In this document: positions 1 to 64,000 of the stretch, one piece after another
How the letters are laid out: the number at the start of each line of letters is the position of its first letter
How positions within the stretch are numbered: position 1 is the first letter of the stretch
NCBI GenBank assembly: GCA_002269645.1
Contig: NIVC01002200.1
Span: 124,001-188,000, forward strand
DNA from: Macrostomum lignano
Lineage: Eukaryota
Reading direction: 5' to 3'
DNA: 64,000 bases
Translations under genes and position numbers: made by a program
Notes under the pieces: generated by a model
The model's input: the letters and a program-made list of their open reading frames with translations, nothing else
Told to the model about the DNA's origin: nothing
Databases searched by the model: none

Positions 1-2450
1 GGGCGACTCTGGCCTGACGGGTGCAGGTTTGGAGTAAAGTTAGAGACGATTTCCAGTGTGGGTGAAGAGGGGATGCTCAGTGTGGGTGGAGGGGATTCTC
101 AGTGTGGGTGAAGAGGGGATGCTCAGTGTGGGTGAAGAGGGGATTCCCAGTGTGGGTGAAGAGGGGATGCTCAGTGTGGGTGAAGAGGGGACTCAGTGTG
201 GGTGAAGAGGAGATTCTCAGTGTGGGTGAAGAGGAGATTCTCAGTGTGGGTGAAGAGGAGATTCTCAGTGTGGGTGAAGAGGGGATGCTCAGTGTGGGTG
301 AAGAGGAGATTCTCAGTGTGGGTGAAGAGGGGATTCTCAGTGTGGGTGAAGAGGGGATTCTCAGTGTGGGTGAGAGGAGATTCTCAGTGTGGGTGAAGAG
401 GGGATTCTCAGTGTGGGTGAAGAGGAGATTCTCAGTGTGGGTGAAGAGGAGATTCTCAGTGTGGGTGAAGAGGGATTCTCAGTGTGGGTGAAGAGGAGAT
501 TCTCAGTGTGGGTGAAGAGGAGATTCTCAGTGTGGGTGAAGAGGAGATTCTCAGTGTGGGTGAAGAGGAGATTCTCAGTGTGGGTGAAGAGGGGATTCTC
601 AGTGTGGGTGAAGAGGGGACTCAGTGTGGGTGAAGAGGAGATTCTCAGTGTGGGTGAAGAGGGGATTCTCAGTGTGGGTGAAGAGGAGATTCTCAGTGTG
701 GGTGAAGAGGGGATCCCAGTGTGGGTGAAGAGGGGATTCTCAGTGTGGGTGAAGAGGAGATTCTCAGTGTGGGTGAAGAGGAGATTCTCAGTGTGGGTGA
801 AGAGGGGATTCTCAGTGTGGGTGAAGAGGGGATTCTCAGTGTGGGTGAAGAGGGGATGCTCAGTGTGGGTGAAGAGGGGATTCTCAGTGTGGGTGAAGAG
901 GAGATTCTCAGTGTGGGTGAAGAGGAGATTCTCAGTGTGGGTGAAGAGGGGATTCTCAGTGTGGGTGAAGAGGGGATTCTCAGTGTGGGTGAAGAGGAGA
1001 TTCTCAGTGTGGGTGAAGAGGGGATTCTCAGTGTGGGTGAAGAGGAGATTCTCAGTGTGGGTGAGAGGGGATTCTCAGTGTGGGTGAAGATGGGATTCTC
1101 AGTGTGGGTGAAGAGGAGATTCTCAGTGTGGGTGAAGAGGGGATTCTCAGTGTGGGTGAGAGGGGATTCTCAGTGTGGGTGAAGAGGGGATGCTCAGTGT
1201 GGGTGAAGAGGGGATCCTCAGTGTGGGTGAAGAGGGGATTCTCAGTGTGGGTGAAGAGGGGATTCTCAGTGTGGGTGAAGAGGAGATTCTCAGTGTGGGT
1301 GAAGAGGGGATTCTCAGTGTGGGTGAAGAGGGGATTCTCAGTGTGGGTGAAGAGGGGATGCTCAGTGTGGGTGAAGAGGGGATTCTCAGTGTGGGTGAAG
1401 AGGAGATTCTCAGTGTGGGTGAAGAGGAGATTCTCAGTGTGGGTGAAGAGGGGATTCTCAGTGTGGGTGAAGAGGGGATTCTCAGTGTGGGTGAAGAGGA
1501 GATTCTCAGTGTGGGTGAAGAGGGGATTCTCAGTGTGGGTGAAGAGGAGATTCTCAGTGTGGGTGAGAGGGGATTCTCAGTGTGGGTGAAGATGGGATTC
1601 TCAGTGTGGGTGAAGAGGAGATTCTCAGTGTGGGTGAAGAGGGGATTCTCAGTGTGGGTGAGAGGGGATTCTCAGTGTGGGTGAAGAGGGGATGCTCAGT
1701 GTGGGTGAAGAGGGGATCCTCAGTGTGGGTGAAGAGGGGATTCTCAGTGTGGGTGAAGAGGGGATTCTCAGTGTGGGTGAAGAGGAGATTCTCAGTGTGG
1801 GTGAAGAGGGGATTCTCAGTGTGGGTGAAGAGGGGATTCTCAGTGTGGGTGAGAGGAGATTCTCAGTGTGGGTGAAGAGGGGATTCTCAGTGTGGGTGAA
1901 GAGGAGATTCTCAGTGTGGGTGAAGAGGAGATTCTCAGTGTGGGTGAAGAGGGGATTCTCAGTGTGGGTGAAGAGGAGATTCTCAGTGTGGGTGAAGAGG
2001 AGATTCTCAGTGTGGGTGAAGAGGAGATTCTCAGTGTGGGTGAAGAGGAGATTCTCAGTGTGGGTGAAGAGGAGATTCTCAGTGTGGGTGAAGAGGGGAC
2101 TCAGTGTGGGTGAAGAGGAGATTCTCAGTGTGGGTGAAGAGGAGATTCTCAGTGTGGGTGAAGAGGAGATTCTCAGTGTGGGTGAAGAGGGGATTCTCAG
2201 TGTGGGTGAAGAGGGGATGCTCAGTGTGGGTGAAGAGGGGATCCTCAGTGTGGGTGAAGAGGGGATTCTCAGTGTGGGTGAAGATGGGATTCTCAGTGTG
2301 GGTGAAGAGGAGATTCTCAGTGTGGGTGAAGAGGGGACTCAGTGTGGGTGAAGAGGGGATTCTCAGTGTGGGTGAAGAGGGGACTCAGTGTGGGTGAAGA
2401 GGAGATTCTCAGTGTGGGTGAAGTGCTGATAAGAGAGGGAAATTTACCAT
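1..2450 (-). CDS. 5' end of an unknown gene: ATG-only first coding exon (2450-2448), intron 2447-14, next exon starting at 13 (M-ARVA...) and running off the window
   Basis: On the minus strand, ATG|GTAAAT at 2450-2442 is a donor. CTAAC branch-like motif, pyrimidine-rich stretch and CCGTCAG|GCC at 20-11 form an acceptor. Only about 5 codons are visible, so no product can be assigned. Confidence 0.5.
55..2424. repeat. 24-bp minisatellite (CTCAGTGTGGGTGAAGAGG(G/A)GATT), about 100 units, intronic
   Basis: Direct tandem periodicity of 24 nt, with 22-23 nt variants. Source of all the GEEEILSV/WVKRRFSV ORFs. Confidence 0.97.
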
Positions 2451-2523
2451 GGATAATGACTAATCTCAAATATCTGAGTTTTAGCGAAGGCAAATATTAG
2501 AACGAAAAGTCGAAATAGATACT

Positions 2524-2562
2524 TTTATTGCAATTGAAAGAAACAATTTATTTTCATTTATT
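2524..2562 (-). terminator. Cluster of three AATAAA polyadenylation signals for XPA
   Basis: TTTATT on the + strand at 2524-2529, 2547-2552 and 2557-2562, 145-180 nt downstream of the XPA stop. Confidence 0.7.
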
Positions 2563-2706
2563 TTTACACAAGAAAGTCTTACAAATTTGATAAATTTAGT
2601 ACCTTGTTTTTTTCTTAATTCAAGCCCCTAAGCTACTGTCAGTAGCTAGTCAGAGATTATACAGTAAAATAATTGAATCGAAAGCAAAAAATGCAGTTAT
2701 TTTCAG

Positions 2707-4181
2707 TCACATTTTGCAGAAAGTCTGCTGGTAGCCGCAGTCCAGACAAGTGCGGCAGAACTCGTCCTCGGCGGCCCCGTCAACACCGGCGGAGGCCGCA
2801 GGGACCTCGTCGCCGAACCGGTGCTCGTGTCGGTACTGCCGCTTCGGCGCCAGACTGGACCGAACGTGCAGCCGCAACTCGCTCATTCGCTTATCGAATT
2901 GGCGCTTCTTGGCGCGGTCGCGGGCGCCGGCGCGCTTCTCGTGCTCAGCGTTGAGCGCCTCCTCGGAGCCCCAGACTTCTAGGGCTCGTTGGGCCACCTG
3001 GACAATGATGGGGAATGCAGATGCTGGGTAGAGTATTCTAATGTGCTGGATTATCTCCATTTGCAGAAGTACTTGGACGCTTATCTTTGTCCTTTATCTA
3101 GAAACAGGATTATCTAGCTACTGGTGGACGTGGATTATCTATTTACTGGTAGATTATCTAGCTACTGGTGGTTTATCTAGCTACAGATGGATTATCTAGC
3201 TACTGGTGGATTATCTAGCTACAGATGGATTATCTAGCTACTGGTGGATTATCTAGCTACTGAGGGATTATCTAGCTACTGATGGATTATCTAGCTGCTA
3301 GTGGATTATCTAGCTACTGATGGATTATCTAGCTGCTAGTGGATTATCTAGCTACTGATGGATTATCTAGCTACTGATGGATTATCTAGCTACTGATGGA
3401 TTATCTAGCTACTGATGGATTATCTAGCTACTGATGGATTATCTAGCTACTGATGGATTATCTAGCTACTGATGGATTATCTAGCTGCTAGTGGATTATC
3501 TAGCTACTGATGGATTATCTAGCTACTGATGGATTATCTAGAGAGAATTTTACTTATCTAGATTATTTAACTAACACGACAGGCCACTAACTAACCTAAC
3601 CCGGCACCTACCTGAGCCTCCAAATACAGGCGCATATCGCCACCCCTGGGATTGTGCGGGTTCCGCCTGAGCAGGCAGCGCAACGGCGGCTCTCGCCTGT
3701 CCAAATCGCCGTCCTTCAACAGGTAGCGCGACTTGGCGTCGCTGCGAGCCAACAGGCCGTACGCATCCTCACGCTGCGTCTCGTAGCAGGCGTCGCACAC
3801 GGCAACGTCAAATCTGTCGTAGAGAAACGACGAATTAAACGGCCTGTCGCAGTCGGCGCACACCAGCTCGTTCGGGTCGATCAGCGGTCCGGGTTCGACA
3901 ACGAGACGACGAGGCTTCTGCTGGTTTCCTCGCTTGCCGCCGCCGCTGCCGTCCTCCTCGTAGATGAAGCCGCCGCAAGAGTCAGTCGCCGCGGCACCGA
4001 CACCGCCGAAACCGACGGCGACGGCTACTGGCGCGGCGTTGGAGGCTGCGCCTGTGGAGGCGGATGGGGCGGCAGCGGATTTGTCCTGCAGGTCGCGCAG
4101 GCGCTGCTTCGACTGGCGCAGCAGGAGGGCAGCCTGGCGGTTGCGCTCGCTGCGGGCCAGCTGCTCTTGGGTTAGCGGCAT
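2707..4181 (-). CDS. XPA: DNA repair protein XPA; exons 4181-3612 and 2997-2707
   Basis: C4 zinc finger CADC...VCDAC, YLLKDGDLDRREPPLR, KNPH-like RNPHNPRGGDMRLYL, RALEVWGSEEAL, C-terminal CxxCG..TFCKM, all matching XPA. Phase-0 GT..AG intron (CAG|GTAGGT ... TGTCCAG|GTG). Confidence 0.95.
3105..3541. repeat. 19-bp minisatellite (TGGATTATCTAGCTACTGA) inside the XPA intron
   Basis: Tandem periodicity of 19 nt, degenerate at the edges. Confidence 0.95.
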
Positions 4182-4249
4182 GCATGAAGTGGAGATTTGC
4201 CCATTTTGTATCTACTACTAATAGTAGTTTGTGTATTTCTCTTCTGTAT

Positions 4250-5625
4250 CATCTACTTGCTGGATTATCTATCTTTGTACCATCTACCTGCTGGATTATC
4301 TACCTTTGTACCATCTACCTGCTGGATTATCTACCTTTGTACCATCTACCTGCTGGATTATCTACCTTTGTACCATCTACCTGCTGGATTATCTACCTTT
4401 GTACCATCTACCTGCTGGATTATCTACCTTTGTACCATCTACCTGCTGGATTATCTACCTTTGTACCATCTACCTGCTGGATTATCTACCTTTGTACCAT
4501 CTACCTGCTGGATTATCTAACTTTGTACCATCTACCTGCTAGATTATCTACCTGTTGGATTATCTACCTGCTGGATTATCTACCTGCTGGATTATGTACC
4601 TGCTAGATTATCTACCTTCTGGATTATCTACCTGATGGATTATCTACTTGCTGGATTATCTACCTGCTGGATTATCTATCTGCTGGATTATCTACCTGCT
4701 GGATTATCTACCAGCTGGATTATCTACCTGCTGGATTATCTACCTGCTAGATTATCTACCTGCTGGATTATCTACCTGCTGGATTATCTAACTGATGGAT
4801 TATCTACCTGATGGATTATCTACTTGCTGGATTATCTACCTGCTGGATTATCTATCTGCTGGATTATCTACCTGCTGGATTATCTACCTGCTAGATTATC
4901 TATCTGCTGGATTATCTACCTGCTGGATTATCTACCAGCTGGATTATCTATCTGCTGGATTATCTATCTGCTAGATTATCTATCTGCTGGATTATCTACC
5001 TGCTGGATTATCTATCAGCTGGATTATCTATCTGCTAGATTATCTACCTGCTAGATTATCTATCTGCTGGATTATCTATCTGCTGGATTATCTACCTGCT
5101 GGATTATCTATCTGCTGGATTATCTACCAGCTGGATTATCTACCTGCTGGATTATCTACCTGCTAGATTATCTACCTGCTGGATTATCTACCTGCTGGAT
5201 TATCTACCTGCTGGATTATCTAACTGATGGATTATCTACCTGATGGATTATCTACTTGCTGGATTATCTACCTGCTGGATTATCTACCTGCTGGATTATC
5301 TACCTGCTGGATTATCTACCTGCTGGATTATCTATCTGCTGGATTATCTACCTGCTGGATTATCTACCTGCTAGATTATCTACCTGTTGGATTATCTACC
5401 TGCTGGATTATCTACCTGCTAGATTATCTACCTGCTGGATTATCTACCTGCTGGATTATCTACCTGCTGGATTATCTACCTTTGTACCATTTACCTGCTG
5501 GATTATTTACCTACTGAATTATCTACCTACTGAATTATCTATTTACTGAATTATCTACCTACTGAATTATCTATTTACTGAATTATCTACCTACTGAATT
5601 ATCTACCTATTGAGATTATCTACCT
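4250..5625. repeat. Compound minisatellite upstream of XPA: 31-bp units, then 16-bp TGGATTATCTACCTGC, then 16-bp TGAATTATCTACCTAC
   Basis: Direct tandem periodicity; the unit type changes along the array. Confidence 0.95.
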
Positions 5626-6341
5626 ATTGGGTATCACTCAAGTTCTGATAACCAACAGATGCAATGATTATGCAATGGAATAATCGCCTCTCTAAACTGA
5701 ATACTACAGAGGTATACATGGACCAATGAGTTAAACTGAAGCTTAGGTTAGCATATAGCAAGGTATTGAAGTTGCACTTTAATTAAAGTTAATCCACGTG
5801 ATCCGAGATAGATGAGTAAACGGAAAACGGTCATAGATAACGCGCCCTGTTTACACACTTTACTCGCTCGCTCCCCACTTGAGCAAACACACTGGCTGAG
5901 CAAACTTGTGCAGATAAGGCTACAAAAGCACAACATAGTACACTAGTACAGTGTCTATTGACAAGGCTAAGGATTCTATAGCTAGTTTAATAAACCCCAC
6001 AATCCAGATTATATCTATGAAAGTCTCTGGTCTTTGGCAGGGTCAAATTTGGTTAAGAACAGGCACACAAGTGCTACAAGCGTACACGCTGGTATCAAGA
6101 GAAATTCTACCGCTGTCAACCACCCCACACACGAATGAGGATGTTAGACAATAAATTTAATTAAGTATCTAAAAGTGGTAGCCAGTTCTAACTTGTACTG
6201 TCTAACTATACTTGCCTTTAACTTATTAATTTTATAAGAAGCACAATAATAATAAGCCAATTCCAACAACTATGGTGACTACCACAAGGTAACTACATAG
6301 AAAGTCTAAAATGTTCCAAAACAGTCTCAAATGTGCCTAGC

Positions 6342-6618
6342 CCATGGAGGAAAGAATAGAATCGAGTGCTAATCTGAGCCAGTTATTTTTATCTCGCTCG
6401 ATTTTCGCTTTTAACATCCCTTTCCCCCCCCGTTCTTTCCTATTGGCTGAAAGCATATTTTGATGCGAGCTCGAACTATGCTGGGACAGACCTTTTAGAG
6501 GGGAACGAAAGCGAAAACGAGACGAAAAATACTTTGTCTATGGCAGTCACGAGCCAATAAAAGCGAAAATCGAGCGAGATAAAATAACTTGCTTGCACTC
6601 CATTCTATTCTTTCATGG
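6342..6618. mobile_element. 277-bp palindromic MITE with 6-bp TSD CCTAGC
   Basis: CCATG...CATGG termini. Long inverted arms (AAAGAATAGAAT..AGTTATTTT(T)ATCTCGCTCGATTTTCGCTTTTA and its reverse complement). CCTAGC at 6336-6341 and 6619-6624. Confidence 0.8.
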
Positions 6619-6928
6619 CCTAGCCCTAGAGTGTCTCAAATATGTCCGAATCATTTCAGATGTCCAAAAATGTCTCACATGTTTAAAGTGTAAAGTGTAA
6701 AATACTGATAGATGTGCTCAAAATGTCTCAAAAATGTCTAACCCTGATAGCAAAATTGCGTATCCAATACGTAATTTTATTAATAAATAAATTGGATGTC
6801 TCAAGGACGTTCCTGCAACCAAAAAATATTGGATACATCATTTTGCTATGCAGGTAAAGTGTCTTAATGTACTTTAAGTGTCTGAACAATATTCAAGGCG
6901 TCTCAAACATGTTTAAAGTGTCTACACA

Positions 6929-7160
6929 GGGCCAGAGCAGCGTCTGACTCTTGCACCCGGGTCCCTGGTTCGATTCCTTGCACAAAAATGCATTCAAGGC
7001 TTGTACACCCTGTGTGAGCGTGTGCATGAGTGCCTGCCTGTGTACAGTATTGGCGCGCTTGCATGTGCTCAGGAGTCCCGTCAATACTGCCGCTGAATCA
7101 GCCAAGGGCTCACTATGCAGCTAATGACTATGCTGCCTAAAAGTACAAATAAACAAAACG
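6929..7160 (+). mobile_element. tRNA-derived SINE (family A)
   Basis: B-box GGTTCGATTCC at 6967-6977, A-rich tail near 7140-7158. A 55-bp body segment (7003-7057) matches 52136-52190 at 49/55. Ends approximate. Confidence 0.6.
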
Positions 7161-7659
7161 ATCCAAAAGCAAGAATGCCAAACTTCAGTCAGATCAGAAT
7201 AAACAAATGGATATTCGAGCAATTTATACTTAAAAATAAAACAAACCGGGTCGATTAGGTAATTCGAAGCATTAAAGAAAAAGCCAACAAAAATATTGCC
7301 AGAAAAGATAAGCCAAATTTGTGTACAAAAATACAGTAACAGACAAGTGAGTGAAATGGACGAATAAAATAATTATTGTTATAACAGTGCATAAAATCAT
7401 ATTAGCATATAATGACTGACAGTAAAACACTATGGCAATAATCAATGTATTTAAAATATTTGTTATAATGATTAACTCGAATAATAATATATAAAAACTA
7501 CACCATACTGACAATCAATAAAAATCATTATTTAGGTACGTACACATTAAGTGACAAAAATTGTACCTATAGCATTCATCATTTCTGGGATAAAATGTCT
7601 CAACTACATACTCATACTATTGCTTGTAAATATACTGAAAATAATATGCAGTCACCAAT

Positions 7660-8830
7660 TATCTAGCTAGCTAACTAATTAGCTATCCAGGAAACTAATC
7701 AGCTATCCAGGTAACTAATCAGCTATCCAGGTAACTAATCAGCTATCCAGGTAACTAATCAGCTATCCAGGTAACTAATCACCTATCCAGGTAACTAATC
7801 AGCTGCTATCCAGGTAACTAATTAGCTATCCAGGAAACTAATCAGCTATCCAGGTAACTAATCAGCTATCCAGGTAACTAATCAGCTATCCAGGTAACTA
7901 ATCAGCTGCTATCCAGGTAACTAATTAGCTATCCAGGAAACTAATCAGCTATCCAGGTAACTAATTAGCTATCCAGGTAACTAATCAGCTATCCAGGTAA
8001 CTAATCAGCTATCCAGGTAACTAATTAGCTATCCAGGTAACTAATCAGCTATCCAGGTAACTAATCAGCTATCCAGGTGACTAATCAGCTATCCAGGTAA
8101 CTAATTAGCTATCCAGGTAACTAATCAGCTATCCAGGTAACTAATCAGCTATCCAGGTAACTAATCAGCTATCCAGGTAACTAATCAGCTATCCAGGTGA
8201 CTAATCAGCTATCCAGGTAACTAATCAGCTATCCAGGTAACTAATTAGCTATCCAGGTAACTAATCAGCTATCCAGGTGACTAATCAGCTATCCAGGTAA
8301 CTAATCAGCTGCTATCCAGGTAACTAATTAGCTATCCAGGAAACTAATCAGCTATCCAGGTAACTAATTAGCTATCCAGGTAACTAATCAGCTATCCAGG
8401 TAACTAATTAGCTATCCAGGTAACTAATCAGCTATCCAGGTAACTAATTAGCTATCCAGGTAACTAATCAGCTATCCAGGTAACTAATCAGCTATCCAGG
8501 TAACTAATCAGCTATCCAGGTAACTAATCAGCTATCCAGGTAACTAATCAGCTATCCAGGTAACTAATCAGCTATCCAGGTAACTAATCAGCTATCCAGG
8601 TAACTAATCAGCTATCCAGGTAACTAATCAGCTATCCAGGTAACTAATCAGCTATCCAGGAAACTAATCAGCTATCCAGGTAACTAATCAGCTATCCAGG
8701 TAACTAATCAGCTATCCAGGTAACTAATTAGCTATCCAGGTAACTAATTAGCTATCCAGGTAACTAATCAGCCTCCCAGGTAACTAATGAGCCCTCCAGA
8801 TAACTAATTAGACATCTAGGGAACTAATCA
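7660..8830. repeat. 20-bp minisatellite (TAACTAATCAGCTATCCAGG)
   Basis: Tandem periodicity of 20 nt with occasional 23-nt units. Begins about 45 nt after the stop codon of the 8876-12183 gene. Confidence 0.96.
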
Positions 8831-8875
8831 GCAATGTCACTACAATCAAACTTACTCCAATCCATGTCAGTATTC

Positions 8876-11800
8876 CTAAGCCCCAACTGAGCGATCAAAG
8901 TGTCGCAAATAGCGCAGCAAATTCTGCATAGTAACAAGGTCGGCCTTACCAAAGCTGAAGCCGAACCTAAACAGGATGTCAAGCAAGCTGCGTCTGCCGG
9001 GAAAGCGGAACGAGTCGATGTCGGGCCGCTGGAACAGGCCCGGCTGAAGGCTGTTCCCGAGCTCCAGCAGCCCGTCAAAGATGAGGTCGCAGTCGCGGTA
9101 CACGAAGAACAGCGGCCTGCGGGTGCCCAAGCAGTGCTGCAGCAGGGACCTGGCGTGGCTGCCTTCACGGCGCAGCTCCTCGAACAGCGGCTCGTCCAGC
9201 ACAAATAGGAAAATGGTTTGATGAAGCTGCTGCTCCAGTAGCTGCTGCGGGCCGATATTTACTGGCTTCGAATCCAAGTGCCTTAACCTTACTGGGATTT
9301 TATCCCTATCCGTATTCCCAATACACTTTCCATTATCCACATTCTCAGAATCACCTGTCATCATCAGTATTCCGATGAAAATTCCCAATACTGATTCCCA
9401 GCATCCCCAATCCCGATTCCCAGCATCCCCAATCCCGGTTCCCAGCATCCCCAATCCTGATTCCCAGCATCCCCAATCCCGATTCCCAGCATCCCCAATC
9501 CCGATTCCCAGCATCCCCGATCTCGATTCCCAGCATCACCAATCCCGATTCCCAGCATCCCCAATCCCGATTCCCAGCATCCCCAATCCGGATTCCCAGC
9601 ATCTCCAATCCCGATTTCCATCATCACTAATGACGATTCCCAGCAGCATATTTCTTCAAACGAGTAAGTATAAGCTGCAGACAAAGCCGGAACCTGTTTA
9701 ATGCCAATAGCAGCATTGCAAAGCCCTCACCTGCGTAACACCGTCAGCGTAAGCACTTGGCCCAGGCGAACATTTCCAGTCGGTCTCAAAGCAGACATCG
9801 TAGGGAATGAGCTCCACGCTGGCGGGCTCCGCACAGGCAATGAATTTGCCCAACTGCGGGTCCAAGTCCCCCAAACTGACGGCTCCGCTAGCGCAGATGC
9901 GCACAGCGGCGCGGCGAAGCGTCAGACCAGCCGGCTGCGCTGCGCTGCCCCGGCCTGCCAGCCGGCCAGCCAAGCTGTGCAGCAGCCGGCGTAGCGGACT
10001 CAGCGGCGACCTGCGATATGGGGGCTCTTCTTCGAGCAGCTCGAACAGAATGACGGCCGCCAGTTCCAGACGATTTCTGTCGATCAATCCGACAAGAAAG
10101 CTGCGAACTTGGTTGCCAGCCTGCCTGCTGATGTGCTGCACCAGCTGGTCCTGACATATGACATGGTTATTACAAGTTATTAGCAGGGGAGCGGTGAACT
10201 TGTAAGTAGCTTGAACGCAGTGCCGCACTCTCTCACAGCAGTGCAGCACTCTCACACAGCAGTGCAGCACTCTCTCACAGCAGTGCAGCACTCTCACACA
10301 GCAGCAGTGCAGCACTCTCTCACAGCAGTGCAGCACTCTCTCACAGCAGTGCAGCACTCTCTCACAGCAGCAGTGCAGCACTTTATCACAGCAGTGCAGC
10401 ACTCTCACAGCAGCAGTGCAGCACTCTCACACAGCAGCAGTGCAGCACTCTCTCACAGCAGTGCAGCACTTTATAACAGCAGCAGTGCAGCACTCTCTCA
10501 CAGCAGCAGTGCAGCACTCTCTCACAGCAGTGCAGCACTCTCTCACAGCAGCAGTGCAGCACTCTCTCACAGCAGTGCAGCACTCTCTCACAGCAGTGCA
10601 GCACTCTCTCACAGCAGCAGTGCAGCACTTTATCACAGCAGTGCAGCACTCTCACAGCAGCAGTGCAGCACTCTCACACAGCAGCAGTGCAGCACTCTCT
10701 CACAGCAGTGCAGCACTTTATAACAGCAGCAGTGCAGCACTCTCTCACAGCAGCAGTGCAGCACTCTCTCACAGCAGTGCAGCACTCTCTCACAGCAGTG
10801 CAGCACTTTATCACAGCAGTGCAGCACTTGATCGCAGCAGCAGTGCAGCAATCTCTCACAGCAGTGCAGCACTCTCTCACAGCAGCAGTGCAGCACTCTC
10901 TCACAGCAGTGCAGCACTCTCTCACAGCAGTGCAGCACTTTATAACAGCAGCAGTGCAGCACTCTCTCACAGCAGCAGTGCAGCACTCTCTCACAGCAGT
11001 GCAGCACTCTCTCACAGCAGCAGTGCAGCACTCTCTCACAGCAGTGCAGCAATATCTCACAGCAGTGCAGCAATCTCTCACAGCAGTGCAGCACTCTCTC
11101 ACAGCAGTGCAGCAATCTCTCACAGCAGTGCAGCACTTTATCGCAGCAGCAGTGCAGCACTCTCACACAGCAGCAGTGCAGCACTTTATCGCAGCAGCAG
11201 TGCAGCACTCTCACACAGCAGCAGTGCAGCACTCTCTCACAGCAGCAGTGCAGCACTCTCTCACAGCAGCAGTGCAGCACTCTCACACAGCAGTGCAGCA
11301 CTTTATCGCAGCAGCAGTGCAGCACTCTCACACAGCAGCAGTGCAGCACTCTCACACAGCAGCAGTGCAGCACTCTCTCACAGCAGCAGTGCAGCACTCT
11401 CTCACAGCAGCAGTGCAGCACTCTCTCACAGCAGTGCAGCACTTTATAACAGCAGCAGTGCAGCACTCTCTCACACAGCAGCATATCACACATGACACCA
11501 TAGCACATCATAGCACTCACCACGCTCATGCCCATTATGGTCTGAAAGTCCAGGTTCTGAACCAAGCCAATGTTGACTACAAAATCGTGACCCAACACCG
11601 GGTTCTGAAGCCGAGCCAGGTACAACTTGAATAGAGATTCTCCTCTGCTACTGATGTCGCCCAGAGGAGACTGCAGTCGCCGTGCCAGCTGCACAGACTT
11701 GGCCTCTGCCAGGTGTACAAGACCGGCAAGAGACCCAGACCCGAAGCTGCGCAGGTGGTCGCAGCGCCGCAGGAAGTCAGCAAACCGAATCAGCTTGCTT

Positions 11801-12183
11801 GAACGATCTGCAAGATTCTCCTCCCAGAGGTGCAGCAGTTTCAGCAGGCAGCACCGCAGCTCTGCAAAGTCCTCTGGCTGCAGCTGGTACAGCTGCTGAA
11901 CTGTCACCAGCTGGTCCATCAGTTTAACTAACAGCACTTCGCCTCTAAGGCTCATCGCTTCATTGGATGTCAGGTTAACAAGACGGAGTATGTCTCTAGT
12001 GGATTCACTGTGGACAATGCTGTGCAGCGCACTCAGTAGGTCAGTCAGAATCAGCTTTGATGCTTCTGGTAAGTAGCCAAATAAGGCGAGTGGCAGTGAG
12101 CCATGCCTGTCTAAGACCTCATCATCTCTATTGTTGTTGAGTGGCTGCTCCATGTCTGACATTGCAGCAATGTAGAATGCCAT
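8876..12183 (-). CDS. Uncharacterised ~483-aa protein, possible death-fold + TIR-like architecture, copy 1; exons 12183-11521, 10150-9731, 9244-8876
   Basis: Three GC-rich open segments joined by phase-0 GT..AG introns (GTG|GTGAGT, TGTCAG|GAC, CAG|GTGAGG, CCGCAG|CAG), conserved in a second copy. The gene model is fairly solid. The domain call rests only on motif resemblance (LLHLWEENLADRSSKLIRFADFLRRC; YDVCF...TIFLFVLD...RPLFFVY). Confidence 0.65.
9385..9650. repeat. 22-bp minisatellite (CCCAATCCCGATTCCCAGCATC) in intron 2 of copy 1
   Basis: About 11 tandem units of 22 nt. Confidence 0.93.
10215..11482. repeat. 21/24-bp CAG-rich minisatellite (CAGCAGTGCAGCACTCTCTCA) in intron 1 of copy 1
   Basis: Tandem units. 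Produces the AVQHSLT/VLHCCER ORFs. Confidence 0.95.
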
Positions 12184-12234
12184 TCAAGTTGGTACATAAT
12201 TGAGTTTTGTCTAAAGCAGATTGGGGTTTACTGT

Positions 12235-13130
12235 TTACATAATTCCTGTCCTGTCCGATCTCCACCTAAGGCATGACTGTATTAAAATAAATTCCTGTCC
12301 AATCCCCACCTAAGGCGTGACCATATTAAAATAAATTCCTGTCCAATCCCCACCTAAGGCGTGACCATATTAAAATAAACTCCTGTCCAATCCCCACCTA
12401 AAGTGGGACTGCATTTACCTAATTCCTGTCCGATATCTACCTAAAGTGGGACTGTATTTACCTAATTCCTGTCCGATATCTACCTAAAGTGGGACTGTAT
12501 TTACCTAATTCCTGTCCGATATCTACCTAAAGTGGGACTGTATTTACCTAATTCCTGTCCGATATCTACCTAAAGTGGGACTGTATTTACCTAATTCCTG
12601 TCCGATATCTACCTAAAGTGGGACTGTATTTACCTAATTCCTGTCCGATATCTACCTAAAGTGGGACTGTATTTACCTAATTCCTGTCCGATATCTACCT
12701 AAAGTGGGACTGCATTTACCTAATTCCTGTCCGATATCTACCTAAAGTGGGACTGTATTTACCTAATTCCTGTCCGATATCTACCTAAAGTGGGACTGTA
12801 TTTACCTAATTCCTGTCCGATATCTACCTAAAGTGGGACTGTATTTACCTAATTCCTGTCCGATATCTACCTAAAGTGGGACTGTATTTACCTAATTCCT
12901 GTCCGATATCTACCTAAAGTGGGACTGTATTTACCTAATTCCTGTCCGATATCTACCTAAAGTGGGACTGTATTTACCTAATTCCTGTCCGATATCTACC
13001 TAAAGTGGGACTGTATTTACCTAATTCCTGTCCGATATCTACCTAAAGTGGGACTGTATTTACCTAATTCCTGTCCGATATCTACCTAAAGTGGGACTGT
13101 ATTTACCTCATTCCTGTCCGACCATAACCT
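12235..13130. repeat. 44-bp units followed by a homogeneous 43-bp array (TATTTACCTAATTCCTGTCCGATATCTACCTAAAGTGGGACTG)
   Basis: Period 44 at about 12235-12410, then period 43 for about 16 near-identical units. Confidence 0.95.
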
Positions 13131-13624
13131 AAAGTCAACGTTGACGTTCAACTATATGCTTGTAATCAAAAACCACGTGGACAATATTTAACACACTATG
13201 CAGATATCTAAATGAAATAAATCAAGCCAAACAGAATTTACCTGCAAAAATGTAAAAAATCGTTGGAAAATTAGCAACCAAAAAACTGTATACTGCGTTT
13301 GCGCAGCGACTATTCAGCAGCGAATTGCGAAGTAAACGTGTACAAAAGCCTGTCACAAGTATATGTACATGGGTGAATACAATTCAGTTAAATCTAGACA
13401 TACGAATATACGCTAACAAGGTCTCATACCATTATAAATACTTTATATACAAAATCTAAAAACAATTGAAAACAAAATCAACTAATTTAAGCTGCAAGGT
13501 AATAAGTACCAAAGTTTTTTAAGTCTCCGAACCAATTCGGACTATGAGCAAGGCATAAAAGGTGCTTACGAGTACAATATAGAAAGAATTCGCCTATGTT
13601 GAGGCAACAGATAAAGGCTAGATC

Positions 13625-15002
13625 ATCGGTGATAGGGAGCGGATAAGGAACAGATATTGATACAGGGAGCGGATACTGATGCAGGGAGCGGATACTGATG
13701 CAGGGAGCGGATACTGATGCAGGGAGCGGATACTGATACAGGGAGCGGATACTGATACAGGGAGCGGATACTGATACAGGGAGCGGATATTGAGGTAAGG
13801 AACGGATACTGATGCAGGGAGCGGATACTGATACAGGGAGCGGATACTGATACAGGGAGCGGATATTGAGGTAAGGAACGGATACTGATGCAGGGAGCGG
13901 ATACTGATGCAGGGAGCGGATACTGATGCAGGGAGCGGATACTGATACAGGGAGCGGATACTGATACAGGGAGCGGATGTACTGATACAGGGAGCGGATA
14001 TTGAGGTAAGGAACGGATACTGATGCAGGGGGCGGATACTGATGCAGGGAGCGGATAATGATGCAGGGAGCGGATACTGATACAGGGAGCGGATAATGAT
14101 GCAGGGAGCGGATACTGATGCAGGGAGCGGATAATGATGCAAGGAGCGGATACTGATACAGGGAGCGGATATTGAGGTAAGGAACGGATACTGATGCAGG
14201 GGGCGGATACTGATGCAGGGAGTGGATACTGATACAGGGAGCGGATACTGATACAGGGAGCGGATATTGAGGTAAGGAACGGATACTGATGCAGGGAGCG
14301 GATACTGATACAGGGAGCGGATACTGATACAGGGAGCGGATGTACTGATACAGGGAGCGGATACTGATACAGGGAGCGGATATTGAGGTAAGGAACGGAT
14401 ACTGATGCAGGGAGCGGATACTGATACAGGGAGCAGATACTGATACAGGGAGCGGATACTGATACAGGGAGCGGATGTACTGATACAGGGAGCGGATACT
14501 GATACAGGGAGCGGATATTGAGGTAAGGAACGGATACTGATGCAGGGAGCGGATACTGATACAGGGAGCGGATACTGATACAGGGAGCGGATACTGATAC
14601 AGGGAGCGGATACTGATACAGGGAGCGGATGTACTGATACAGGGAGCGGATACTGATACAGGGAGCGGATATTGAGGTAAGGAACGGATACTGATGCAGG
14701 GAGCGGATACTGATGCAGGGAGCGGATACTGATACAGGGAGCAGATACTGATACAGGGAGCGGATACTGATACAGGGAGCGGATGTACTGATACAGGGAG
14801 CGGATACTGATACAGGGAGCGGATATTGAGGTAAGGAACGGATACTGATGCAGGGAGCGGATACTGATACAGGGAGCGGATGTTGAGGTAAGGAACGGAT
14901 ACTGATACAGGGAGCGGATACTGATGCAGGGAGCGGATACTGATGCAGGGAGCGGATACTGATGCAGGGAGCGGATACTGATGCAGGGAGCGGATACTGA
15001 GG
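13625..15002. repeat. 19-bp minisatellite (GATACTGATACAGGGAGCG) with GATATTGAGGTAAGGAACG variant units
   Basis: Tandem periodicity of 19 nt. Lies between the two paralogues. Confidence 0.96.
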
Positions 15003-15609
15003 TGTTAGCATCTGATATTATTAATTCGGGCATAATTAACCTATAACACCCTGAATGCCTTCGAACTGGAAACCAAGCAAAAAATTCAGCATTATTGACA
15101 CCAAGAACCGGATACTAGCACTAATTCCTATTAGAAAAGACAACTTGTCTATCCGTGAAAACAAACTCTAGAATACAATAAACGGGAAGACAGAAAAAAG
15201 CACTCAGACTTAGTTTCGATGATCAATAATGCAATAAAATATGAATCAATAAAGAACTAGATGACTGGATAGATTAGACACTTAAGTTATTGCATAATCT
15301 TGGAATATGAAAAGGCGCCCAGTATATGTGATACTGCACAGAGCGATCAACGAGAGAATATATTGCACACAGAAAAACTGGTTAAAAATTTCATTGCAGC
15401 ACCAAATTTCTTTATTTGATTAAAGACAGAAAGAAGCTCTAGAAATAGAAAAGGCCGTGGCCCAAAAATACTGATTCTATAAACTACATTGTTCTCCACG
15501 TGGGGTCATTCTTGCAACTGGAACTTGTTCTCCAGATGTTCTCCATTGCTGCTGAGTGGGAGGATTGTTCTCCAGATGTGAACTTGCCGTCTCAAGACTG
15601 GAACTTGTC

Positions 15610-15850
15610 TAATGTCATCAGGGTCACATATCATCCTTGCCTCATGTCATCAGGGCCACATATCATCCTTGCCTCATGTCATCTGGGCCACATATCATCC
15701 CTACCTCATGTCATCTGGGCCACATATCATCCCTACCTCATGTCATCTGGGCCACATATCATCCCTACCTCATGTCATCTGGGCCACATATCATCCCTAC
15801 CTCATGTCATCTGGGCCACATATCATCCCTACCTCATGTCATCCGGGTCA
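15610..15850. repeat. 32-bp minisatellite (CATATCATCCCTACCTCATGTCATCTGGGCCA), about 7 units
   Basis: Tandem periodicity of 32 nt. Confidence 0.92.
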
Positions 15851-15990
15851 CAGGTACTCAAGGTCACATATCCTCTAATTTGCCTCGTGTCACCCGGGCC
15901 ACATGCCACTCTCCCAGCAAAGCATCTGCCAACGCCATCACAGCCAATCAATCGAAGTTGCCCAAAAAGCAACCAATTCTAAAGTTGCTT

Positions 15991-18375
15991 TTATTCCATC
16001 GCAGCGTCTAAACGACTTAAACAGCTTATCAGATTCTGCATGGTAACAATTTCGGCTCTCCGACGCATCGCCAATTCGTTGCGACGGCCAGCTGGCCAGC
16101 CGATGAGGAGCGGGCAAAACCGGGAACATCCAACTGTTGACGTGGTTTCAGACAGGCAAACCGTCTGTCCAGGAAAGCGGAACGAGTCGATGTCGGGCCG
16201 CTTGAACAGGCCCGGCTGAAGGCTGTTCCCGAGCTCCAGCAGCCCGTCAAAGATGAGGTCGCAGTCGCGGTACACGAAGAACAGCGGCCGGCGGGTGCCC
16301 AAGCAGTGCTGCAGCAGGGACCTGGCGTGGCTGCCTTCACGGCGCAGCTCCTCGAACAGCGGCTCGTCCAGCACAAATAGGAAAATGGTTTGATGAAGCT
16401 GCTGCTCCAGTAGCTGCTGCGGGCCGATATTTACTGGATACGAATCCAAGTGCCTTAACCTTACTGGGATTTGATCCCTAGCCGTACTCTTACAATATCC
16501 ATTCCATAATCCACATTCCCAGAATCAATCCCCAATCTCAATTCCAAAATCATGAATCCAGACTTCTTCTGCAATCCCTGTTTAAAGAATCCCCATTTCC
16601 AATTCCAAACATCCCCAATCCAAATGTCCAGCAGGTCTCACCGACATCACCCAATCAGAGTAGCAAAATCCATCATCTGCAGCGAAGGTCCAGTCAGTCT
16701 CAAAGCAGACATCGTAGGGAATGAGCTCCACGCTGGCGGGCTCCGCACAGGCAATGCATTTGCCAAACTGCGGGTCCAAGTCCGCCAAACTGACGGCTCC
16801 GCTAGCGCAGATGCGCACAGCGGCGCGGCGAAGCGTCAGGCCAGCCGGCTGCGCTGGCGGCGGCGCGAAGTTCGACGGATTTGCATCTTCGAGCAGCTCG
16901 AACAGAATGACGGCCGCCAGTTCCAGACGATTTCTGTCGATCAATCCGACAAGAAAGCCGCGAACTTGGTTGCCAGCCTGCCTGCTGATGTGCTGCACCA
17001 GCTGGTCCTGACATGTGACATGGTTATTACAAGTTATTAGCAGGGGAGCGGTGAACTTGTAAGTAGCTTGAACGCAGTGCCGCACTCTCTCACAGCAGTG
17101 CAGCACTCTCACACAGCAGCAGTGCAGCACTCTCTCACAGCAGTGCAGCACTTTATAACAGCAGCAGTGCAGCACTTTATAACAGCAGCAGTGCAGCACA
17201 CTCTCACAGCAGCAGTGCAGCACTTTATCACAGCAGTGCAGCACTTGATCGCAGCAGCAGTGCAGCAATCTCTCACAGCAGTGCAGCAATCTCTCACAGC
17301 AGTGCAGCACTTTATCACAGCAGCAGTGCAGCACTCTCTCACAGCAGTGCAGCACTTTATCACAGCAGCAGTGCAGCACTCTCTCACAGCAGTGCAGCAC
17401 CCTCTCTCACAGCAGCAGTGCAGCACTCTCTCACAGCAGCAGTGCAGCACTCTCTCACAGCAGTGCAGCACTCTCTCACAGCAGCAGTGCAGCACTCTCT
17501 CACAGCAGCAGTGCAGCACTTTATAACAGCAGCAGTGCAGCACTCTCTCACAGCAGCAGTGCAGCACTCTCTCACAGCAGTGCAGCACTTTATAACAGCA
17601 GCAGTGCAGCACTCTCTCACAGCAGCAGTGCAGCACTCGCACACAGCAGCAGTGCAGCACTCGCACACAGCAGCATATCACACATGACACCATAGCACAT
17701 CATAGCACTCACCACGCTCATGCCCATTATGGTCTGAAAGTCCAGGTTCTGAACCAAGCCAATATTGACTACAAAATCGTGACCCAACACCGGGTTCTGA
17801 AGCCGAGCCAGGTACAACTTGAATAGAGATTCTCCTCTGCTACTGATGTCGCCCAGAGGAGACTGCAGTCGCCGTGCCAGCTGCACAGACTTGGCCTCTG
17901 CCAGGTGTACAAGACCGGCAAGAGACCCAGACCCGAAGCTGCGCAGGTGGTCGCAGCGCCGCAGGAAGTCAGCAAACCGAATCAGCTTGCTTGAACGATC
18001 TGCAAGATTCTCCTCCCAGAGGTGCAGCAGTTTCAGCAGGCAGCACCGCAGCTCTGCAAAGTCCTCTGGCTGCAGCTGGTACAGCTGCTGAACTGTCACC
18101 AGCTGGTCCATCAGTTTAACTAACAGCACTTCGCCTCTAAGGCTCATCGCTTCATTGGATGTCAGGTTAACAAGACGGAGTATGTCTCTAGTGGATTCAC
18201 TGTGGACAATGCTGTGCAGCGCACTCAGTAGGTCAGTCAGAATCAGCTTTGATGCTTCTGGTAAGTAGCCAAATAAGGCGAGTGGCAGTGAGCCATGCCT
18301 GTCTAAGACCTCATCATCTCTATTGTTGTTGAGTGGCTGCTCCATGTCTGACATTGCATCAATGTAGAATGCCAT
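15991..18375 (-). CDS. Uncharacterised ~484-aa protein, possible death-fold + TIR-like architecture, copy 2; exons 18375-17713, 17007-16642, 16416-15991
   Basis: Paralogue of 8876-12183 with the same intron phases. Exon 1 is nearly identical; the ends of exons 2 and 3 are divergent but open. Confidence 0.65.
17075..17672. repeat. 21/24-bp CAG-rich minisatellite in intron 1 of copy 2
   Basis: Same unit as 10215-11482, about half the length. Confidence 0.95.
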
Positions 18376-18424
18376 TCAAGTTGGTACATAATTGAGTTTT
18401 GTCTAAAGCAAATTGGGGTTTACT

Positions 18425-18622
18425 GTTTACATAATTCCTGTCCTGTCCGATCTCCACCTAAGGCATGACTGTATTAAAATAAACTCCTGTTCAATCCCCA
18501 CCTAAGGCGTGACTATATTAAAATAAATTCCTGTCCAATCCCCACCTAAGGCATGACTGTATTAAAATAAATTCCTGTCCAATCCCCACCTAAGGCGTGA
18601 CCATATTAAAATAAATTCCTAT
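18425..18622. repeat. 44-bp repeat, about 4-5 units, upstream of the copy 2 ATG
   Basis: Homologous to 12235-12410 and lacks the 43-bp expansion. Confidence 0.9.
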
Positions 18623-20744
18623 AATAATTACCTAATTTGTCCCATCTTATTTAGGGCATACCTGATGTTTAACCGTATGCTTATACATACATGCCCAACA
18701 CCCATCTAACCTATTCAAACCAGACAGATAAAATGGCTGCAGGCCAAGGTAAGTCACAAAATCAAAAATGCGAAAAACAAAAATTGGGGGGAGAAATAAA
18801 GGAGAGGAAAAGAAAAGGAAAAGAAAGGAAGGAGAAGAAGGAAAGGGAAAGAGGAGAAATAAAGAGAAGAAAAAAGAAAAGGCAAGAAAAGTCATATACA
18901 AAGTGAAAATTAAGTTGCAATTAGGGGAACTAAGTCACAATGGGGTGGAACTAAGTCCCAAATCTGGGCAAAACTAAGTTGCACTGGATGGGTGAAATTT
19001 TGAGGTTTTATGTATGTGCTTTTAAATACCAAATGGACAATATTTAATACAAATATGCAGATATTTAAATGAAATAAATCAAACAAAATAGAATTTACCT
19101 ACAAAAATATAAAAAAACTTAAAAAAGAAGCAACAAAAATGTATATTATTTTTGCCTAACAACTTTAGCAAACTGTAGCAAGTTGCAAAATAAGTGTACA
19201 AAAGCTTGTTATAAATAAGAATACATATACATGGATAAATACAATTTAGTTAAATCTATAATCTATAATATATATTAGTATATATTAACAAGTTCTGAAA
19301 GATTGGATCACAACTGGCTTATATTTAGCATATCAGTTGACTGGCTGAATTGTGTCACTATAAAACATGATTTCCATCATAAGACTGCATTAAAACTTAG
19401 AATTGATTTGGATTGAATTATTATTGCCTTTTGATTTTCTTGCCAACTTTAATAGAGAAATGATATTGACTGAGAAAATTGATTGCATTATATTTGTCTC
19501 CTATATGACTTTTACTGACTTGATTTGAGAGCAGATTTATAATATAAGTCATATAGTTCTTGTCATTGAGTGGTCAAAAGCCAGATTAGACATGAACAGG
19601 CTGAAATTTTAATATAGCAACCTGCTTTAAAATTTTGATTTTTAGAAGTTCTTTCAAAGATGAAAATAAAAAATTAATGAACAAAACAAAAAAACAAAAA
19701 CTAACAATATAAGAGCATTCTTTTAAAATGCACTAGGCATGACACAAGATGATTGGCAATACATGCTGATGGATCAACTTGGAAGAGAATCGCTGCATGT
19801 CATTATTCCGCAAGATCGCAGGCTAGGAGCTCCACTGCACTCGAAAGTTTGCTTAGTGTATCAATATGCAACCCTTTATTTGAACGCTTATAACATTATC
19901 AACAATTTTTGTACCACTTGTTTTGTTGTGTTCCTGCGTATCATTTTCTAAATATATAGTTTCCGACAGTACATCATTTTGTAATTTCGTAAAACCACCC
20001 ATTTGTTTTCAATACGGTTCTCACTTAGCTTGAAAAAATGTCTCACTTTGACTTTACTTGCAAGGCGCGCCCAAAAAGCTGGGCTGCAGCGAGGGGTAGC
20101 CATAGACAATAGTGTTTTTGCTATTCAGTCTCAGATTGCTTGAAAAATGTCTCACTTAGCATGCAAAAACCAATATCAGCCTGAGCTGAGCTGAGCCTAG
20201 GGCGTGGCTAATAAGCCAAGAAAATATTATTAGGCCTAGTTAAATAATTCATTTAGAATCTGACTTAGGTCTACCTTGGAAGTCTATCACTTCCATTGTG
20301 TTGCCATGGCTACCCATCACACTTATAATCTTCCAAATCAGTTTCACTTTCTGGCTTAAATAAATAAATTGTTCCACCTTGGGGTCGAAACAGTGTTGTC
20401 GCAGCTGGCCCGGCCGGGCCCCGAAAATACCAACACCGTATACGATCCCATCGCTATTATAATACGTCCTAAATGAAATAAAAGGTGATATTTTATTTTA
20501 TGACAGATAATTCTCCTAACTATTTAATTAAATGCAACTATTGATTGTTTTCTGTACTGAATTAGTTTTTGTTAATATGCGTCAACTTATTTGAGATGGG
20601 TGTTTTCCAGAAAAGAGATCTGGCAACGAGCTGTGCAATTCGATCACGGACACGTCAATTTATCAAATCAAGTTAGTTAGGCCTACAGGCTACATGTCCA
20701 ATCAGACTATTGTTAACTTAACTTGAAAACAATTGATATCTGAC

Positions 20745-20885
20745 ATGGAGTTACAAGAACATGTTTTAGTTACACGTGTTGATAATGTGTCGATTTTAAA
20801 GATTGGTTCGCCTCCTCAAGTTTCTGCATGTCTTTCACTGACATCATATTTTTCTGTGTTTTTTACTTCAGATGGAAGACAAATC
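20745..20885 (+). CDS. MTMR9: MTMR9-like myotubularin, exon 1 (MELQEHVLVTRVDNVSILKIG...)
   Basis: Resembles the MTMR6-9 N-terminus (M-E-x6-RVDNV). Ends at a canonical ATC|GTAAGT donor, phase 0, compatible with the acceptor at 30751. Confidence 0.75.
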
Positions 20886-21617
20886 GTAAGTAAAATTGAT
20901 TCTCTTGCTTTTCAAGTCATACTGTCTTGAAATATTAAACTCCAAAATAATTTTTAAGTAAAAAGTTATCCTAGCATTCCTAATTCAATTCGTAATCACC
21001 CATGGTCAAGAAGGTGCACCATGTGCACCGCAACAAATCCCCAGTCAAATTTTTAACTGTGCACTGTAGGCCAGGTAAAAAAGTGCATGTGCACCAAGAA
21101 AAAGAAATTTGCACCTTGTATTAGGCCTAGTAGCTAGTAGCTATTATATAGCAATGTAACAAATTATAGGTTTTGCAAAATGCATCAGTCATAAAAGAAA
21201 GCAAAAAAGCACGATTCTAAAAAAATAAATGTCCATATCATCCTCAGACTTCGATTCAGCCAGTTCACAGTTGTAGACTTAACATCCAATGAATAATCAG
21301 ACTTCTTCAAGTTTATGTTGATAAAATATTTCCAATTTTTATGAATATTAAATTAAAAAATCACAAGCAATATTAACCATTTTGCAATTATAATGTACAG
21401 TGAATATAAATAACTTTATCAAGTTGGATATTGAGTTTTGTTATAATGTCAAATAATTGCCACATTATGGTTTCCTATTTTTTAAATTTGCCATATCTAT
21501 AATGTGCTGACAAACAACTTATACATTCTGATTTGTTGCTATCTTTGCCATTGTGGTCAACATTAATCTCTTGCCAAATGAATTAGTGATATAAATAATT
21601 AATCATGTTATAAATGT

Positions 21618-23428
21618 CTTGACTTACTTGACTTAGCTGCAGGGGGGCTCTGCGCGTCCGGAAACAGTGAGGAGGCGTTGCCACCCATTTTGCTAACCCC
21701 TGGCGACCACGGGCAGCTAGTGCTGCAGTGTCACATAGGGAGTTCTGGTGGTGCTGGTGTCCGCAATACGGTCCCCCTCCGGAGAGTCCAGGAGCTGGAT
21801 GTTCGCTCGCCCAGTAGCCCTTAGGTAGCGGACGAGCTGGCAGAGATTCTCGGGCCTGAAAACGTTGGAGAGGTCCAGGTTTGGGCCAAGGTAGGTAAGC
21901 CTGTCCTGAGTAAAGGCGGGGCATTCACAGATGAAGTGCTCCGCATTCTTGATACCAGAGAGGCAGAAAGGGCATTCCTCACTGCAGATTTTCTCCTGGA
22001 GGTAACGATGCCAGGCAAAGCAGCAATGACCTGAAAGGGCCATGGTCACCACCCTGATGTCCCTGCAGTTAAGTCCAAGCAGGGCCCTGCAGGGCGGAGG
22101 AGGGACAGGGGATAGCCGCGTGGGATTGCCGGCAGTCGGGGGCGTTGGCCCACCTCTCCCTGTGCTTAGAAGCCACCCACTGGTTGATCCGAGTGGTGAC
22201 AACGGCGATGGGGGTGGGGGCCACAGGCAGGGGACCAGTGAAAGAACCAGTCGAGCCAGCCTTGGCCAGGCGATTGGCCAGCTCGTTGCCAGGGTGGCCC
22301 GAATGCCTGGGGATCCACCTTAGGGACACCTTGTTGGAGGCGCCTAAGCGGTTGAGCTGCCCAATGCAGTCAAGGACTGTATGCGAGCAGGTGGTGGTGC
22401 GCTCAAGGGCGTGAATTGCCGCTTGACTGTCCAAGTGGAGGGTAATTTCCTTCCCCCAGACGTGCTGATTGTACAGCTCCATGGCGCAGGAGCTGATGGC
22501 GAGAACTACGTTCTGGAAGACGGTGGAGCAGGTGCCAGTGTGTTGGGAGAAGGTCGCCACAGTTCTCTCTCCAGACACGATGCAGTAGCTGTATCCAGAG
22601 GCGGAGTTGATTTGGGACCCATCAGGGAAGCAGTGGATTTCATAAGGTTTCCAGTTGTCTCTCGCTTCATGGCGTGGTGGAATGCTGGTTTTGAATTTGA
22701 GCGGGGGGCAGAGCGTGGACGGGATTCCGTCTGAGAGGGTCAGCAGGCCTCTCGCTGCTTCCAGGTCTTGCAGGCTGAGGTCGCCATGTGGCCAGAGGTT
22801 CTGCTTTCTGAAGGCAAACTGCTTCTGGATTTGGACACCCGCGTCAAGCAGATGACGGGTGGTTTTCATTGCCTCCCCTCTAATAAAGAGGTCGAGGGGG
22901 GGAATGTCCAAGAAGGAGTTCATGCCAGCGAAGGGCGTAGAGGGAGCCGCGCTCATGATAGCTCGACAAGCGCGGCCTTGCACCCTATTTAAAACCTCAA
23001 GAACCCCTTTCACCTCTAGGGCACTGTTCCAAATGAAGCCGGCAAAGGAGATGGCCGGTCTAACAATGGCAGTGTGAATCAACCAGAGGCGGCGGGGGGT
23101 GAGGCCCCAGGTAGCACCGAAAGCTCTGCGGATCTGCGCGAGAGTCGCGAGAGCTTTGCGGGCTTTTGTTTGGACGTGTGGGGTCCAGCTCAACCTGTGG
23201 TCGAGGGTGACGCCCAGACATCTAGTTTGTTTCTCCATGGCAACAGGTTTGCCATAGAGGGAGAGCGGTTCGATCCTCCAGTTTCGGCGGCTAGTGAACA
23301 TGATAGCCACAGTTTTAGACTCAGAGAACCTGAGGCCGCAGCTATGTGCCCAGCGATCGGCACAGTGAATGAAGGCTTGAAGGAGGTCCCTGAGGACCGC
23401 AGGCGATGGTCCAGCCACAGTGGTGGTA
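21618..23428 (-). mobile_element. 5'-truncated I-group (I/Loa/R1-like) LINE: RT C-terminus, RNase H, CCHC knuckle
   Basis: GLRFSESKT and [14 protein letters not shown] (RT); [29 protein letters not shown] (RNase H); CPFC-x8-HFICEC. Frameshift near 22100. (TAAGTCAAG)2 tail at 21618-21635. Confidence 0.88.
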
Positions 23429-24161
23429 CACTGTAATTTTAAAAGGTCCGAAAAAGGGTCCGACGAGGGTCCGCAGTTAGGGTCCGGACCGTCGCTATAT
23501 AGGGACCCATAGGGGTCCGGTTTTTCAAGGAGGTCCATAATTAGGGGTCCGAAAAAAGGTCCACGATGGTCCGTTCTTAGGGATCCATTTTAGGGTCCGC
23601 AGCGTCGCTATATATGGACCCTCAAAAGAGGGGTCCGAAAAAAGGTCCACGATGGTCCGTTCTTAAGGGTCCATTTTAGGGTCCGCAGCATTGCTATAAA
23701 CGGACCCTCAAAAGAGGGGTCCAAAAAATGGTCCACTTTTTCAGGTCGCTCACGCTCCTTTTTATTATACAGAAAGAGCCCGCCAAAAGGAAAAAATGAA
23801 AAAGGCGAATACTATTTCCCAAAAACGAGTTGTAGGAGGCAGCAATCTGTAGGCTTTGCTAATCAGGTATTGGCAATTGCAAAGATAATGATGTTTGCAA
23901 TTCTTATATTATATTACTAATTTTGTACTATGCATAATGTATTGCCACAATGGCAAAAACCATTAGAATAGGTGTTCTATAATTCAACACAACACCTAAT
24001 TCAAAATTGTGTCACTTACACGCAACATACAAATAGGAAGGGAAAGTGAAAAATACGGCAAGCTTTAAGAACAGGTAGCATCTGCAAGACGTGAAAGTGG
24101 AGAAGACGACACACAATACACAAATAGGAAGGGAAAGTGGAAAATCAGTTGTAAATGTCAG

Positions 24162-25784
24162 TTAGCCAAGTGCATCGAGAAGAGTTTTTGCAGGGCGCCG
24201 CGAAACAGCGCTGCACTTCCAGAGCTTCGACAGAACCTCAATGGCTTCCAGAAATGATTCAATGCACGGGATATGCTGCAGATTGAAAGCCACAAAGCAC
24301 GCGGTGAAGCAGACAATGATGTCTCCAGGGGAGTCAAAAAGCAGCTCGGCTCCATTGATAGAGACACCGCACCAGACATCACCCTCACCCTGCTGAATGA
24401 TGTGGATGGGCAGCTCAGGCAAAAAAATGACTGATGGATTGCAGCCAGTGCGGCCAAGAAGAAGGCAAAATGCTGCAGCAATCTTCTTCTCATCGTCATC
24501 AGTGTCCACCAGGAAAGGCTGGCACATCTTGTAGTTTTTCATTGTGATTCTCTTTGGCCAGACACGCTGAAGAAGTGCTGTGCGGATGTTCTTGCCGATG
24601 TCGCTTGGCGACTCTGGCAGAATGTAGTCCGTTTTGGTGTTGCTTCTGTACGTGTCAATCATGAGGTAGGCCTCCTGCAGGATGACCGGGCAGAGGACGA
24701 GTGGCTTGTACAGGTTCACCTGCTCCTTGATGGTTAGTTCCTGGCAACGCAAAATTCTGACAGCGAAGAGATCCTTCATGGCTTCAAGGACGTCGTTGAT
24801 CTGCATTAGGTTGAAGCTCTGGTTGAGGGACTTCCAGGCCTCCTCATGCCTTGGTGGAACCTCGTCGATCTCACAGGAGCCCAGGTAGACGCTCTTAGCA
24901 ATACTGCAAGCATCTGACTGGTCCAGTAGGAGGCGCTTCTCTTTAGGCTCTTTGACTGGGTCAACGTCTTCTTCAGAATCACCGCCGTCATCTGCCACCA
25001 CCGCTGCTTCAATATTGGCATGCTTCTCTGCAGCGTCCAAGGGTACACGCTTGCATCTGAACTTCTCCCGGCTGTTTAAAACCATGGGACTGCTGCATTG
25101 GGGCAGGATCTTACTGCGCAGCTCTTTCAGTCGACGAGTAATCTTGACCCGCCAGAACTGACAGCCATCTGGTGAAGTGTCGCTGAGGCCCGGGTAAGTC
25201 AAAATAATTGCATTGCAAACGTCCCGTATCTCACCAGCGGATAGGTATGGGTTGCTCATTGACTTGTAGTTCCGGAAGATGTCATTTATCGTGTACTTCA
25301 GAAACGTATTCACAAACGTCGCTTTCATCTTAAAATCTTCGCCACGTTTCGGATTGCGACGCAGATCTTGCAGCGCCTCATCCAAGTCTAGCATCCGCGG
25401 CAGCCGGTAAAGAAGTGGCCATGGCTTACTTCCTTCAGCAGAAGCTGCACTTGTCGAGGCTGCTGCAGTCTGATCGTCAGGCGCTGTGTCGCCGGCAGTC
25501 TCGCTTCCTGAAGCGTCATTACTCGGCAGCGTAGCCACATTGCTAGCTGCTGGTGCTGGAGGTGCCCAAGCCTCCCCTTGATGCAGGAAGATAAGCTCGG
25601 TCTTGCTAGCTGCCAGGTCAGGCAGGAAGTCGTCATCATCCACCACAAAGCCATCTGCCGTGACAACCTGAATCTCGCAGGTAGTCTCCAGCTCCAGTTT
25701 TGCACATCCCTGCTCAAGAAGCTGGTTGAATGAGGACGGCTTGACTAGCCTCTTCCGTGAACCATCACGATTGGTGATTCGCAG
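24162..25784 (-). CDS. Transposon ORF2: N-terminal CIDE-N-like domain plus the helical domain typical of animal EnSpm accessory ('SAMD3-like') proteins
   Basis: The open frame extends from the acceptor TTTCAG|CTG at 25784 in frame with ORF 24162-25646. Motifs YPGLSD..G..FWRVKITRRLKELR and CF..F.AFNLQH..C...LEAIE. The start exon was not found. Confidence 0.75.
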   Translation of the reverse strand: MRITNRDGSRKRLVKPSSFNQLLEQGCAKLELETTCEIQVVTADGFVVDDDDFLPDLAASKTELIFLHQGEAWAPPAPAASNVATLPSNDASGSETAGDTAPDDQTAAASTSAASAEGSKPWPLLYRLPRMLDLDEALQDLRRNPKRGEDFKMKATFVNTFLKYTINDIFRNYKSMSNPYLSAGEIRDVCNAIILTYPGLSDTSPDGCQFWRVKITRRLKELRSKILPQCSSPMVLNSREKFRCKRVPLDAAEKHANIEAAVVADDGGDSEEDVDPVKEPKEKRLLLDQSDACSIAKSVYLGSCEIDEVPPRHEEAWKSLNQSFNLMQINDVLEAMKDLFAVRILRCQELTIKEQVNLYKPLVLCPVILQEAYLMIDTYRSNTKTDYILPESPSDIGKNIRTALLQRVWPKRITMKNYKMCQPFLVDTDDDEKKIAAAFCLLLGRTGCNPSVIFLPELPIHIIQQGEGDVWCGVSINGAELLFDSPGDIIVCFTACFVAFNLQHIPCIESFLEAIEVLSKLWKCSAVSRRPAKTLLDALG

Positions 25785-25905
25785 CTGAAATTAGAATTTG
25801 ACATATGAAGATGATTAAATCTAATAGGTAACACAGGCAAAACAGACATTGTGCTCATCTATTTCATCATCTCAAATGAATGTCAAATTCTAATTCCAGT
25901 ATACA

Positions 25906-26514
25906 CTACATGGAGAATAACAGTGAGATACAAATCTTCCTTGTTCCTTGAGATATGTTGAGATATGATATGTTCCTTGAGATATGAAATGTTCCTTGAG
26001 ATAATATCGGCACAGCATATCGATTGCTTGTAGTTGCAGTCTTATAATGAAAACCTTTATATGTGAGACTATTAGTAGAAAAGCAAAAATGGCCTATATC
26101 ACTTCTTTTGATTTCAAATTTTTCACATAATTTAATTTGATCTGGAAGAAATAAAATAGAATTAAGTTGAACAGCTGTTGAATGAGAACAATTATAATTA
26201 ATTGGCACAAGGTGCTTAATTGTTAGAGCTTTTTGAACTTGGAGCTTTTTTGCACATGTGTATGAGACATTAATATAATTCTTAGATTTTCTACTACTTT
26301 CTTTTACTACCCGATGATGGGCTTCACTTCTCATTGACCAAAGATAATATAAACCATTATAAAAAGAAAATAAAGAAGGATAATGGCATATATAATGCAA
26401 TTTGCATTTATATTTTGGATTACCCTTTGCAAGCTTATATATAAGTTCTATTTGTGCTGCAACTAAAAACTTTAAATAGTCTATACTAATTGTTTGGCTA
26501 CAAGATATTGGTGC
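25906..26514 (-). pseudogene. EnSpm/CACTA transposase C-terminal fragment
   Basis: IDYLKFLVAAQIEL...KCKLHYICHYPSL....LYYLWSMRSEAHHRVVK..KNYINVSYTCAKKLQ matches the K.H...HYP...W.MRFEAKH motif. Truncated 5' by the RTE. Confidence 0.8.
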
Positions 26515-28067
26515 AAAAAAAAAATAATAATAATAATAGTTACGCCCCACGCCAGCCACGGGAGTGGCCAAGAGGGGGGGAGCGTCAAATCGCGCGTTTC
26601 AGAGCCAGGTCTCTAATGTGCTTCACACCGGCCGTCTGGCTGGGTGCTCGCGCATCTTCAAAAAGGCGGTCGACGTAGCGGGCTGATCGTCCCTGACCAC
26701 GCCTGCGCGGTCCCTGCGGGGTCCACAGCAGGACGTCCTGCAGCGGCTCTGGGCAGTAGGCTTCGGCCCGGATGACATGTCCGGCAAGCCGCAGGCGCCG
26801 CTGACTCAGCAGGGCAGAAGGCCGCGTCAGGCCTGTGCGTTTGTACAGGGACTCGGTTGTCTCGCTGCCAGGGCCGCGGCGGGCGCCGAAAGCGGCGCGG
26901 ACTAGGGCCGCATGCGCCGCGTCGAGCTGCGCCTCAAGCGCCCCGGTCAGCGTCCAGGTCTCAGCATTGTACAGCAGGGCGGTCTCAACAACCGCCTGGA
27001 ACAGCTGGGACCTGGCGCCGTCGGACAGGGCCTCGGAGAGCAGCACCGCCCGCACAGATCGGAAGGCAGCCCAGGCCTTGCCGCGCCGTCTCGCTAGGTC
27101 GTCACCGACGTCCGGCACCAGTCCGCCGAGGTAGACGAACTGAAGGCACTTCGGGAGCGCCGTCCCGGGGCCGTCGCCGTCTCGAAGTCGAATCTCGGCG
27201 GGTAGATCATGCGGCATCGTCAGCACCTCGGTCTTCCTGGCGTTGATGACGAGACCGACCCTCGCCGCCGCCGCAGTCAGGCCGTCCAGCAGCCGTTGGG
27301 CGCCTTCGGCCGTGGAAGACAGCAGGGCGAGGTCGTCCGCGTAGCCAAGGACAGACAGTTTCTTCTCCGGGTGCCATCTACTGGTGCGCCTTTGCAGCAG
27401 AAAGCCGTCCTCTGATGTCGGCAGGCCGGTCCTGAGCACCCAGTCCATCACCAGCACGAAGAGAAAGGGCGCCAGAGTGTCACCCTGTAGCACTCCGGAG
27501 GTCGTGCTAAACAGGTCCGACGGTCCGTCTGGCGTCGCTACCGCGGCGGTGGTGTCCTGATACAGCGCCATGATGGCGGAGATCAGCTGCTGCGGTACGT
27601 TGTAGGCACGGAGCACGTGAGGCAGCGCGCCGCGCGCCACCGAGTCGAAGGCCTTGAGGAAGTCAACAAAGATGACGATAAGGCTTGACTGGTGGATGCG
27701 CGCCTCCTCGATGATGCGGCGGAGGGCCAGGATCTGCGTCACCGTACCGCGATGGGGGCGGAACCCGTTCTGCTCGTACCGCAGGAACGAGTCCAGCACG
27801 GGCTGTAACCGTGCTAATAGCACCCGGTTGAACAGCTTCGCGGTACAGGACGTGAGCGAGATTCCACGATGCTCCTCCTTCCGTGTAGTGCCCGGCTTCT
27901 TCGGGATGCCGACGATGTTGGCCTGGGTCCACTCGCGGGGCGCGGGGCCTCCCGCCAGGACGCCGTTCATCACGCGGGCCACCTCAGTGGCAACCCTTGT
28001 GACTCGCAGCGCCTCGACGGGGACCTCGTCCGGGCCGGGCACTTCATTCTGGCACTTCCAACCTTGT
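26515..28067 (-). mobile_element. 5'-truncated RTE-clade non-LTR retrotransposon with an uninterrupted RT
   Basis: PGPDE, RGISL, QNGFRPHR, FVDFLKAFDSV, GVLQGDTLAPFLF, GYADDLALL, RRLRLAGHVIR. Short 3' UTR with a (TTA)n+T tail. High GC. 5' junction approximate. Confidence 0.92.
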
Positions 28068-30283
28068 GCAGTTGATTGCACCAATCCACTTGCGGCAATT
28101 GATTGAAGTGCGCTAAAAAATGCAATGACTTCTGGCTTTTTGTTAAATCTGTTGTGTCCATAAACCAGGCTGAACAAGTTCTGTATAAATTATGAAACGA
28201 AGCATGAAACAAGTTTTATTCAGTTTTGATTTCTGAATAATTTAAGTTATTCAGCTACAATTACAAATACTATATGACTGTACAATTCAAAATGTTTAAA
28301 TTTAATGATTGACTTTTGCAATAGATTTATTTGCAATGATTCTATGTAGTTCTATTGTTTATTGTCTATTATTAATATTTGTAAAACATAAATTTAGTAA
28401 AATGCTGGACTTACAAAGTCATACCATGAAGAAGTTTGAAAAGCTTATAAAAATACTCACCTCCACATGATCCTGAGTCAGTCTTCTAGTACAGACATAG
28501 TCAAAGCTATCCATAAGGATTAGAGATTCTGCCAGTTTTGAGATTGATGCAATTGAAGTCAGCCACAGGCCTTGAATTTTGTAGTCATTTTTGCAGCACG
28601 ACAGCCTAAAGGGTGAAATATCCGGCTCTTGACAAACTTGCTAAACTGCTGTAGGCTTGCTAGTTGGTCATAGAATTTTTCCTTAGAGATGGGCTGCTTA
28701 TATTCCTTGCCAAATACATGAATGGAGTTTAACATGCCGGATACACTGTCAACCTCATCAGCAAACTCGGCTGTCTGTAGAGCTTACTTAGGCATCTCTT
28801 GATGATGAACAAGAATTTTAATCCCACTGGCATTCGAGTGGCTTAAAACTTGAGCAGCCAACAAGACTTTCATCTTCTAGGCCATTTGCAAATTGAAATG
28901 GGTGTCATCTAACTTGTTTGCCAATTTCAGATGAAGACTGCTGTCTATATTATAGAAGCAGACAATGTGTTGCCACTGAGCCACCTTACAACCATCAAAT
29001 TCGATATTGTTTTTGATGAGAGCGTTTCTCAAACTTTTTAGTCAATGGGGCACATCAATGAAAACATAAGCTGCTTCCTTTGTAATTGGATGGCACAGGA
29101 ATGGTCTTTCTGGACTGTTTTGATAAGTATGCCCACTGTGTTGTTTCCTGATCTGCAAAAATAGTGACAACTCGAATTCCTGCATTATGACTGGCTGTCA
29201 AGCACTCGTTAATGGCGTTTTCAAATCCTTCCTGACACTGGGGATCTGTAAACCGGATAATAAGCAATAGTTTGTCTCCAGTCTCGTCTAACACCTTGCA
29301 GTACACCAACTACAGCTTCGTTCACAACTGGAGGAAAACACTTGCCACTGCCTCTGGTCTGCTTAGATGCAGGGTCAAAGCAAACAATCTCGTCGCAATG
29401 CTGGTCATATCGAATTGAATATTGATGAAGACAGACTTCAGAAGACAGACAGATGCGTTCATGGTCAGGTGCTGTAGTATTTTCTCAGACAAGGAGCGCA
29501 TGGTCATGCTGCATACACCAGTAGTGCTGAAGAACAGCCGAGTCCGCCTCTTGATCAAAGATTCCGACGGAATCGTCAAATTCCAGTTGCTTCTTAGCAA
29601 TCAATAAGCAGCTGGACTCTTGTGCCGCAGTTGTATCGCCGATGATATGTCTCGGTTGGACCATCGCATGCCATGATAGTGTCTGGGCTCGTGCTAGATG
29701 AAGCTGAAGCTTATTTATCGTCGCTTGATGGTTGCAGAGTTGCTTTTGCAGCTTTTTTACTTGACTGGATTGGAGCGAAAATCGCAGTTGCAGCGCTCGA
29801 TCTCTGTTGATGCATGTAGCTGTCACATCAGGTGCCCGCTTCGAAGTGCCTGGAGCAGCTGCAGTGTCCTCCTCAGCATCCCACCTTGTTAGAACAGGCG
29901 GATATAGTTTGTCAGCGTCTGCATCAGTCCTTGTTATCTCCAGCTCGCTTTCAAGCTTTAGCCGGGGCAGTACTAGCAGCTTGTTTGGTACTGCACTGCA
30001 TTCCATAGCAATCGAGTAGATGCCTCATGCCGAAATGTGGGGCAGCTGTAATCTGAATCGTCGAAATGTGCACTGCAGACTTTCAACTCGCGCTTTCGAA
30101 TCGCTGTAAGCTCTAAATCCAGCTCCAGAATTCCTTTCCATCGAGTAGCCACCGCGTCATCTGCAGGGAATCTGTACATTCGCACTGGAGTTCCAATATC
30201 ACAAGTGTATGCTTGTGTTGTGTTTGTGCAAGTGGCTGCACAAACACACTTTTTGAGCTAAATGTAGAAGTTTGCGTGGCCAT
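28068..30283 (-). pseudogene. THAP9/P-element-like transposase with frameshifts, a stop, and an intron at 28460-28181
   Basis: THAP: CAATCTN..MYRFPAD..W..VCSAHF. Core: W(R)QTIAYY, KMKVLLAAQVLSHS (preceded by TAG), TAEFADEVD, TRRLTQDHVE|NLFS across a phase-0 GT-AG intron. Confidence 0.85.
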
Positions 30284-30482
30284 GACCTAGCCTAAAGTCA
30301 GGAATGTATACTTTAGAAGATTGTACATATGGTTGAAAACTTCTTTTCCGATTGATTTCGTTTTAGTCACTGATAAGAATGTTTATTATGATTTGCATTT
30401 ACACTATCGTCCTAAGAGTAGTATCATTTTTGGTCCCCACATCGAGATAGGGAGTGACCTATCTAGTTATATAGTATCTGTG
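28068..30482 (-). mobile_element. P-superfamily (THAP) DNA transposon, 5' portion, decayed
   Basis: 5' terminus CACAGATACTATATAACTAGATAGG at 30482-30458 and a THAP transposase pseudogene. The 3' end is missing. Confidence 0.85.
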
Positions 30483-30751
30483 GTAAAAACCTGAAAAAGC
30501 CACAAAAACATAAAATAACTTGTATATCAGTGTAAGAAACCTGGACTTGGGATCATACCTGTACAAAGTTTATGTCTAACTTTCTAAATACATGTGTGTT
30601 TTCGGTGTATTTTACTTGTGTAACTAAATTTTCCTAATCCTTACTAAATCATTAACTGAATTCCAATGTAAAAAACTGGGAAATCGGTCTGAAAAGACTG
30701 GCTATTAATAATAATGGATAAAAATGTTCCTTACTTTTTCCTCATGAGCAG

Positions 30752-32862
30752 GAGATCCGTCACGACAATCTTGATGGCATCGATCGCTCAGTGTCAGGCT
30801 GCTATACCCATCTGCTGTTACGCTGTCGCACTTTGTCAGCCTACGCGGTGACCATCCCAGGCGACAAGCTCGGCCAAGATGTCTATCAGTCTCTGCGCAG
30901 CCTGTCCGACTTGCTCACCAGTCGTCGAGCTGTTGAACAGCGTCTCTGCTTTCAGTTTGTCTTCCGCCTGCCCGGCTGTGCCAACGGTTGGGAAAAGTAC
31001 AATTTAAATCGGCCTAGCAGCCTGCCGGACACTTGCGATCCGACCGATTGGCGGCTTAGCCTAGCCAATGCCGGTCAGAAATTGTGCCCAGGATATCCGG
31101 ACAGTCTAATTGTGCCGGCCAGAGTGTCCGACAGTCAGTTGGCCGAGTCTGCCAAGCATCGGATTGGCGGCCGACTGCCAGTGCTGGCCTATCTGCACCC
31201 GGCTAGTCGGCGTTTCTTATTGGTTGGCGCCGGCGTTGCCAATGACAACAAACGGTGCCCGGCCGATTTGGCCGTTCTGGCCGCAGCTCTGGATATCAGT
31301 TGCCGGCTAGCAGGTGGACAGCGCCTGTTTGGCTGTTTGGTTGACACGAGATCAGCTAAGGCGGCTAAGGCTGAAGGTGATTCCGGGCGATTGCGTCTCG
31401 CTGTGCTTTGGCTGGGATTATTTGCTGGCTGCCTTAGTTACCTGTATTTGCTCTCTTTAAGCTGTAATGTATCGTTGGTTATGTTTTGGATGCTGTAATG
31501 TTTTTATGGTTTCTGTTATGGATGCTGTAATGCCTCCTTTGTTTCCAATATAAATAGGCCTGTGTGTTAAACAAATCGTGCTTGATTACATTATACTCTA
31601 ACACTTGGCTAATGCCTCTCCTAGGTGGCATCGAGCCGCCACAGCACTACAACCAGTGGCGCGCCCGCTACCTGGACCTGCCCCCAGTCGGCGATCTGCT
31701 GACCTCTCTCTGCCGCCTCGTCGGTTCGTTGGCCGCCGAATCGCTGGACGCCGGGCTCCCGCGGCAATTCAAAAAGTCCGAGTCCAGCAGCGGAGGCGGC
31801 AGTGGCGCCGGATCTGCAAGCAGCGGCGCGCCGCACTGGATGGACGCGTTGCAGCGAACCCTTGACGCTGCCAACCAGCTGGCCGGCCTGTTGGACGGGC
31901 CGGCCGCTCGCGAATTTGCCTGCGTGTTTTTGCACGGCCGAACTGGCCGCGACTACAGCCTGCTGCTGGCCGCCCTGGTGCAGGTCATGCTGTGCCCGCT
32001 GGCTAGGCAGTTCGACGGCTTCTTGGTAGGCTATTGGCGACAGCTTGAAAGCTTTTAAGCCTCGCCAATCCCCCAGTGTACACAGGTCATTTAGACCTAG
32101 ACCTCACCCATCCCAAATGTACACACAGGCCATTTTAGACTCAGCCCTCACCTGATCGCAAAGCACATTCCTCAGGTGTGTGCATTATAAAAGCGCACAA
32201 TCGGTGACTCTATTCTGAATTTAACCCTCTTTGCTTCCCTGCCCGCCGCGTCACAGGCCGTCATTGACCGCGCATTCGTGCAGTTCAGCCACCCGTTCCA
32301 CCGCCGCTGCGCCCGCTCGGCTCTCTACAGCCTCCAGCCGCAGCAGCAGCAGTCCTCTCAACAGCAGCAACAGCAACAGCAGCAATTGCTGCAACAACAA
32401 CAGCTAGCAGAGTCTGCCCCAGTCTTTCTGCTCTTCCTAGACTGCTGCCGCTGCCTGTGCCGTCAGTATCCGGCCGCGTTCGAGTTCAGCGAAGACCTGC
32501 TAATCAGCCTGGCTGAGAATGCCTACTGCTCAAACTATGGCACCTTCTTATTTGACGATTGCGCCAGCCGTGCGCGCCTGCAGGCCGCCGAGTCCACGGT
32601 GTCGCTCTGGTCGCATTTCGACCAGCCATCGATTCGATCCAATTTGATTAATCCCCTGTACAACCTGCGACGGCCTGTGTCGCAGGCTGTTCTGCTGGCC
32701 GACACCCGGCCGGCCGAGTTGACGCCCTGGACGGAGCTCTATTTGGGCGCCGTGTGCTGTCCTCTGGCCGAGGCGCCGCCACCCAGGGAACGATTGGCCG
32801 CTAGGCTGGCCGATTCCTTGCAACGCGAACGAGAATTGGAGGAGCGGCTGGCTGGATTGTGA
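30752..32862 (+). CDS. MTMR9: MTMR9-like pseudophosphatase, exons 2-4 (30752-31376, 31625-32025, 32257-32862)
   Basis: GRAM-like EIRHDNLDGIDR..LLLRC, YPDSLIVPA, GGRLPVLAYLH, DTRS, HY.QWR, HPF.RRC, APVFLLFLDC, YPAAFEFSE. The catalytic loop reads LHGRTGRDYS, with no Cys. Splice phases are consistent. Confidence 0.88.
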
Positions 32863-34864
32863 GCGCTTTTTAATTTAATATGCGCGTCTGTCTACTAGCA
32901 TAAGTAGTGTGATTTTCAATTGAGGCTTATTGTGTTTAGAGCTTGAGTCTTTCCTGTCGCTTCTCCGGTGGGGTTGCTGCTACACTTTCCTTTAGATTGG
33001 CTCCTGATACCCTCCTTGATTGGCTGCTGATACTGATACCCTCCTTGATTGGCTCAGCTGATACCTTCGTCGCTGGCTGATGCAGCTACTACCAATTATC
33101 CAGCACGTGTAGTTTAAAATTAACTCAAAAATTCTCCTTTCAGAAAGCGGCAACAGCTTTCGGATAATTCAACTGACGGATGCGCTGCTTAACTAATTGG
33201 ACAGACAACTATAGACAGACAAGCTGAACTTTAAAATTTAGCAATAAACCCATTCGCCGCTCTATACACATACAATAAGTACATTACAGAGCAAGTACAT
33301 TACAGATGAATGAAAATGATCGTGATTTCCTATAAATATATAGTGTCTGATGATGAAATTATAAAAACAGTACTTTACTTACGTATTTCTATTATTCACT
33401 TGTTTCGCAAGTATATTTCTGTATTCCATGTGTCTTTTAAATAAACGAAACGAATAATTTAGTCTTGTTTAGTTTAAATCAACATATCATCAGCATTTGA
33501 AGCCTGCTGTGTTCTTGACGGTCCCTCATACGGACTGTACAGCGGGCCCCAACTTTCTAATCTTCAGGCATGTACACTCTCTGAGTTAAACATCTGCCCC
33601 TGACTATATTATCCATGTAATTTAAGGTGAAATTCACAGGAAAAAACTGGAAAATTTTCACTTAAAACTGGTAAAACAACGCACGTCGCTACGGTACGTA
33701 TAGCCGGTGCCCAGACTCGCACGCGCCACGTGCTCACAGCTGTGATGATGATGATTATAATTATTATTATGAGTAAATATAGTAAACACAGTTTATACGT
33801 AGAAAGCTGGACGATACGGAGATTAAATCAGAAGTACAGTGCAACATGAACTGGGCCATCAGTATTCAAATATATACAACTCGAAGCGGTTGTTGTTGCC
33901 GCTGCAATGAAAAAAAGAAACCTAAGCATAGTCAGCAGCAACATGTTAGAGTTTCCACCCCGGAAACCAGTTCATAACTATCTACTCTCTCCTTACCAGC
34001 CTCAGCTGAGGCCATGTGACGCAGTTGAGACGAGAATCGTGGGCGTAGTGAGTAAAGTTGACTGGTCAGCCAGATTGGATGCTCCGAATATACTGCTACT
34101 AGTAGTTTTGCTTTTCAGTACTAAATAGTAAGATAGGAGACGGCAATTAAAAAGTGGATTTAAAATATTCAGTAAAAAACGCAGTCCACACAAATTCAAG
34201 TAGTACATGCAAGGCAACTTGAGAATGGAATGTGGATTTTTCTTCTCGAATTAAATACGTGTTAAAACTGAACTTGTGATAGAAATATTGGGAATGCAAT
34301 TAATTTTGAATTGACAGCGTCACAATGTATTGGAATATGCGCTGTCCTGATTCAATCAACTGTACTGATCATAATTCAAGACGCATCTTAAAAAATGATT
34401 TGATCAAAACAGAGATTCTAATAATAAGAGATTTTACCTTAAAAACGCATGGGAGATTCCAAGAAATAAAATTATTAACAAAAGCTAACCCAATAAATTA
34501 ATATAAGCTGTAGAACATTATTCAAAAAATTAGATTTCAAAGTGGCTATTAAAGTGCAATGTGGAGTCGGAATGTGGAAGTTTTTAAAGAAAAGGGTCAA
34601 GTTCGGCCTAGTATTACAGGTAAGGTAAATTACGCTATGACTACCTGAACAGTCGCTTGTGTTTTCAGTTAGAAGCTTATTAAACTAGTCATTTCATTAC
34701 AAGCTTTCATACTACTTAATAAATAGCTTACAACAAAAAACCTCTAATGATTCTGTTCCGACTGTTAAAAATACCCCTAAGAGTTGAAACGAAATGGAAT
34801 ATAATTATGTATACAAAAAAGAAACAGGTGTCAATCAGAAAGATTAGTTCTCAACAAGGAAATT

Positions 34865-36947
34865 TTACAGCCACCATTCCTGACCACGGACAGCCGGCAG
34901 GCCGCCCTCGGCGTGCTGCAACGCCACGTCGGGATCGTCGGTGAGGTCGGCGGCTTTAGCCTCGTTAGTCCAGTAGTCGCCGCGCTCGAATGTGTAGTTG
35001 CGGAAGAAGCAGATCACTCCAATCAGCAATAGGAGAGCCAGGGCGCCAACCACGGCTAGGATTATTATTATCTGGTTCTGCCGCTCGATGTCCTCGGGTC
35101 GGGCGAATTCCAAATTCGGCGGAATAGTCGGATACGGCCTGCGGACAGTCGGTTAAGAGTGCAGGCTATGAGGGTAGAAATCTGACTGTGATAGTAGAGA
35201 TCCGACTGTGATAGTAGAGATCCGACTGTGATAGTAGAGATCTGACTGTGATAGTAGAGATCCGACTGTGATAGTAGAGATCTGACTGTGATAGTAGAGA
35301 TCTGACTGTGAGGGTAGAGATCTGACTGTGATAGTAGAGATCTGACTGTGATAGTAGAGATCTGACTGTGATAGTAGAGATCTGACTGTGATAGTAGAGA
35401 TCCGACTGTGATAGTAGAGATCTGACTGTGATAGTAGAGATCCGACTGTGATAGTAGAGATCTGACTGTGATAGTAGAGATCTGACTGTGATAGTAGAGA
35501 TCCGACTGTGATAGTAGAGGAGATCCGACTGTGATAGTAGAGATCCGACTGTAATAGTAGAGATCTGACTGTGATAGTAGAGATCCGACTGTGATAGTAG
35601 AGATCTGACTGTGATAGTAGAGATCTGACTGTGAGGGTAGAGATCCGACTGTGATAGTAGAGATCTGACTGTGATAGTAGAGATCTGACTGTGATAGTAG
35701 AGATCCGACTGTGATAGTAGAGATCTGACTGTGATAGTAGAGATCCGACTGTGATAGTAGAGATCTGACTGTGATAGTAGAGATCTGACTGTGATAGTAG
35801 AGATCTGACTGTGATAGTAGAGATCTGACTGTGATAGTAGAGATCTGACTGTGATAGTAGAGATCTGACTGTGATAGTAGAGATCTGACTGTGATAGTAG
35901 AGATCTGACTGTGATAGTAGAGATCCGACTGTGATAGTAGAGATCTGACTGTGATAGTAGAGATCCGACTGTGATAGTAGAGGAGATCCGACTGTGATAG
36001 TAGAGATCCGACTGTAATAGTAGAGATCTGACTGTGATAGTAGAGATCCGACTGTGATAGTAGAGATCTGACTGTGATAGTAGAGATCTGACTGTGATAG
36101 TAGAGATCTGACTGTAAGGGAGAGATCTGACTGTAAGGGAGAGATCTGACTGTGGGGGTAGAGATCTGACTCTGTAAGGGAGAGATCTGACTGTGAGGGT
36201 AGAGAGACCTCACTCTGTGAGGGTAAAGATCTCACTATGCGAGGGTAAAGATCTCACTCTCTGACTGTAGAGATCTGACTTTAAGAATAGAGATCTCACT
36301 ATGGGAACAGAGATGATTATGAGAATAACAGATCTCACTATGGGGATAGAGAACAGAAGTCAATCAAAGAGAAAAATTATAAGAATAAATACTTCGAAGT
36401 ATCAAATAACTTTTCAACTTTGGAGACCTATGGGAATACATATGGGAAGACTTATTGGAATACTTTTAGACGAAAACCTAGATCAAGAACAGAGATCAGA
36501 AACTATCATGATACCAGGTTACGAAAAAACTCACCGAATCTCGGCCGGGTCGTCAATCGGCAGGACCTCTTCGATACCGCAGTAGTTCTCCGTAATGCCC
36601 GACGACTTAAATACCCGGCTATTGTTGGGCTCCTGGAAGGCGGCTTTCAATGGGAAGAAATTATTAAACTGCACGTTGTAGATGCAGCCCTCGAATCCAA
36701 CAGGCATGCTGGAGTTGCGCCCGATGTAGATCACGGCCGGATTGTCCAGCCGGGTGTCCGACGTGGCGCTCAATATGTTGGAGAAGTCCCTGAACTGCAC
36801 CGGATAGTCGTCCACTTTGATGTTCACCTGCGCGTGGCGCCAGAGGCGGTTTCATCTATGTACCCATCTATCTATCTGTCTTGGTGTCCGTCTGTCCATC
36901 CATCTATCTTAGTGTCCGTTCGTCTGTCTGTCTGTCTGTCTGTATCG

Positions 36948-36982
<35 letters not shown>

Positions 36983-36989
36983 GATCTAT

Positions 36990-37030
<41 letters not shown>

Positions 37031-37037
37031 GATCTAT

Positions 37038-37104
<67 letters not shown>

Positions 37105-40100
37105 CTCATAAATCCAAATCCTGCAGTACACAATGAAATAAACTAAAAGCGGCAAGCAAACAAACCTGCCGCCCAGCCTTGGTCCTGTACACAACCACAG
37201 TGTGATGCTGATCGTTAGTCAAGTCCACGTCCAAACTGCTAGTAGTAACTTCGTACCACTGGAAGCCAAGGTTGATTTCAACAGTGATACCGCCGGCATT
37301 GTTAATTCGAACAATTAACGACTCGGACGGGCCGCCCAGCCTATTATTGGCCGGAATGTCCTCGTTGCGGATCTGCATCAGTATGCCAACTTTAGCTCTG
37401 GTCTTGAAGCCAACCTGAATGTACTCGTCAATAGTATTGATGCCTTTAGCGCGTTCAGGCTGGGATATGTCTATCTTGATAATATCGGCGCTGGATTTGA
37501 ACGTAGCACCGACTGTGCGGCCGCAGATGTAGCCTCTGTAAGGCGTCATGCCGCACTCGCAATAATAATGCGAATAATATTCCATGCATTCGGCCCGGTT
37601 TAGGCAGGGATTCTCTTCGCAGCGAGGCTGGCAGCCCGCCAACAAGCCGTAGGTGACCTCCTTGCGTTCAACCTTGCCGCGCAGGTCCTGCACTACTCCG
37701 TTGATCATCAGGTTGGACAGGCAGCCTAGGTAGCCTTCGTTGTAGTTCTGCGTTGCGCCAACGTACAACTTACCGTCAAACTGCAGGAATTGGAAGGCCT
37801 GATCGGCTGGCTCGCGATCGCGGCGGATCTCGTCCTGCGGGATGGGATTTGGGATTTGGGAATATTCTTACGGGTTGGATTTGGGAAGATTCTTACAGGT
37901 TGGATTTGGGAAGATTCTTACAGGTTGGATTTGGGAAGATTCTTACAGGTTGGATTTGGGAAGATTCTTACAGGTTGGATTTGGACAGATTCTTACAGGT
38001 GGGATTTGAACAGATTCTTACAAATGGGATTTGGGAAGATTTTTAAAGGTTGGATTTGGGGAGACTCTAAAAGGTGGGTGTTTGGGAAGATTCTTACAGA
38101 CAGGATTTGGGAATTCTTATAGGTTGGATTTGGGAAGATTCTTACAAATGGGATTTCGAAATATTCTTACAGGTTGGATTTGGGAATATTCTTACAGGTT
38201 GGATTTGGGAAGATTCTTACAGGTTGGATTTGGGAAGATTCTTAAAGGTGGGTATTTGGGAAGATTCTTACAGGTTGGATTTGGGAAGATTCTTAAAGGT
38301 GGGTATTTGGGAAGATTCTTACAGGTTGGATTTGGGAAGATTCTTGCAGGTGGCATTTGGGGAGATTCTTAAAGGTGAGTATTTGGGAAGATTCTTACAG
38401 ACAGGATTTGGGAATTCCTGTCTGTTTTCGAGATTTTTATCGGCGGTATTTGGGAAAACTGTTACACGTGGGATTTGCAAAGATTTTAAGGATTTCCCAT
38501 GTATCCCACTAATACTTACCTGGTCAACTCGCAGAGTGAACTCTTTCCTATTTCGCTCAAACTGTACAATATGCCATTCGTTGTCATTATAAATCACAGT
38601 GACCTGACTCTCGCCGGGACTGTTACTGAAGGCCACTGAGCTGATTGACAGAACGCCAAAGCCAGCATTAAATGAAAATTGAATCTCTCTGCCGCGTTTC
38701 AACCTGGCCTCTAAAAAGTGCTGAGTCTTATTGCCGGTGATCTGAAAGAACACCGCGTCAGTCTGAGTAGTCTTGAACAAGAATCGGATATCAAGCTCAG
38801 TCTCGGAATAGACCCGCTCCAGTTCAATGGTGGCGTCAGTTTTTCTATAAGTGACAGCATTGTCAAACAGCGTATCTCCGGTGCACTCCAGAGGCCCCAG
38901 AGTGAACTGGCCCTCTTTCAAGTCGGCAGTGCTGCCCGTGTCGCCAAATCTCAGCTGAGTAACCGGCAGGTCCTCCTTGTAGGTAAAGTAGCCGGTGTCC
39001 TGCTGATAATCAGACGCGTCGGCCACCTCGTTGAAACTGTCGCAGTTGCACTCGGCGCCGCGCTGACAGGTGCCGGTGACGCCGCAGGCGCATCGCTGAA
39101 TACCCGGGGCGGAGCCGCCCCAATAGTAGCGAGGCTGGCCCCGTCTGGACACCCACCAGGACCAGGCCCGATTGAACAGAGAGGTCTGGCCCAGAGTTGG
39201 CCGGCTGAGCAGGCGGGCGTTCCGGCATCGATAATTGATCATCTGGCGGCAGGAGACGCTGCGCCGGACCAGCTCGGCTAGCGCTGTGGTGGACGTCTTA
39301 TAGTCGACGTTGTAAATGAAGCTTCCGGGTAGTTGAAATCCATCGACCTAAATTTGATAGCAACGCGTGTAATATTATTTTACTTTTGATGAGTCTAACA
39401 TTTTGCAAAGACAGGAGTTGACGTCTTCATTTCCCCGTACACAGTCGCACAGGAGTGCGTAGCGGCACTCACTTTTTATCGTTAGGCATGTGCACTTTAC
39501 TGTGCCTTGGGGGTTGGCCTTTAGGAGCGTTAATTGCACGGGCAGACCCAAGCCGAGATACCAATTTAGCCTCAAATTAATATGACTGCATTTGGAATCG
39601 AGCCTGGGCCGCTGGCACAAAAGGAGGCGCTAAACCACTAGGCTACGTAGGCTACGGACCCCCTACGGTACAGCATCAAAATAGGTCTTTATAGTTGACC
39701 TTCAAGAGCCGCTATCAGAGCAAAAAACTTATATAGTCATACGTTTAAGATACATAGATCAACGTTTGAATTTGTACGCACCAGAGTGTCAGCCTTGGCA
39801 GTGTGGTTAACAATAGTGCGGACGACATTGTCGCGGAAAACGCAGCTAACTTTGATTGGATCCAATATCTGCGAGCCATCAATGTCTATAGTGATGTTTT
39901 TCTCGCTAATTGTTGGATATAACAGTTGCATCTCGGAGCAAGAGGTGAAGAATGTTGATTCGTGACAGACGGCGCTATCTCTGTAGCCTTCCGGACAATC
40001 GCAGAAGAATTCGTCCCAGTTTTGGCTGCAATTGGCGCCACGCTTGCACGGGTTGGGCATACAGTTGTCCCGCATAGCGCACGTACGATTGAAAATTGTG

Positions 40101-41823
40101 CCCTGCATGTCAGTCTTTTCCAGCACTTGGAAATCAATAATTTTGCTCTGCACCGCCACCTGTTTAATACAACCACGAAAGCCTTTCCAGTTTTTATTAA
40201 CCAAGCTGAGCCTGTCAGGGGACCAGCCAATATAAGTCAGAGTATTGTAGTTAAGGTCCAGTTTCTGCACAGTTGTGTACAACGCGCCGTCAATAATGAC
40301 TCGAATTGAATTAGTTGACAACTGAACGTCAATAGTGTGCCACAAGCCGTCGGCAAATTGATCTTTACCGGCTAGCGGGTCACGATTCGAATAAACAACG
40401 TTAACATCTTTTACTACGGTGTCTTTTAGTTGCACTACCAGCTGTATTTGACCCGTCTCGATAAGATCAACCGCCACAAACTTGTCTGTGACGCCGTTGA
40501 GCGTCTGCAGCGGGTGATAAATCAAAACAGTGTCTTTTTGGAAAGTTCTGAACGACATCGAGGCCTGCAAATTCTTGCCTGGATCGCGGACAGCTTTCAC
40601 AAAAGCGTCAGGCGAGGCCAATGTAATGATGCCAGACGATGCGCTAGTCATGGAGCAAGCGCTGCCAACGGCTCCGAGAATGCTGAAACCGGAAATAGCG
40701 TTAGAACTGTCCGGCGTAGTTCTAGCATCCCTGATAAGATTAAGACCGTTGATCCACACATTCTCAATACAGCCTGTAAAGTTGTTTCGAACAAGAATGC
40801 CCTGTTTGTTAGTAAAAACATCGATACCGCCTAGATAGAGCTTGCCATTCAAATTAAGATGCACATATTCTGTCTGCAGCTCGAGCCAAACTTTCACGCG
40901 ATCAACGCTAACGTTTAACATTCGCTGTTCGCGTACAATAAGAACATCGTGCCAAAGGCCGTCGTCGAGCATTGAGCCGGCAAAAATTTCATTTAAACCA
41001 GACAGGCTCGGCGTCCGACCAAGATTGATGCTAATACGCAACTTTGCCTGATACAGTTCAATAACCAGGTGATCAGTCTGATGCGATGCGGCGTATAGGA
41101 TTAGCCCATTAGTCTCCTGGGTGCGGAAACGAAACTGGATGCGATCGTTGACTGTTTGAATGCCTTCGTTCATGTCTAATTCTATGCGACCCTGACCAGC
41201 GTACGAGGCGATGTAACTCTCAAGAGAGCAGCCGTATAGTTCCATTCGAAGAGAAATAAGATTGTGCCATCGTTGCGGTAAGACGCGAACGTATCTGGCT
41301 ATAATGGGATAAAGGAAGGTGTTTTCAGCTACGCCCTGGTCGTCGATGTTGCCAGTGAATAGATACGGAGAGCCATATTCGTCTCGATAGTACAGCCAGT
41401 TCTTTCCATCATTGTCGTCTGCATACTGCACAAAGTACTCTGTGACCCATTCGCGACCGCCCTTTCTACCCTGAGTGGCCACGCCAGTAACGACTTTGCG
41501 CTCGCCGAGATCAACCTGCAGCCACTGGTCGGTGTTTTGATCGCCAGCTATCCACGATCCAGCGCCTTCGCGATTGCGAAAGAACAGAAAGCCTGACAAA
41601 AAGAAAATTCAGGGGTAACAGAATTAATATTTTATAGGGAAGGCCATTAAAACTCGAAAAAATGATTTCAATGCATCAATTTTACCATCAGAAAAGTGCA
41701 ATCGTCCATAATAAGCCTTTGATTGTTCATTAAGCCTGGAGGACGCGATGATGTTAGAATCTGGTATGCCATTGTATCTGTCAGTCATTCCCAATGGAAT
41801 GAGTGGAAACAGCTCGCATCGTT
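34865..41823 (-). CDS. NrxIV: Neurexin IV / contactin-associated protein (Caspr), exons 2-7: 41823-41686, 41592-39782, 39347-38520, 37834-37166, 36827-36535, 35138-34865
   Basis: F5/8 discoidin ([29 protein letters not shown]), four laminin-G domains, two EGF domains, fibrinogen-like region, TM helix ([23 protein letters not shown]), GDY.T.EA juxtamembrane motif, hydrophobic C-terminus EWWL. With exon 1 the total is 4062 nt, i.e. 1353 aa in frame. Confidence 0.93.
35165..36300. repeat. 20-bp minisatellite (GACTGTGATAGTAGAGATCT) in the last NrxIV intron
   Basis: Tandem periodicity of 20 nt. Confidence 0.96.
36930..37106. repeat. (TCTG)n/(TCTA)n microsatellite in a NrxIV intron
   Basis: Direct tetranucleotide run. 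Confidence 0.97.
37840..38420. repeat. 25-bp minisatellite (GGTTGGATTTGGGAAGATTCTTACA) in a NrxIV intron
   Basis: Tandem periodicity of 25 nt, moderately degenerate. Confidence 0.94.
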
Positions 41824-41862
41824 CTATAATGAGTAAACAGTTTTTTTAATCCAGATATTAAA

Positions 41863-44800
41863 TAGAGGTCGGACGAGCAAAAATTTTTGGGTCGGGCGTG
41901 AGTAGTCGTGAATAATTTCAGCTTTGCCGTGATCGTGATCGTGATCGTGATTGGTTCGTGAAAAATTAAAAGTAAAAAATTTCCGTTCAAATTTTGTTTT
42001 TTTTTCTTCAAATTTGAATTTTTCTATCAGTTAATGTGTTTGATTCTATTTTTAAGTGCTTCTATACCATCAGCTTATACCATCTGCATCTGCCCATCTG
42101 GCTTTCTTCTCTGGTTGAGAAGGAACTCAGAGTCTGGCTGAGAAGTAAGAAGTTCTTACTTCTTAGACATTTGTGTTGCTTTTTGGCTTTCTCAAAGCTC
42201 AAACTAAGCTGAAAGCTGTAACTATTTAGTATTTTTATTTTTAAATTTTTAATTTAAAAGTAGTATTTGCTACTATTACTATTTTAGAATTTAGTATTAA
42301 ATAAATAGTTAAAACAAAAATTTCATTTCATTTTGATCATGAATTTGCATATTTGAGTTTTTCTTTCTTCTTATTATTTTTATGCTATAATAATGTATAA
42401 ATAGATTAGATACTATACAGATAGATAGTAGATACTAGAGCATAATTTTATAATCTGATTGTCTAATAGTTATTTAGTAATTATAATTTATAACTAATAA
42501 TTTTTAATATATAAGCATAGTATTTTTTTACTAAAATAAATTGCTGTAAATTAAAAATTAAGGTTGACTAAGTCTAAGTACTAAGTAGCAAATATACTTG
42601 ATGGATATGCTAAATTAAATTGTTATTTGCTATTGTTATTGTCATTTGTTAATAGTAATAATAATAGTCAAACACAAATATTAAATACTTTTTCTTCTTG
42701 AATTGAATTGAATAATGAATAATATTCAATATTCAATATAGTATTAACTATTATGTACTAGTACTATCATGTGGTACACTGGTATATTGAATATGTATGC
42801 CTGATTGCCTGATGCATAGTAGTATATTTCTAATCTATATGGTTAGTCTAAAAATATTTTTTTCTAGCCTATTTGACTTTAAAGTCTGTAGTGACTTTAC
42901 ATTTACACTATACTGCTATACTATGCAATATTTTATTTAAAATATAAATAAATATTTTAATTTAAAATAATATAATACTTGTTTTTTCTTTGCTTTTCTA
43001 CCTAGCAAATTAAAATAGGCAATTACACAATATTACATTACAATTTACAATTTACAAATCAAACAATTTCAGCCATTCATTTGCAATGGCCTCTGTTGAT
43101 AAGCCAACCCAGCAACCTCGAGGAAGAGGCAGTGCTGTGTGGTTGTACTTTAAAGACGTTGAAGGAAAAGAGAATTCTGCTGCTTGCCTAGCTTGTAAGA
43201 AGGAGGTTCTACGAAACACAGGATCAACAGGCAGCATGCGAAGACACATAGAATCCTGCCATCCAATTCAATTCAAAGAGCTCCTAAACACTGAGGCAGA
43301 TCGTGCAAAGCCAAAATGTAAAGATGGACCACAACCATTGAAGCAGCAGAAGTTGAGCACAATGTTTGCTCAAGCAAATGCTCAAGAATGGTCGGATTCG
43401 CACCCTCGTTCGGTTGCAATTGATCGAAAAATTCTCCGCTTTATTGTGTTGGATTCACAGCCATTCTCTGTGGTAGAAGGTGAAGGCTTTCGCGATCTGT
43501 TGAAAGAAGCATGTCCGCAATATCGATTGAAGAGCACTCGATTTTATCATGACAAGCTAGAGACTCTCTATGAAGAAATTAAATTGCAGGTCCAGGACGA
43601 AATAGACAGACTACGAGATTTCGGTTTCACGTGTGACTTGTGGAGTGACGGCCAGTTGGCACTCATGTCCTTCACAATCCATTCTATCACGCCAGATTTT
43701 GAGCGTAAGCAGCTTTTACTGTGCGTAAAGCCATTCACTGATGCCCATACTGGGCTTAACATCTCGGCCGTTTTTTCGACAACCCTTGGTGAGTGGGGCA
43801 TTGGCTTAGAGCAAGTCAGCCTCCTCCTGCGTGATGGGGCCAGCAACATGAAGCTTGCAGGAGAACTTCTGAAAGTACCATCTGCCCATTGTGCTGCCCA
43901 CAAGCTGAACCTTGTTGTTAAGGATTCCATCTCCGGTCATCGAGGACTGAAGACAATACTTGACAAAGCACGGAGCATTGTTGGCCACTTCCACCACTCT
44001 GTAACCGCTCAAGCAAACCTCAAAACACTGCAGCTCCAGCTGAAGCTACCAACACACAGCCTCGTGCAAGATGTAGACACACGCTGGAATTCAACACTAG
44101 CCATGTTACGCCGAATCAACGAGCAAGAGGAAGCGTTTAGTGTCTATCGCACCAGACACCGACCAATTGAAATCCTGACGGACAATGAGTCAGATGTTTC
44201 AAAGAAAGCTGTCAAACTTCTTGAGATTTTTGAGGTTTTTACGCTAGAAGTCAGCAGGGAAACTGCCAGCATCTCGTGTATCTTGCCGATGGTGAAAGTG
44301 TCGCTGGAGCATCTGCAGCAGGTAGACTGCTTTGGCATCACGTACCTTCGAGACGACCTGGTGAAAGGGTTGACTCAACGCTTCTCTGACGAAAAAAAGA
44401 GTCACCACCACATTGTTGCTACGATGTTAGACCCACGCTTCCGGCTAGATTTTTTCGATGAAGAGCAGCGCAACTTTGCTAAGGCTGAGCTCGTAAAAGC
44501 AATGAATGAAATTTTGCGTGAAACTTCTCTTCCTACTGTTGATGGCGATACAGCCATAGACGAGGACCTCTCCGATGTATCTATCGAAACTGAGCCGTGA
44601 GTATTTCCTCTATTTCATAATTCAATGTACATGTACATGTAACAAAAAAATTAAATTATAAATTACATTTGCTACATCTGTAAGTTATAAATTTTATAAC
44701 TAATATATCAAAGTTCTCTTTGTTTTAACTTTTAACTTTTAATTTCACCTTTTTAGACAAACTGAGTCTCAGCCTCAGCAGCTATCTATGTCAGCCCTGT

Positions 44801-46076
44801 TCGAGAAGTCTTCTACTTCTAGTGCTGCAGCTGCAACTCTGCGTGACCTGTCTAGGGCCGGAACGCTACTGCCAGTTTCAAACAGAGGCAATGCTATGGA
44901 CAAGTTGGCTCGTGAAATGGCAGCCTACCTATCAGAGCCTCGACTTCCATTTGAGGAAGACCCAATGAAGTTCTGGAGAGACAAGACTCCATCAACTGCA
45001 ATGTCAGCACTTGTTCGGAAATTTCTGGGACCACCACCTACCAGTGTTCCAAGTGAGCGTATCTTCAGCAACGTTGGAAACATCTACGAGCCGAAACGAC
45101 GTCGCCTGCTTGGCAAAACCGTTGAAAAGCTTGTTTTTATTAACTATAATGTTCGGAAGTTTGACCCATAGAGAAATGAGCAGGGTCCATTCAATTCATT
45201 GCTGTTATTGCTGATTAGTGATTAGTTTTACTTTTTTGAAGATTGAGATCAGAGAGACAAGATAATGATAGAGAAAATAAATAATCAAAGACTATAGAAC
45301 AAGTAGAGTTGGAGCTACAAGAAAAAGTTTATCGATAAGGAATAGATAACTGTTGCTATAGTGTGTAGCTGTGTACTCTGTAGTCTGTAGACTCTGTAGT
45401 ATGATTTTTTGCATGTAGCTAGTATAGTATAGATTAGACTTAAATTAGTCATTGTAATAACACTATATGTGTAGAACGTAAAAGTAAAGTAGTAAACCTA
45501 CATGTACTCTTTTATACTTCATATTCATACACTGATAAGCTTTTCTGTTTTTCACTTTTCACTGTTTTCAGTTCTGTAGGCAGCTAAGCAAGTTAACAAA
45601 CACTTGTCTGTACATGTCATGTACTATCATGTAGTGAAATTTATATACAGTCATACATATATACAATTTATATTTTCATTCAGTGCTTTTCAGTTTTAAT
45701 TTTACATTTTACAAAATAAACAAAAGATTGAAAAGAATAAGGCAGTAAGCTTTGAACTTCGAAAATCCACTTTAACTTCGAACTTTCTGAACTAAGTAAA
45801 GTAAACTGAAAACTCTATTCTGTAAGTTTTGTGTTAAAACACATTCGTTGTATTTGAAAAGAAAAACAAAAACCAAGTAAGTCTACATTTAGGACTGTAC
45901 ACGATTGTGGTTTGGGGAACTGAAAAGTATAAACATAGTAACATCTGAAGCTGAAAGAAACCCACAATCACGATCACGCACGTGAAAAATGTTTCACGAC
46001 TCGTGAATTCACGACACTGAAAAAGGTCGTGAATTCACGATATCGTGATCACGATCGTGATCACGTCCTACCCCTA
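41863..46076 (+). mobile_element. Full-length hAT DNA transposon (4214 bp) in NrxIV intron 1
   Basis: Imperfect TIRs TAGAGGTCGGACG / TAGGGGTAGGACG (11/13). Perfect 8-bp TSD ATATTAAA at 41855-41862 and 46077-46084. CGTGA/TCACG subterminal repeats at both ends. Confidence 0.95.
43086..45171 (+). CDS. hAT transposase (BED finger, DDE, dimerisation domain); exons 43086-44596 and 44757-45171, 641 aa
   Basis: W.YF..C..C..HIESCH BED finger, TCDLW, LRDGASN, CAAH, TRWNS, MLDPRF, PPTSVPSERIFS. A phase-2 GT-AG intron joins the two ORFs in frame. Confidence 0.93.
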
Positions 46077-47985
46077 ATATTAAAATACAATAGGCTCTTG
46101 ACATAAAAATACAGTACTGTGCCCTTTACATAGGGAACAATTTTTATCACTGATTTCTAGCTAAATATATAAATATATATATATATAATATATATTATAT
46201 ATTTATATATATATAAATATAAATAATCTAGCTAAATATCAAAAGTGGCTTTAACTACTAATATTATACATAAGGTTATTGAGGAAAATTTTTTGCCAAT
46301 AATTAGGATTTTATTAGCAATTTAGTGCCCTTCTTCAGGGTGGCTAATAAGAAAGGGATGAAAATTATTTATGCAAATCCTTTGAAAGAAAAGAAAATTT
46401 CCTATAAGCATTTATCATAGAGTTTTATAAAGCACCTTATTTAATTCAAATCATAGCTGCTGAGATGAAAAAGAGGGTTTTTAAAATTGACTAACTTTTG
46501 GATTACATAAATTTGTTCCACAAGAAGCAATTGATTTTAAATTTGATACAACTTTCTATTGACTTATTTTGTGTTGGAATGTAAAGTCTAAATTCTGTAC
46601 AAGTAAGTCAATCAGGATTGAAAATATAAGCATGTAAAGTTTGTTTATTTTTTCTAGTGTTGGGCCACTTTCATTCATTTATTCTCCTAGAAAAGAGTGT
46701 TGTAGGCCAAAACAGAAAGCTTGAAATTTACTATTGGAATAAAACTTTATCTTTTTTTTCAACTACATTAACTTTTCAATGTGATTCTATAAAATGCACT
46801 CTAAGTATATATGCACAATATTTTCTTAAGTGATGCACACCAATTATGCACATTTACTTGTGGTATGCAAGGCCAATGCATGCCCAAATTTTTGGATGTA
46901 TACTACATGATCTCCATAGTTAGGAAGGTGGCATAGTGTGCGCCGGAATAATTTTTTGGGACAATTTATGCGCCCTCGATGCGTCGTCTATGCACCATTT
47001 GTACGCCGTCTGTGCGCTACTCTTCACAAGTAGAGTTTTCTACAAAAAGCCTTTTTAAAATGTTATGCATATTTTCATTTTAAACAAACTTAAATTATAC
47101 CTACAAATAAAGTAATGCAAAATTGATGTTTTTAGTGATAATTTATACTAATTTCATTTACTGTTAATTTTGAAAAAGCAAAAAGTTTATCACTGACTTT
47201 CTAGACTATACAAATCTCCTTTATTTTACATAAAATTGTTAATTTGCATGACAATTTTCATGTATGTCGGGGACCTTATGTGTTGCAATTATGCGCTGCA
47301 TACACTAGAGACCTCAGTGTGCACCATGATTGTACGCCAAGTACACCAAGGACCCCTTGTGTGTGCCATGCTTGTGCACCAATGTGCGCCGAGACCCTTT
47401 GTGTGTGCAGGAATTTTCCCCCTCAGAGGCCACCTTCCTGACTATGGCATGATCTGGAATGTGGTCTGCAATATGGTCAATGGCTTTTCCAATTAAAAAC
47501 ATATAGGCCTAATAGTTTATTTATAGTTTATAGGCCTAATAGTTTATTTATAGTTTATAGGCCTAATAGTTTATTTATAGATTATAGGCCTAACAGCTTT
47601 GATATTTATTTATATAGTTACATTTTTTAATTAATAAAGCACAAACAGTAGAAGCACATTTGTTTTGTGCTGACCATAAGTAACTGTTGTTATATATATT
47701 TATATGTTCTATTTAGTTATAAGTACAACTGTCTTCAATTCCAAGAAGTTTAGTGCTTAGGACAGTAATTTTTGTGATAAGCTGTCACCAAAATGATCTG
47801 TCATTAAAATTACCTGTCACTAAAATGAACTGCTCCCTTTTATTTGAAACTAGACTAGACTAACGAAAATGGCACTGACTTATGACTAATGTCGTAATGA
47901 GTTGTCTTACTCTTAATGACATGCATGTAATAGGCCTAAACAAACAAATACTTGAATAAAGCACTCCAAAAAACAATACACTTAC

Positions 47986-48034
47986 GTGAAACAACTATGG
48001 CAGGCAGGAATAGTAAGAAACTTAGAAAATACAT
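47986..48034 (-). CDS. NrxIV: NrxIV exon 1, signal peptide (MYFLSFLLFLPAIVVS)
   Basis: ATG, hydrophobic 16-mer, and a phase-1 GTAAGT donor matching the phase of the acceptor at 41823. Confidence 0.7.
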
Positions 48035-51000
48035 CACTACCAGCTAACCATGCATGTAGTTTTCTCTTTTAGGACAAAGTAAAATTCTATGAGATTATCA
48101 GCACCCTCGCCTTCAACTGTCCGCTACGACCGTTAAGGAAGTCGAAAGGATAAGAAAATATTTCGAAAAAAATAATGTAGGCAAGAGTATGAATAATTAA
48201 TTTATATAAATACTTTTATTAAAAGTTATTTTATAAATTTTTAATGTATTTTTTATATTTAACGTAAAGAATACAAAATAAACTTTTCTTTTTGTTATAA
48301 CTTAGTACATCAAACAAGCCGGGAACTTACTGTACTCGAACGGGAGAATTTACAAATACAACTCAAGAAATTAGGCTACGTTTCTTGGAAATTTTAGAAG
48401 ACTGGTTTTACCAAAACACAGTGCACAGACTGGAGGTTTGATAGCAGGTAGACCTTTTTTCGTACGTTATATACGACCTGCTTTTATTAGAGCCTTTTGT
48501 TTAGAAACTTGTATTCTGTATTAATTTTATATCCTACGACCAATGGCGATGTCGTACAAAGATGCCTAAATTTGGCTAAAAAATTAGAGATCATAAAAAT
48601 GCCGCAGCTCGACTCATTAGTTTAATAAATATTTTTTATCACGCTTAGCTTAATAAATTGGCCTAGCCCTAGGCCTAATATTTTTATAGTTTTTACACTG
48701 GCTATACTCTGTCTGTAGAGTGAGCCTTCATAAAAGCTAAGGCTTTGCCTTTTGCAGTTGTTATTTGTCCGGTGACCAGACAAATAGCCTTTTTGCTATA
48801 TGTCTGGTTAAATTGCTAACACAAGTAGGCCTATCTATTTGTTTAGTGAGGAATATTTTATATTTTGCAGTTGTTGTTTGTCTGGGACTAGACAAATAGC
48901 CTTTTTGTTATTTGTCCAGTTAAATTGCTAACACAAGTATCTAGGCCCCCCCTTATTATTTGTTTAGTGATGAATATTCTAGATTTTTAAAGATTTTTTC
49001 TTGTTTATTTTTATATTCGTATTCAAAGCCTCTAATTCATATTTGATGCCTCTAATTAATATTTTCTTGTAAGGCCTATACTAGTATAAGCAAAGCCTGG
49101 GTTTTTTTTCATCCATAACTTGGGAGTTGGGTGCAATTTCATACCCTGCTGTGCTAGATTTCAGGGTGCAATTTTCAAGACCAAGATGCGCTGCATTGCA
49201 TTGCATTGCTGCAGACAAAAACTGGTCTAACACTAATAGTGTGTTTCAAATTACTGCCTAATTCAAAGAATATAAAGTTATAGACTTAAGAAATCCATAA
49301 TACTAAATTGTGAAATCCGCATCATATCCTTGCAAAAAATTCTGGTGCGCTTTTCGCACCCTGAGTCAAATTTCAGGGTGCAATTTTTAAGACCAAGATG
49401 CTATTTGCACCCAGGTCCCATTTGCATAAAAAACTTTGAGCAAAGCTGTTTTAATTTGGCATAGGCCCTAATTTGCTGTTATAAGACACATACTAGTATA
49501 ATAACATAATAGGCCCTAATCAAGATACAAGTAAGAAGTCTTTGAAGTCTAGGAATATTTACCCTTTTAGTTTCTATGAAATAGATATTTTAGCATTATC
49601 AATTTAACCGGATGAATAGGAAAACATGGTCATTATCCAGTAACTGGACAAATAACCGCATTGCTATTTGTCTAGTCACTAGATAAATAACAATTGTCTT
49701 TATATTTTTAAGACCTTTTCTTGTATCCTAATTAATATTTTATATTATTTTTTTATTATTATATTATTATATTTTATTAGATTAATATTTTATATATACT
49801 AGTACAAGCAAAAGCAGATGTGTAATGTGCATACAATTTGGTATAATTTTGGCATAATAATCAAGATACGAATAAGAAGTCTTTGAAGTCCAGGAGTATT
49901 CACCCTTATAGTTTCTATAAAATAGAATATCAGTTTAACTGGACAAATAACAAAATGCCTATGGCTATTTGTCTAGTATTAACCAGATGAATAAGGAAAC
50001 ATGGCTTTTAACACATTTTAAACCTTTTTAGTCACTTTGTCTCTTTAGTAAAAGGGTGGCAGTCTATTTCTAAAAGGGTTAGAGAGATAGTTAGGCTTAT
50101 CAATTTCTAATTGATATTGTATATTAGAAAGGATAACAAGTTAATTTGCCAAAAGCAAGTTGTTTTGCCAAACAAATATACAATGAGCAAATGTCAATAA
50201 GCAAATAAACAATAATCATTGTTTATTTCTCTTGTAGAACATATTTGTCCTTGTGTATGTTAAATTTTTAAATTTTTAAATATTAATATTAATCTATATG
50301 ATATGATTCTATTCATGTATTGCACCATATTGCTATGTAGTTTGATTGCCATTCTAGTATTTAGCATAGTATTCCAATAATAGAAGAATTTATATTACTA
50401 GCTAAGTCTATATATGTTGTTATAGTTTTAGCAAATAGCACCCTAGTTGAGCATGCATATTTTGATATAGATGAATAGACCTTTGTTGTATTGCTTATGT
50501 AGCTATCAAATTAACTCATTAGAATTTAGATGCAAGCATTAGTAGTTATATAGGTTCAGTTGATCTTGTGCCAACCTTTAGAGTCATTGTTCTTCATCTT
50601 GATAGCTAGCAAAAGGGGGATAAGATAGGTCCCACTTTGGCTACTATAGCAACTCAATTGCTACATGGCCTATATGTAGCAATTGTTATGCAAAAATTAT
50701 TCTCCCTTATAAAATTGAAAAACTGCACTAGTAAGAAGTGTTTTATAATTGATAATGAATTGAAAATTCTTAGCAATGACAATTGAAAATTGAACTTACG
50801 ACCTTTAGCACATCAATGACTAATCATCATACCTTGATGCTAGTTGCATAATGCAAATAATCTATTAGTAAATATTAGGTTTTTGGCAAAAAGGGTTTTG
50901 GCAAATCATCTAATATTCTTAGGAAGGTTGATTGTTATATATTAGAAGGTATAAATAACATCAATGCAAATAACATATTCTATCTTGGGGGTACAATTTA

Positions 51001-51683
51001 TTTTAATAATTCTTTGCTAGAAAAAGGTTTGGATGGCAATGATAAGGCTAAATGTATATAACAATATATAGTATTTTGGAATTACTTTCTGTGGCCTCTG
51101 TATCCTAGTAGAGATGATATTTGAATGTTACAAAGTTTCCTTTATTTATTTTCCTGTAATGCCAATATTTATGGTTAAATGCAAAGAAATGAAAGTATAA
51201 TGAAATAAGGTTTAACACTAATCATTGATGCCTCTATTTACTTTGAATATGTTATACTAGACAAGTAGAAAGTAAGCATCATCATAGATCTTAATTTAAC
51301 AGAGAGTCTTGATTAACTGCTATTAGATAAAGATTATATTGACTAAATTGATAGATTACAGTTTACCAAAGCAGGTTTTGATAGATTTTTGTTTCAATGG
51401 TTTTTAGTTTCACTTAAAAGGGTTTAGATAGATTTCAATTTTATGGAAAGAAAATAGATAGACTAGTTTCATCTAGAGAATTTTAATAAACTTCAGTTCC
51501 TGTGTTTGGCTTTTTCATCTCAACTTCTGTGTCTGTTAAAAAAAATGAAAAGTAAATGAGCCTGGAATAATCCTTTTAAACTACTATAAGTAGAAATGCA
51601 AGCAAATAACAATCAAAACATTTATTTTTTATTAAATGACAATTCTGATGCGCAGGGCCAGAGCAGAGTAAGAAGGATCGGCG

Positions 51684-52456
51684 ATGGCTCAGATGGCTAA
51701 CAACAGGCAGAGACAGCAGCAGCAGCGCGGCGCCGACAGCGACGAACAGGAGATTGCCTCGCGCACTGTGCAGGTTCAATCGAAGCGGTTCTACCTAGAC
51801 GTAAAGCAGAATAGACGTGGCCGCTTCTTGAAGATAGCCGAAGTTGGATCTAACGGTCAGAAGAGTCGCATCCTGATGAGTATGAGCTCCACTACGGAGT
51901 TTCGCGATAAACTATCCGAGTTAGTGAAGTTTTACAAGCAGCTTGAGGCCGGCGGAGCGACTGGTGACCATGGCAACGGGCCGAGATTCAAGTCAGAGTC
52001 TATGGTGAAGTGAGTAAACTCATTGGCTTACGCGTAAGAAAATTGCCGTGGGATTATAGTGCGATTCGCACCCATAAAGGCCAATCTCCAAGGTACAGAG
52101 TGTACATGCCTGACGATTAGAAAATCAGGGCCGGTGTACACCCTGTGTGAGAGTGTGTGTGAGTGCGTGTCTGCGTACAGTATTGGCGCGTGTGAGACTC
52201 GTGGGATTCTACAGGTAAGTGTAGAATGTAGAGTGTAGTGCAAAAATGTACTGAGGGAACCCGGCACACCGCAGGGACAACCGCCGCTACTACCTCGACT
52301 TGAAGGAGAATCAGCGGGGCAAATTTCTACGCGTAGCTCAACAGGTACCGCAGACTGGAATGCGCAGCCAGATCGCTATGCCAGCTGAGGGCATGTCGGA
52401 GCTCAAGGAGAAGCTCACCGAGCTCATTGAGGAGTGCGGCACGGACGATCTGGGCG
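51684..52456 (+). CDS. PURA: Transcriptional activator Pur-alpha, exons 1-2 (51684-52009, 52275-52456)
   Basis: [33 protein letters not shown] (PUR repeat I) and [20 protein letters not shown] (repeat II). Splice phases are consistent. Confidence 0.95.
52075..52215 (+). mobile_element. Dispersed repeat sharing the SINE family A body, in Pur-alpha intron 1
   Basis: 52136-52190 matches 7003-7057 at 49/55. No clear B-box. Ends approximate. Confidence 0.5.
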
Positions 52457-52489
52457 GTGAGCATAACGATGAGTGTCTATCCTGTTCAG

Positions 52490-54005
52490 TGAGCTCTGCT
52501 GCCTACCCAACTCATGTCAGTCAGTGAGCTCCGCTGCCTACCCAACTCATATCAGTCAGTGAGCTCCGCTGCCTACCCAACTCTGATCAGTCAGTGAGCT
52601 CCGCTGCCTACCCAACTCATATCAGTCAGTGAGCTCCGCTGCCTACCCAACTCTGATCAGTCAGTGAGCTCTGCTGCCTACCCAACTCATGTCAGTCAGT
52701 GAGCTCCGCTGCCTACCCAACTCATGTCAGTGAGCTCCGCTGCCTACCCAACTCATGTCAGTCAGTGAGCTCCGCTGCCTACCCAACTCAGTCAGTGAGC
52801 TCCGCTGCCTACCCAACTCATGTCAGTGAGCTCCGCTGCCTACCCAACTCATGTCAGTCAGTGAGCTCCGCTGCCTACCCAACTCATGGCAGTCAGTAAG
52901 CTCCGCTGCCTACCCAACTCAGTCAGTGAGCTCCGCTGCCTACCCAACTCATGTCAGTCAGTGAGCTCCGCTGCCTACCCAACTCAGTCAGTCAGTGGGC
53001 TCCGCTGCCTACCCAACTCAGTCAGTGAGCTCCGCTGCCTACCCAACTCATATCAGTCAGTGAGCTCCGCTGCCTACCCAACTCATGGCAGTCAGTAAGC
53101 TCCGCTGCCTACCCAACTCTGATCAGTCAGTGAGCTCTGCTGCCTACCCAACTCATGTCAGTCAGTGAGCTCCGCTGCCTACCCAACTCATATCAGTCAG
53201 TGAGCTCCGCTGCCTACCCAACTCATATCAGTCAGTGAGCTCCGCTGCCTACCCAACTCATGTCAGTCAGTGAGCTCCGCTGCCTACCCAACTCATGTCA
53301 GTGAGCTCCGCTGCCTACCCAACTCATGTCAGTCAGTGAGCTCCGCTGCCTACCCAACTCAGTCAGTGAGCTCCGCTGCCTACCCAACTCATGTCAGTGA
53401 GCTCCGCTGCCTACCCAACTCATGTCAGTCAGTGAGCTCCGCTGCCTACCCAACTCATGGCAGTCAGTAAGCTCCGCTGCCTACCCAACTCAGTCAGTGA
53501 GCTCCGCTGCCTACCCAACTCATGTCAGTCAGTGAGCTCCGCTGCCTACCCAACTCAGTCAGTCAGTGGGCTCCGCTGCCTACCCAACTCAGTCAGTGAG
53601 CTCCGCTGCCTACCCAACTCATGTCAGTCAGTGAGCTCCGCTGCCTACCCAACTCATGGCAGTCAGTAAGCTCCGCTGCCTACCCAACTCAGTCAGTGAG
53701 CTCCGCTGCCTACCCAACTCATGTCAGTGAGCTCCGCTGCCTACCCAACTCATGTCAGTCAGTGAGCTCCGCTGCCTACCCAACTCATGGCAGTCAGTAA
53801 GCTCCGCTGCCTACCCAACTCAGTCAGTGAGCTCCGCTGCCTACCCAACTCATGTCAGTCAGTGAGCTCCGCTGCCTACCCAACTCAGTCAGTCAGTGGG
53901 CTCCGCTGCCTACCCAACTCAGTCAGTGAGCTCCGCTGCCTACCCAACTCAGTCAGTCAGTGGGCTCCGCTGCCTACCCAACTCAGTTAGTGAGCTCCGC
54001 TATCT
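52490..54005. repeat. 31/35-bp minisatellite (GTCAGTCAGTGAGCTCCGCTGCCTACCCAACTCAT) in Pur-alpha intron 2
   Basis: Tandem units with variable (GTCA)n copy number. Confidence 0.96.
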
Positions 54006-54477
54006 AGGTCTTACTAATAGAGTAAATCTCCAGTGTGCACAATCTAAAATCTAGCCTATTCAAATTAGTTTACACTCTTCTGCTATGCTAAAACGCTCGC
54101 GCAAAAGTTTCTGCCCTGCCCTGACCCAGCACGAGCGAGCACCTTTTTCTTATTTTACCATATTTTCCATGGCAACTAAGCGTACAGTGTTCGAAATTGC
54201 TTGTTCATCACGCTTTACATTTGCACCAGGCCAAATGTTGAGTACAAATTGAGGGTAGAGGGTGGTAGAGAGAGAGAGACCGCCCACCGTACTCTTGAGT
54301 AGAATAACTTTTGTGGTCGCCTACTTGGCTATTCAAAAGAAATAAATTTTTAGCATCTAGTCAAAGAAAATCAGGTGGTACGTATAAAACAGACGACTGC
54401 TAATTACGGAGATAAATAAAAGAAGCAGTTTAAAAGCCAGCTGAAAAAGGCGATAGAAGTTTAACACAGCGGTAGAC

Positions 54478-55135
54478 AGCTGAAGGAAGACCGCAACACA
54501 GAGAAAGCAAGCAGCAGAAGGAAGACCGCAACACAGAGAAAGCAAGCAGCAGAAGGAAGACCGCAACACAGAGAAAGCAAGCAGCAGAAGGAAGACCGCA
54601 ACACAGAGAAAGCAAGCAGCAGAAGGAAGACCGCAACACAGAGAAAGCAAGCAGCAGAAGGAAGACCGCAACACAGAGAAAGCAAGCAGCAGAAGGAAGA
54701 CCGCAACACAGAGAAAGCAAGCAGCAGAAGGAAGACCGCAACACAGAGAAAGCAAGCAGCAGAAGGAAGACCGCAACACAGAGAAAGCAAGCAGCTGAAG
54801 GAAGACCGCAACACAGAGAAAGCAAGCAGCAGAAGGAAGACCGCAACACAGAGAAAGCAAGCAGCAGAAGGAAGACCGCAACACAGAGAAAGCAAGCAGC
54901 AGAAGGAAGACCGCAACACAGAGAAAGCAAGCAGCAGAAGGAAGACCGCAACACAGAGAAAGCAAGCAGCTGAAGGAAGACCGCAACACAAAGAAAGCAA
55001 GCAGCAGAAGGAAGACCGCAACACAGAAAGCAAGCAGCAGAAGGAAGACCGCAACACAGAAAGCAAGCAGCAGAAGGAAGACCGCAACACAGAGCAAGCA
55101 AGCAGCAGAAGGAGACCGCAACACATAGAAAGCAA
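54478..55135. repeat. 35-bp purine-rich minisatellite (GAAGACCGCAACACAGAGAAAGCAAGCAGCAGAAG)
   Basis: About 18 near-identical tandem units. Confidence 0.96.
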
Positions 55136-55145
55136 GCAATATCCA

Positions 55146-55394
55146 ATGGCGCAGAACATGCTGCGCGTAGCAGAACTGGAGGAGCAGCTGCGGATTAACG
55201 AACAGTCCCTATACGTGATGGATCGCAGCGAGACGGCGAAGCGACAGCAGTTGGTGGCGGAAATTCGCCGACTGGACGTCGCCATCACCCGGCTGAAGCG
55301 GGAGGACAACGCCAGGGCTCGGGTGCAGGGCCGCGGTCTGCCCTTCCCAGATATTGATAGGAATAATGAGTCAGCGACTTGCGTTGCTCTGTGA
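55146..55394 (+). CDS. Possible nested small coiled-coil ORF within Pur-alpha intron 2
   Basis: GC-rich island with heptad-like RVAELEEQLR...LVAEIRRLDVAITRLKRE, followed by AT-rich sequence with AATAAA at 55561. No homology recognised. Confidence 0.4.
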   Translation: MAQNMLRVAELEEQLRINEQSLYVMDRSETAKRQQLVAEIRRLDVAITRLKREDNARARVQGRGLPFPDIDRNNESATCVAL

Positions 55395-55564
55395 TGCCTT
55401 TCTCTATCTCTATCGCCTTCGTTAGTGTTTAAACGCTAGCTATAGCTGCATCTATAATTATTTTGTTTATGAGTTTTTTTCTTCTCTTCTTCTCAAGATT
55501 ATTATGTTATGAGACAGTCATATTGTAAGTTTATTAAGAAAATTGTCTTCCATGATATTCAATA

Positions 55565-56770
55565 AAGTAATCTGAGTTTATCGTGCGAGTAATCTAAGTT
55601 TATCATGAGAGTAATCTGAGTTTATCATGAGAGTAATCTGAGTTTATCGTGAGAGTAATCTGGGTTTATCATGAGAGTGATCTAAGTTTATCATGAGAGT
55701 AATCTGAGTTTATCGTGAGAGTAATCTGGGTTTATCATGAGAGTAATCTGAGTTTATCATAAGAGTAATCTGAGTTTATCATGAGAGTGATCTAATTTTA
55801 TCATAAGAGTAATCTGAGTTTATCGTGAGAGTAATCTGGGTTTATCATGAGAGTAATCTGAGTTTATCATGAGAGTAATCTAATTTTATCATGAGAGAAA
55901 TCTGAGTTTATCATGAGAGTAATCTGAGTTTATCATGAGAGTAGTCTGAGTTTATCATAAGAGTGATCTGAGTTTATCATGAGAGTGATCTAAGTTTATC
56001 ATGAGAGTAATCTGAGTTTATCATGAGAGTAATCTGGGTTTATCATGAGAGTGATCTAAGTTTATCATAAGAGTAATCTGAGTTTATCGTGAGAGTAATC
56101 TGGGTTTATCATGAGAGTGATCTAAGTTTATCATGAGAGTAATCTGAGTTTATCGTGAGAGTAATCTGGGTTTATCATGAGAGTAATCTGAGTTTATCAT
56201 GAGAGTAATCTGAGTTTATCATGAGAGTAATCTGAGTTTATCATGAGAGTAATCTGAGTTTATCATAAGAGTAATCTGAGTTTATCATGAGAGTAATCTG
56301 AGTTTATCATGAGAGTAATCTGAGTTTATCATGAGAGTAATCTGGGTTTATCATGAGAGTGATCTAAGTTTATCATGAGAGTAATTTGAGTTTATCATGA
56401 GAGTAATCTGAGTTTATCGTGAGAGTAATCTGGGTTTATCATGAGAGTAATCTGAGTTTATCATGAGGGTAGTATGAGTTTATCATGAGAGTAATCTGAG
56501 TTTATCATGAGAGTAATCTGAGTTTATCATGAGAGTAATCTGAGTTTATCATGAGAGTAATCTGGGTTTATCATGAGAGTGATCTAAGTTTATCATGAGA
56601 GTAATTTGAGTTTATCATGAGAGTAATCTGAGTTTATCGTGAGAGTAATCTGGGTTTATCATGAGAGTAATCTGAGTTTATCATGAGGGTAGTATGAGTT
56701 TATCATGAGAGTAATCTGAGTTTATCATGAGGGTAGTATGAGTTTATAATGAAAGTAATCTCAGATTGTC
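55565..56770. repeat. 22-bp minisatellite (GAGTAATCTGAGTTTATCATGA) in Pur-alpha intron 2
   Basis: Tandem periodicity of 22 nt. Confidence 0.96.
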
Positions 56771-56958
56771 GTGGGAGTCACTAAAATTGTCATAGTTATT
56801 CGAAAAAAAGCTCCTGAGATCAAAGTTTCTTTGAGATTTGAGTCATACTAATCAAATTAGATTACTTTAGAACTTTTTCATAATTTCATGACGAGATTCT
56901 CCTGTTTTAATCGTTAGAGATCATCCTTCCAAGGGTTATCATGAGAGTTCTCTCCCTA

Positions 56959-57230
56959 GTCGTTGTAGGCTTAGTGGTTAGAGCGTCGGACTCGCGGCTG
57001 AAAGGTCAGGGGTTCGATTCTCGATCCACTCGGAACAGTTTGTGTCCTTGAGCAAGACACCTATGCATTGCTTCAGTTCACCCAGCTGTAAAATGGGTAA
57101 TTAAGGGTGTGTGTGGCGACCCTCCAGTCCTAAAGCCGTACGCAGCCTTTTAAATGCGCCTCGCAATAGCTGCGGCTGAGCTGTTGGTTGCACATCTGCC
57201 CATTAGTGCAGTTGTAATAAAAAGTATAAT
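56959..57230 (+). mobile_element. tRNA-derived SINE with CORE-like domain (family B)
   Basis: A-box TAGGCTTAGTGG, B-box GGTTCGATTC (57011-57020), then TGTGTCCTTGAGCAAGACAC...CTTCAGTTCACCCAGCTGTAAAATGGG, resembling the MIR/CORE consensus. 3' end approximate. Confidence 0.75.
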
Positions 57231-57379
57231 TGCTAGCTCCTGTCTCACAGCAAAACTACAAAACAGAATCTGCATGTATACCCCACTAAAAAAGACACTG
57301 CATTTTTATGCCATATACTCGTAGTTTACTATAAGTAGCTGATAGAATACCCGAAATAACAACCGTCCACTGTGTCCAG

Positions 57380-57615
57380 ATGGCGTCGAACAGCTGCCCG
57401 GGCCGAAGTCGTTTCGCGCAATGGGCAAAATTTTCTACTTCGATGTTGGCGCCAACCGTCGGGGCACGTTTCTGCGCGTGTCCGAGGTTCACGCGAGCTA
57501 TCGCACAGCGGTGACCGTGCCAGACAAATGCTGGGCTAATATGCGCGACATACTCAATGAGCTCATTGAGAACGACAGCAAACAGCCGGCCGCTCCTGAG
57601 GCAGCTAAAAATTGA
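57380..57615 (+). CDS. PURA: Pur-alpha exon 3 (PUR repeat III)
   Basis: LPGPKSFRAMGKIFYFDVGANRRGTFLRVSEV..YRTAVTVP. The phase-1 acceptor GTCCAG| matches the exon 2 donor. Confidence 0.95.
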
Positions 57616-59070
57616 ATTGGGAAAAACAGTAGCAAACGAAAATACAGACAGAGATTAGTTATCGCACGTTTTTGCTTGAGTTATTGGATTTTTATTATCT
57701 TGTTTTTTAACTGGTCGGGTTGTTTGTGTTGTAATAAATATTAATACATTAATGTCCTTTTTCATCTAGTTGCGTTATTCAATTAAAGAGACGGCCTAAT
57801 CTGTCCTTGTGTTTTGCAGCCTCTTTTTTATAACTATTTATTCATTTTAGAAAAATGCTACTATTAGTAGTGTCATTAAGATTGGTTTGGTTAAGAATTC
57901 AAGTTTCTGCCAGTTTTAATGATTATATAAACCTAGGTCCTAGGATGTGTCCACTCTTGTCCAATAGCAAGCAGAGTTAGTGAGATTGACTAAAAAAATC
58001 TTTTTAAAAATCCGCGATTATCGACCAAAGTTCAGTAGCTTAAACGCGCATTGACCGTATTTTTTGTTGTGAAAACATTGTTTCAATCCACACAACTCCA
58101 CCCACCACTCTTCATCCCGACTCAACTCAACAGAATCTAGTAAAGTTAAGAAAATTTGACTGCACTAATCTTAATTATGTTACTATTAGTAGCGTCAAAA
58201 GGACCTCTCTCCGTATTTTGTCTGCTCTATTTTTGTCAATCTGTTACTTGTTTCATCGTCTTCCCGGGGAGCAATGAAAGCCAAGACACACTATTTGAAA
58301 ACTACGACGAATAACAACAAATCTGAGCCAGTATTGCTTACTTTAATTAAATTTTGCTGTACGGTTTTCTCCCAGTAACCTTGCTTGTCATAATTACTTC
58401 AAAAATAATTATCGTCAAACCCTCGATGTAGTCGCATTTTTTCACTCTCTAATTTGCCTTACACTTGATTCTTAGAAAGCGGCTTACTATAATATAATTG
58501 TTTTTTTTATTTAGTTAGTGATGAAATGTAGTTAATACACCCATACTGTGTTTTCATAAACTACGAGTATATTGGATGCTTAAACCAAACTGCGACTAAT
58601 TCATTGTTATTGACGCTAATTTCTGTAGCGTATCAGCTCGATCAACCATTACAGCTAAGTATTTGATGATCAATGATTTTTTGTAGCTTTTTTCTCTAAC
58701 TATATATCATTTTTATCGTTGAAACTGCATGCGGAAAATTGGTTTGAAAATTGTTAGTGTGAGCTAATTAACCTGTCAGCGCTTTTGTTTCGGTTTGGCT
58801 GATTTATTGTCATCATTTTCTCCGTGTGTTTTCTTTTTATAAATATAACTTTGATGCTACAACAAAACTCCGTTTGGTGACTGCTTGTCTCTGATTTTGT
58901 CTCGTTCGGCTATTAAATTGCTGAAAAATATTAAACCGAGAAACAATGGTTTGCTTTGGTTTATTTTACACCTGTAGGCGAGATGGATTTACATGAAGCG
59001 ACTTCAATGATTGCTAATCCGACTGGGTCGCTTATTTTTCGTATCGATAGTGCATTTAGTAAGCTCTAGC

Positions 59071-59521
59071 CACAGATACTATAGTAGCTCAGGGCCACTC
59101 AGCACATTTGCGTGTAAGCTACTTTCAGTTCAGTAGTAAGTTAAACCGAAGCATTTTAATGTATTTTAAAGCCAAAGTTCATTTATTGGCTCTTAACCCC
59201 CTTAAACCCTCCCTCCAACCGGCCGCCCCGCCCCAATTTTTATTGTCTTTCTCGGAATTCCAGCCCAAAGCTGCCATGTACATTTCAGTGGACTGGCTAA
59301 TGTACATTATTGCTGAACCAATTAGCAAGTTATTCACGCCAAAGATCATATAAGATCTATGGTTTACGCCTGAAAGCTTGGGCTTTTAAACCTGGGTTTT
59401 TAGGCCTTTTTTATCAAATAGCTTATATATTCTTCTTTGCTACTGAACCGAAAGTAGAAAGCTGTTTTACTAAGTATATATGCCTGTCTGTGTGGCCTAT
59501 CTAGTCATTTTAGTATCTGTG
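59071..59521. mobile_element. 451-bp non-autonomous P-family element (MITE)
   Basis: TIR CACAGATACTA at both ends. 8-bp TSD GCTCTAGC/GCACTAGC (1 mismatch). The right end closely matches the P terminus at 30458-30482. Confidence 0.82.
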
Positions 59522-61764
59522 GCACTAGCTAGACCGAACGCATAGCTCTCTGAATGGGGTCTCGCCCTAGACACATTGTTGTGACCTTAGGATACACACC
59601 GGTCCCGCCAACAGCCCAGGAAACTCAATCTTTTGTTGCCAAGGCTGCAGTGAGGCGCAGTGCTGATTGGTCGCACAGGGGCGTATTGAATATACTAGCG
59701 CTTATGGGAAAAGTTCGACCTTCTGGCAAAATCGTTGTATATCTCTCGACAGTCCGGAGGGCTGGCCACACTTGATTCTTGTTTGAGAAGGTGCGCAACA
59801 AAAAGTTCTCTGTGTTCTGGAATTCCGTGTGCCTGCGTTGCTGCGTTCCGGTGCAGCAAACATTGTCAGGGGGATTCGATTCCCCCTTTGGTAGTTCCAC
59901 GGGCGGAAAATGGCTTAACATTCCTACTGTTAATTAGCCGACCTTTTTGATTATTATTTCTCCCCTCATCGTCAACCTATTAATCATGAAAATAGCTTTT
60001 ACAGAGAGACACTTCTGATCTTGATGAAGACCGTCAGTCCGCTACGCACAGCGTGCAATTAAAGATTGTGCATGCTAATGGCAGTCTATCATTAAACGAA
60101 TTCACTACAGACTTCGCAACGCATTATCAGCTATTTAGTATAGCTTTACTATGCAAATCAATCCTGATGGATTTCGGTCCATGCAGTATTGGTTTTACTC
60201 CGGGAGCCAATTAATCCCTCCCGAATCTCTGTGCGACCGAATCTCTGTACGTGTATCTTTAATACTCTCATAGCCCCCCCCCCAGTATGAGTAAGTGATA
60301 GCAAAGTCTGGCTGATAGACAATTTGCATTGCAAAGTGCTTGCTCTCTCTCAGCTCTTATAGTCTTAGCGATGGAGAATCAAGGAGACTGAGAGGACTCG
60401 CATAGCTCTGCACTGGTTCCGTGCTCAGCATTGGTGGCGGTGGCTCTGCAGCCTCCCCCGAGCACACCCAATATCCCCCCGCTAGCTGACTGGCAGAGAT
60501 TTACAATGGGTCGGGGATCAGTACTGTGGCTGTCAGTTAGCAGAAGTGCCAGTGTCCAAATCGAATAAAGAGCCCCATGAGAGTTTGGCTTGCAAATTCC
60601 CCTATTTGGGAATTTTCCGAGGGAAAGTCCAGCCCGAAGTGATCATCTCTCGGGAGTAAACTGCTCTCGTGTCGGAAGTAGAGCTTGAGCTGCAACTGAT
60701 CGACTCGCTAGCAGCTTGTACGCTGTCTTAGAACTGCACTTTATATTCGGAATTTTTGGTGCGCTAGGGCGTGAGAGACAGCTAGACTGCCGTAGCTTTG
60801 CAGCTCTGCGGGATCCCGTGTCTGCTGTCTAACCCCTCCCTTCCCCTCGCATCCCCCTCAGAGTGGCAGAGAAAAATTGCCGATTAACGCCAAAAGATTT
60901 GCATCTGTCAGATTTTCTGCCCCGGCCCCTCCAGTCCAACCCTACCTCCCTCGCCATTCCACACCCGACCAAGGAGGCCGAGAACCAGAAATTGGAGTAA
61001 GCAGCTCTTCCACAAACACCTCCCCAGTTTTCAGACAACTTAACTGTCAAGTCCGACTGGAGTTTTCCAATTTTTATAGCTTCAGTAAAATGACTTTAGA
61101 GTGTAAACTGAGAAACTGCAGCCAGCCCAGACACTTGTCTGAAAACTGGTTGGGTAGCTGTTTTGGGGAAAAGCTGCCACTCCGTTCCGGGACCTGTGTC
61201 TTTAATACTCCTTGACCCAACCTGCGCCGCTACGGGTTCACTCTGAAGTTCTCCCAGCACCGCCAGGGAGGGGAATGAAGGGGAATGGACGAAAAAGGCC
61301 AACCACCCCATGCATATAGGGGTGATGAGGAAATGGAAGACCGCCCTGCCGCCGGATTAAGCAGTAGATATATATAGAGATAGCTAGATATATACTCTGA
61401 ATATATTCTACACGGCTTCATAGGATTCGGTGGGAGACGCAGCGCCTCGGGATTGGTTGGGGCTGGGGGGAGGAGAGAGGGGGAGAGAGGATAAAACGGA
61501 TCCAAGAGGAGAAGAGGCGGCAGGCATAGCTGGCATCCCAAACTATAAAATAGTCCTCCCAGCCACCGCAGCGGCAACAGATCATTGCCAATTTCTCCTG
61601 TATAGCAACTTTGCCGTCTCCGATCGATAGCTAAAACTTTTCTAATCCCCTGCGTATAAAAAGTTTTTTCTCTGTGTCCGAGAGAAGCTCAGAAAAGTTT
61701 TGCCGCAGGTTGGCCACCCAGCAGCACCCGGACGCGCTAGTCTTGCTGAACCACAGCCGGTGGC

Positions 61765-61945
61765 ATGCCTTCGGGCTTGGCCGCCGCTTCACCGCTGCTG
61801 CTGCTGCCGCTGCTGCTGCTGCCGCTGCTGAGTCCTGTCCGCGCCCAGACTCAGGCCGACGACAATTCCAATTCCGCCCGTTTGTCAAGCGCTATTCGTC
61901 GACTAACGCAAAACTATGACAACAGGCTTAGGCCTAACTTTGGCA
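61765..61945 (+). CDS. Cys-loop ligand-gated anion channel (GABA/glycine/GluCl type), exon 1
   Basis: Leucine-rich signal peptide, then RRLTQNYDNRLRPNFG (the YD.RLRP.FG motif), ending at a phase-1 GTGAGA donor. The rest lies beyond the window. Confidence 0.82.
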
Positions 61946-62064
61946 GTGAGAACTCCGTTACTATGATGCTATTGTTACCTGCTCCCGTTCTTTATTGACT
62001 GACAACCTGCCGAATTCGTCACTTTTGCACATAGCTCTGCTACTCCCTTAATTTTCAAAATGTG

Positions 62065-64000
62065 CTGCATCACACCCTATTTTATTCCATGTCTACTCTC
62101 CATCTCATCCCGTCTATTCCCCATCTCACCCTGTCTATTCCACATCTCACCCTGTCTATTCCACATCTCACCCTGTCTATTCCACATCTCACCCTGTCTA
62201 TTCCACATCTCACCCTGTCTATTCCCCATCTCACCCTGTCTATTCCCCATCTCCTTCTGTCTATTCCCCATCTCCCTCTGTCTCTCCCTTCTCCTTCTGT
62301 CTATTCCACATCTCACCCTGTCTATTCCACATCTCACCCTGTCTATTCCACATCTCACCCTGTCTATTCCCCATCTCACCCTGTCTATTCCCAATCTCCT
62401 TCTGTCTATTCCCCATCTCCCTCTGTCTCTCCCTTCTCCTTCTGTCTATTCCACATCTCACCCTGTCTATTCCACATCTCACCCTGTCTATTCCACATCT
62501 CACCCTGTCTATTCCACATCTCACCCTGTCTATTCCCCATCTCACCCTGTCTATTCCCCATCTCCTTCTGTCTATTCCCCATCTCCCTCTGTCTCTCCCT
62601 TCTCCTTCTGTCTATTCCACATCTCACCCTGTCTATTCCACATCTCACCCTGTCTATTCCCCATCTCACCCTGTCTATTCCACATCTCACCCTGTCTATT
62701 CCACATCTCACCCTGTCTATTCCCCATCTCACCCTGTCTATTCCCCATCTCCTTCTGTCTATTCCCCATCTCCCTCTGTCTCTCCCTTCTCCTTCTGTCT
62801 ATTCCACATCTCACCCTGTCTATTCCACATCTCACCCTGTCTATTCCACATCTCACCCTGTCTATTCCACATCTCACCCTGTCTATTCCCCATCTCACCC
62901 TGTCTATTCCCCATCTCACCCTGTCTATTCCACATCTCACCCTGTCTATTCCACATCTCACCCTGTTTATTCCACATCTCTTCTGTCTATTCCCCATCTC
63001 CCTCTGTCTCTCCCTTCTCCTTCTGTCTATTCCACATCTCACCCTGTCTATTCCACATCTCACCCTGTCTATTCCCCATCTCACCCTGTCTATTCCACAT
63101 CTCACCCTGTCTATTCCACATCTCACCCTGTCTATTCCACATCTCACCCTGTCTACTCTCCATCTCATCCCGTCTATTCCCCATCTCATCCCGTCTATTC
63201 CCCATCTCACCCTGTCTATTCCACATCTCACCCTGTCTATTCCACATCTCACCCTGTCTATTCCTCATCTCATCCTGTCTATTCCACATCTCACTCTGTC
63301 TATTCCACATCTCACCCTGTCTATTCCCCATCTCACCCTGTCTATTCCACATCTCACCCTGTCTATTCCACATCTCCTTCTGTCTATTCCCCATCTCCCT
63401 CTTTCTCTCCCTTCTCCTTCTGTCTATTCCCCATCTCACCCTGTCTATTTCTCATATCATCCTGTCTATTCCACATCTCACCCTGTCTATTCCACATCTC
63501 CTTCTGTCTATTCCCCATCTCACCCTGTCTATTCCACATCTCCTTCTGTCTATTCCCCATCTCATCCTGTCTATTCCACATCTCACCCTGTCTATTCCAC
63601 ATCTCACCCTGTCTATTCCCCATCTCACCCTGTCTATTCCCCATCTCCTTCTGTCTATTCCCCATCTCCCTCTGTCTCTCCCTTCTCCTTCTGTCTATTC
63701 CCCATCTCGCCCTGTCTATTCCACATCTCACCCTGTCTATTCCACATCTCACCCTGTCTATTCCCCATCTCATCCCGTCTATTCCCCATCTCATCCCGTC
63801 TATTCCCCATCTCATCCCGTCTATTCCCCATCTCACCCTGTCTATTCCACATGTGTCTATTACACATCTCACTCTGTCTATTCCACATCTCACCCTGTCT
63901 ATTCCCCATCTCATCCTGTCTATTCCACATCTCATCCCGTCTATTCCCCATCTCACCCTGTCTATTCCACATGTGTCTATTACACATCTCACTCTGTCTA
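62065..64000. repeat. 21-bp pyrimidine-rich minisatellite (TCTATTCCACATCTCACCCTG) in channel intron 1
   Basis: Tandem periodicity of 21 nt, with recurring TCCCTCTGTCTCTCCCTTCTCCTTC interruptions. Runs off the window end. Confidence 0.97.

Follow-up and report, generated by a model that had tools for sequence, protein, structure and literature searches.

When two genes lie one behind the other on the same strand, it must be asked whether they share a transcript and, if so, where the mRNA of the second gene begins and what supplies its start codon. We considered these questions for a locus of Macrostomum lignano (assembly Mlig_3_7), using a window of 64,000 nucleotides from contig NIVC01002200.1 whose reverse complement is 100% identical to the locus that we refer to as L002 (GCA_002269645.1). 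The minus strand carries a head-to-tail pair in which a gene for XPA comes first and a gene for an ENPP-type phosphodiesterase second. An earlier note on this DNA had proposed that the pair is co-transcribed and resolved by spliced leader (SL) trans-splicing, with the leader accepted at position 2474 just ahead of the ATG of the second gene.

The upstream gene was correctly named in that note, as Pfam detects both XPA_N (PF01286, 7.8e-08) and XPA_C (PF05181, 1.9e-17), which places the protein in the family, and the product shares 99% identity with an XPA of M. lignano and 37–49% with metazoan orthologues. Coding exon 1 occupies 3612–4181 on the minus strand, as judged from its translation, the list of open reading frames, the Pfam matches and the coordinates of the GenBank model, and it begins with a genomic ATG at 4181–4179. 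The intron (2998–3611, minus strand, GTAGGT...CAG) was placed from the sequence, from TRF, which finds a 19-nt minisatellite at 3131–3541, and from the frame of exon 2, which is open from 2997. Coding exon 2 (2707–2997, minus strand) ends in CGYQQTFCKM and a TGA at 2709–2707, and its translation matches the C-terminus of a database protein (P0022) exactly. The GenBank model PAA60049 is 5'-partial and takes 4163 as its first base, directly after an AG at 4165–4164. Because this annotated start directly follows an AG, the pair would belong with those of which both members receive the leader.

The downstream gene, which the earlier note had left to be named from the adjacent sequence, proved to be the ENPP-like BOX15_Mlig015453g2, which lies just past the window edge. 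The window holds the first 13 nt of its exon 1 (GCCAGAGTCGCCC, positions 1–13, minus strand), assigned from the sequence, the translation and the 100% identity to L002, while the remainder is at 14164–16115 of L002. The Pfam profile PF01663 (Phosphodiest) matches residues 35–371 of the protein at 2.1e-65, covering profile positions 1–341 of 342, so that the domain is full-length and the protein belongs to the family; among named proteins, “ENPP5” sequences of trematodes are the closest relatives, with 43–45% identity. An N-terminal hydrophobic segment resembles a signal peptide, there is a hydrophobic helix near the C-terminus (approximately residues 470–490), and intron 1 of the gene also holds a minisatellite.

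Wudarski et al. 2017 (PMC5730564) split the transcriptional units of M. lignano into genes at peaks of SL reads and at poly(A) sites. XPA has the GenBank locus tag BOX15_Mlig015453g1 and the ENPP-like gene is g2 of the same unit, and under the published naming scheme this common prefix means that co-transcription of the two is already in the annotation. They lie at 10001–11457 and 14154–16115 of L002, both on the plus strand of the locus, and no gene is called between them; they are therefore neighbors in the same orientation without an opposite-strand gene between, which is the adjacency criterion of Ustyantsev and Berezikov 2021 (PMC8629364). Two paralogous copies of the locus also carry consecutive numbers under one prefix (Mlig026438g1/g2 and Mlig004330g2/g3), and an older assembly contains an independent chimeric XPA-ENPP gene model (P0069), chimeric models being described in PMC12582326 as the usual trace of a polycistronic precursor. 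The pair is thus an already annotated two-gene unit, of the SL-resolved operon type published for a species in which about 10,000 genes have been assigned to operons (PMC5730564; PMC8629364), and on this point the shared tags and the published criteria of adjacency and spacing bear the earlier note out. We found no mention of Mlig015453, Mlig026438 or Mlig004330 in the full texts and supplements of papers, and the members of the 90% clusters of the XPA and ENPP-like proteins are all GenBank or UniProt entries. A Pfam search of upstream minus-strand open reading frames (8.8–12.2 kb) for a possible g1 of the unit in the paralogous copy L003 gave no matches, and Rfam gave none in the entire window.

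The junction motifs on which the earlier note relied are all present on the minus strand where it had read them. The 3' UTR of XPA contains three AATAAA hexamers (2562–2557, 2552–2547 and 2529–2524) that are kept in all three copies of the locus and are likely to be its poly(A) signals, from which cleavage would be expected at approximately 2510–2500. The hexamers are followed by a T-rich stretch with CTAAT (approximately 2510–2481), the proposed acceptor actCAG (2474–2476, AG at 2475–2474), 23 nt (2473–2451) and the ATG at 2450–2448; the last two together form a candidate 26-nt mini-exon, ATATTTGAGATTAGTCATTATCCATG (2448–2473), which ends in ATG and is followed by a donor-like GTAAAT (2442–2447). 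Against chance, neither AATAAA in so AT-rich a 3' UTR nor a single CAG is remarkable. The ATG with its donor is rarer, since ATGGT[AG]A occurs seven times in 128 kb with both strands counted, and ATGGTRA is present in approximately 3% of shuffled versions of the 283-nt spacer. The proximal CAG is retained in the paralogous copy L001 as aaaaCAG despite indels nearby.

A second 3' splice site stands 2.4 kb further downstream, past a minisatellite, where the sequence and the starts of the gene models indicate a CTAAC at 43–39, a pyrimidine-rich tract and cccgtCAG with the CAG at 16–14 (14–43, minus strand). Scoring on sequence did not discriminate between the two acceptors, which have equal pyrimidine fractions (0.65) and are each preceded by 38 nt free of AG and by a branch-like CTAAT or CTAAC. 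It is the gene models that separate them. Of the five models that databases give for the downstream gene (PAA60044, PAA60048, PAA92717, A0A1I8GMT0 and A0A1I8G8X4), none uses the 2474 acceptor or the mini-exon; all are 5' incomplete, lack a Met and begin with ARVALLL or RVALLL, so that the annotated coding sequence in every copy starts on the distal acceptor or 3 nt beyond it. GenBank flags each of its three models as partial, and two of them start at RVALLL, 3 nt past the acceptor and not on it, which is a point against the distal site. The claim that the leader is accepted at 2474 and that translation starts at the mini-exon ATG is not upheld by these models; the CAG and the ATG/GTAAAT have most likely arisen in the spacer by chance and provide at most a minor route, which stays in consideration given a chance occurrence of only approximately 3%.

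The reading frame of the ENPP-like gene agrees with a start at the distal acceptor. An in-frame TGA lies 66 nt upstream of that acceptor with no ATG between, and the first in-frame ATG within the coding sequence is codon 190. With no genomic ATG in frame, the Met must come from sequence that is spliced on, and the calling of a 5'-partial open reading frame means that the 5' end of the transcript must lie at the distal acceptor. The SL of M. lignano, CGGTCTCTTACTGCGAAGACTCAATTTATTGCATG, is 35 nt long and has ATG at its 3' end (PMC8629364). When joined to position 13 it opens an in-frame 516-codon reading frame, MARVALLL..., that begins with a signal peptide. When joined to position 2473 it opens an out-of-frame 21-codon uORF, MIFEISHYPWPESPFCSSRPC, whose AUG is 2 nt out of frame with the mini-exon ATG and which overlaps that ATG and extends 37 nt beyond it. 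The 3'-terminal AUG of flatworm leaders is a documented initiator (Cheng et al. 2006, as cited in PMC12582326). Taking the frame together with the annotation, the CAG at 16–14 is most likely the SL trans-splice acceptor of the ENPP-like gene, and the AUG of the leader would be its start codon.

The explanation we favor, and regard as probable, is thus a single XPA-ENPP unit in which the SL and the start codon are added at the 16–14 acceptor. The precursor RNA would be cut and polyadenylated past the AATAAA cluster, at the site proposed above, as transcription runs on through the 2.4-kb minisatellite. The leader would then be trans-spliced to the CAG at 16–14, providing both the cap and the initiator, so that AUG/GCC AGA GUC... 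is read as MARVALLLIAALLAQVSIACG..., with the signal peptide first and the phosphodiesterase domain after it. Both the joining of the SL to position 13 and the use of a single promoter are deduced from the sequence and its annotation.

The distance between the genes has to be read with the repeat in mind. TRF identifies a 24-nt minisatellite of 99.6 copies at 54–2423, the unit of which contains, on the minus strand, a pyrimidine tract and ...cactgAG. The XPA stop and the distal acceptor are 2,693 nt apart, but tandem repeat makes up 2,370 nt of this, and it is the minisatellite that stretches the physical spacer to 2.7 kb; with the repeat subtracted, approximately 320 nt remain when counted from the stop and approximately 120 nt when counted from where XPA is probably polyadenylated. 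Ustyantsev and Berezikov (PMC8629364) applied a criterion of <1 kb to repeat-adjusted operon spacing and found a mode of approximately 100 bp, and the approximately 320 nt here are below that limit. The repeat has 100 units here, against 39 in L001 and 102 in L003, and the physical spacers of the paralogues differ in length (1.3–2.7 kb). The earlier note had argued that a promoter could hardly be fitted in; with a spacer of approximately 2.5 kb this is weakened, though most of that length is minisatellite.

Space of this kind bears on the strongest alternative, namely that there is no operon. The ENPP-like gene would then be transcribed from a promoter of its own, within the spacer or immediately behind it, and its primary transcript would carry an ordinary outron, with the SL joined at position 13 as happens on many monocistronic genes of M. 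lignano. The shared unit would be an artefact of transcript assembly, caused by read-through or by multi-mapped reads from the minisatellite. A published abstract gives approximately 60% of SL trans-spliced M. lignano genes as lying outside operons, and XPA and ENPP have unrelated functions. The annotation pipeline permitted up to 1000 multi-mappings per read (PMC5730564), and with such permissive mapping the three paralogous copies are not independent evidence; read coverage across the minisatellite could have merged two transcripts artificially into one unit. In Cichlidogyrus, the gene that comes after XPA encodes GDI and is convergent with it, and in Clonorchis no XPA is present within 8.7 kb upstream of ENPP5. 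As the adjacency was not seen in either of these two flatworm genomes, conservation lends no support and there is no sign of an ancient operon. Against separate promoters, one unit prefix with consecutive gene numbers is found in all three copies, and the chimeric model P0069 comes from a different assembly. In the published distribution (PMC8629364), the repeat-adjusted distance of approximately 120–320 nt lies in the mode for operons and not in the non-operon mode, and a promoter would have just approximately 55 nt of unique sequence after the repeat and approximately 75 nt before it. We therefore consider two separate promoters unlikely.

The other alternative worth weighing retains the acceptor of the earlier note. 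Here the SL would be joined at the CAG at 2476–2474, the 26-nt mini-exon would end in the ENPP ATG, and a 2,434-nt GT...AG intron (2447–14), 2,370 nt of which is minisatellite, would be removed in cis. Every signal that this route needs, from the acceptor and the ATG to the GT donor and the distal AG, is in place and in phase, with ATG/GCC yielding an identical MARVALLL protein. The low chance frequency of ATGGTRA, the quality of the 2474 acceptor and the survival of its CAG in L001, all given above, speak for it, as does the presence of minisatellites in genuine introns of the locus, both that of XPA and intron 1 of ENPP. The gap of approximately 30 nt between the poly(A) site and the acceptor is short, yet possible. 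The mini-exon and its Met are nevertheless absent from every database model, across two assemblies and pipelines, and the in-frame TGA and TAG that precede the ATG would have compelled a complete call beginning with Met instead of a partial one. Translation would moreover be hampered by the overlapping 21-codon uORF opened by the SL AUG. The donor GTAAAT deviates at position +5 from the species consensus GT[G/A]AG (PMC8629364), and approximately 100 decoy acceptors (a pyrimidine tract with AG) lie between the 2447 donor and the distal acceptor. Comparison of the paralogues for constraint on the mini-exon was uninformative, as the spacers of the three copies are 97–100% identical (L001 and L002 approximately 97%, L002 and L003 identical) and a divergence of approximately 3% is too low to reveal any. 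On balance, this route is improbable.

Where a usable donor precedes an acceptor, cis-splicing is expected to be favored, a point that weakens the single-unit model. With comparably little confidence we put forward that the genomic ...CCATG/GTAAAT mimics how the SL exon ends (...GCATG/GTAAG) and that the distal acceptor is shared, being joined to the SL in trans or to the mini-exon in cis. The AUG would be in phase whichever of the two was joined, so that the protein would be the same. That the ATG/GTAAAT is a decayed SL gene was dropped, as neither the SL 35-mer nor an 18-mer of the SL end and donor had a match in the window with up to 3 mismatches.

The favored single unit closely resembles the operons described in M. 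lignano (PMC5730564; PMC8629364), which likewise have their genes on one strand, g1/g2 tags, a downstream gene starting at an AG, a repeat-adjusted spacer near the mode of approximately 100 bp and tandem repeats that inflate the physical spacer. We see no substantive difference; the only local oddity is the ATG/GTAAAT that mimics the SL exon end and donor. An open reading frame that lacks a genomic ATG and encodes a signal peptide from the first base after the acceptor is also what initiation at the AUG of a flatworm leader entails, and frame and annotation point to such a use here. With the SL2-type operons of Caenorhabditis elegans the locus shares a poly(A) signal, a short U-rich spacer (after repeat subtraction) of approximately 100 nt and a probable trans-splice acceptor. 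In contrast, M. lignano has a single SL with an AUG within it and no specialized SL2, and the intercistronic regions of nematodes are compact whereas the spacer here is 2.7 kb.

As SL-resolved operons, minisatellite-inflated spacers and AUG-terminated leaders have all been published for M. lignano, the locus has little wider significance. The lesson is methodological: the downstream cistron of a flatworm operon may entirely lack a genomic start codon, so that a scan for an acceptor plus ATG can be misled by a chance ATG/GT in the spacer, and the true acceptor may sit kilobases away, beyond a tandem repeat.

A related change is seen 1.7 kb upstream in the XPA paralogues, where a 1-nt insertion converts the CAG acceptor to CATG at the identical position. 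This change from a CAG, with the AUG donated by the SL, to a CATG with a genomic AUG may be a parallel to the ATG mimic in the spacer. If the mimic is real, the two cases together would illustrate how easily evolution can switch between a start codon that the leader donates and one that the genome encodes.

The most likely organisation of the locus, which we rate as fairly probable, is a single precursor carrying XPA and an ENPP-like gene, in which XPA would be polyadenylated 3′ of its AATAAA cluster and the spliced leader (SL), with its own AUG, would be added at window 14/13, behind a minisatellite. The reverse complement of window 1-6000 matches L002, the window's own among three paralogous copies (L001 to L003), at 100% identity; L002 lies on contig NIVC01002200.1 of assembly Mlig_3_7 (GCA_002269645.1), and coordinates were converted as window p = L002 14164 - p = contig 124000 + p. 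By translation XPA has two minus-strand coding exons, 4181-3612 and 2997-2707, and the GT...AG intron lying between them contains a 19-nt minisatellite. The earlier note's identification of XPA is borne out by Pfam matches to XPA_N and XPA_C, both above cut-off, and by 99% identity to an M. lignano XPA entry. All the junction elements it listed were likewise found in the minus-strand sequence: the XPA stop TGA (2709-2707), three AATAAA (2562-2557, 2552-2547 and 2529-2524), a T-rich stretch containing CTAAT, ACTCAG with its AG at 2475-2474, a 23-nt stretch (2473-2451), ATG (2450-2448) followed by GTAAAT (2447-2442), and a second, distal acceptor, cccgtCAG (16-14), followed by the window's last 13 nt. 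The hexamers and CAG are ordinary for an AT-rich 3′ UTR; ATGGT[AG]A is rarer.

The downstream gene, which had been left unnamed, was identified beyond the window edge as an ENPP-like phosphodiesterase. In L002 the 13-nt exon extends into a two-exon ORF (14151-14648 and 15066-16115) whose product comprises 515 residues plus the initiator Met, with a full-length match to PF01663 (type I phosphodiesterase / nucleotide pyrophosphatase, 2.1e-65), a hydrophobic signal-like N-terminal segment and a hydrophobic C-terminal helix. Its closest named relatives are trematode 'ENPP5' proteins (43-45% identity). Only the window's copy is modelled intact among the three in the assembly (L002 14154-16115, 514 aa); the L001 model (13894-15487) stops at 270 aa, a frameshift past ...YLYADP makes the L003 model (18159-19766) diverge, and it stops at 396 aa. 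These two copies are duplicates in decay or else products of misassembly.

In the public annotation the window's XPA is BOX15_Mlig015453g1 (PAA60049) and its ENPP-like gene BOX15_Mlig015453g2 (PAA60048), while the paralogous XPA/ENPP pairs are Mlig026438g1/g2 (L001) and Mlig004330g2/g3 (L003). Assembled M. lignano 'transcriptional units' are frequently multi-gene precursors, and the TBONE pipeline used peaks of SL-trimmed reads, together with poly(A) tags, as the points at which to cut them into genes (Wudarski et al. 2017, PMC5730564); the common prefix and consecutive g numbers therefore indicate that both genes were cut from one unit. The older ML2 assembly holds a chimeric XPA-ENPP model, P0069 (UniProt A0A1I8GAV0), which looks like a predictor artefact across a polycistronic region. 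Chimeric gene models are the usual footprint of a polycistron (Calvelo et al. 2025, PMC12582326). P0069 runs XPA exon 2 together with the ENPP-like gene plus further sequence, joining AAAAT/GTGACT to CCAG/AGTC (window ~2711 to L002 14156) to give ...TFCK-I-VALLL. The distance from the XPA stop to the distal acceptor, 2,693 nt, falls to ~320 nt once the repeat is subtracted, and that from the likely XPA poly(A) site to ~120 nt; M. lignano operon spacers are enlarged by tandem repeats, with a repeat-adjusted mode of ~100 bp and a threshold of 1 kb in use (Ustyantsev & Berezikov 2021, PMC8629364). Unit-sharing tags, repeat-adjusted spacing and the chimera make the proposed co-transcription reasonable; it is not new, both the phenomenon and this annotated pair being already known. 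Set against this evidence is the reading, unlikely in our view, that the SL site is also 14/13 but the ENPP-like gene has its own promoter, the shared unit being an assembly artefact. XPA-ENPP adjacency was not found in the one monogenean and one liver fluke genome examined, so there is no sign that the pairing is old or has functional meaning.

Under the preferred single-precursor reading, the SL, CGGTCTCTTACTGCGAAGACTCAATTTATTGCATG (PMC8629364), would be trans-spliced directly at position 13 and its 3′-terminal ATG would serve as the start codon; AUGs of flatworm SLs are documented initiators (Cheng et al. 2006, as cited in PMC12582326). SL joined to the exon at 13 reads MARVALLL..., 516 codons. 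The ENPP frame has a TGA 66 nt 5′ of the distal acceptor, there is no ATG from this TGA to the acceptor and the earliest in-frame ATG of the CDS is codon 190, so the Met must be spliced on. All five database models (three from GenBank, all 'partial', and two from UniProt, the latter from a different assembly and pipeline) are Met-less and begin at the distal acceptor or 3 nt beyond it (ARVALLL or RVALLL), and such a 5′-partial call is possible only with the transcript 5′ end at the acceptor. The Met-less frame, the five Met-less models and the in-frame SL AUG thus favour joining at 13. Counting against it, two of the three GenBank models begin 3 nt late, the two acceptors cannot be told apart by sequence, and the ATG/GTAA motif would be a ~3% coincidence (ATGGT[AG]A occurs in ~3% of shuffled versions of the 283-nt unique spacer, and seven times over both window strands). 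The three paralogues are not independent evidence, because the published mapping was permissive on multi-mapping (Wudarski et al. 2017, PMC5730564), and their divergence is too low for an informative test of constraint. The earlier note's anatomy, which has the SL added at 2473 to a 26-nt mini-exon that finishes with ATG, followed by a cis-spliced intron up to position 13, would yield the identical protein but is probably wrong, and we give it little credence: no model contains the mini-exon, although in a transcript that included it the in-frame TGA and TAG ahead of its ATG would have led to a complete, Met-initiated call, and the SL AUG would fall out of frame, 26 nt (frame +2) ahead of the genomic ATG, opening a 21-codon uORF that extends past it. 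A minor cis route from the ATG/GT donor to the distal acceptor is conceivable, since flatworm SL acceptors are reported very often to double as cis acceptors (Calvelo et al. 2025, PMC12582326). If anything here is mildly novel, it is the possibility that the spacer ATG/GT acts as a counterpart, encoded in cis, to the end of the SL.

Of the 2,434-nt 'intron' proposed earlier (2447-14), 2,370 nt are a 24-nt minisatellite of 99.6 copies, the spacer holding 100 units in the window, 39 in L001 and 102 in L003. Each unit at 54-2423 (minus) reads cccctcttcacccacactgAG and has a pyrimidine tract plus AG, so ~100 successive potential decoy acceptors separate XPA from the ENPP exon.

The 5′ end of XPA also varies among the copies (window 4163-4190 minus; L003 ~13570-13582; L001 ~9990-10001). 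L003 has cacTGCAG/CCGCTAACC, a CAG acceptor where the SL AUG would yield MPLTQ; the window has caTGCATG-CCGCTAACC and L001 cacTCATG-CCG, in both of which one additional T converts the acceptor CAG to a genomic ATG at the identical position, leaving the N-terminus unchanged. The window copy's GenBank model begins QLARS, after the AG at 4165-4164, not at the genomic ATG. The L003 model PAA92718 (400 aa) carries 114 extra, low-complexity-looking N-terminal residues from an upstream exon corresponding to window ~8950-9200, which suggests a further upstream gene or exon within XPA's transcriptional unit (g1 of Mlig004330); ORFs of the surrounding region (window ~8800-12200 minus; L003 10001-13581) gave no Pfam match in the window. 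An Rfam search of the whole window returned no match. Some 15 minisatellite arrays, with periods of 16-45 nt, cross the window, among them 3131-3541, 4251-5625, 7672-8832, 9384-9645, 10217-11481, 12381-13121, 13653-15000, 17074-17675, 35166-36352, 37852-38414, 52486-53985, 54477-55138, 55566-56761 and 62090-63972. Several give rise to long spurious ORFs in multiple frames (e.g. 9.3-11.6 kb), and one 24/45-nt repeat unit is found at both 10217-11481 and 17074-17675.

What the first reader, a model, noticed from the sequence alone, without database searches (positions are those of the whole stretch)
24162..25784. CACTA/EnSpm transposon carries an accessory protein with an N-terminal CIDE-N domain
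Seen: the frame upstream of the listed ORF start translates as LRITNRDGSRKRLVKPSSFNQLLEQGCAKLELETTCEIQVVTADGFVVDDDDFLPDLAASKTELIFLHQGEAWAP. Established: CIDE-N (CAD/DFF40, ICAD/DFF45, CIDE, Drosophila Drep) has the pattern RK.V.ASSL.EL..K....L....L....DGT.VDDE.YF..L...T.L..L..GE.W, which this follows closely. It is the homotypic module controlling the apoptotic DNase and forms oligomers. Here it is fused to a typical EnSpm ORF2 body, and the ORF is intact over about 540 codons although the transposase is truncated. Inference: a transposon-captured apoptosis-pathway interaction domain, used for oligomerisation or to interfere with host CAD/ICAD. I do not know of this being described.
Basis: partly seen in the sequence, partly recalled or inferred. 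Interest (0 to 1): 0.85.

Follow-up and report, generated by a model that had tools for sequence, protein, structure and literature searches.

The report
CIDE-N accessory protein of flatworm CACTA transposon
A cut-and-paste (CACTA/EnSpm-type) transposon of the flatworm Macrostomum carries a second gene whose protein starts with a genuine CIDE-N domain, the module that normally controls the apoptotic DNase; the copy in this window is a decaying relic, but intact copies exist elsewhere and the domain is conserved, most likely as a self-assembly module for transposition.

Summary
The minus-strand frame 24162-25784 translates as stated. Its first 73 residues match Pfam CIDE-N (E=1.4e-12, 47.9 bits; threshold 23.5), and the model superposes best on solved CIDE domains, not on ubiquitin or PB1.

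It lies in a 5'-truncated, LINE-interrupted copy of a ~6.7-kb Macrostomum lignano element. Intact copies have CACTG...CAGTG ends, 2-bp target duplications and GGACC subterminal arrays. They carry a C2H2 zinc-finger CACTA-type transposase gene followed by this ORF2.

At least four diverged M. lignano subfamilies and two unidentified organisms keep transposase followed by CIDE-N ORF2. Synonymous sites are saturated while the CIDE-N domain stays conserved.

The ORF2 body also follows related transposases in fish and unidentified organisms. There the N-terminus is a different, weakly PB1-like or SAM-like module. This favours oligomerisation over interference with host CAD/ICAD.

The start codon is probably donated by the AUG-ending spliced leader, because a conserved YTNCAG acceptor abuts the first CIDE-N codon.

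The window copy is neutral debris: dN/dS is 0.83, and 24 of 44 differences are one-directional CpG decay.

I found no published description. I rate it a new variant of a known kind, of moderate to high interest.

The parts
24162..25784 (-). ORF2 reading frame of the transposon: 540 codons plus stop. It encodes the CIDE-N accessory protein.
   Evidence: Translation. It is 96% identical to M. lignano BOX15_Mlig029757g2. Intact homologues are L001/L002 9998-11617.
25566..25781 (-). CIDE-N domain (residues 2-73).
   Evidence: Pfam PF02017 E=1.4e-12, 47.9 bits against a cut-off of 23.5. PDB sequence hits are CIDE domains only. The AF2 model superposes on DREP2 CIDE 4d2k with TM 0.79 and rmsd 1.5 A.
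25785..25790 (-). TTTCAG, a putative (trans-)splice acceptor abutting the first CIDE-N codon. There is an in-frame TAA two codons upstream and no ATG.
   Evidence: The same YTNCAG|L/F-R-I junction occurs in L004, L011 and L003. The M. lignano trans-splice acceptor motif is [T/C]TNCAG and the SL ends in ATG (PMC8629364). L001/L002 have ATG here instead.
25434..25559 (-). Low-complexity Ala/Ser/Pro linker (residues 76-117).
   Evidence: pLDDT below 50. Not conserved between subfamilies: pN 0.45-0.60.
25056..25427 (-). Helical domain of the ORF2 body (residues 120-243). It contains the invariant WP..Y.LP motif and a basic GRKR-type stretch that is mutated to RCKR in this copy.
   Evidence: pLDDT about 80-90. 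Invariant W122, P123, Y180, L200, G207, W211 and R223 across 13 homologues, fish included.
24903..25055 (-). Acidic disordered linker (residues 244-294).
   Evidence: pLDDT below 50. Variable in length and sequence.
24165..24887 (-). C-terminal alpha/beta domain of the ORF2 body (residues 300-540). Fold not matched to anything solved.
   Evidence: pLDDT about 85-96. No PDB or BFVD structural match to this part. Conserved in fish and other homologues.
23429..24161 (-). 3' untranslated and subterminal region of the element. It ends in the terminal inverted repeat ...AATTACAGTG at 23429-23438. GGACC-type subterminal repeats span 23429-23735.
   Evidence: GGACC occurs 22 times in the intact element against 2.7 expected, 19 of them in the last ~310 bp. 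An 86-bp tandem unit is seen at 23543-23764.
23427..23428 (-). TA flanking dinucleotide, one half of the 2-bp target-site duplication.
   Evidence: Complete copies carry matching 2-bp duplications: TG/TG (L001, L002), TA/TA (L004, L011) and CA/CA (L005).
25788..25937 (-). Intergenic region upstream of ORF2, homologous to L001 9846-9997.
25938..25987 (-). About 50 bp of filler marking an internal deletion of about 1.46 kb. The missing segment held the transposase C-terminus and the 132-bp tandem repeats of the intact element.
   Evidence: blastn against L001: 8386 to 9846 is missing. The tandem repeats are at L001 8957-9748.
25988..26525 (-). Remnant of the ORF1 transposase gene (residues ~560-734 of 812).
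   Evidence: tblastn: 96% identity over 175 aa. blastn: 97.8%.
26585..28177 (-). Reverse-transcriptase ORF of a non-LTR retroelement that interrupts or truncates the transposase. The rest of the CACTA element (5' TIR and ORF1 residues 1-560) is absent from the window.
   Evidence: Pfam RVT_1 4.8e-32. No further ORF1 or element matches in the window.
22069..23426 (-). Retroelement fragment (RNase H) that abuts the 3' end of the CACTA element. The listed ORF 22069-23538 runs by chance into the GGACC repeats.
   Evidence: Pfam RNase_H 4.1e-7. Sequence.

Best explanation
The window holds a dead, 5'-truncated copy of a ~6.7-kb CACTA/EnSpm-superfamily DNA transposon of Macrostomum lignano or a very close relative.

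Intact elements are TG|CACTGTAA...TTACAGTG|TG units with arrays of GGACC subterminal repeats and two genes. ORF1 is a C2H2 zinc-finger DDE transposase. ORF2 is a ~540-aa accessory protein built as CIDE-N, disordered linker, helical domain with a basic NLS-like stretch, acidic linker, then an alpha/beta C-terminal domain.

Shown: the CIDE-N domain is genuine, it is an integral selected part of ORF2 in several long-diverged subfamilies, and the ORF2 body is the conserved partner of this transposase clade in other animals.

Inferred: the CIDE-N domain serves as a head-to-tail, charge-driven self-assembly module. It keeps the DDDD acidic patch and an N-terminal R/K cluster. This would let ORF2 polymerise, probably on or next to the subterminal repeat arrays, to build or regulate the transposition complex, as maize TnpA does by other means. 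It would not act by plugging into the host apoptotic DNase pathway.

Also inferred: ORF2 is expressed from a (possibly polycistronic) element transcript by spliced-leader trans-splicing, with the leader's terminal AUG supplying the start codon in frame (AUG|CUG CGA = M-L-R-I).

The copy in the window is decaying neutrally and is probably not functional.
For: CIDE-N: Pfam 47.9 bits against a cut-off of 23.5. PDB sequence hits are CIDE only. The AF2 model (mean pLDDT 74) matches DREP2 and FSP27 CIDE domains best, at TM 0.76-0.80 and rmsd 1.5-2.0 A, against about 0.6 and 3-4 A for ubiquitin-likes.

Transposon: L001 and L002 share a 6,694-bp unit at 99.97% identity in different flanks. The termini are CACTG...CAGTG with 2-bp TSDs of TG, TG, TA, CA and TA in five complete copies. 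GGACC occurs 22 times against 2.7 expected, clustered at the ends. ORF1 relatives hit Transposase_21 (5e-5), Plavaka (26.5 bits against a cut-off of 26.3) and DUF4218.

Linkage and selection: the order transposase then CIDE-N ORF2 holds in L001/2, L004, L005, L010 and L011. There are at least 22 annotated ORF2 loci in four M. lignano subfamilies. Between subfamilies pS is 0.66-0.94 (saturated), while pN is 0.25-0.46 in CIDE-N and 0.45-0.60 in the linker.

Body as the conserved partner: ORF2-body homologues lie just downstream of related transposases in L012, in the cichlid locus L013, and as exons in L006, L008 and L009.

Module swapping: the fish N-termini are PB1-like (E=6.8e-4 and 5.6e-4, sub-threshold). 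L006 is SAM-like (E=6.4e-3). There is no profile-profile homology to the CIDE-N set (30% probability).

Charged patches: the DDDD stretch aligns with the ICAD acidic patch DDDD. CIDE domains polymerise head-to-tail through basic and acidic patches (PMC6292858).

SL start: the YTNCAG|L/F-R-I junction is conserved in the window, L004, L011 and L003. There is no upstream in-frame ATG in the window, L004, L005 or L003. The SL sequence ends ...TTGCATG and the acceptor motif is [T/C]TNCAG (PMC8629364). NCBI models P0001 and P0018 begin exactly at that Leu and are flagged partial.

Dead copy: dN/dS is 0.83, which excludes omega=0.2 at p=6e-4. 24 of 44 substitutions are CpG to TpG/CpA in the window lineage and none go the other way. 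Derived changes hit conserved positions (R317W, R522W, GR to RC in the basic motif).
Against: Nothing shows directly that ORF2 oligomerises, binds DNA or is needed for transposition.

The body has no recognisable DNA-binding fold. The transposase's own zinc fingers could read the repeats.

The PB1-like and SAM-like assignments of the other N-termini are below curated thresholds, and L009's N-terminal exon has no Pfam hit.

In this subfamily one helix position that is basic in the other subfamilies (K/R-G-C) reads E-Q-G-C, so the basic patch is weaker.

ORF1 itself gives no Pfam hit at E<=1. Its CACTA assignment rests on relatives and on the termini.

SL trans-splicing is inferred from sequence and annotation, not from reads. 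L001/L002 carry a genomic ATG, L010 has its own ATG, and L011 has in-frame ATGs upstream.

Tick and other relatives were only shown to have weak or exonic ORF2 matches.
Confidence: 0.6

Rival explanations
1. Host-pathway interference. ORF2 uses its CIDE-N domain for heterotypic binding to host DFF40/CAD or DFF45/ICAD-like proteins. It might act as an ICAD mimic that damps apoptotic DNA fragmentation when transposition makes double-strand breaks, or it might recruit a nuclease.
For: CIDE-N/CIDE-N heterodimers are the normal way CAD is controlled (PMC6292858). The element's domain keeps the ICAD-like acidic DDDD patch. ICAD is among the best PDB matches of the family profile (3.3e-6).
Against: The same ORF2 body is paired with non-CIDE N-terminal modules in fish and other lineages. 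A CAD-specific role therefore cannot be the family's core function. Whether Macrostomum has CAD/ICAD at all was not tested here. There is no caspase-site or DFF-C-like region in ORF2.
Confidence: 0.12
2. ORF2 is a transcriptional or epigenetic regulator of the element, in the TnpA-like sense of promoter control or a self-limiting repressor. The CIDE-N domain only raises avidity, and the protein takes no direct part in the cut-and-paste chemistry.
For: Maize TnpA both represses and reactivates the Spm promoter (background in PMC1636069). ORF2 has a basic NLS-like motif and an acidic, activation-domain-like linker. Repeat arrays sit both at the ends and between ORF1 and ORF2.
Against: No DNA-binding domain is recognisable. 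This is not distinguishable from the best explanation with sequence data alone, and it overlaps with it on oligomerisation.
Confidence: 0.18
3. The N-terminal domain is not a captured CIDE-N. It is a divergent descendant of an ancestral beta-grasp domain of the ORF2 family, the same one seen as PB1-like in fish, that merely converged on CIDE-like sequence.
For: All ORF2 homologues have a ~70-residue N-terminal module in the same position followed by a low-complexity linker. P0025 (L012) has a very weak CIDE-N score (E=0.18), hinting at a gradient.
Against: The flatworm domains pass Pfam's curated CIDE-N threshold by a wide margin, and the model superposes at 1.5 A with 32% identity on DREP2. 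hhalign finds no significant relation between the CIDE-N set and the fish-type set (30% probability over 33 columns).
Confidence: 0.07
4. The copy in this window is itself a functional, possibly domesticated, gene.
For: The 540-codon frame is open and retains the family-typical acceptor TTTCAG.
Against: dN/dS is 0.83. 24 of 44 differences are one-directional CpG decay. There are derived substitutions at conserved sites and a 2-codon insertion. The promoter-bearing 5' half of the element is missing and retroelements flank it. At about 2% divergence an open frame is expected by chance.
Confidence: 0.03

Closest known systems
Maize En/Spm (CACTA) with TnpD transposase and TnpA accessory protein
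   Same: Both have CAC-starting terminal inverted repeats, short target duplications and arrays of short subterminal repeats at both ends. Both encode a transposase plus a second element-encoded protein from one unit by RNA processing. The accessory protein is thought to self-associate on the repeats.
   Different: ORF2 has no sequence similarity to TnpA and gives no Pfam Transposase_24 hit. The TSD is 2 bp, not 3 bp. The TIR is CACTG, not CACTA. Expression is probably by SL trans-splicing rather than alternative cis-splicing. The self-association module is a CIDE-N domain.
Animal CACTA/'TRC' elements such as Schistosoma mansoni SmTRC1 (PMC1636069)
   Same: Both are from a flatworm host. Both have a Transposase_21-type transposase, a 2-bp TSD, tandem repeats downstream of the transposase ORF and additional downstream coding capacity from processed transcripts.
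   Different: SmTRC1 has 54-bp CCC-starting TIRs and no reported CIDE-N protein. The Macrostomum element has CACTG ends, GGACC subterminal arrays, an N-terminal C2H2 zinc-finger transposase and a defined 540-aa ORF2.
CIDE-N proteins of the apoptotic DNase and lipid-droplet systems (DFF40/CAD, DFF45/ICAD, CIDE-A/B/C, Drosophila DREP1-4)
   Same: The domain family is the same by Pfam threshold. The predicted alpha/beta-roll fold is the same, as are the acidic EDG..DDDD patch and the N-terminal basic residues used for head-to-tail contacts (PMC6292858).
   Different: The architecture is new. There is no nuclease, DFF-C or CIDE-C region. The domain is fused to a transposon accessory body, sits inside TIRs, is multi-copy and is linked to a transposase.
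Fungal CACTA-like elements (Plavaka, KDZ) that carry accessory genes such as TET/JBP
   Same: These are CACTA-superfamily transposases with a conserved passenger or accessory gene. One relative of ORF1 passes the Plavaka threshold.
   Different: The accessory gene is different, with no dioxygenase. The host is an animal. The accessory protein here looks structural or regulatory rather than enzymatic.

Membership tests
CIDE-N domain (Pfam PF02017) | Profile match above the curated gathering threshold over the whole domain | tested here: met
   47.9 bits against 23.5, E=1.4e-12, profile positions 5-75 of 76. Also met in L001 ORF2, P0017, P0019 and P0024.
CIDE-N domain (Pfam PF02017) | Alpha/beta-roll (beta-grasp-like) fold closer to solved CIDE domains than to ubiquitin or PB1 | tested here: met
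   The AF2 model superposes on DREP2 4d2k at TM 0.79-0.80, rmsd 1.5 A and 32% identity, and on FSP27 4ikg at TM 0.76. Ubiquitin-likes give TM about 0.6 and rmsd 3-4 A. This is a prediction, not an experimental structure.
CIDE-N domain (Pfam PF02017) | Oppositely charged surface patches used for CIDE-CIDE contacts | tested here: met
   D44 and D49-D52 align with the ICAD EDG..DDDD patch. The R/K cluster at residues 10-15 is conserved in all subfamilies. One helix position that is basic in other subfamilies is E-Q in this one.
CIDE-N domain (Pfam PF02017) | Homotypic binding or filament formation | not testable with these tools
   Needs SEC-MALS or EM of the recombinant domain.
DFF/CIDE protein families (CAD, ICAD, CIDE-A/B/C) | CIDE-N followed by a CAD nuclease, DFF-C or CIDE-C region | tested here: not met
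   There is no other Pfam domain in ORF2. The body has no PDB sequence or fold match. ORF2 is therefore not a member of these protein families and only shares the domain.
CACTA/EnSpm (CMC) DNA transposons | Transposase of the Transposase_21/TnpD type | tested here: inconclusive
   ORF1 itself gives no Pfam hit at E<=1. Its homologues (E down to 1e-48) hit Transposase_21 at 4.5e-5 to 5e-5, which is below the cut-off. One passes Plavaka at 26.5 bits against 26.3, and DUF4218 is hit weakly, all in colinear positions.
CACTA/EnSpm (CMC) DNA transposons | Terminal inverted repeats beginning CAC(TA/TG) | tested here: met
   The ends are 5'-CACTGTAA(A/T)T...A(A/T)TTACAGTG-3' in L001, L002, L004 and L011, and CACTGTGAAT...GCAGTG in L005. 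The 3' end is present in the window.
CACTA/EnSpm (CMC) DNA transposons | Short (2-3 bp) target-site duplication | tested here: met
   Matching 2-bp flanks TG/TG, TG/TG, TA/TA, CA/CA and TA/TA in five complete copies.
CACTA/EnSpm (CMC) DNA transposons | Arrays of subterminal repeats | tested here: met
   GGACC/GGTCC occurs 22+7 times against about 2.7 expected per strand motif, clustered in the first 60 bp and the last 310 bp. Also seen in L004, L005 and L011.
CACTA/EnSpm (CMC) DNA transposons | Mobility, shown by recent identical copies at different loci | tested here: met
   L001 and L002 are 99.97% identical over 6,694 bp with unrelated flanks and neighbouring genes.
TnpA-like accessory proteins (Pfam Transposase_24) | Sequence homology to plant TnpA | tested here: not met
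   No Pfam hit other than CIDE-N. The analogy is functional only.

The most novel reading that the evidence does not exclude
ORF2 belongs to a widespread, undescribed family of accessory proteins of metazoan CACTA transposons. The conserved body would be combined with interchangeable head-to-tail polymerisation modules in different lineages: CIDE-N in macrostomid flatworms, PB1-like in fish, SAM-like in others. CIDE-N would then be a modular polymeriser recruited by selfish DNA.

The family may have been domesticated in vertebrates. The body resembles, from my memory only and untested, the non-SAM region of SAMD3-like proteins. Fish copies are already annotated as ordinary genes.

In Macrostomum the element would also exploit spliced-leader trans-splicing to obtain its start codon.
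Probability: 0.3. Interest if true: 0.8.

Novelty: new variant of a known kind. Interest (0 to 1): 0.62.

Why it matters
CIDE-N has so far been known only from the apoptotic DNase regulators and the lipid-droplet CIDE proteins. Finding it as a conserved, selected part of a transposon accessory protein adds a third context. It supports the view of CIDE-N as a general charge-driven polymerisation module.

It also defines, for the first time as far as I can find, the second gene of an animal CACTA clade that reaches from flatworms to fish. It gives a testable model for how these elements assemble or regulate their transposition complex.

Macrostomum lignano is a transgenic, regeneration-competent model with recently active copies (99.97% identical). 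The element could therefore be tested directly, and might be usable as a tool.

The probable use of an SL-donated AUG by a transposon gene is an unusual expression strategy worth confirming. The one-directional CpG decay of the dead copy bears on whether this flatworm methylates its transposons.

Tried and rejected
- AlphaFold with only three sequences gave an unusable model (pLDDT 36). A 13-sequence alignment was needed.
- The third word-indexed homologue search, run with the family alignment, returned only the two hits already known. Low-complexity words probably swamped the candidate list.
- Foldseek against PDB and BFVD gave no match for the ORF2 body. All listed hits were to the N-terminal beta-grasp or were noise. 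Only 50 of 234 PDB rows are shown and all have E>0.1, so a weak body match cannot be excluded.
- The family profile against PDB sequences found only CIDE domains.
- I first read the missing ATG in the window as a lost start codon, because L001 has ATG there. I rejected this after seeing that diverged subfamilies share the CAG acceptor at that exact position and lack upstream ATGs. The ATG of L001/L002 is the derived state.
- I tested whether the fish-type N-terminal domains are just divergent CIDE-N. hhalign probability was 30% and a PDB profile search found nothing. No homology is demonstrable.
- dN/dS between subfamilies could not be computed because synonymous sites are saturated. I used pN against pS and the linker as an internal control instead.
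- Literature searches for CIDE-N with transposon or transposase, and for Macrostomum with CACTA, found no description. A SAMD3-transposon link was not found either and remains an untested recollection.
- The long UniProt 'CIDE-N domain-containing' M. lignano entries are chimeric gene models fusing the element with DAXX, ribosomal L20 or WASH genes, and are not informative.
- The source organisms of Logan runs ERR11523656 and SRR26493805 could not be identified. JGI 3300040801 is a brackish microbial-mat co-assembly.
Full report
**1. The observation**

On the minus strand, window 24162-25784 is an open frame of 540 codons.

hmmscan against Pfam gives CIDE-N (PF02017) for residues 2-73, covering profile positions 5-75 of 76. 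E is 1.4e-12 and the score 47.9 bits for the segment alone, against a gathering threshold of 23.5. No PB1 or ubiquitin family appears; the next hits have E about 0.2.

phmmer against all PDB chains returns only CIDE domains: CIDE-A 2eel at 8.7e-6, then DREP2, ICAD, CAD, DREP4 and CIDE-B.

A profile built from nine transposon-borne copies of the domain returns CIDE proteins as its top eleven PDB hits.

An AlphaFold2 model made with a 13-sequence alignment has mean pLDDT 74 and 72-85 in this domain. It superposes best on the DREP2 CIDE crystal structure (TM 0.79-0.80, rmsd 1.5 A, 32% identity) and on FSP27/CIDE-C (TM 0.76). Ubiquitin, SUMO, NEDD8 and UFM1 reach only TM about 0.6 with rmsd 3-4 A.

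The domain is a genuine CIDE-N.

**2. What it sits in**

The ORF is 96% identical to Macrostomum lignano BOX15_Mlig029757g2. That protein is encoded on two M. lignano contigs (L001, L002) with unrelated neighbouring genes. The two contigs share a 6,694-bp unit at 99.97% identity.

The unit is bounded by CACTGTAAAT...AATTACAGTG and flanked by TG on both sides in both copies.

Diverged complete copies show the same ends with other matching dinucleotides: TA/TA in L004 and L011, and CA/CA in L005. The 2-bp flank is therefore a true target-site duplication. L011 has a perfect 12-bp TIR.

GGACC occurs 22 times in the unit against 2.7 expected. Nineteen copies lie in the last ~310 bp, and three inverted copies lie in the first 60 bp. 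The other subfamilies have the same kind of subterminal array.

Inside the unit there are three features:
- ORF1, 812 aa, with N-terminal C2H2 zinc fingers.
- A block of 132-bp tandem repeats.
- ORF2, 539 aa, the CIDE-N protein.

ORF1 has no Pfam hit of its own. Its homologues are two more M. lignano subfamilies, Ixodes scapularis and several unidentified eukaryotic contigs, with E down to 1e-48. They repeatedly hit Transposase_21 (tnp2; 4.5e-5 to 5e-5), Plavaka (one at 26.5 bits against a cut-off of 26.3) and DUF4218, in colinear positions.

With the CACTG termini, 2-bp TSD, subterminal repeats and two-gene layout, this is a CACTA/EnSpm (CMC) superfamily element. It is close in style to the flatworm element SmTRC1, which also has a 2-bp TSD and tandem repeats after the transposase ORF (PMC1636069).

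**3. The copy in the window**

Only window 23428-25937 and 25988-26525 match the intact element, at 97.7% identity. This covers the 3' TIR and subterminal repeats, ORF2 and its upstream 150 bp, and then residues ~560-734 of the transposase.

A 1.46-kb internal segment is deleted. It held the transposase C-terminus and the tandem repeats. A reverse-transcriptase-bearing retroelement follows at 26585-28177. The 5' half of the element is not in the window. The 3' end (...TTACAGTG|TA at 23429) abuts another retroelement fragment.

Against L001, ORF2 shows 19 non-synonymous and 7 synonymous changes plus a 2-codon insertion. dN/dS is 0.83, which is compatible with neutrality and incompatible with omega=0.2 (p=6e-4).

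Several changes are derived and hit positions conserved across the family: R317W, R522W, R524C, and GR to RC in the basic GRKR motif.

Over the whole 2.5 kb, 24 of 44 substitutions are CpG in L001 to TpG/CpA in the window, and none run the other way.

This copy is therefore a decaying relic. At about 2% divergence its open frame is what chance predicts.

**4. Is the CIDE-N part of a real, selected protein?**

Yes. An exhaustive HMMER search of 1.84 billion representative proteins found only 21 hits at E<=1e-3.

The full-length CIDE-N-plus-body proteins fall into three groups:
- Four M. lignano subfamilies (Mlig029757, 032484, 011704 and 000438), with at least 22 annotated loci.
- Two contigs from a brackish microbial-mat metagenome (P0002, P0017).
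- One contig from an unidentified Logan run (P0019).

In every case where DNA was available, the CIDE-N ORF2 lies directly downstream of an ORF1-type transposase. Transposase identities to the reference are 47% in L004, 52% in L005, 51% in L011 and 29% in L010.

Between subfamilies the synonymous sites are saturated (pS 0.66-0.94). The non-synonymous difference in the CIDE-N domain is 0.25-0.46, similar to the helical body domain (0.25-0.45). The intervening linker is clearly higher, at 0.45-0.60.

The domain is thus an old, constrained component of ORF2, not a recent accident.

**5. The body and the wider family**

The model shows three ordered parts:
- CIDE-N, residues 1-75.
- A helical domain, residues 120-243, with the invariant WP..Y.LP motif and a basic K-x-G-R-K-R stretch that looks like a nuclear localisation signal.
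- An alpha/beta C-terminal domain, residues 300-540, with pLDDT about 90.

These are separated by a low-complexity linker and an acidic linker. The body has no Pfam family, no PDB sequence match and no fold match.

The body is, however, the conserved partner of this transposase clade well beyond flatworms. Distant body homologues are:
- P0025, from Logan run SRR26493805.
- P0028, from the cichlid Maylandia zebra.
- P0032 and P0053, from the anchovy.
- P0027 and P0030.

They share the invariant residues W122, P123, Y180, L200, G207, W211 and R223.

P0025 sits right after a transposase homologue. The cichlid gene sits right after a transposase remnant.

A family HMM also finds colinear ORF2 exons downstream of the transposase in L006, L008 and L009.

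So 'typical EnSpm ORF2 body' is right in the sense of a conserved accessory gene of this animal CACTA clade. It is wrong in the sense of homology to plant TnpA.

**6. What the N-terminal module is for**

In the non-flatworm relatives the same position is occupied by other ~70-residue modules:
- Two fish proteins give sub-threshold PB1 hits (E=6.8e-4 and 5.6e-4).
- L006/L008 have a conserved half-SAM-like exon (SAM_Ste50p, E=6.4e-3).
- L009 has a fish-type exon with no Pfam hit.

A profile-profile comparison of the fish-type set with the CIDE-N set is not significant (30% probability over 33 columns). These therefore look like different modules on one body.

PB1, SAM and CIDE-N are all known head-to-tail polymerisers. 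For CIDE this is documented in PMC6292858. For PB1 and SAM it is established knowledge, marked here as my own.

The element's CIDE-N keeps both charged surfaces. D44 and D49-D52 align with the ICAD acidic patch, and an R/K cluster at residues 10-15 is conserved in all subfamilies.

My best inference is that CIDE-N provides self-assembly of ORF2, probably in the nucleus and probably on or near the repeat arrays. This would parallel the way maize TnpA dimers on subterminal repeats organise the En/Spm transposition complex (background in PMC1636069). It remains an inference; no assay was possible.

Interference with host CAD/ICAD remains possible but is disfavoured by the module swapping. I could not test whether the host has such genes.

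**7. How ORF2 gets its start codon**

The window has TAA TTT CAG | CTG CGA, whereas L001 and L002 have TAA TTT ATG CTG CGA.

In diverged subfamilies the first CIDE-N codon (L/F-R-I) is immediately preceded by a pyrimidine tract and CAG: TTTCAG in L004 and L003, and TTCCAG in L011. There is no in-frame ATG between the upstream stop and that codon in the window, L004, L005 or L003.

The M. lignano spliced leader is CGGTCTCTTACTGCGAAGACTCAATTTATTGCATG. The motif at trans-splice acceptors is [T/C]TNCAG, and 21-30% of genes are trans-spliced, including in operons (PMC8629364).

Trans-splicing at this site would give ...GCAUG|CUGCGA, which reads M-L-R-I-T-N in frame.

This also explains why the NCBI models P0001 and P0018 begin exactly at that leucine and are labelled partial.

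I therefore consider it likely (about 0.65) that the spliced leader donates the AUG. ORF2 may be resolved from an ORF1-ORF2 pre-mRNA in this way. The ATG in L001/L002 would be a derived CA-to-AT change at the acceptor. Confirmation needs reads.

**8. Comparison, novelty and verdict**

The element is a member of the CACTA/EnSpm superfamily by its ends, TSD, subterminal repeats and, indirectly, its transposase.

ORF2 carries a member of the CIDE-N domain family. It is not a member of the DFF or CIDE protein families, because it has no nuclease, DFF-C or CIDE-C region.

I found no paper connecting CIDE-N with transposons. UniProt merely auto-labels chimeric M. lignano models as 'CIDE-N domain-containing'. 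A Hydra genome paper lists CIDE-N among domains over-represented together with transposase domains, without comment (PMC7642931).

I rate the finding a new variant of a known kind. Interest is about 0.6. It would be higher if the interchangeable-polymeriser family and a vertebrate domestication were shown.

Noticed in passing
window 23429-25937 versus L001 9846-12356: Of 44 substitutions between the dead window copy and the active-looking copy, 24 are CpG to TpG/CpA in the window lineage and none run in the reverse direction. CpG count is 105 against 134. This looks like methyl-cytosine deamination of a silenced transposon copy. M. lignano is reported to have low-level 5mC with DNMT1 and DNMT3 (PMC11292947).
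   Followed up: partly
L001/L002 9998-10000 versus window 25785-25787: The two 99.97%-identical, apparently youngest copies carry ATG exactly where the window and other subfamilies carry the CAG of the splice acceptor. This two-base change would replace an SL-donated start codon with a genomic one at the same position.
   Followed up: partly
L001 8957-9748 (absent from the window; deletion scar at window 25938-25987): Five to six copies of a 132-bp tandem repeat lie between the transposase gene and ORF2 in the intact element. SmTRC1 of Schistosoma has tandem repeats in the same place. Their function (promoter, outron or binding array) is unknown.
   Followed up: no
L013 8133-16584 (Maylandia zebra), and P0032/P0053 (Engraulis encrasicolus): Fish genes annotated as ordinary 'uncharacterized protein LOC...' are homologues of the ORF2 body with PB1-like N-termini. 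The cichlid one lies just downstream of a CACTA transposase remnant. From memory only, the body also resembles the non-SAM part of vertebrate SAMD3-like proteins. This is a possible domestication and was not tested.
   Followed up: partly
window 54-2423, 3131-5625, 7672-8832, 10217-11481, 12381-15000, 17074-17675, 35166-36352, 52486-56761, 62090-63972: The window is packed with minisatellite arrays of 16-45-bp period (mostly 19-45), each 0.2-2.4 kb long and 85-98% matching (17 distinct array loci in the full scan; only part are listed under 'where'). Some have strong strand asymmetry: GC skew is +0.67 at 1-2000 and -0.78 at 62001-64000. Several long 'ORFs' in the window are just translations of these arrays.
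   Followed up: no
window 43086-44600 (+): A 504-aa ORF carries a BED zinc finger and a Hermes-type transposase DNA-binding domain. It is a hAT-superfamily transposase fragment or gene.
   Followed up: no
window 29973-30185 (-), with further ORFs at 29055-30006: A THAP-domain ORF (Pfam E=1.2e-5) is followed by other short ORFs on the same strand. It may be a P-element/THAP9-like or other THAP-bearing element, broken into pieces.
   Followed up: no
window 38319-41599 (-): Exons of what looks like a host gene encode F5/8 type C, laminin G (twice) and EGF domains. This is a contactin-associated/neurexin-IV-like architecture.
   Followed up: no
P0039 (UniProt A0A1I8IIT0) and P0051 (A0A1I8HFV0): The UniProt M. 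lignano entries named 'CIDE-N domain-containing protein' (2,034 and 2,381 aa) are chimeric gene models. They fuse the transposon ORF2 with DAXX, ribosomal protein L20 or WASH-complex genes, so the database architecture for CIDE-N in this species is misleading.
   Followed up: yes
literature: PMC7642931 (Hydra viridissima genome): CIDE-N is listed among Pfam domains over-represented in two Hydra species, alongside transposase domains. Transposon-borne CIDE-N proteins might also exist in cnidarians.
   Followed up: no
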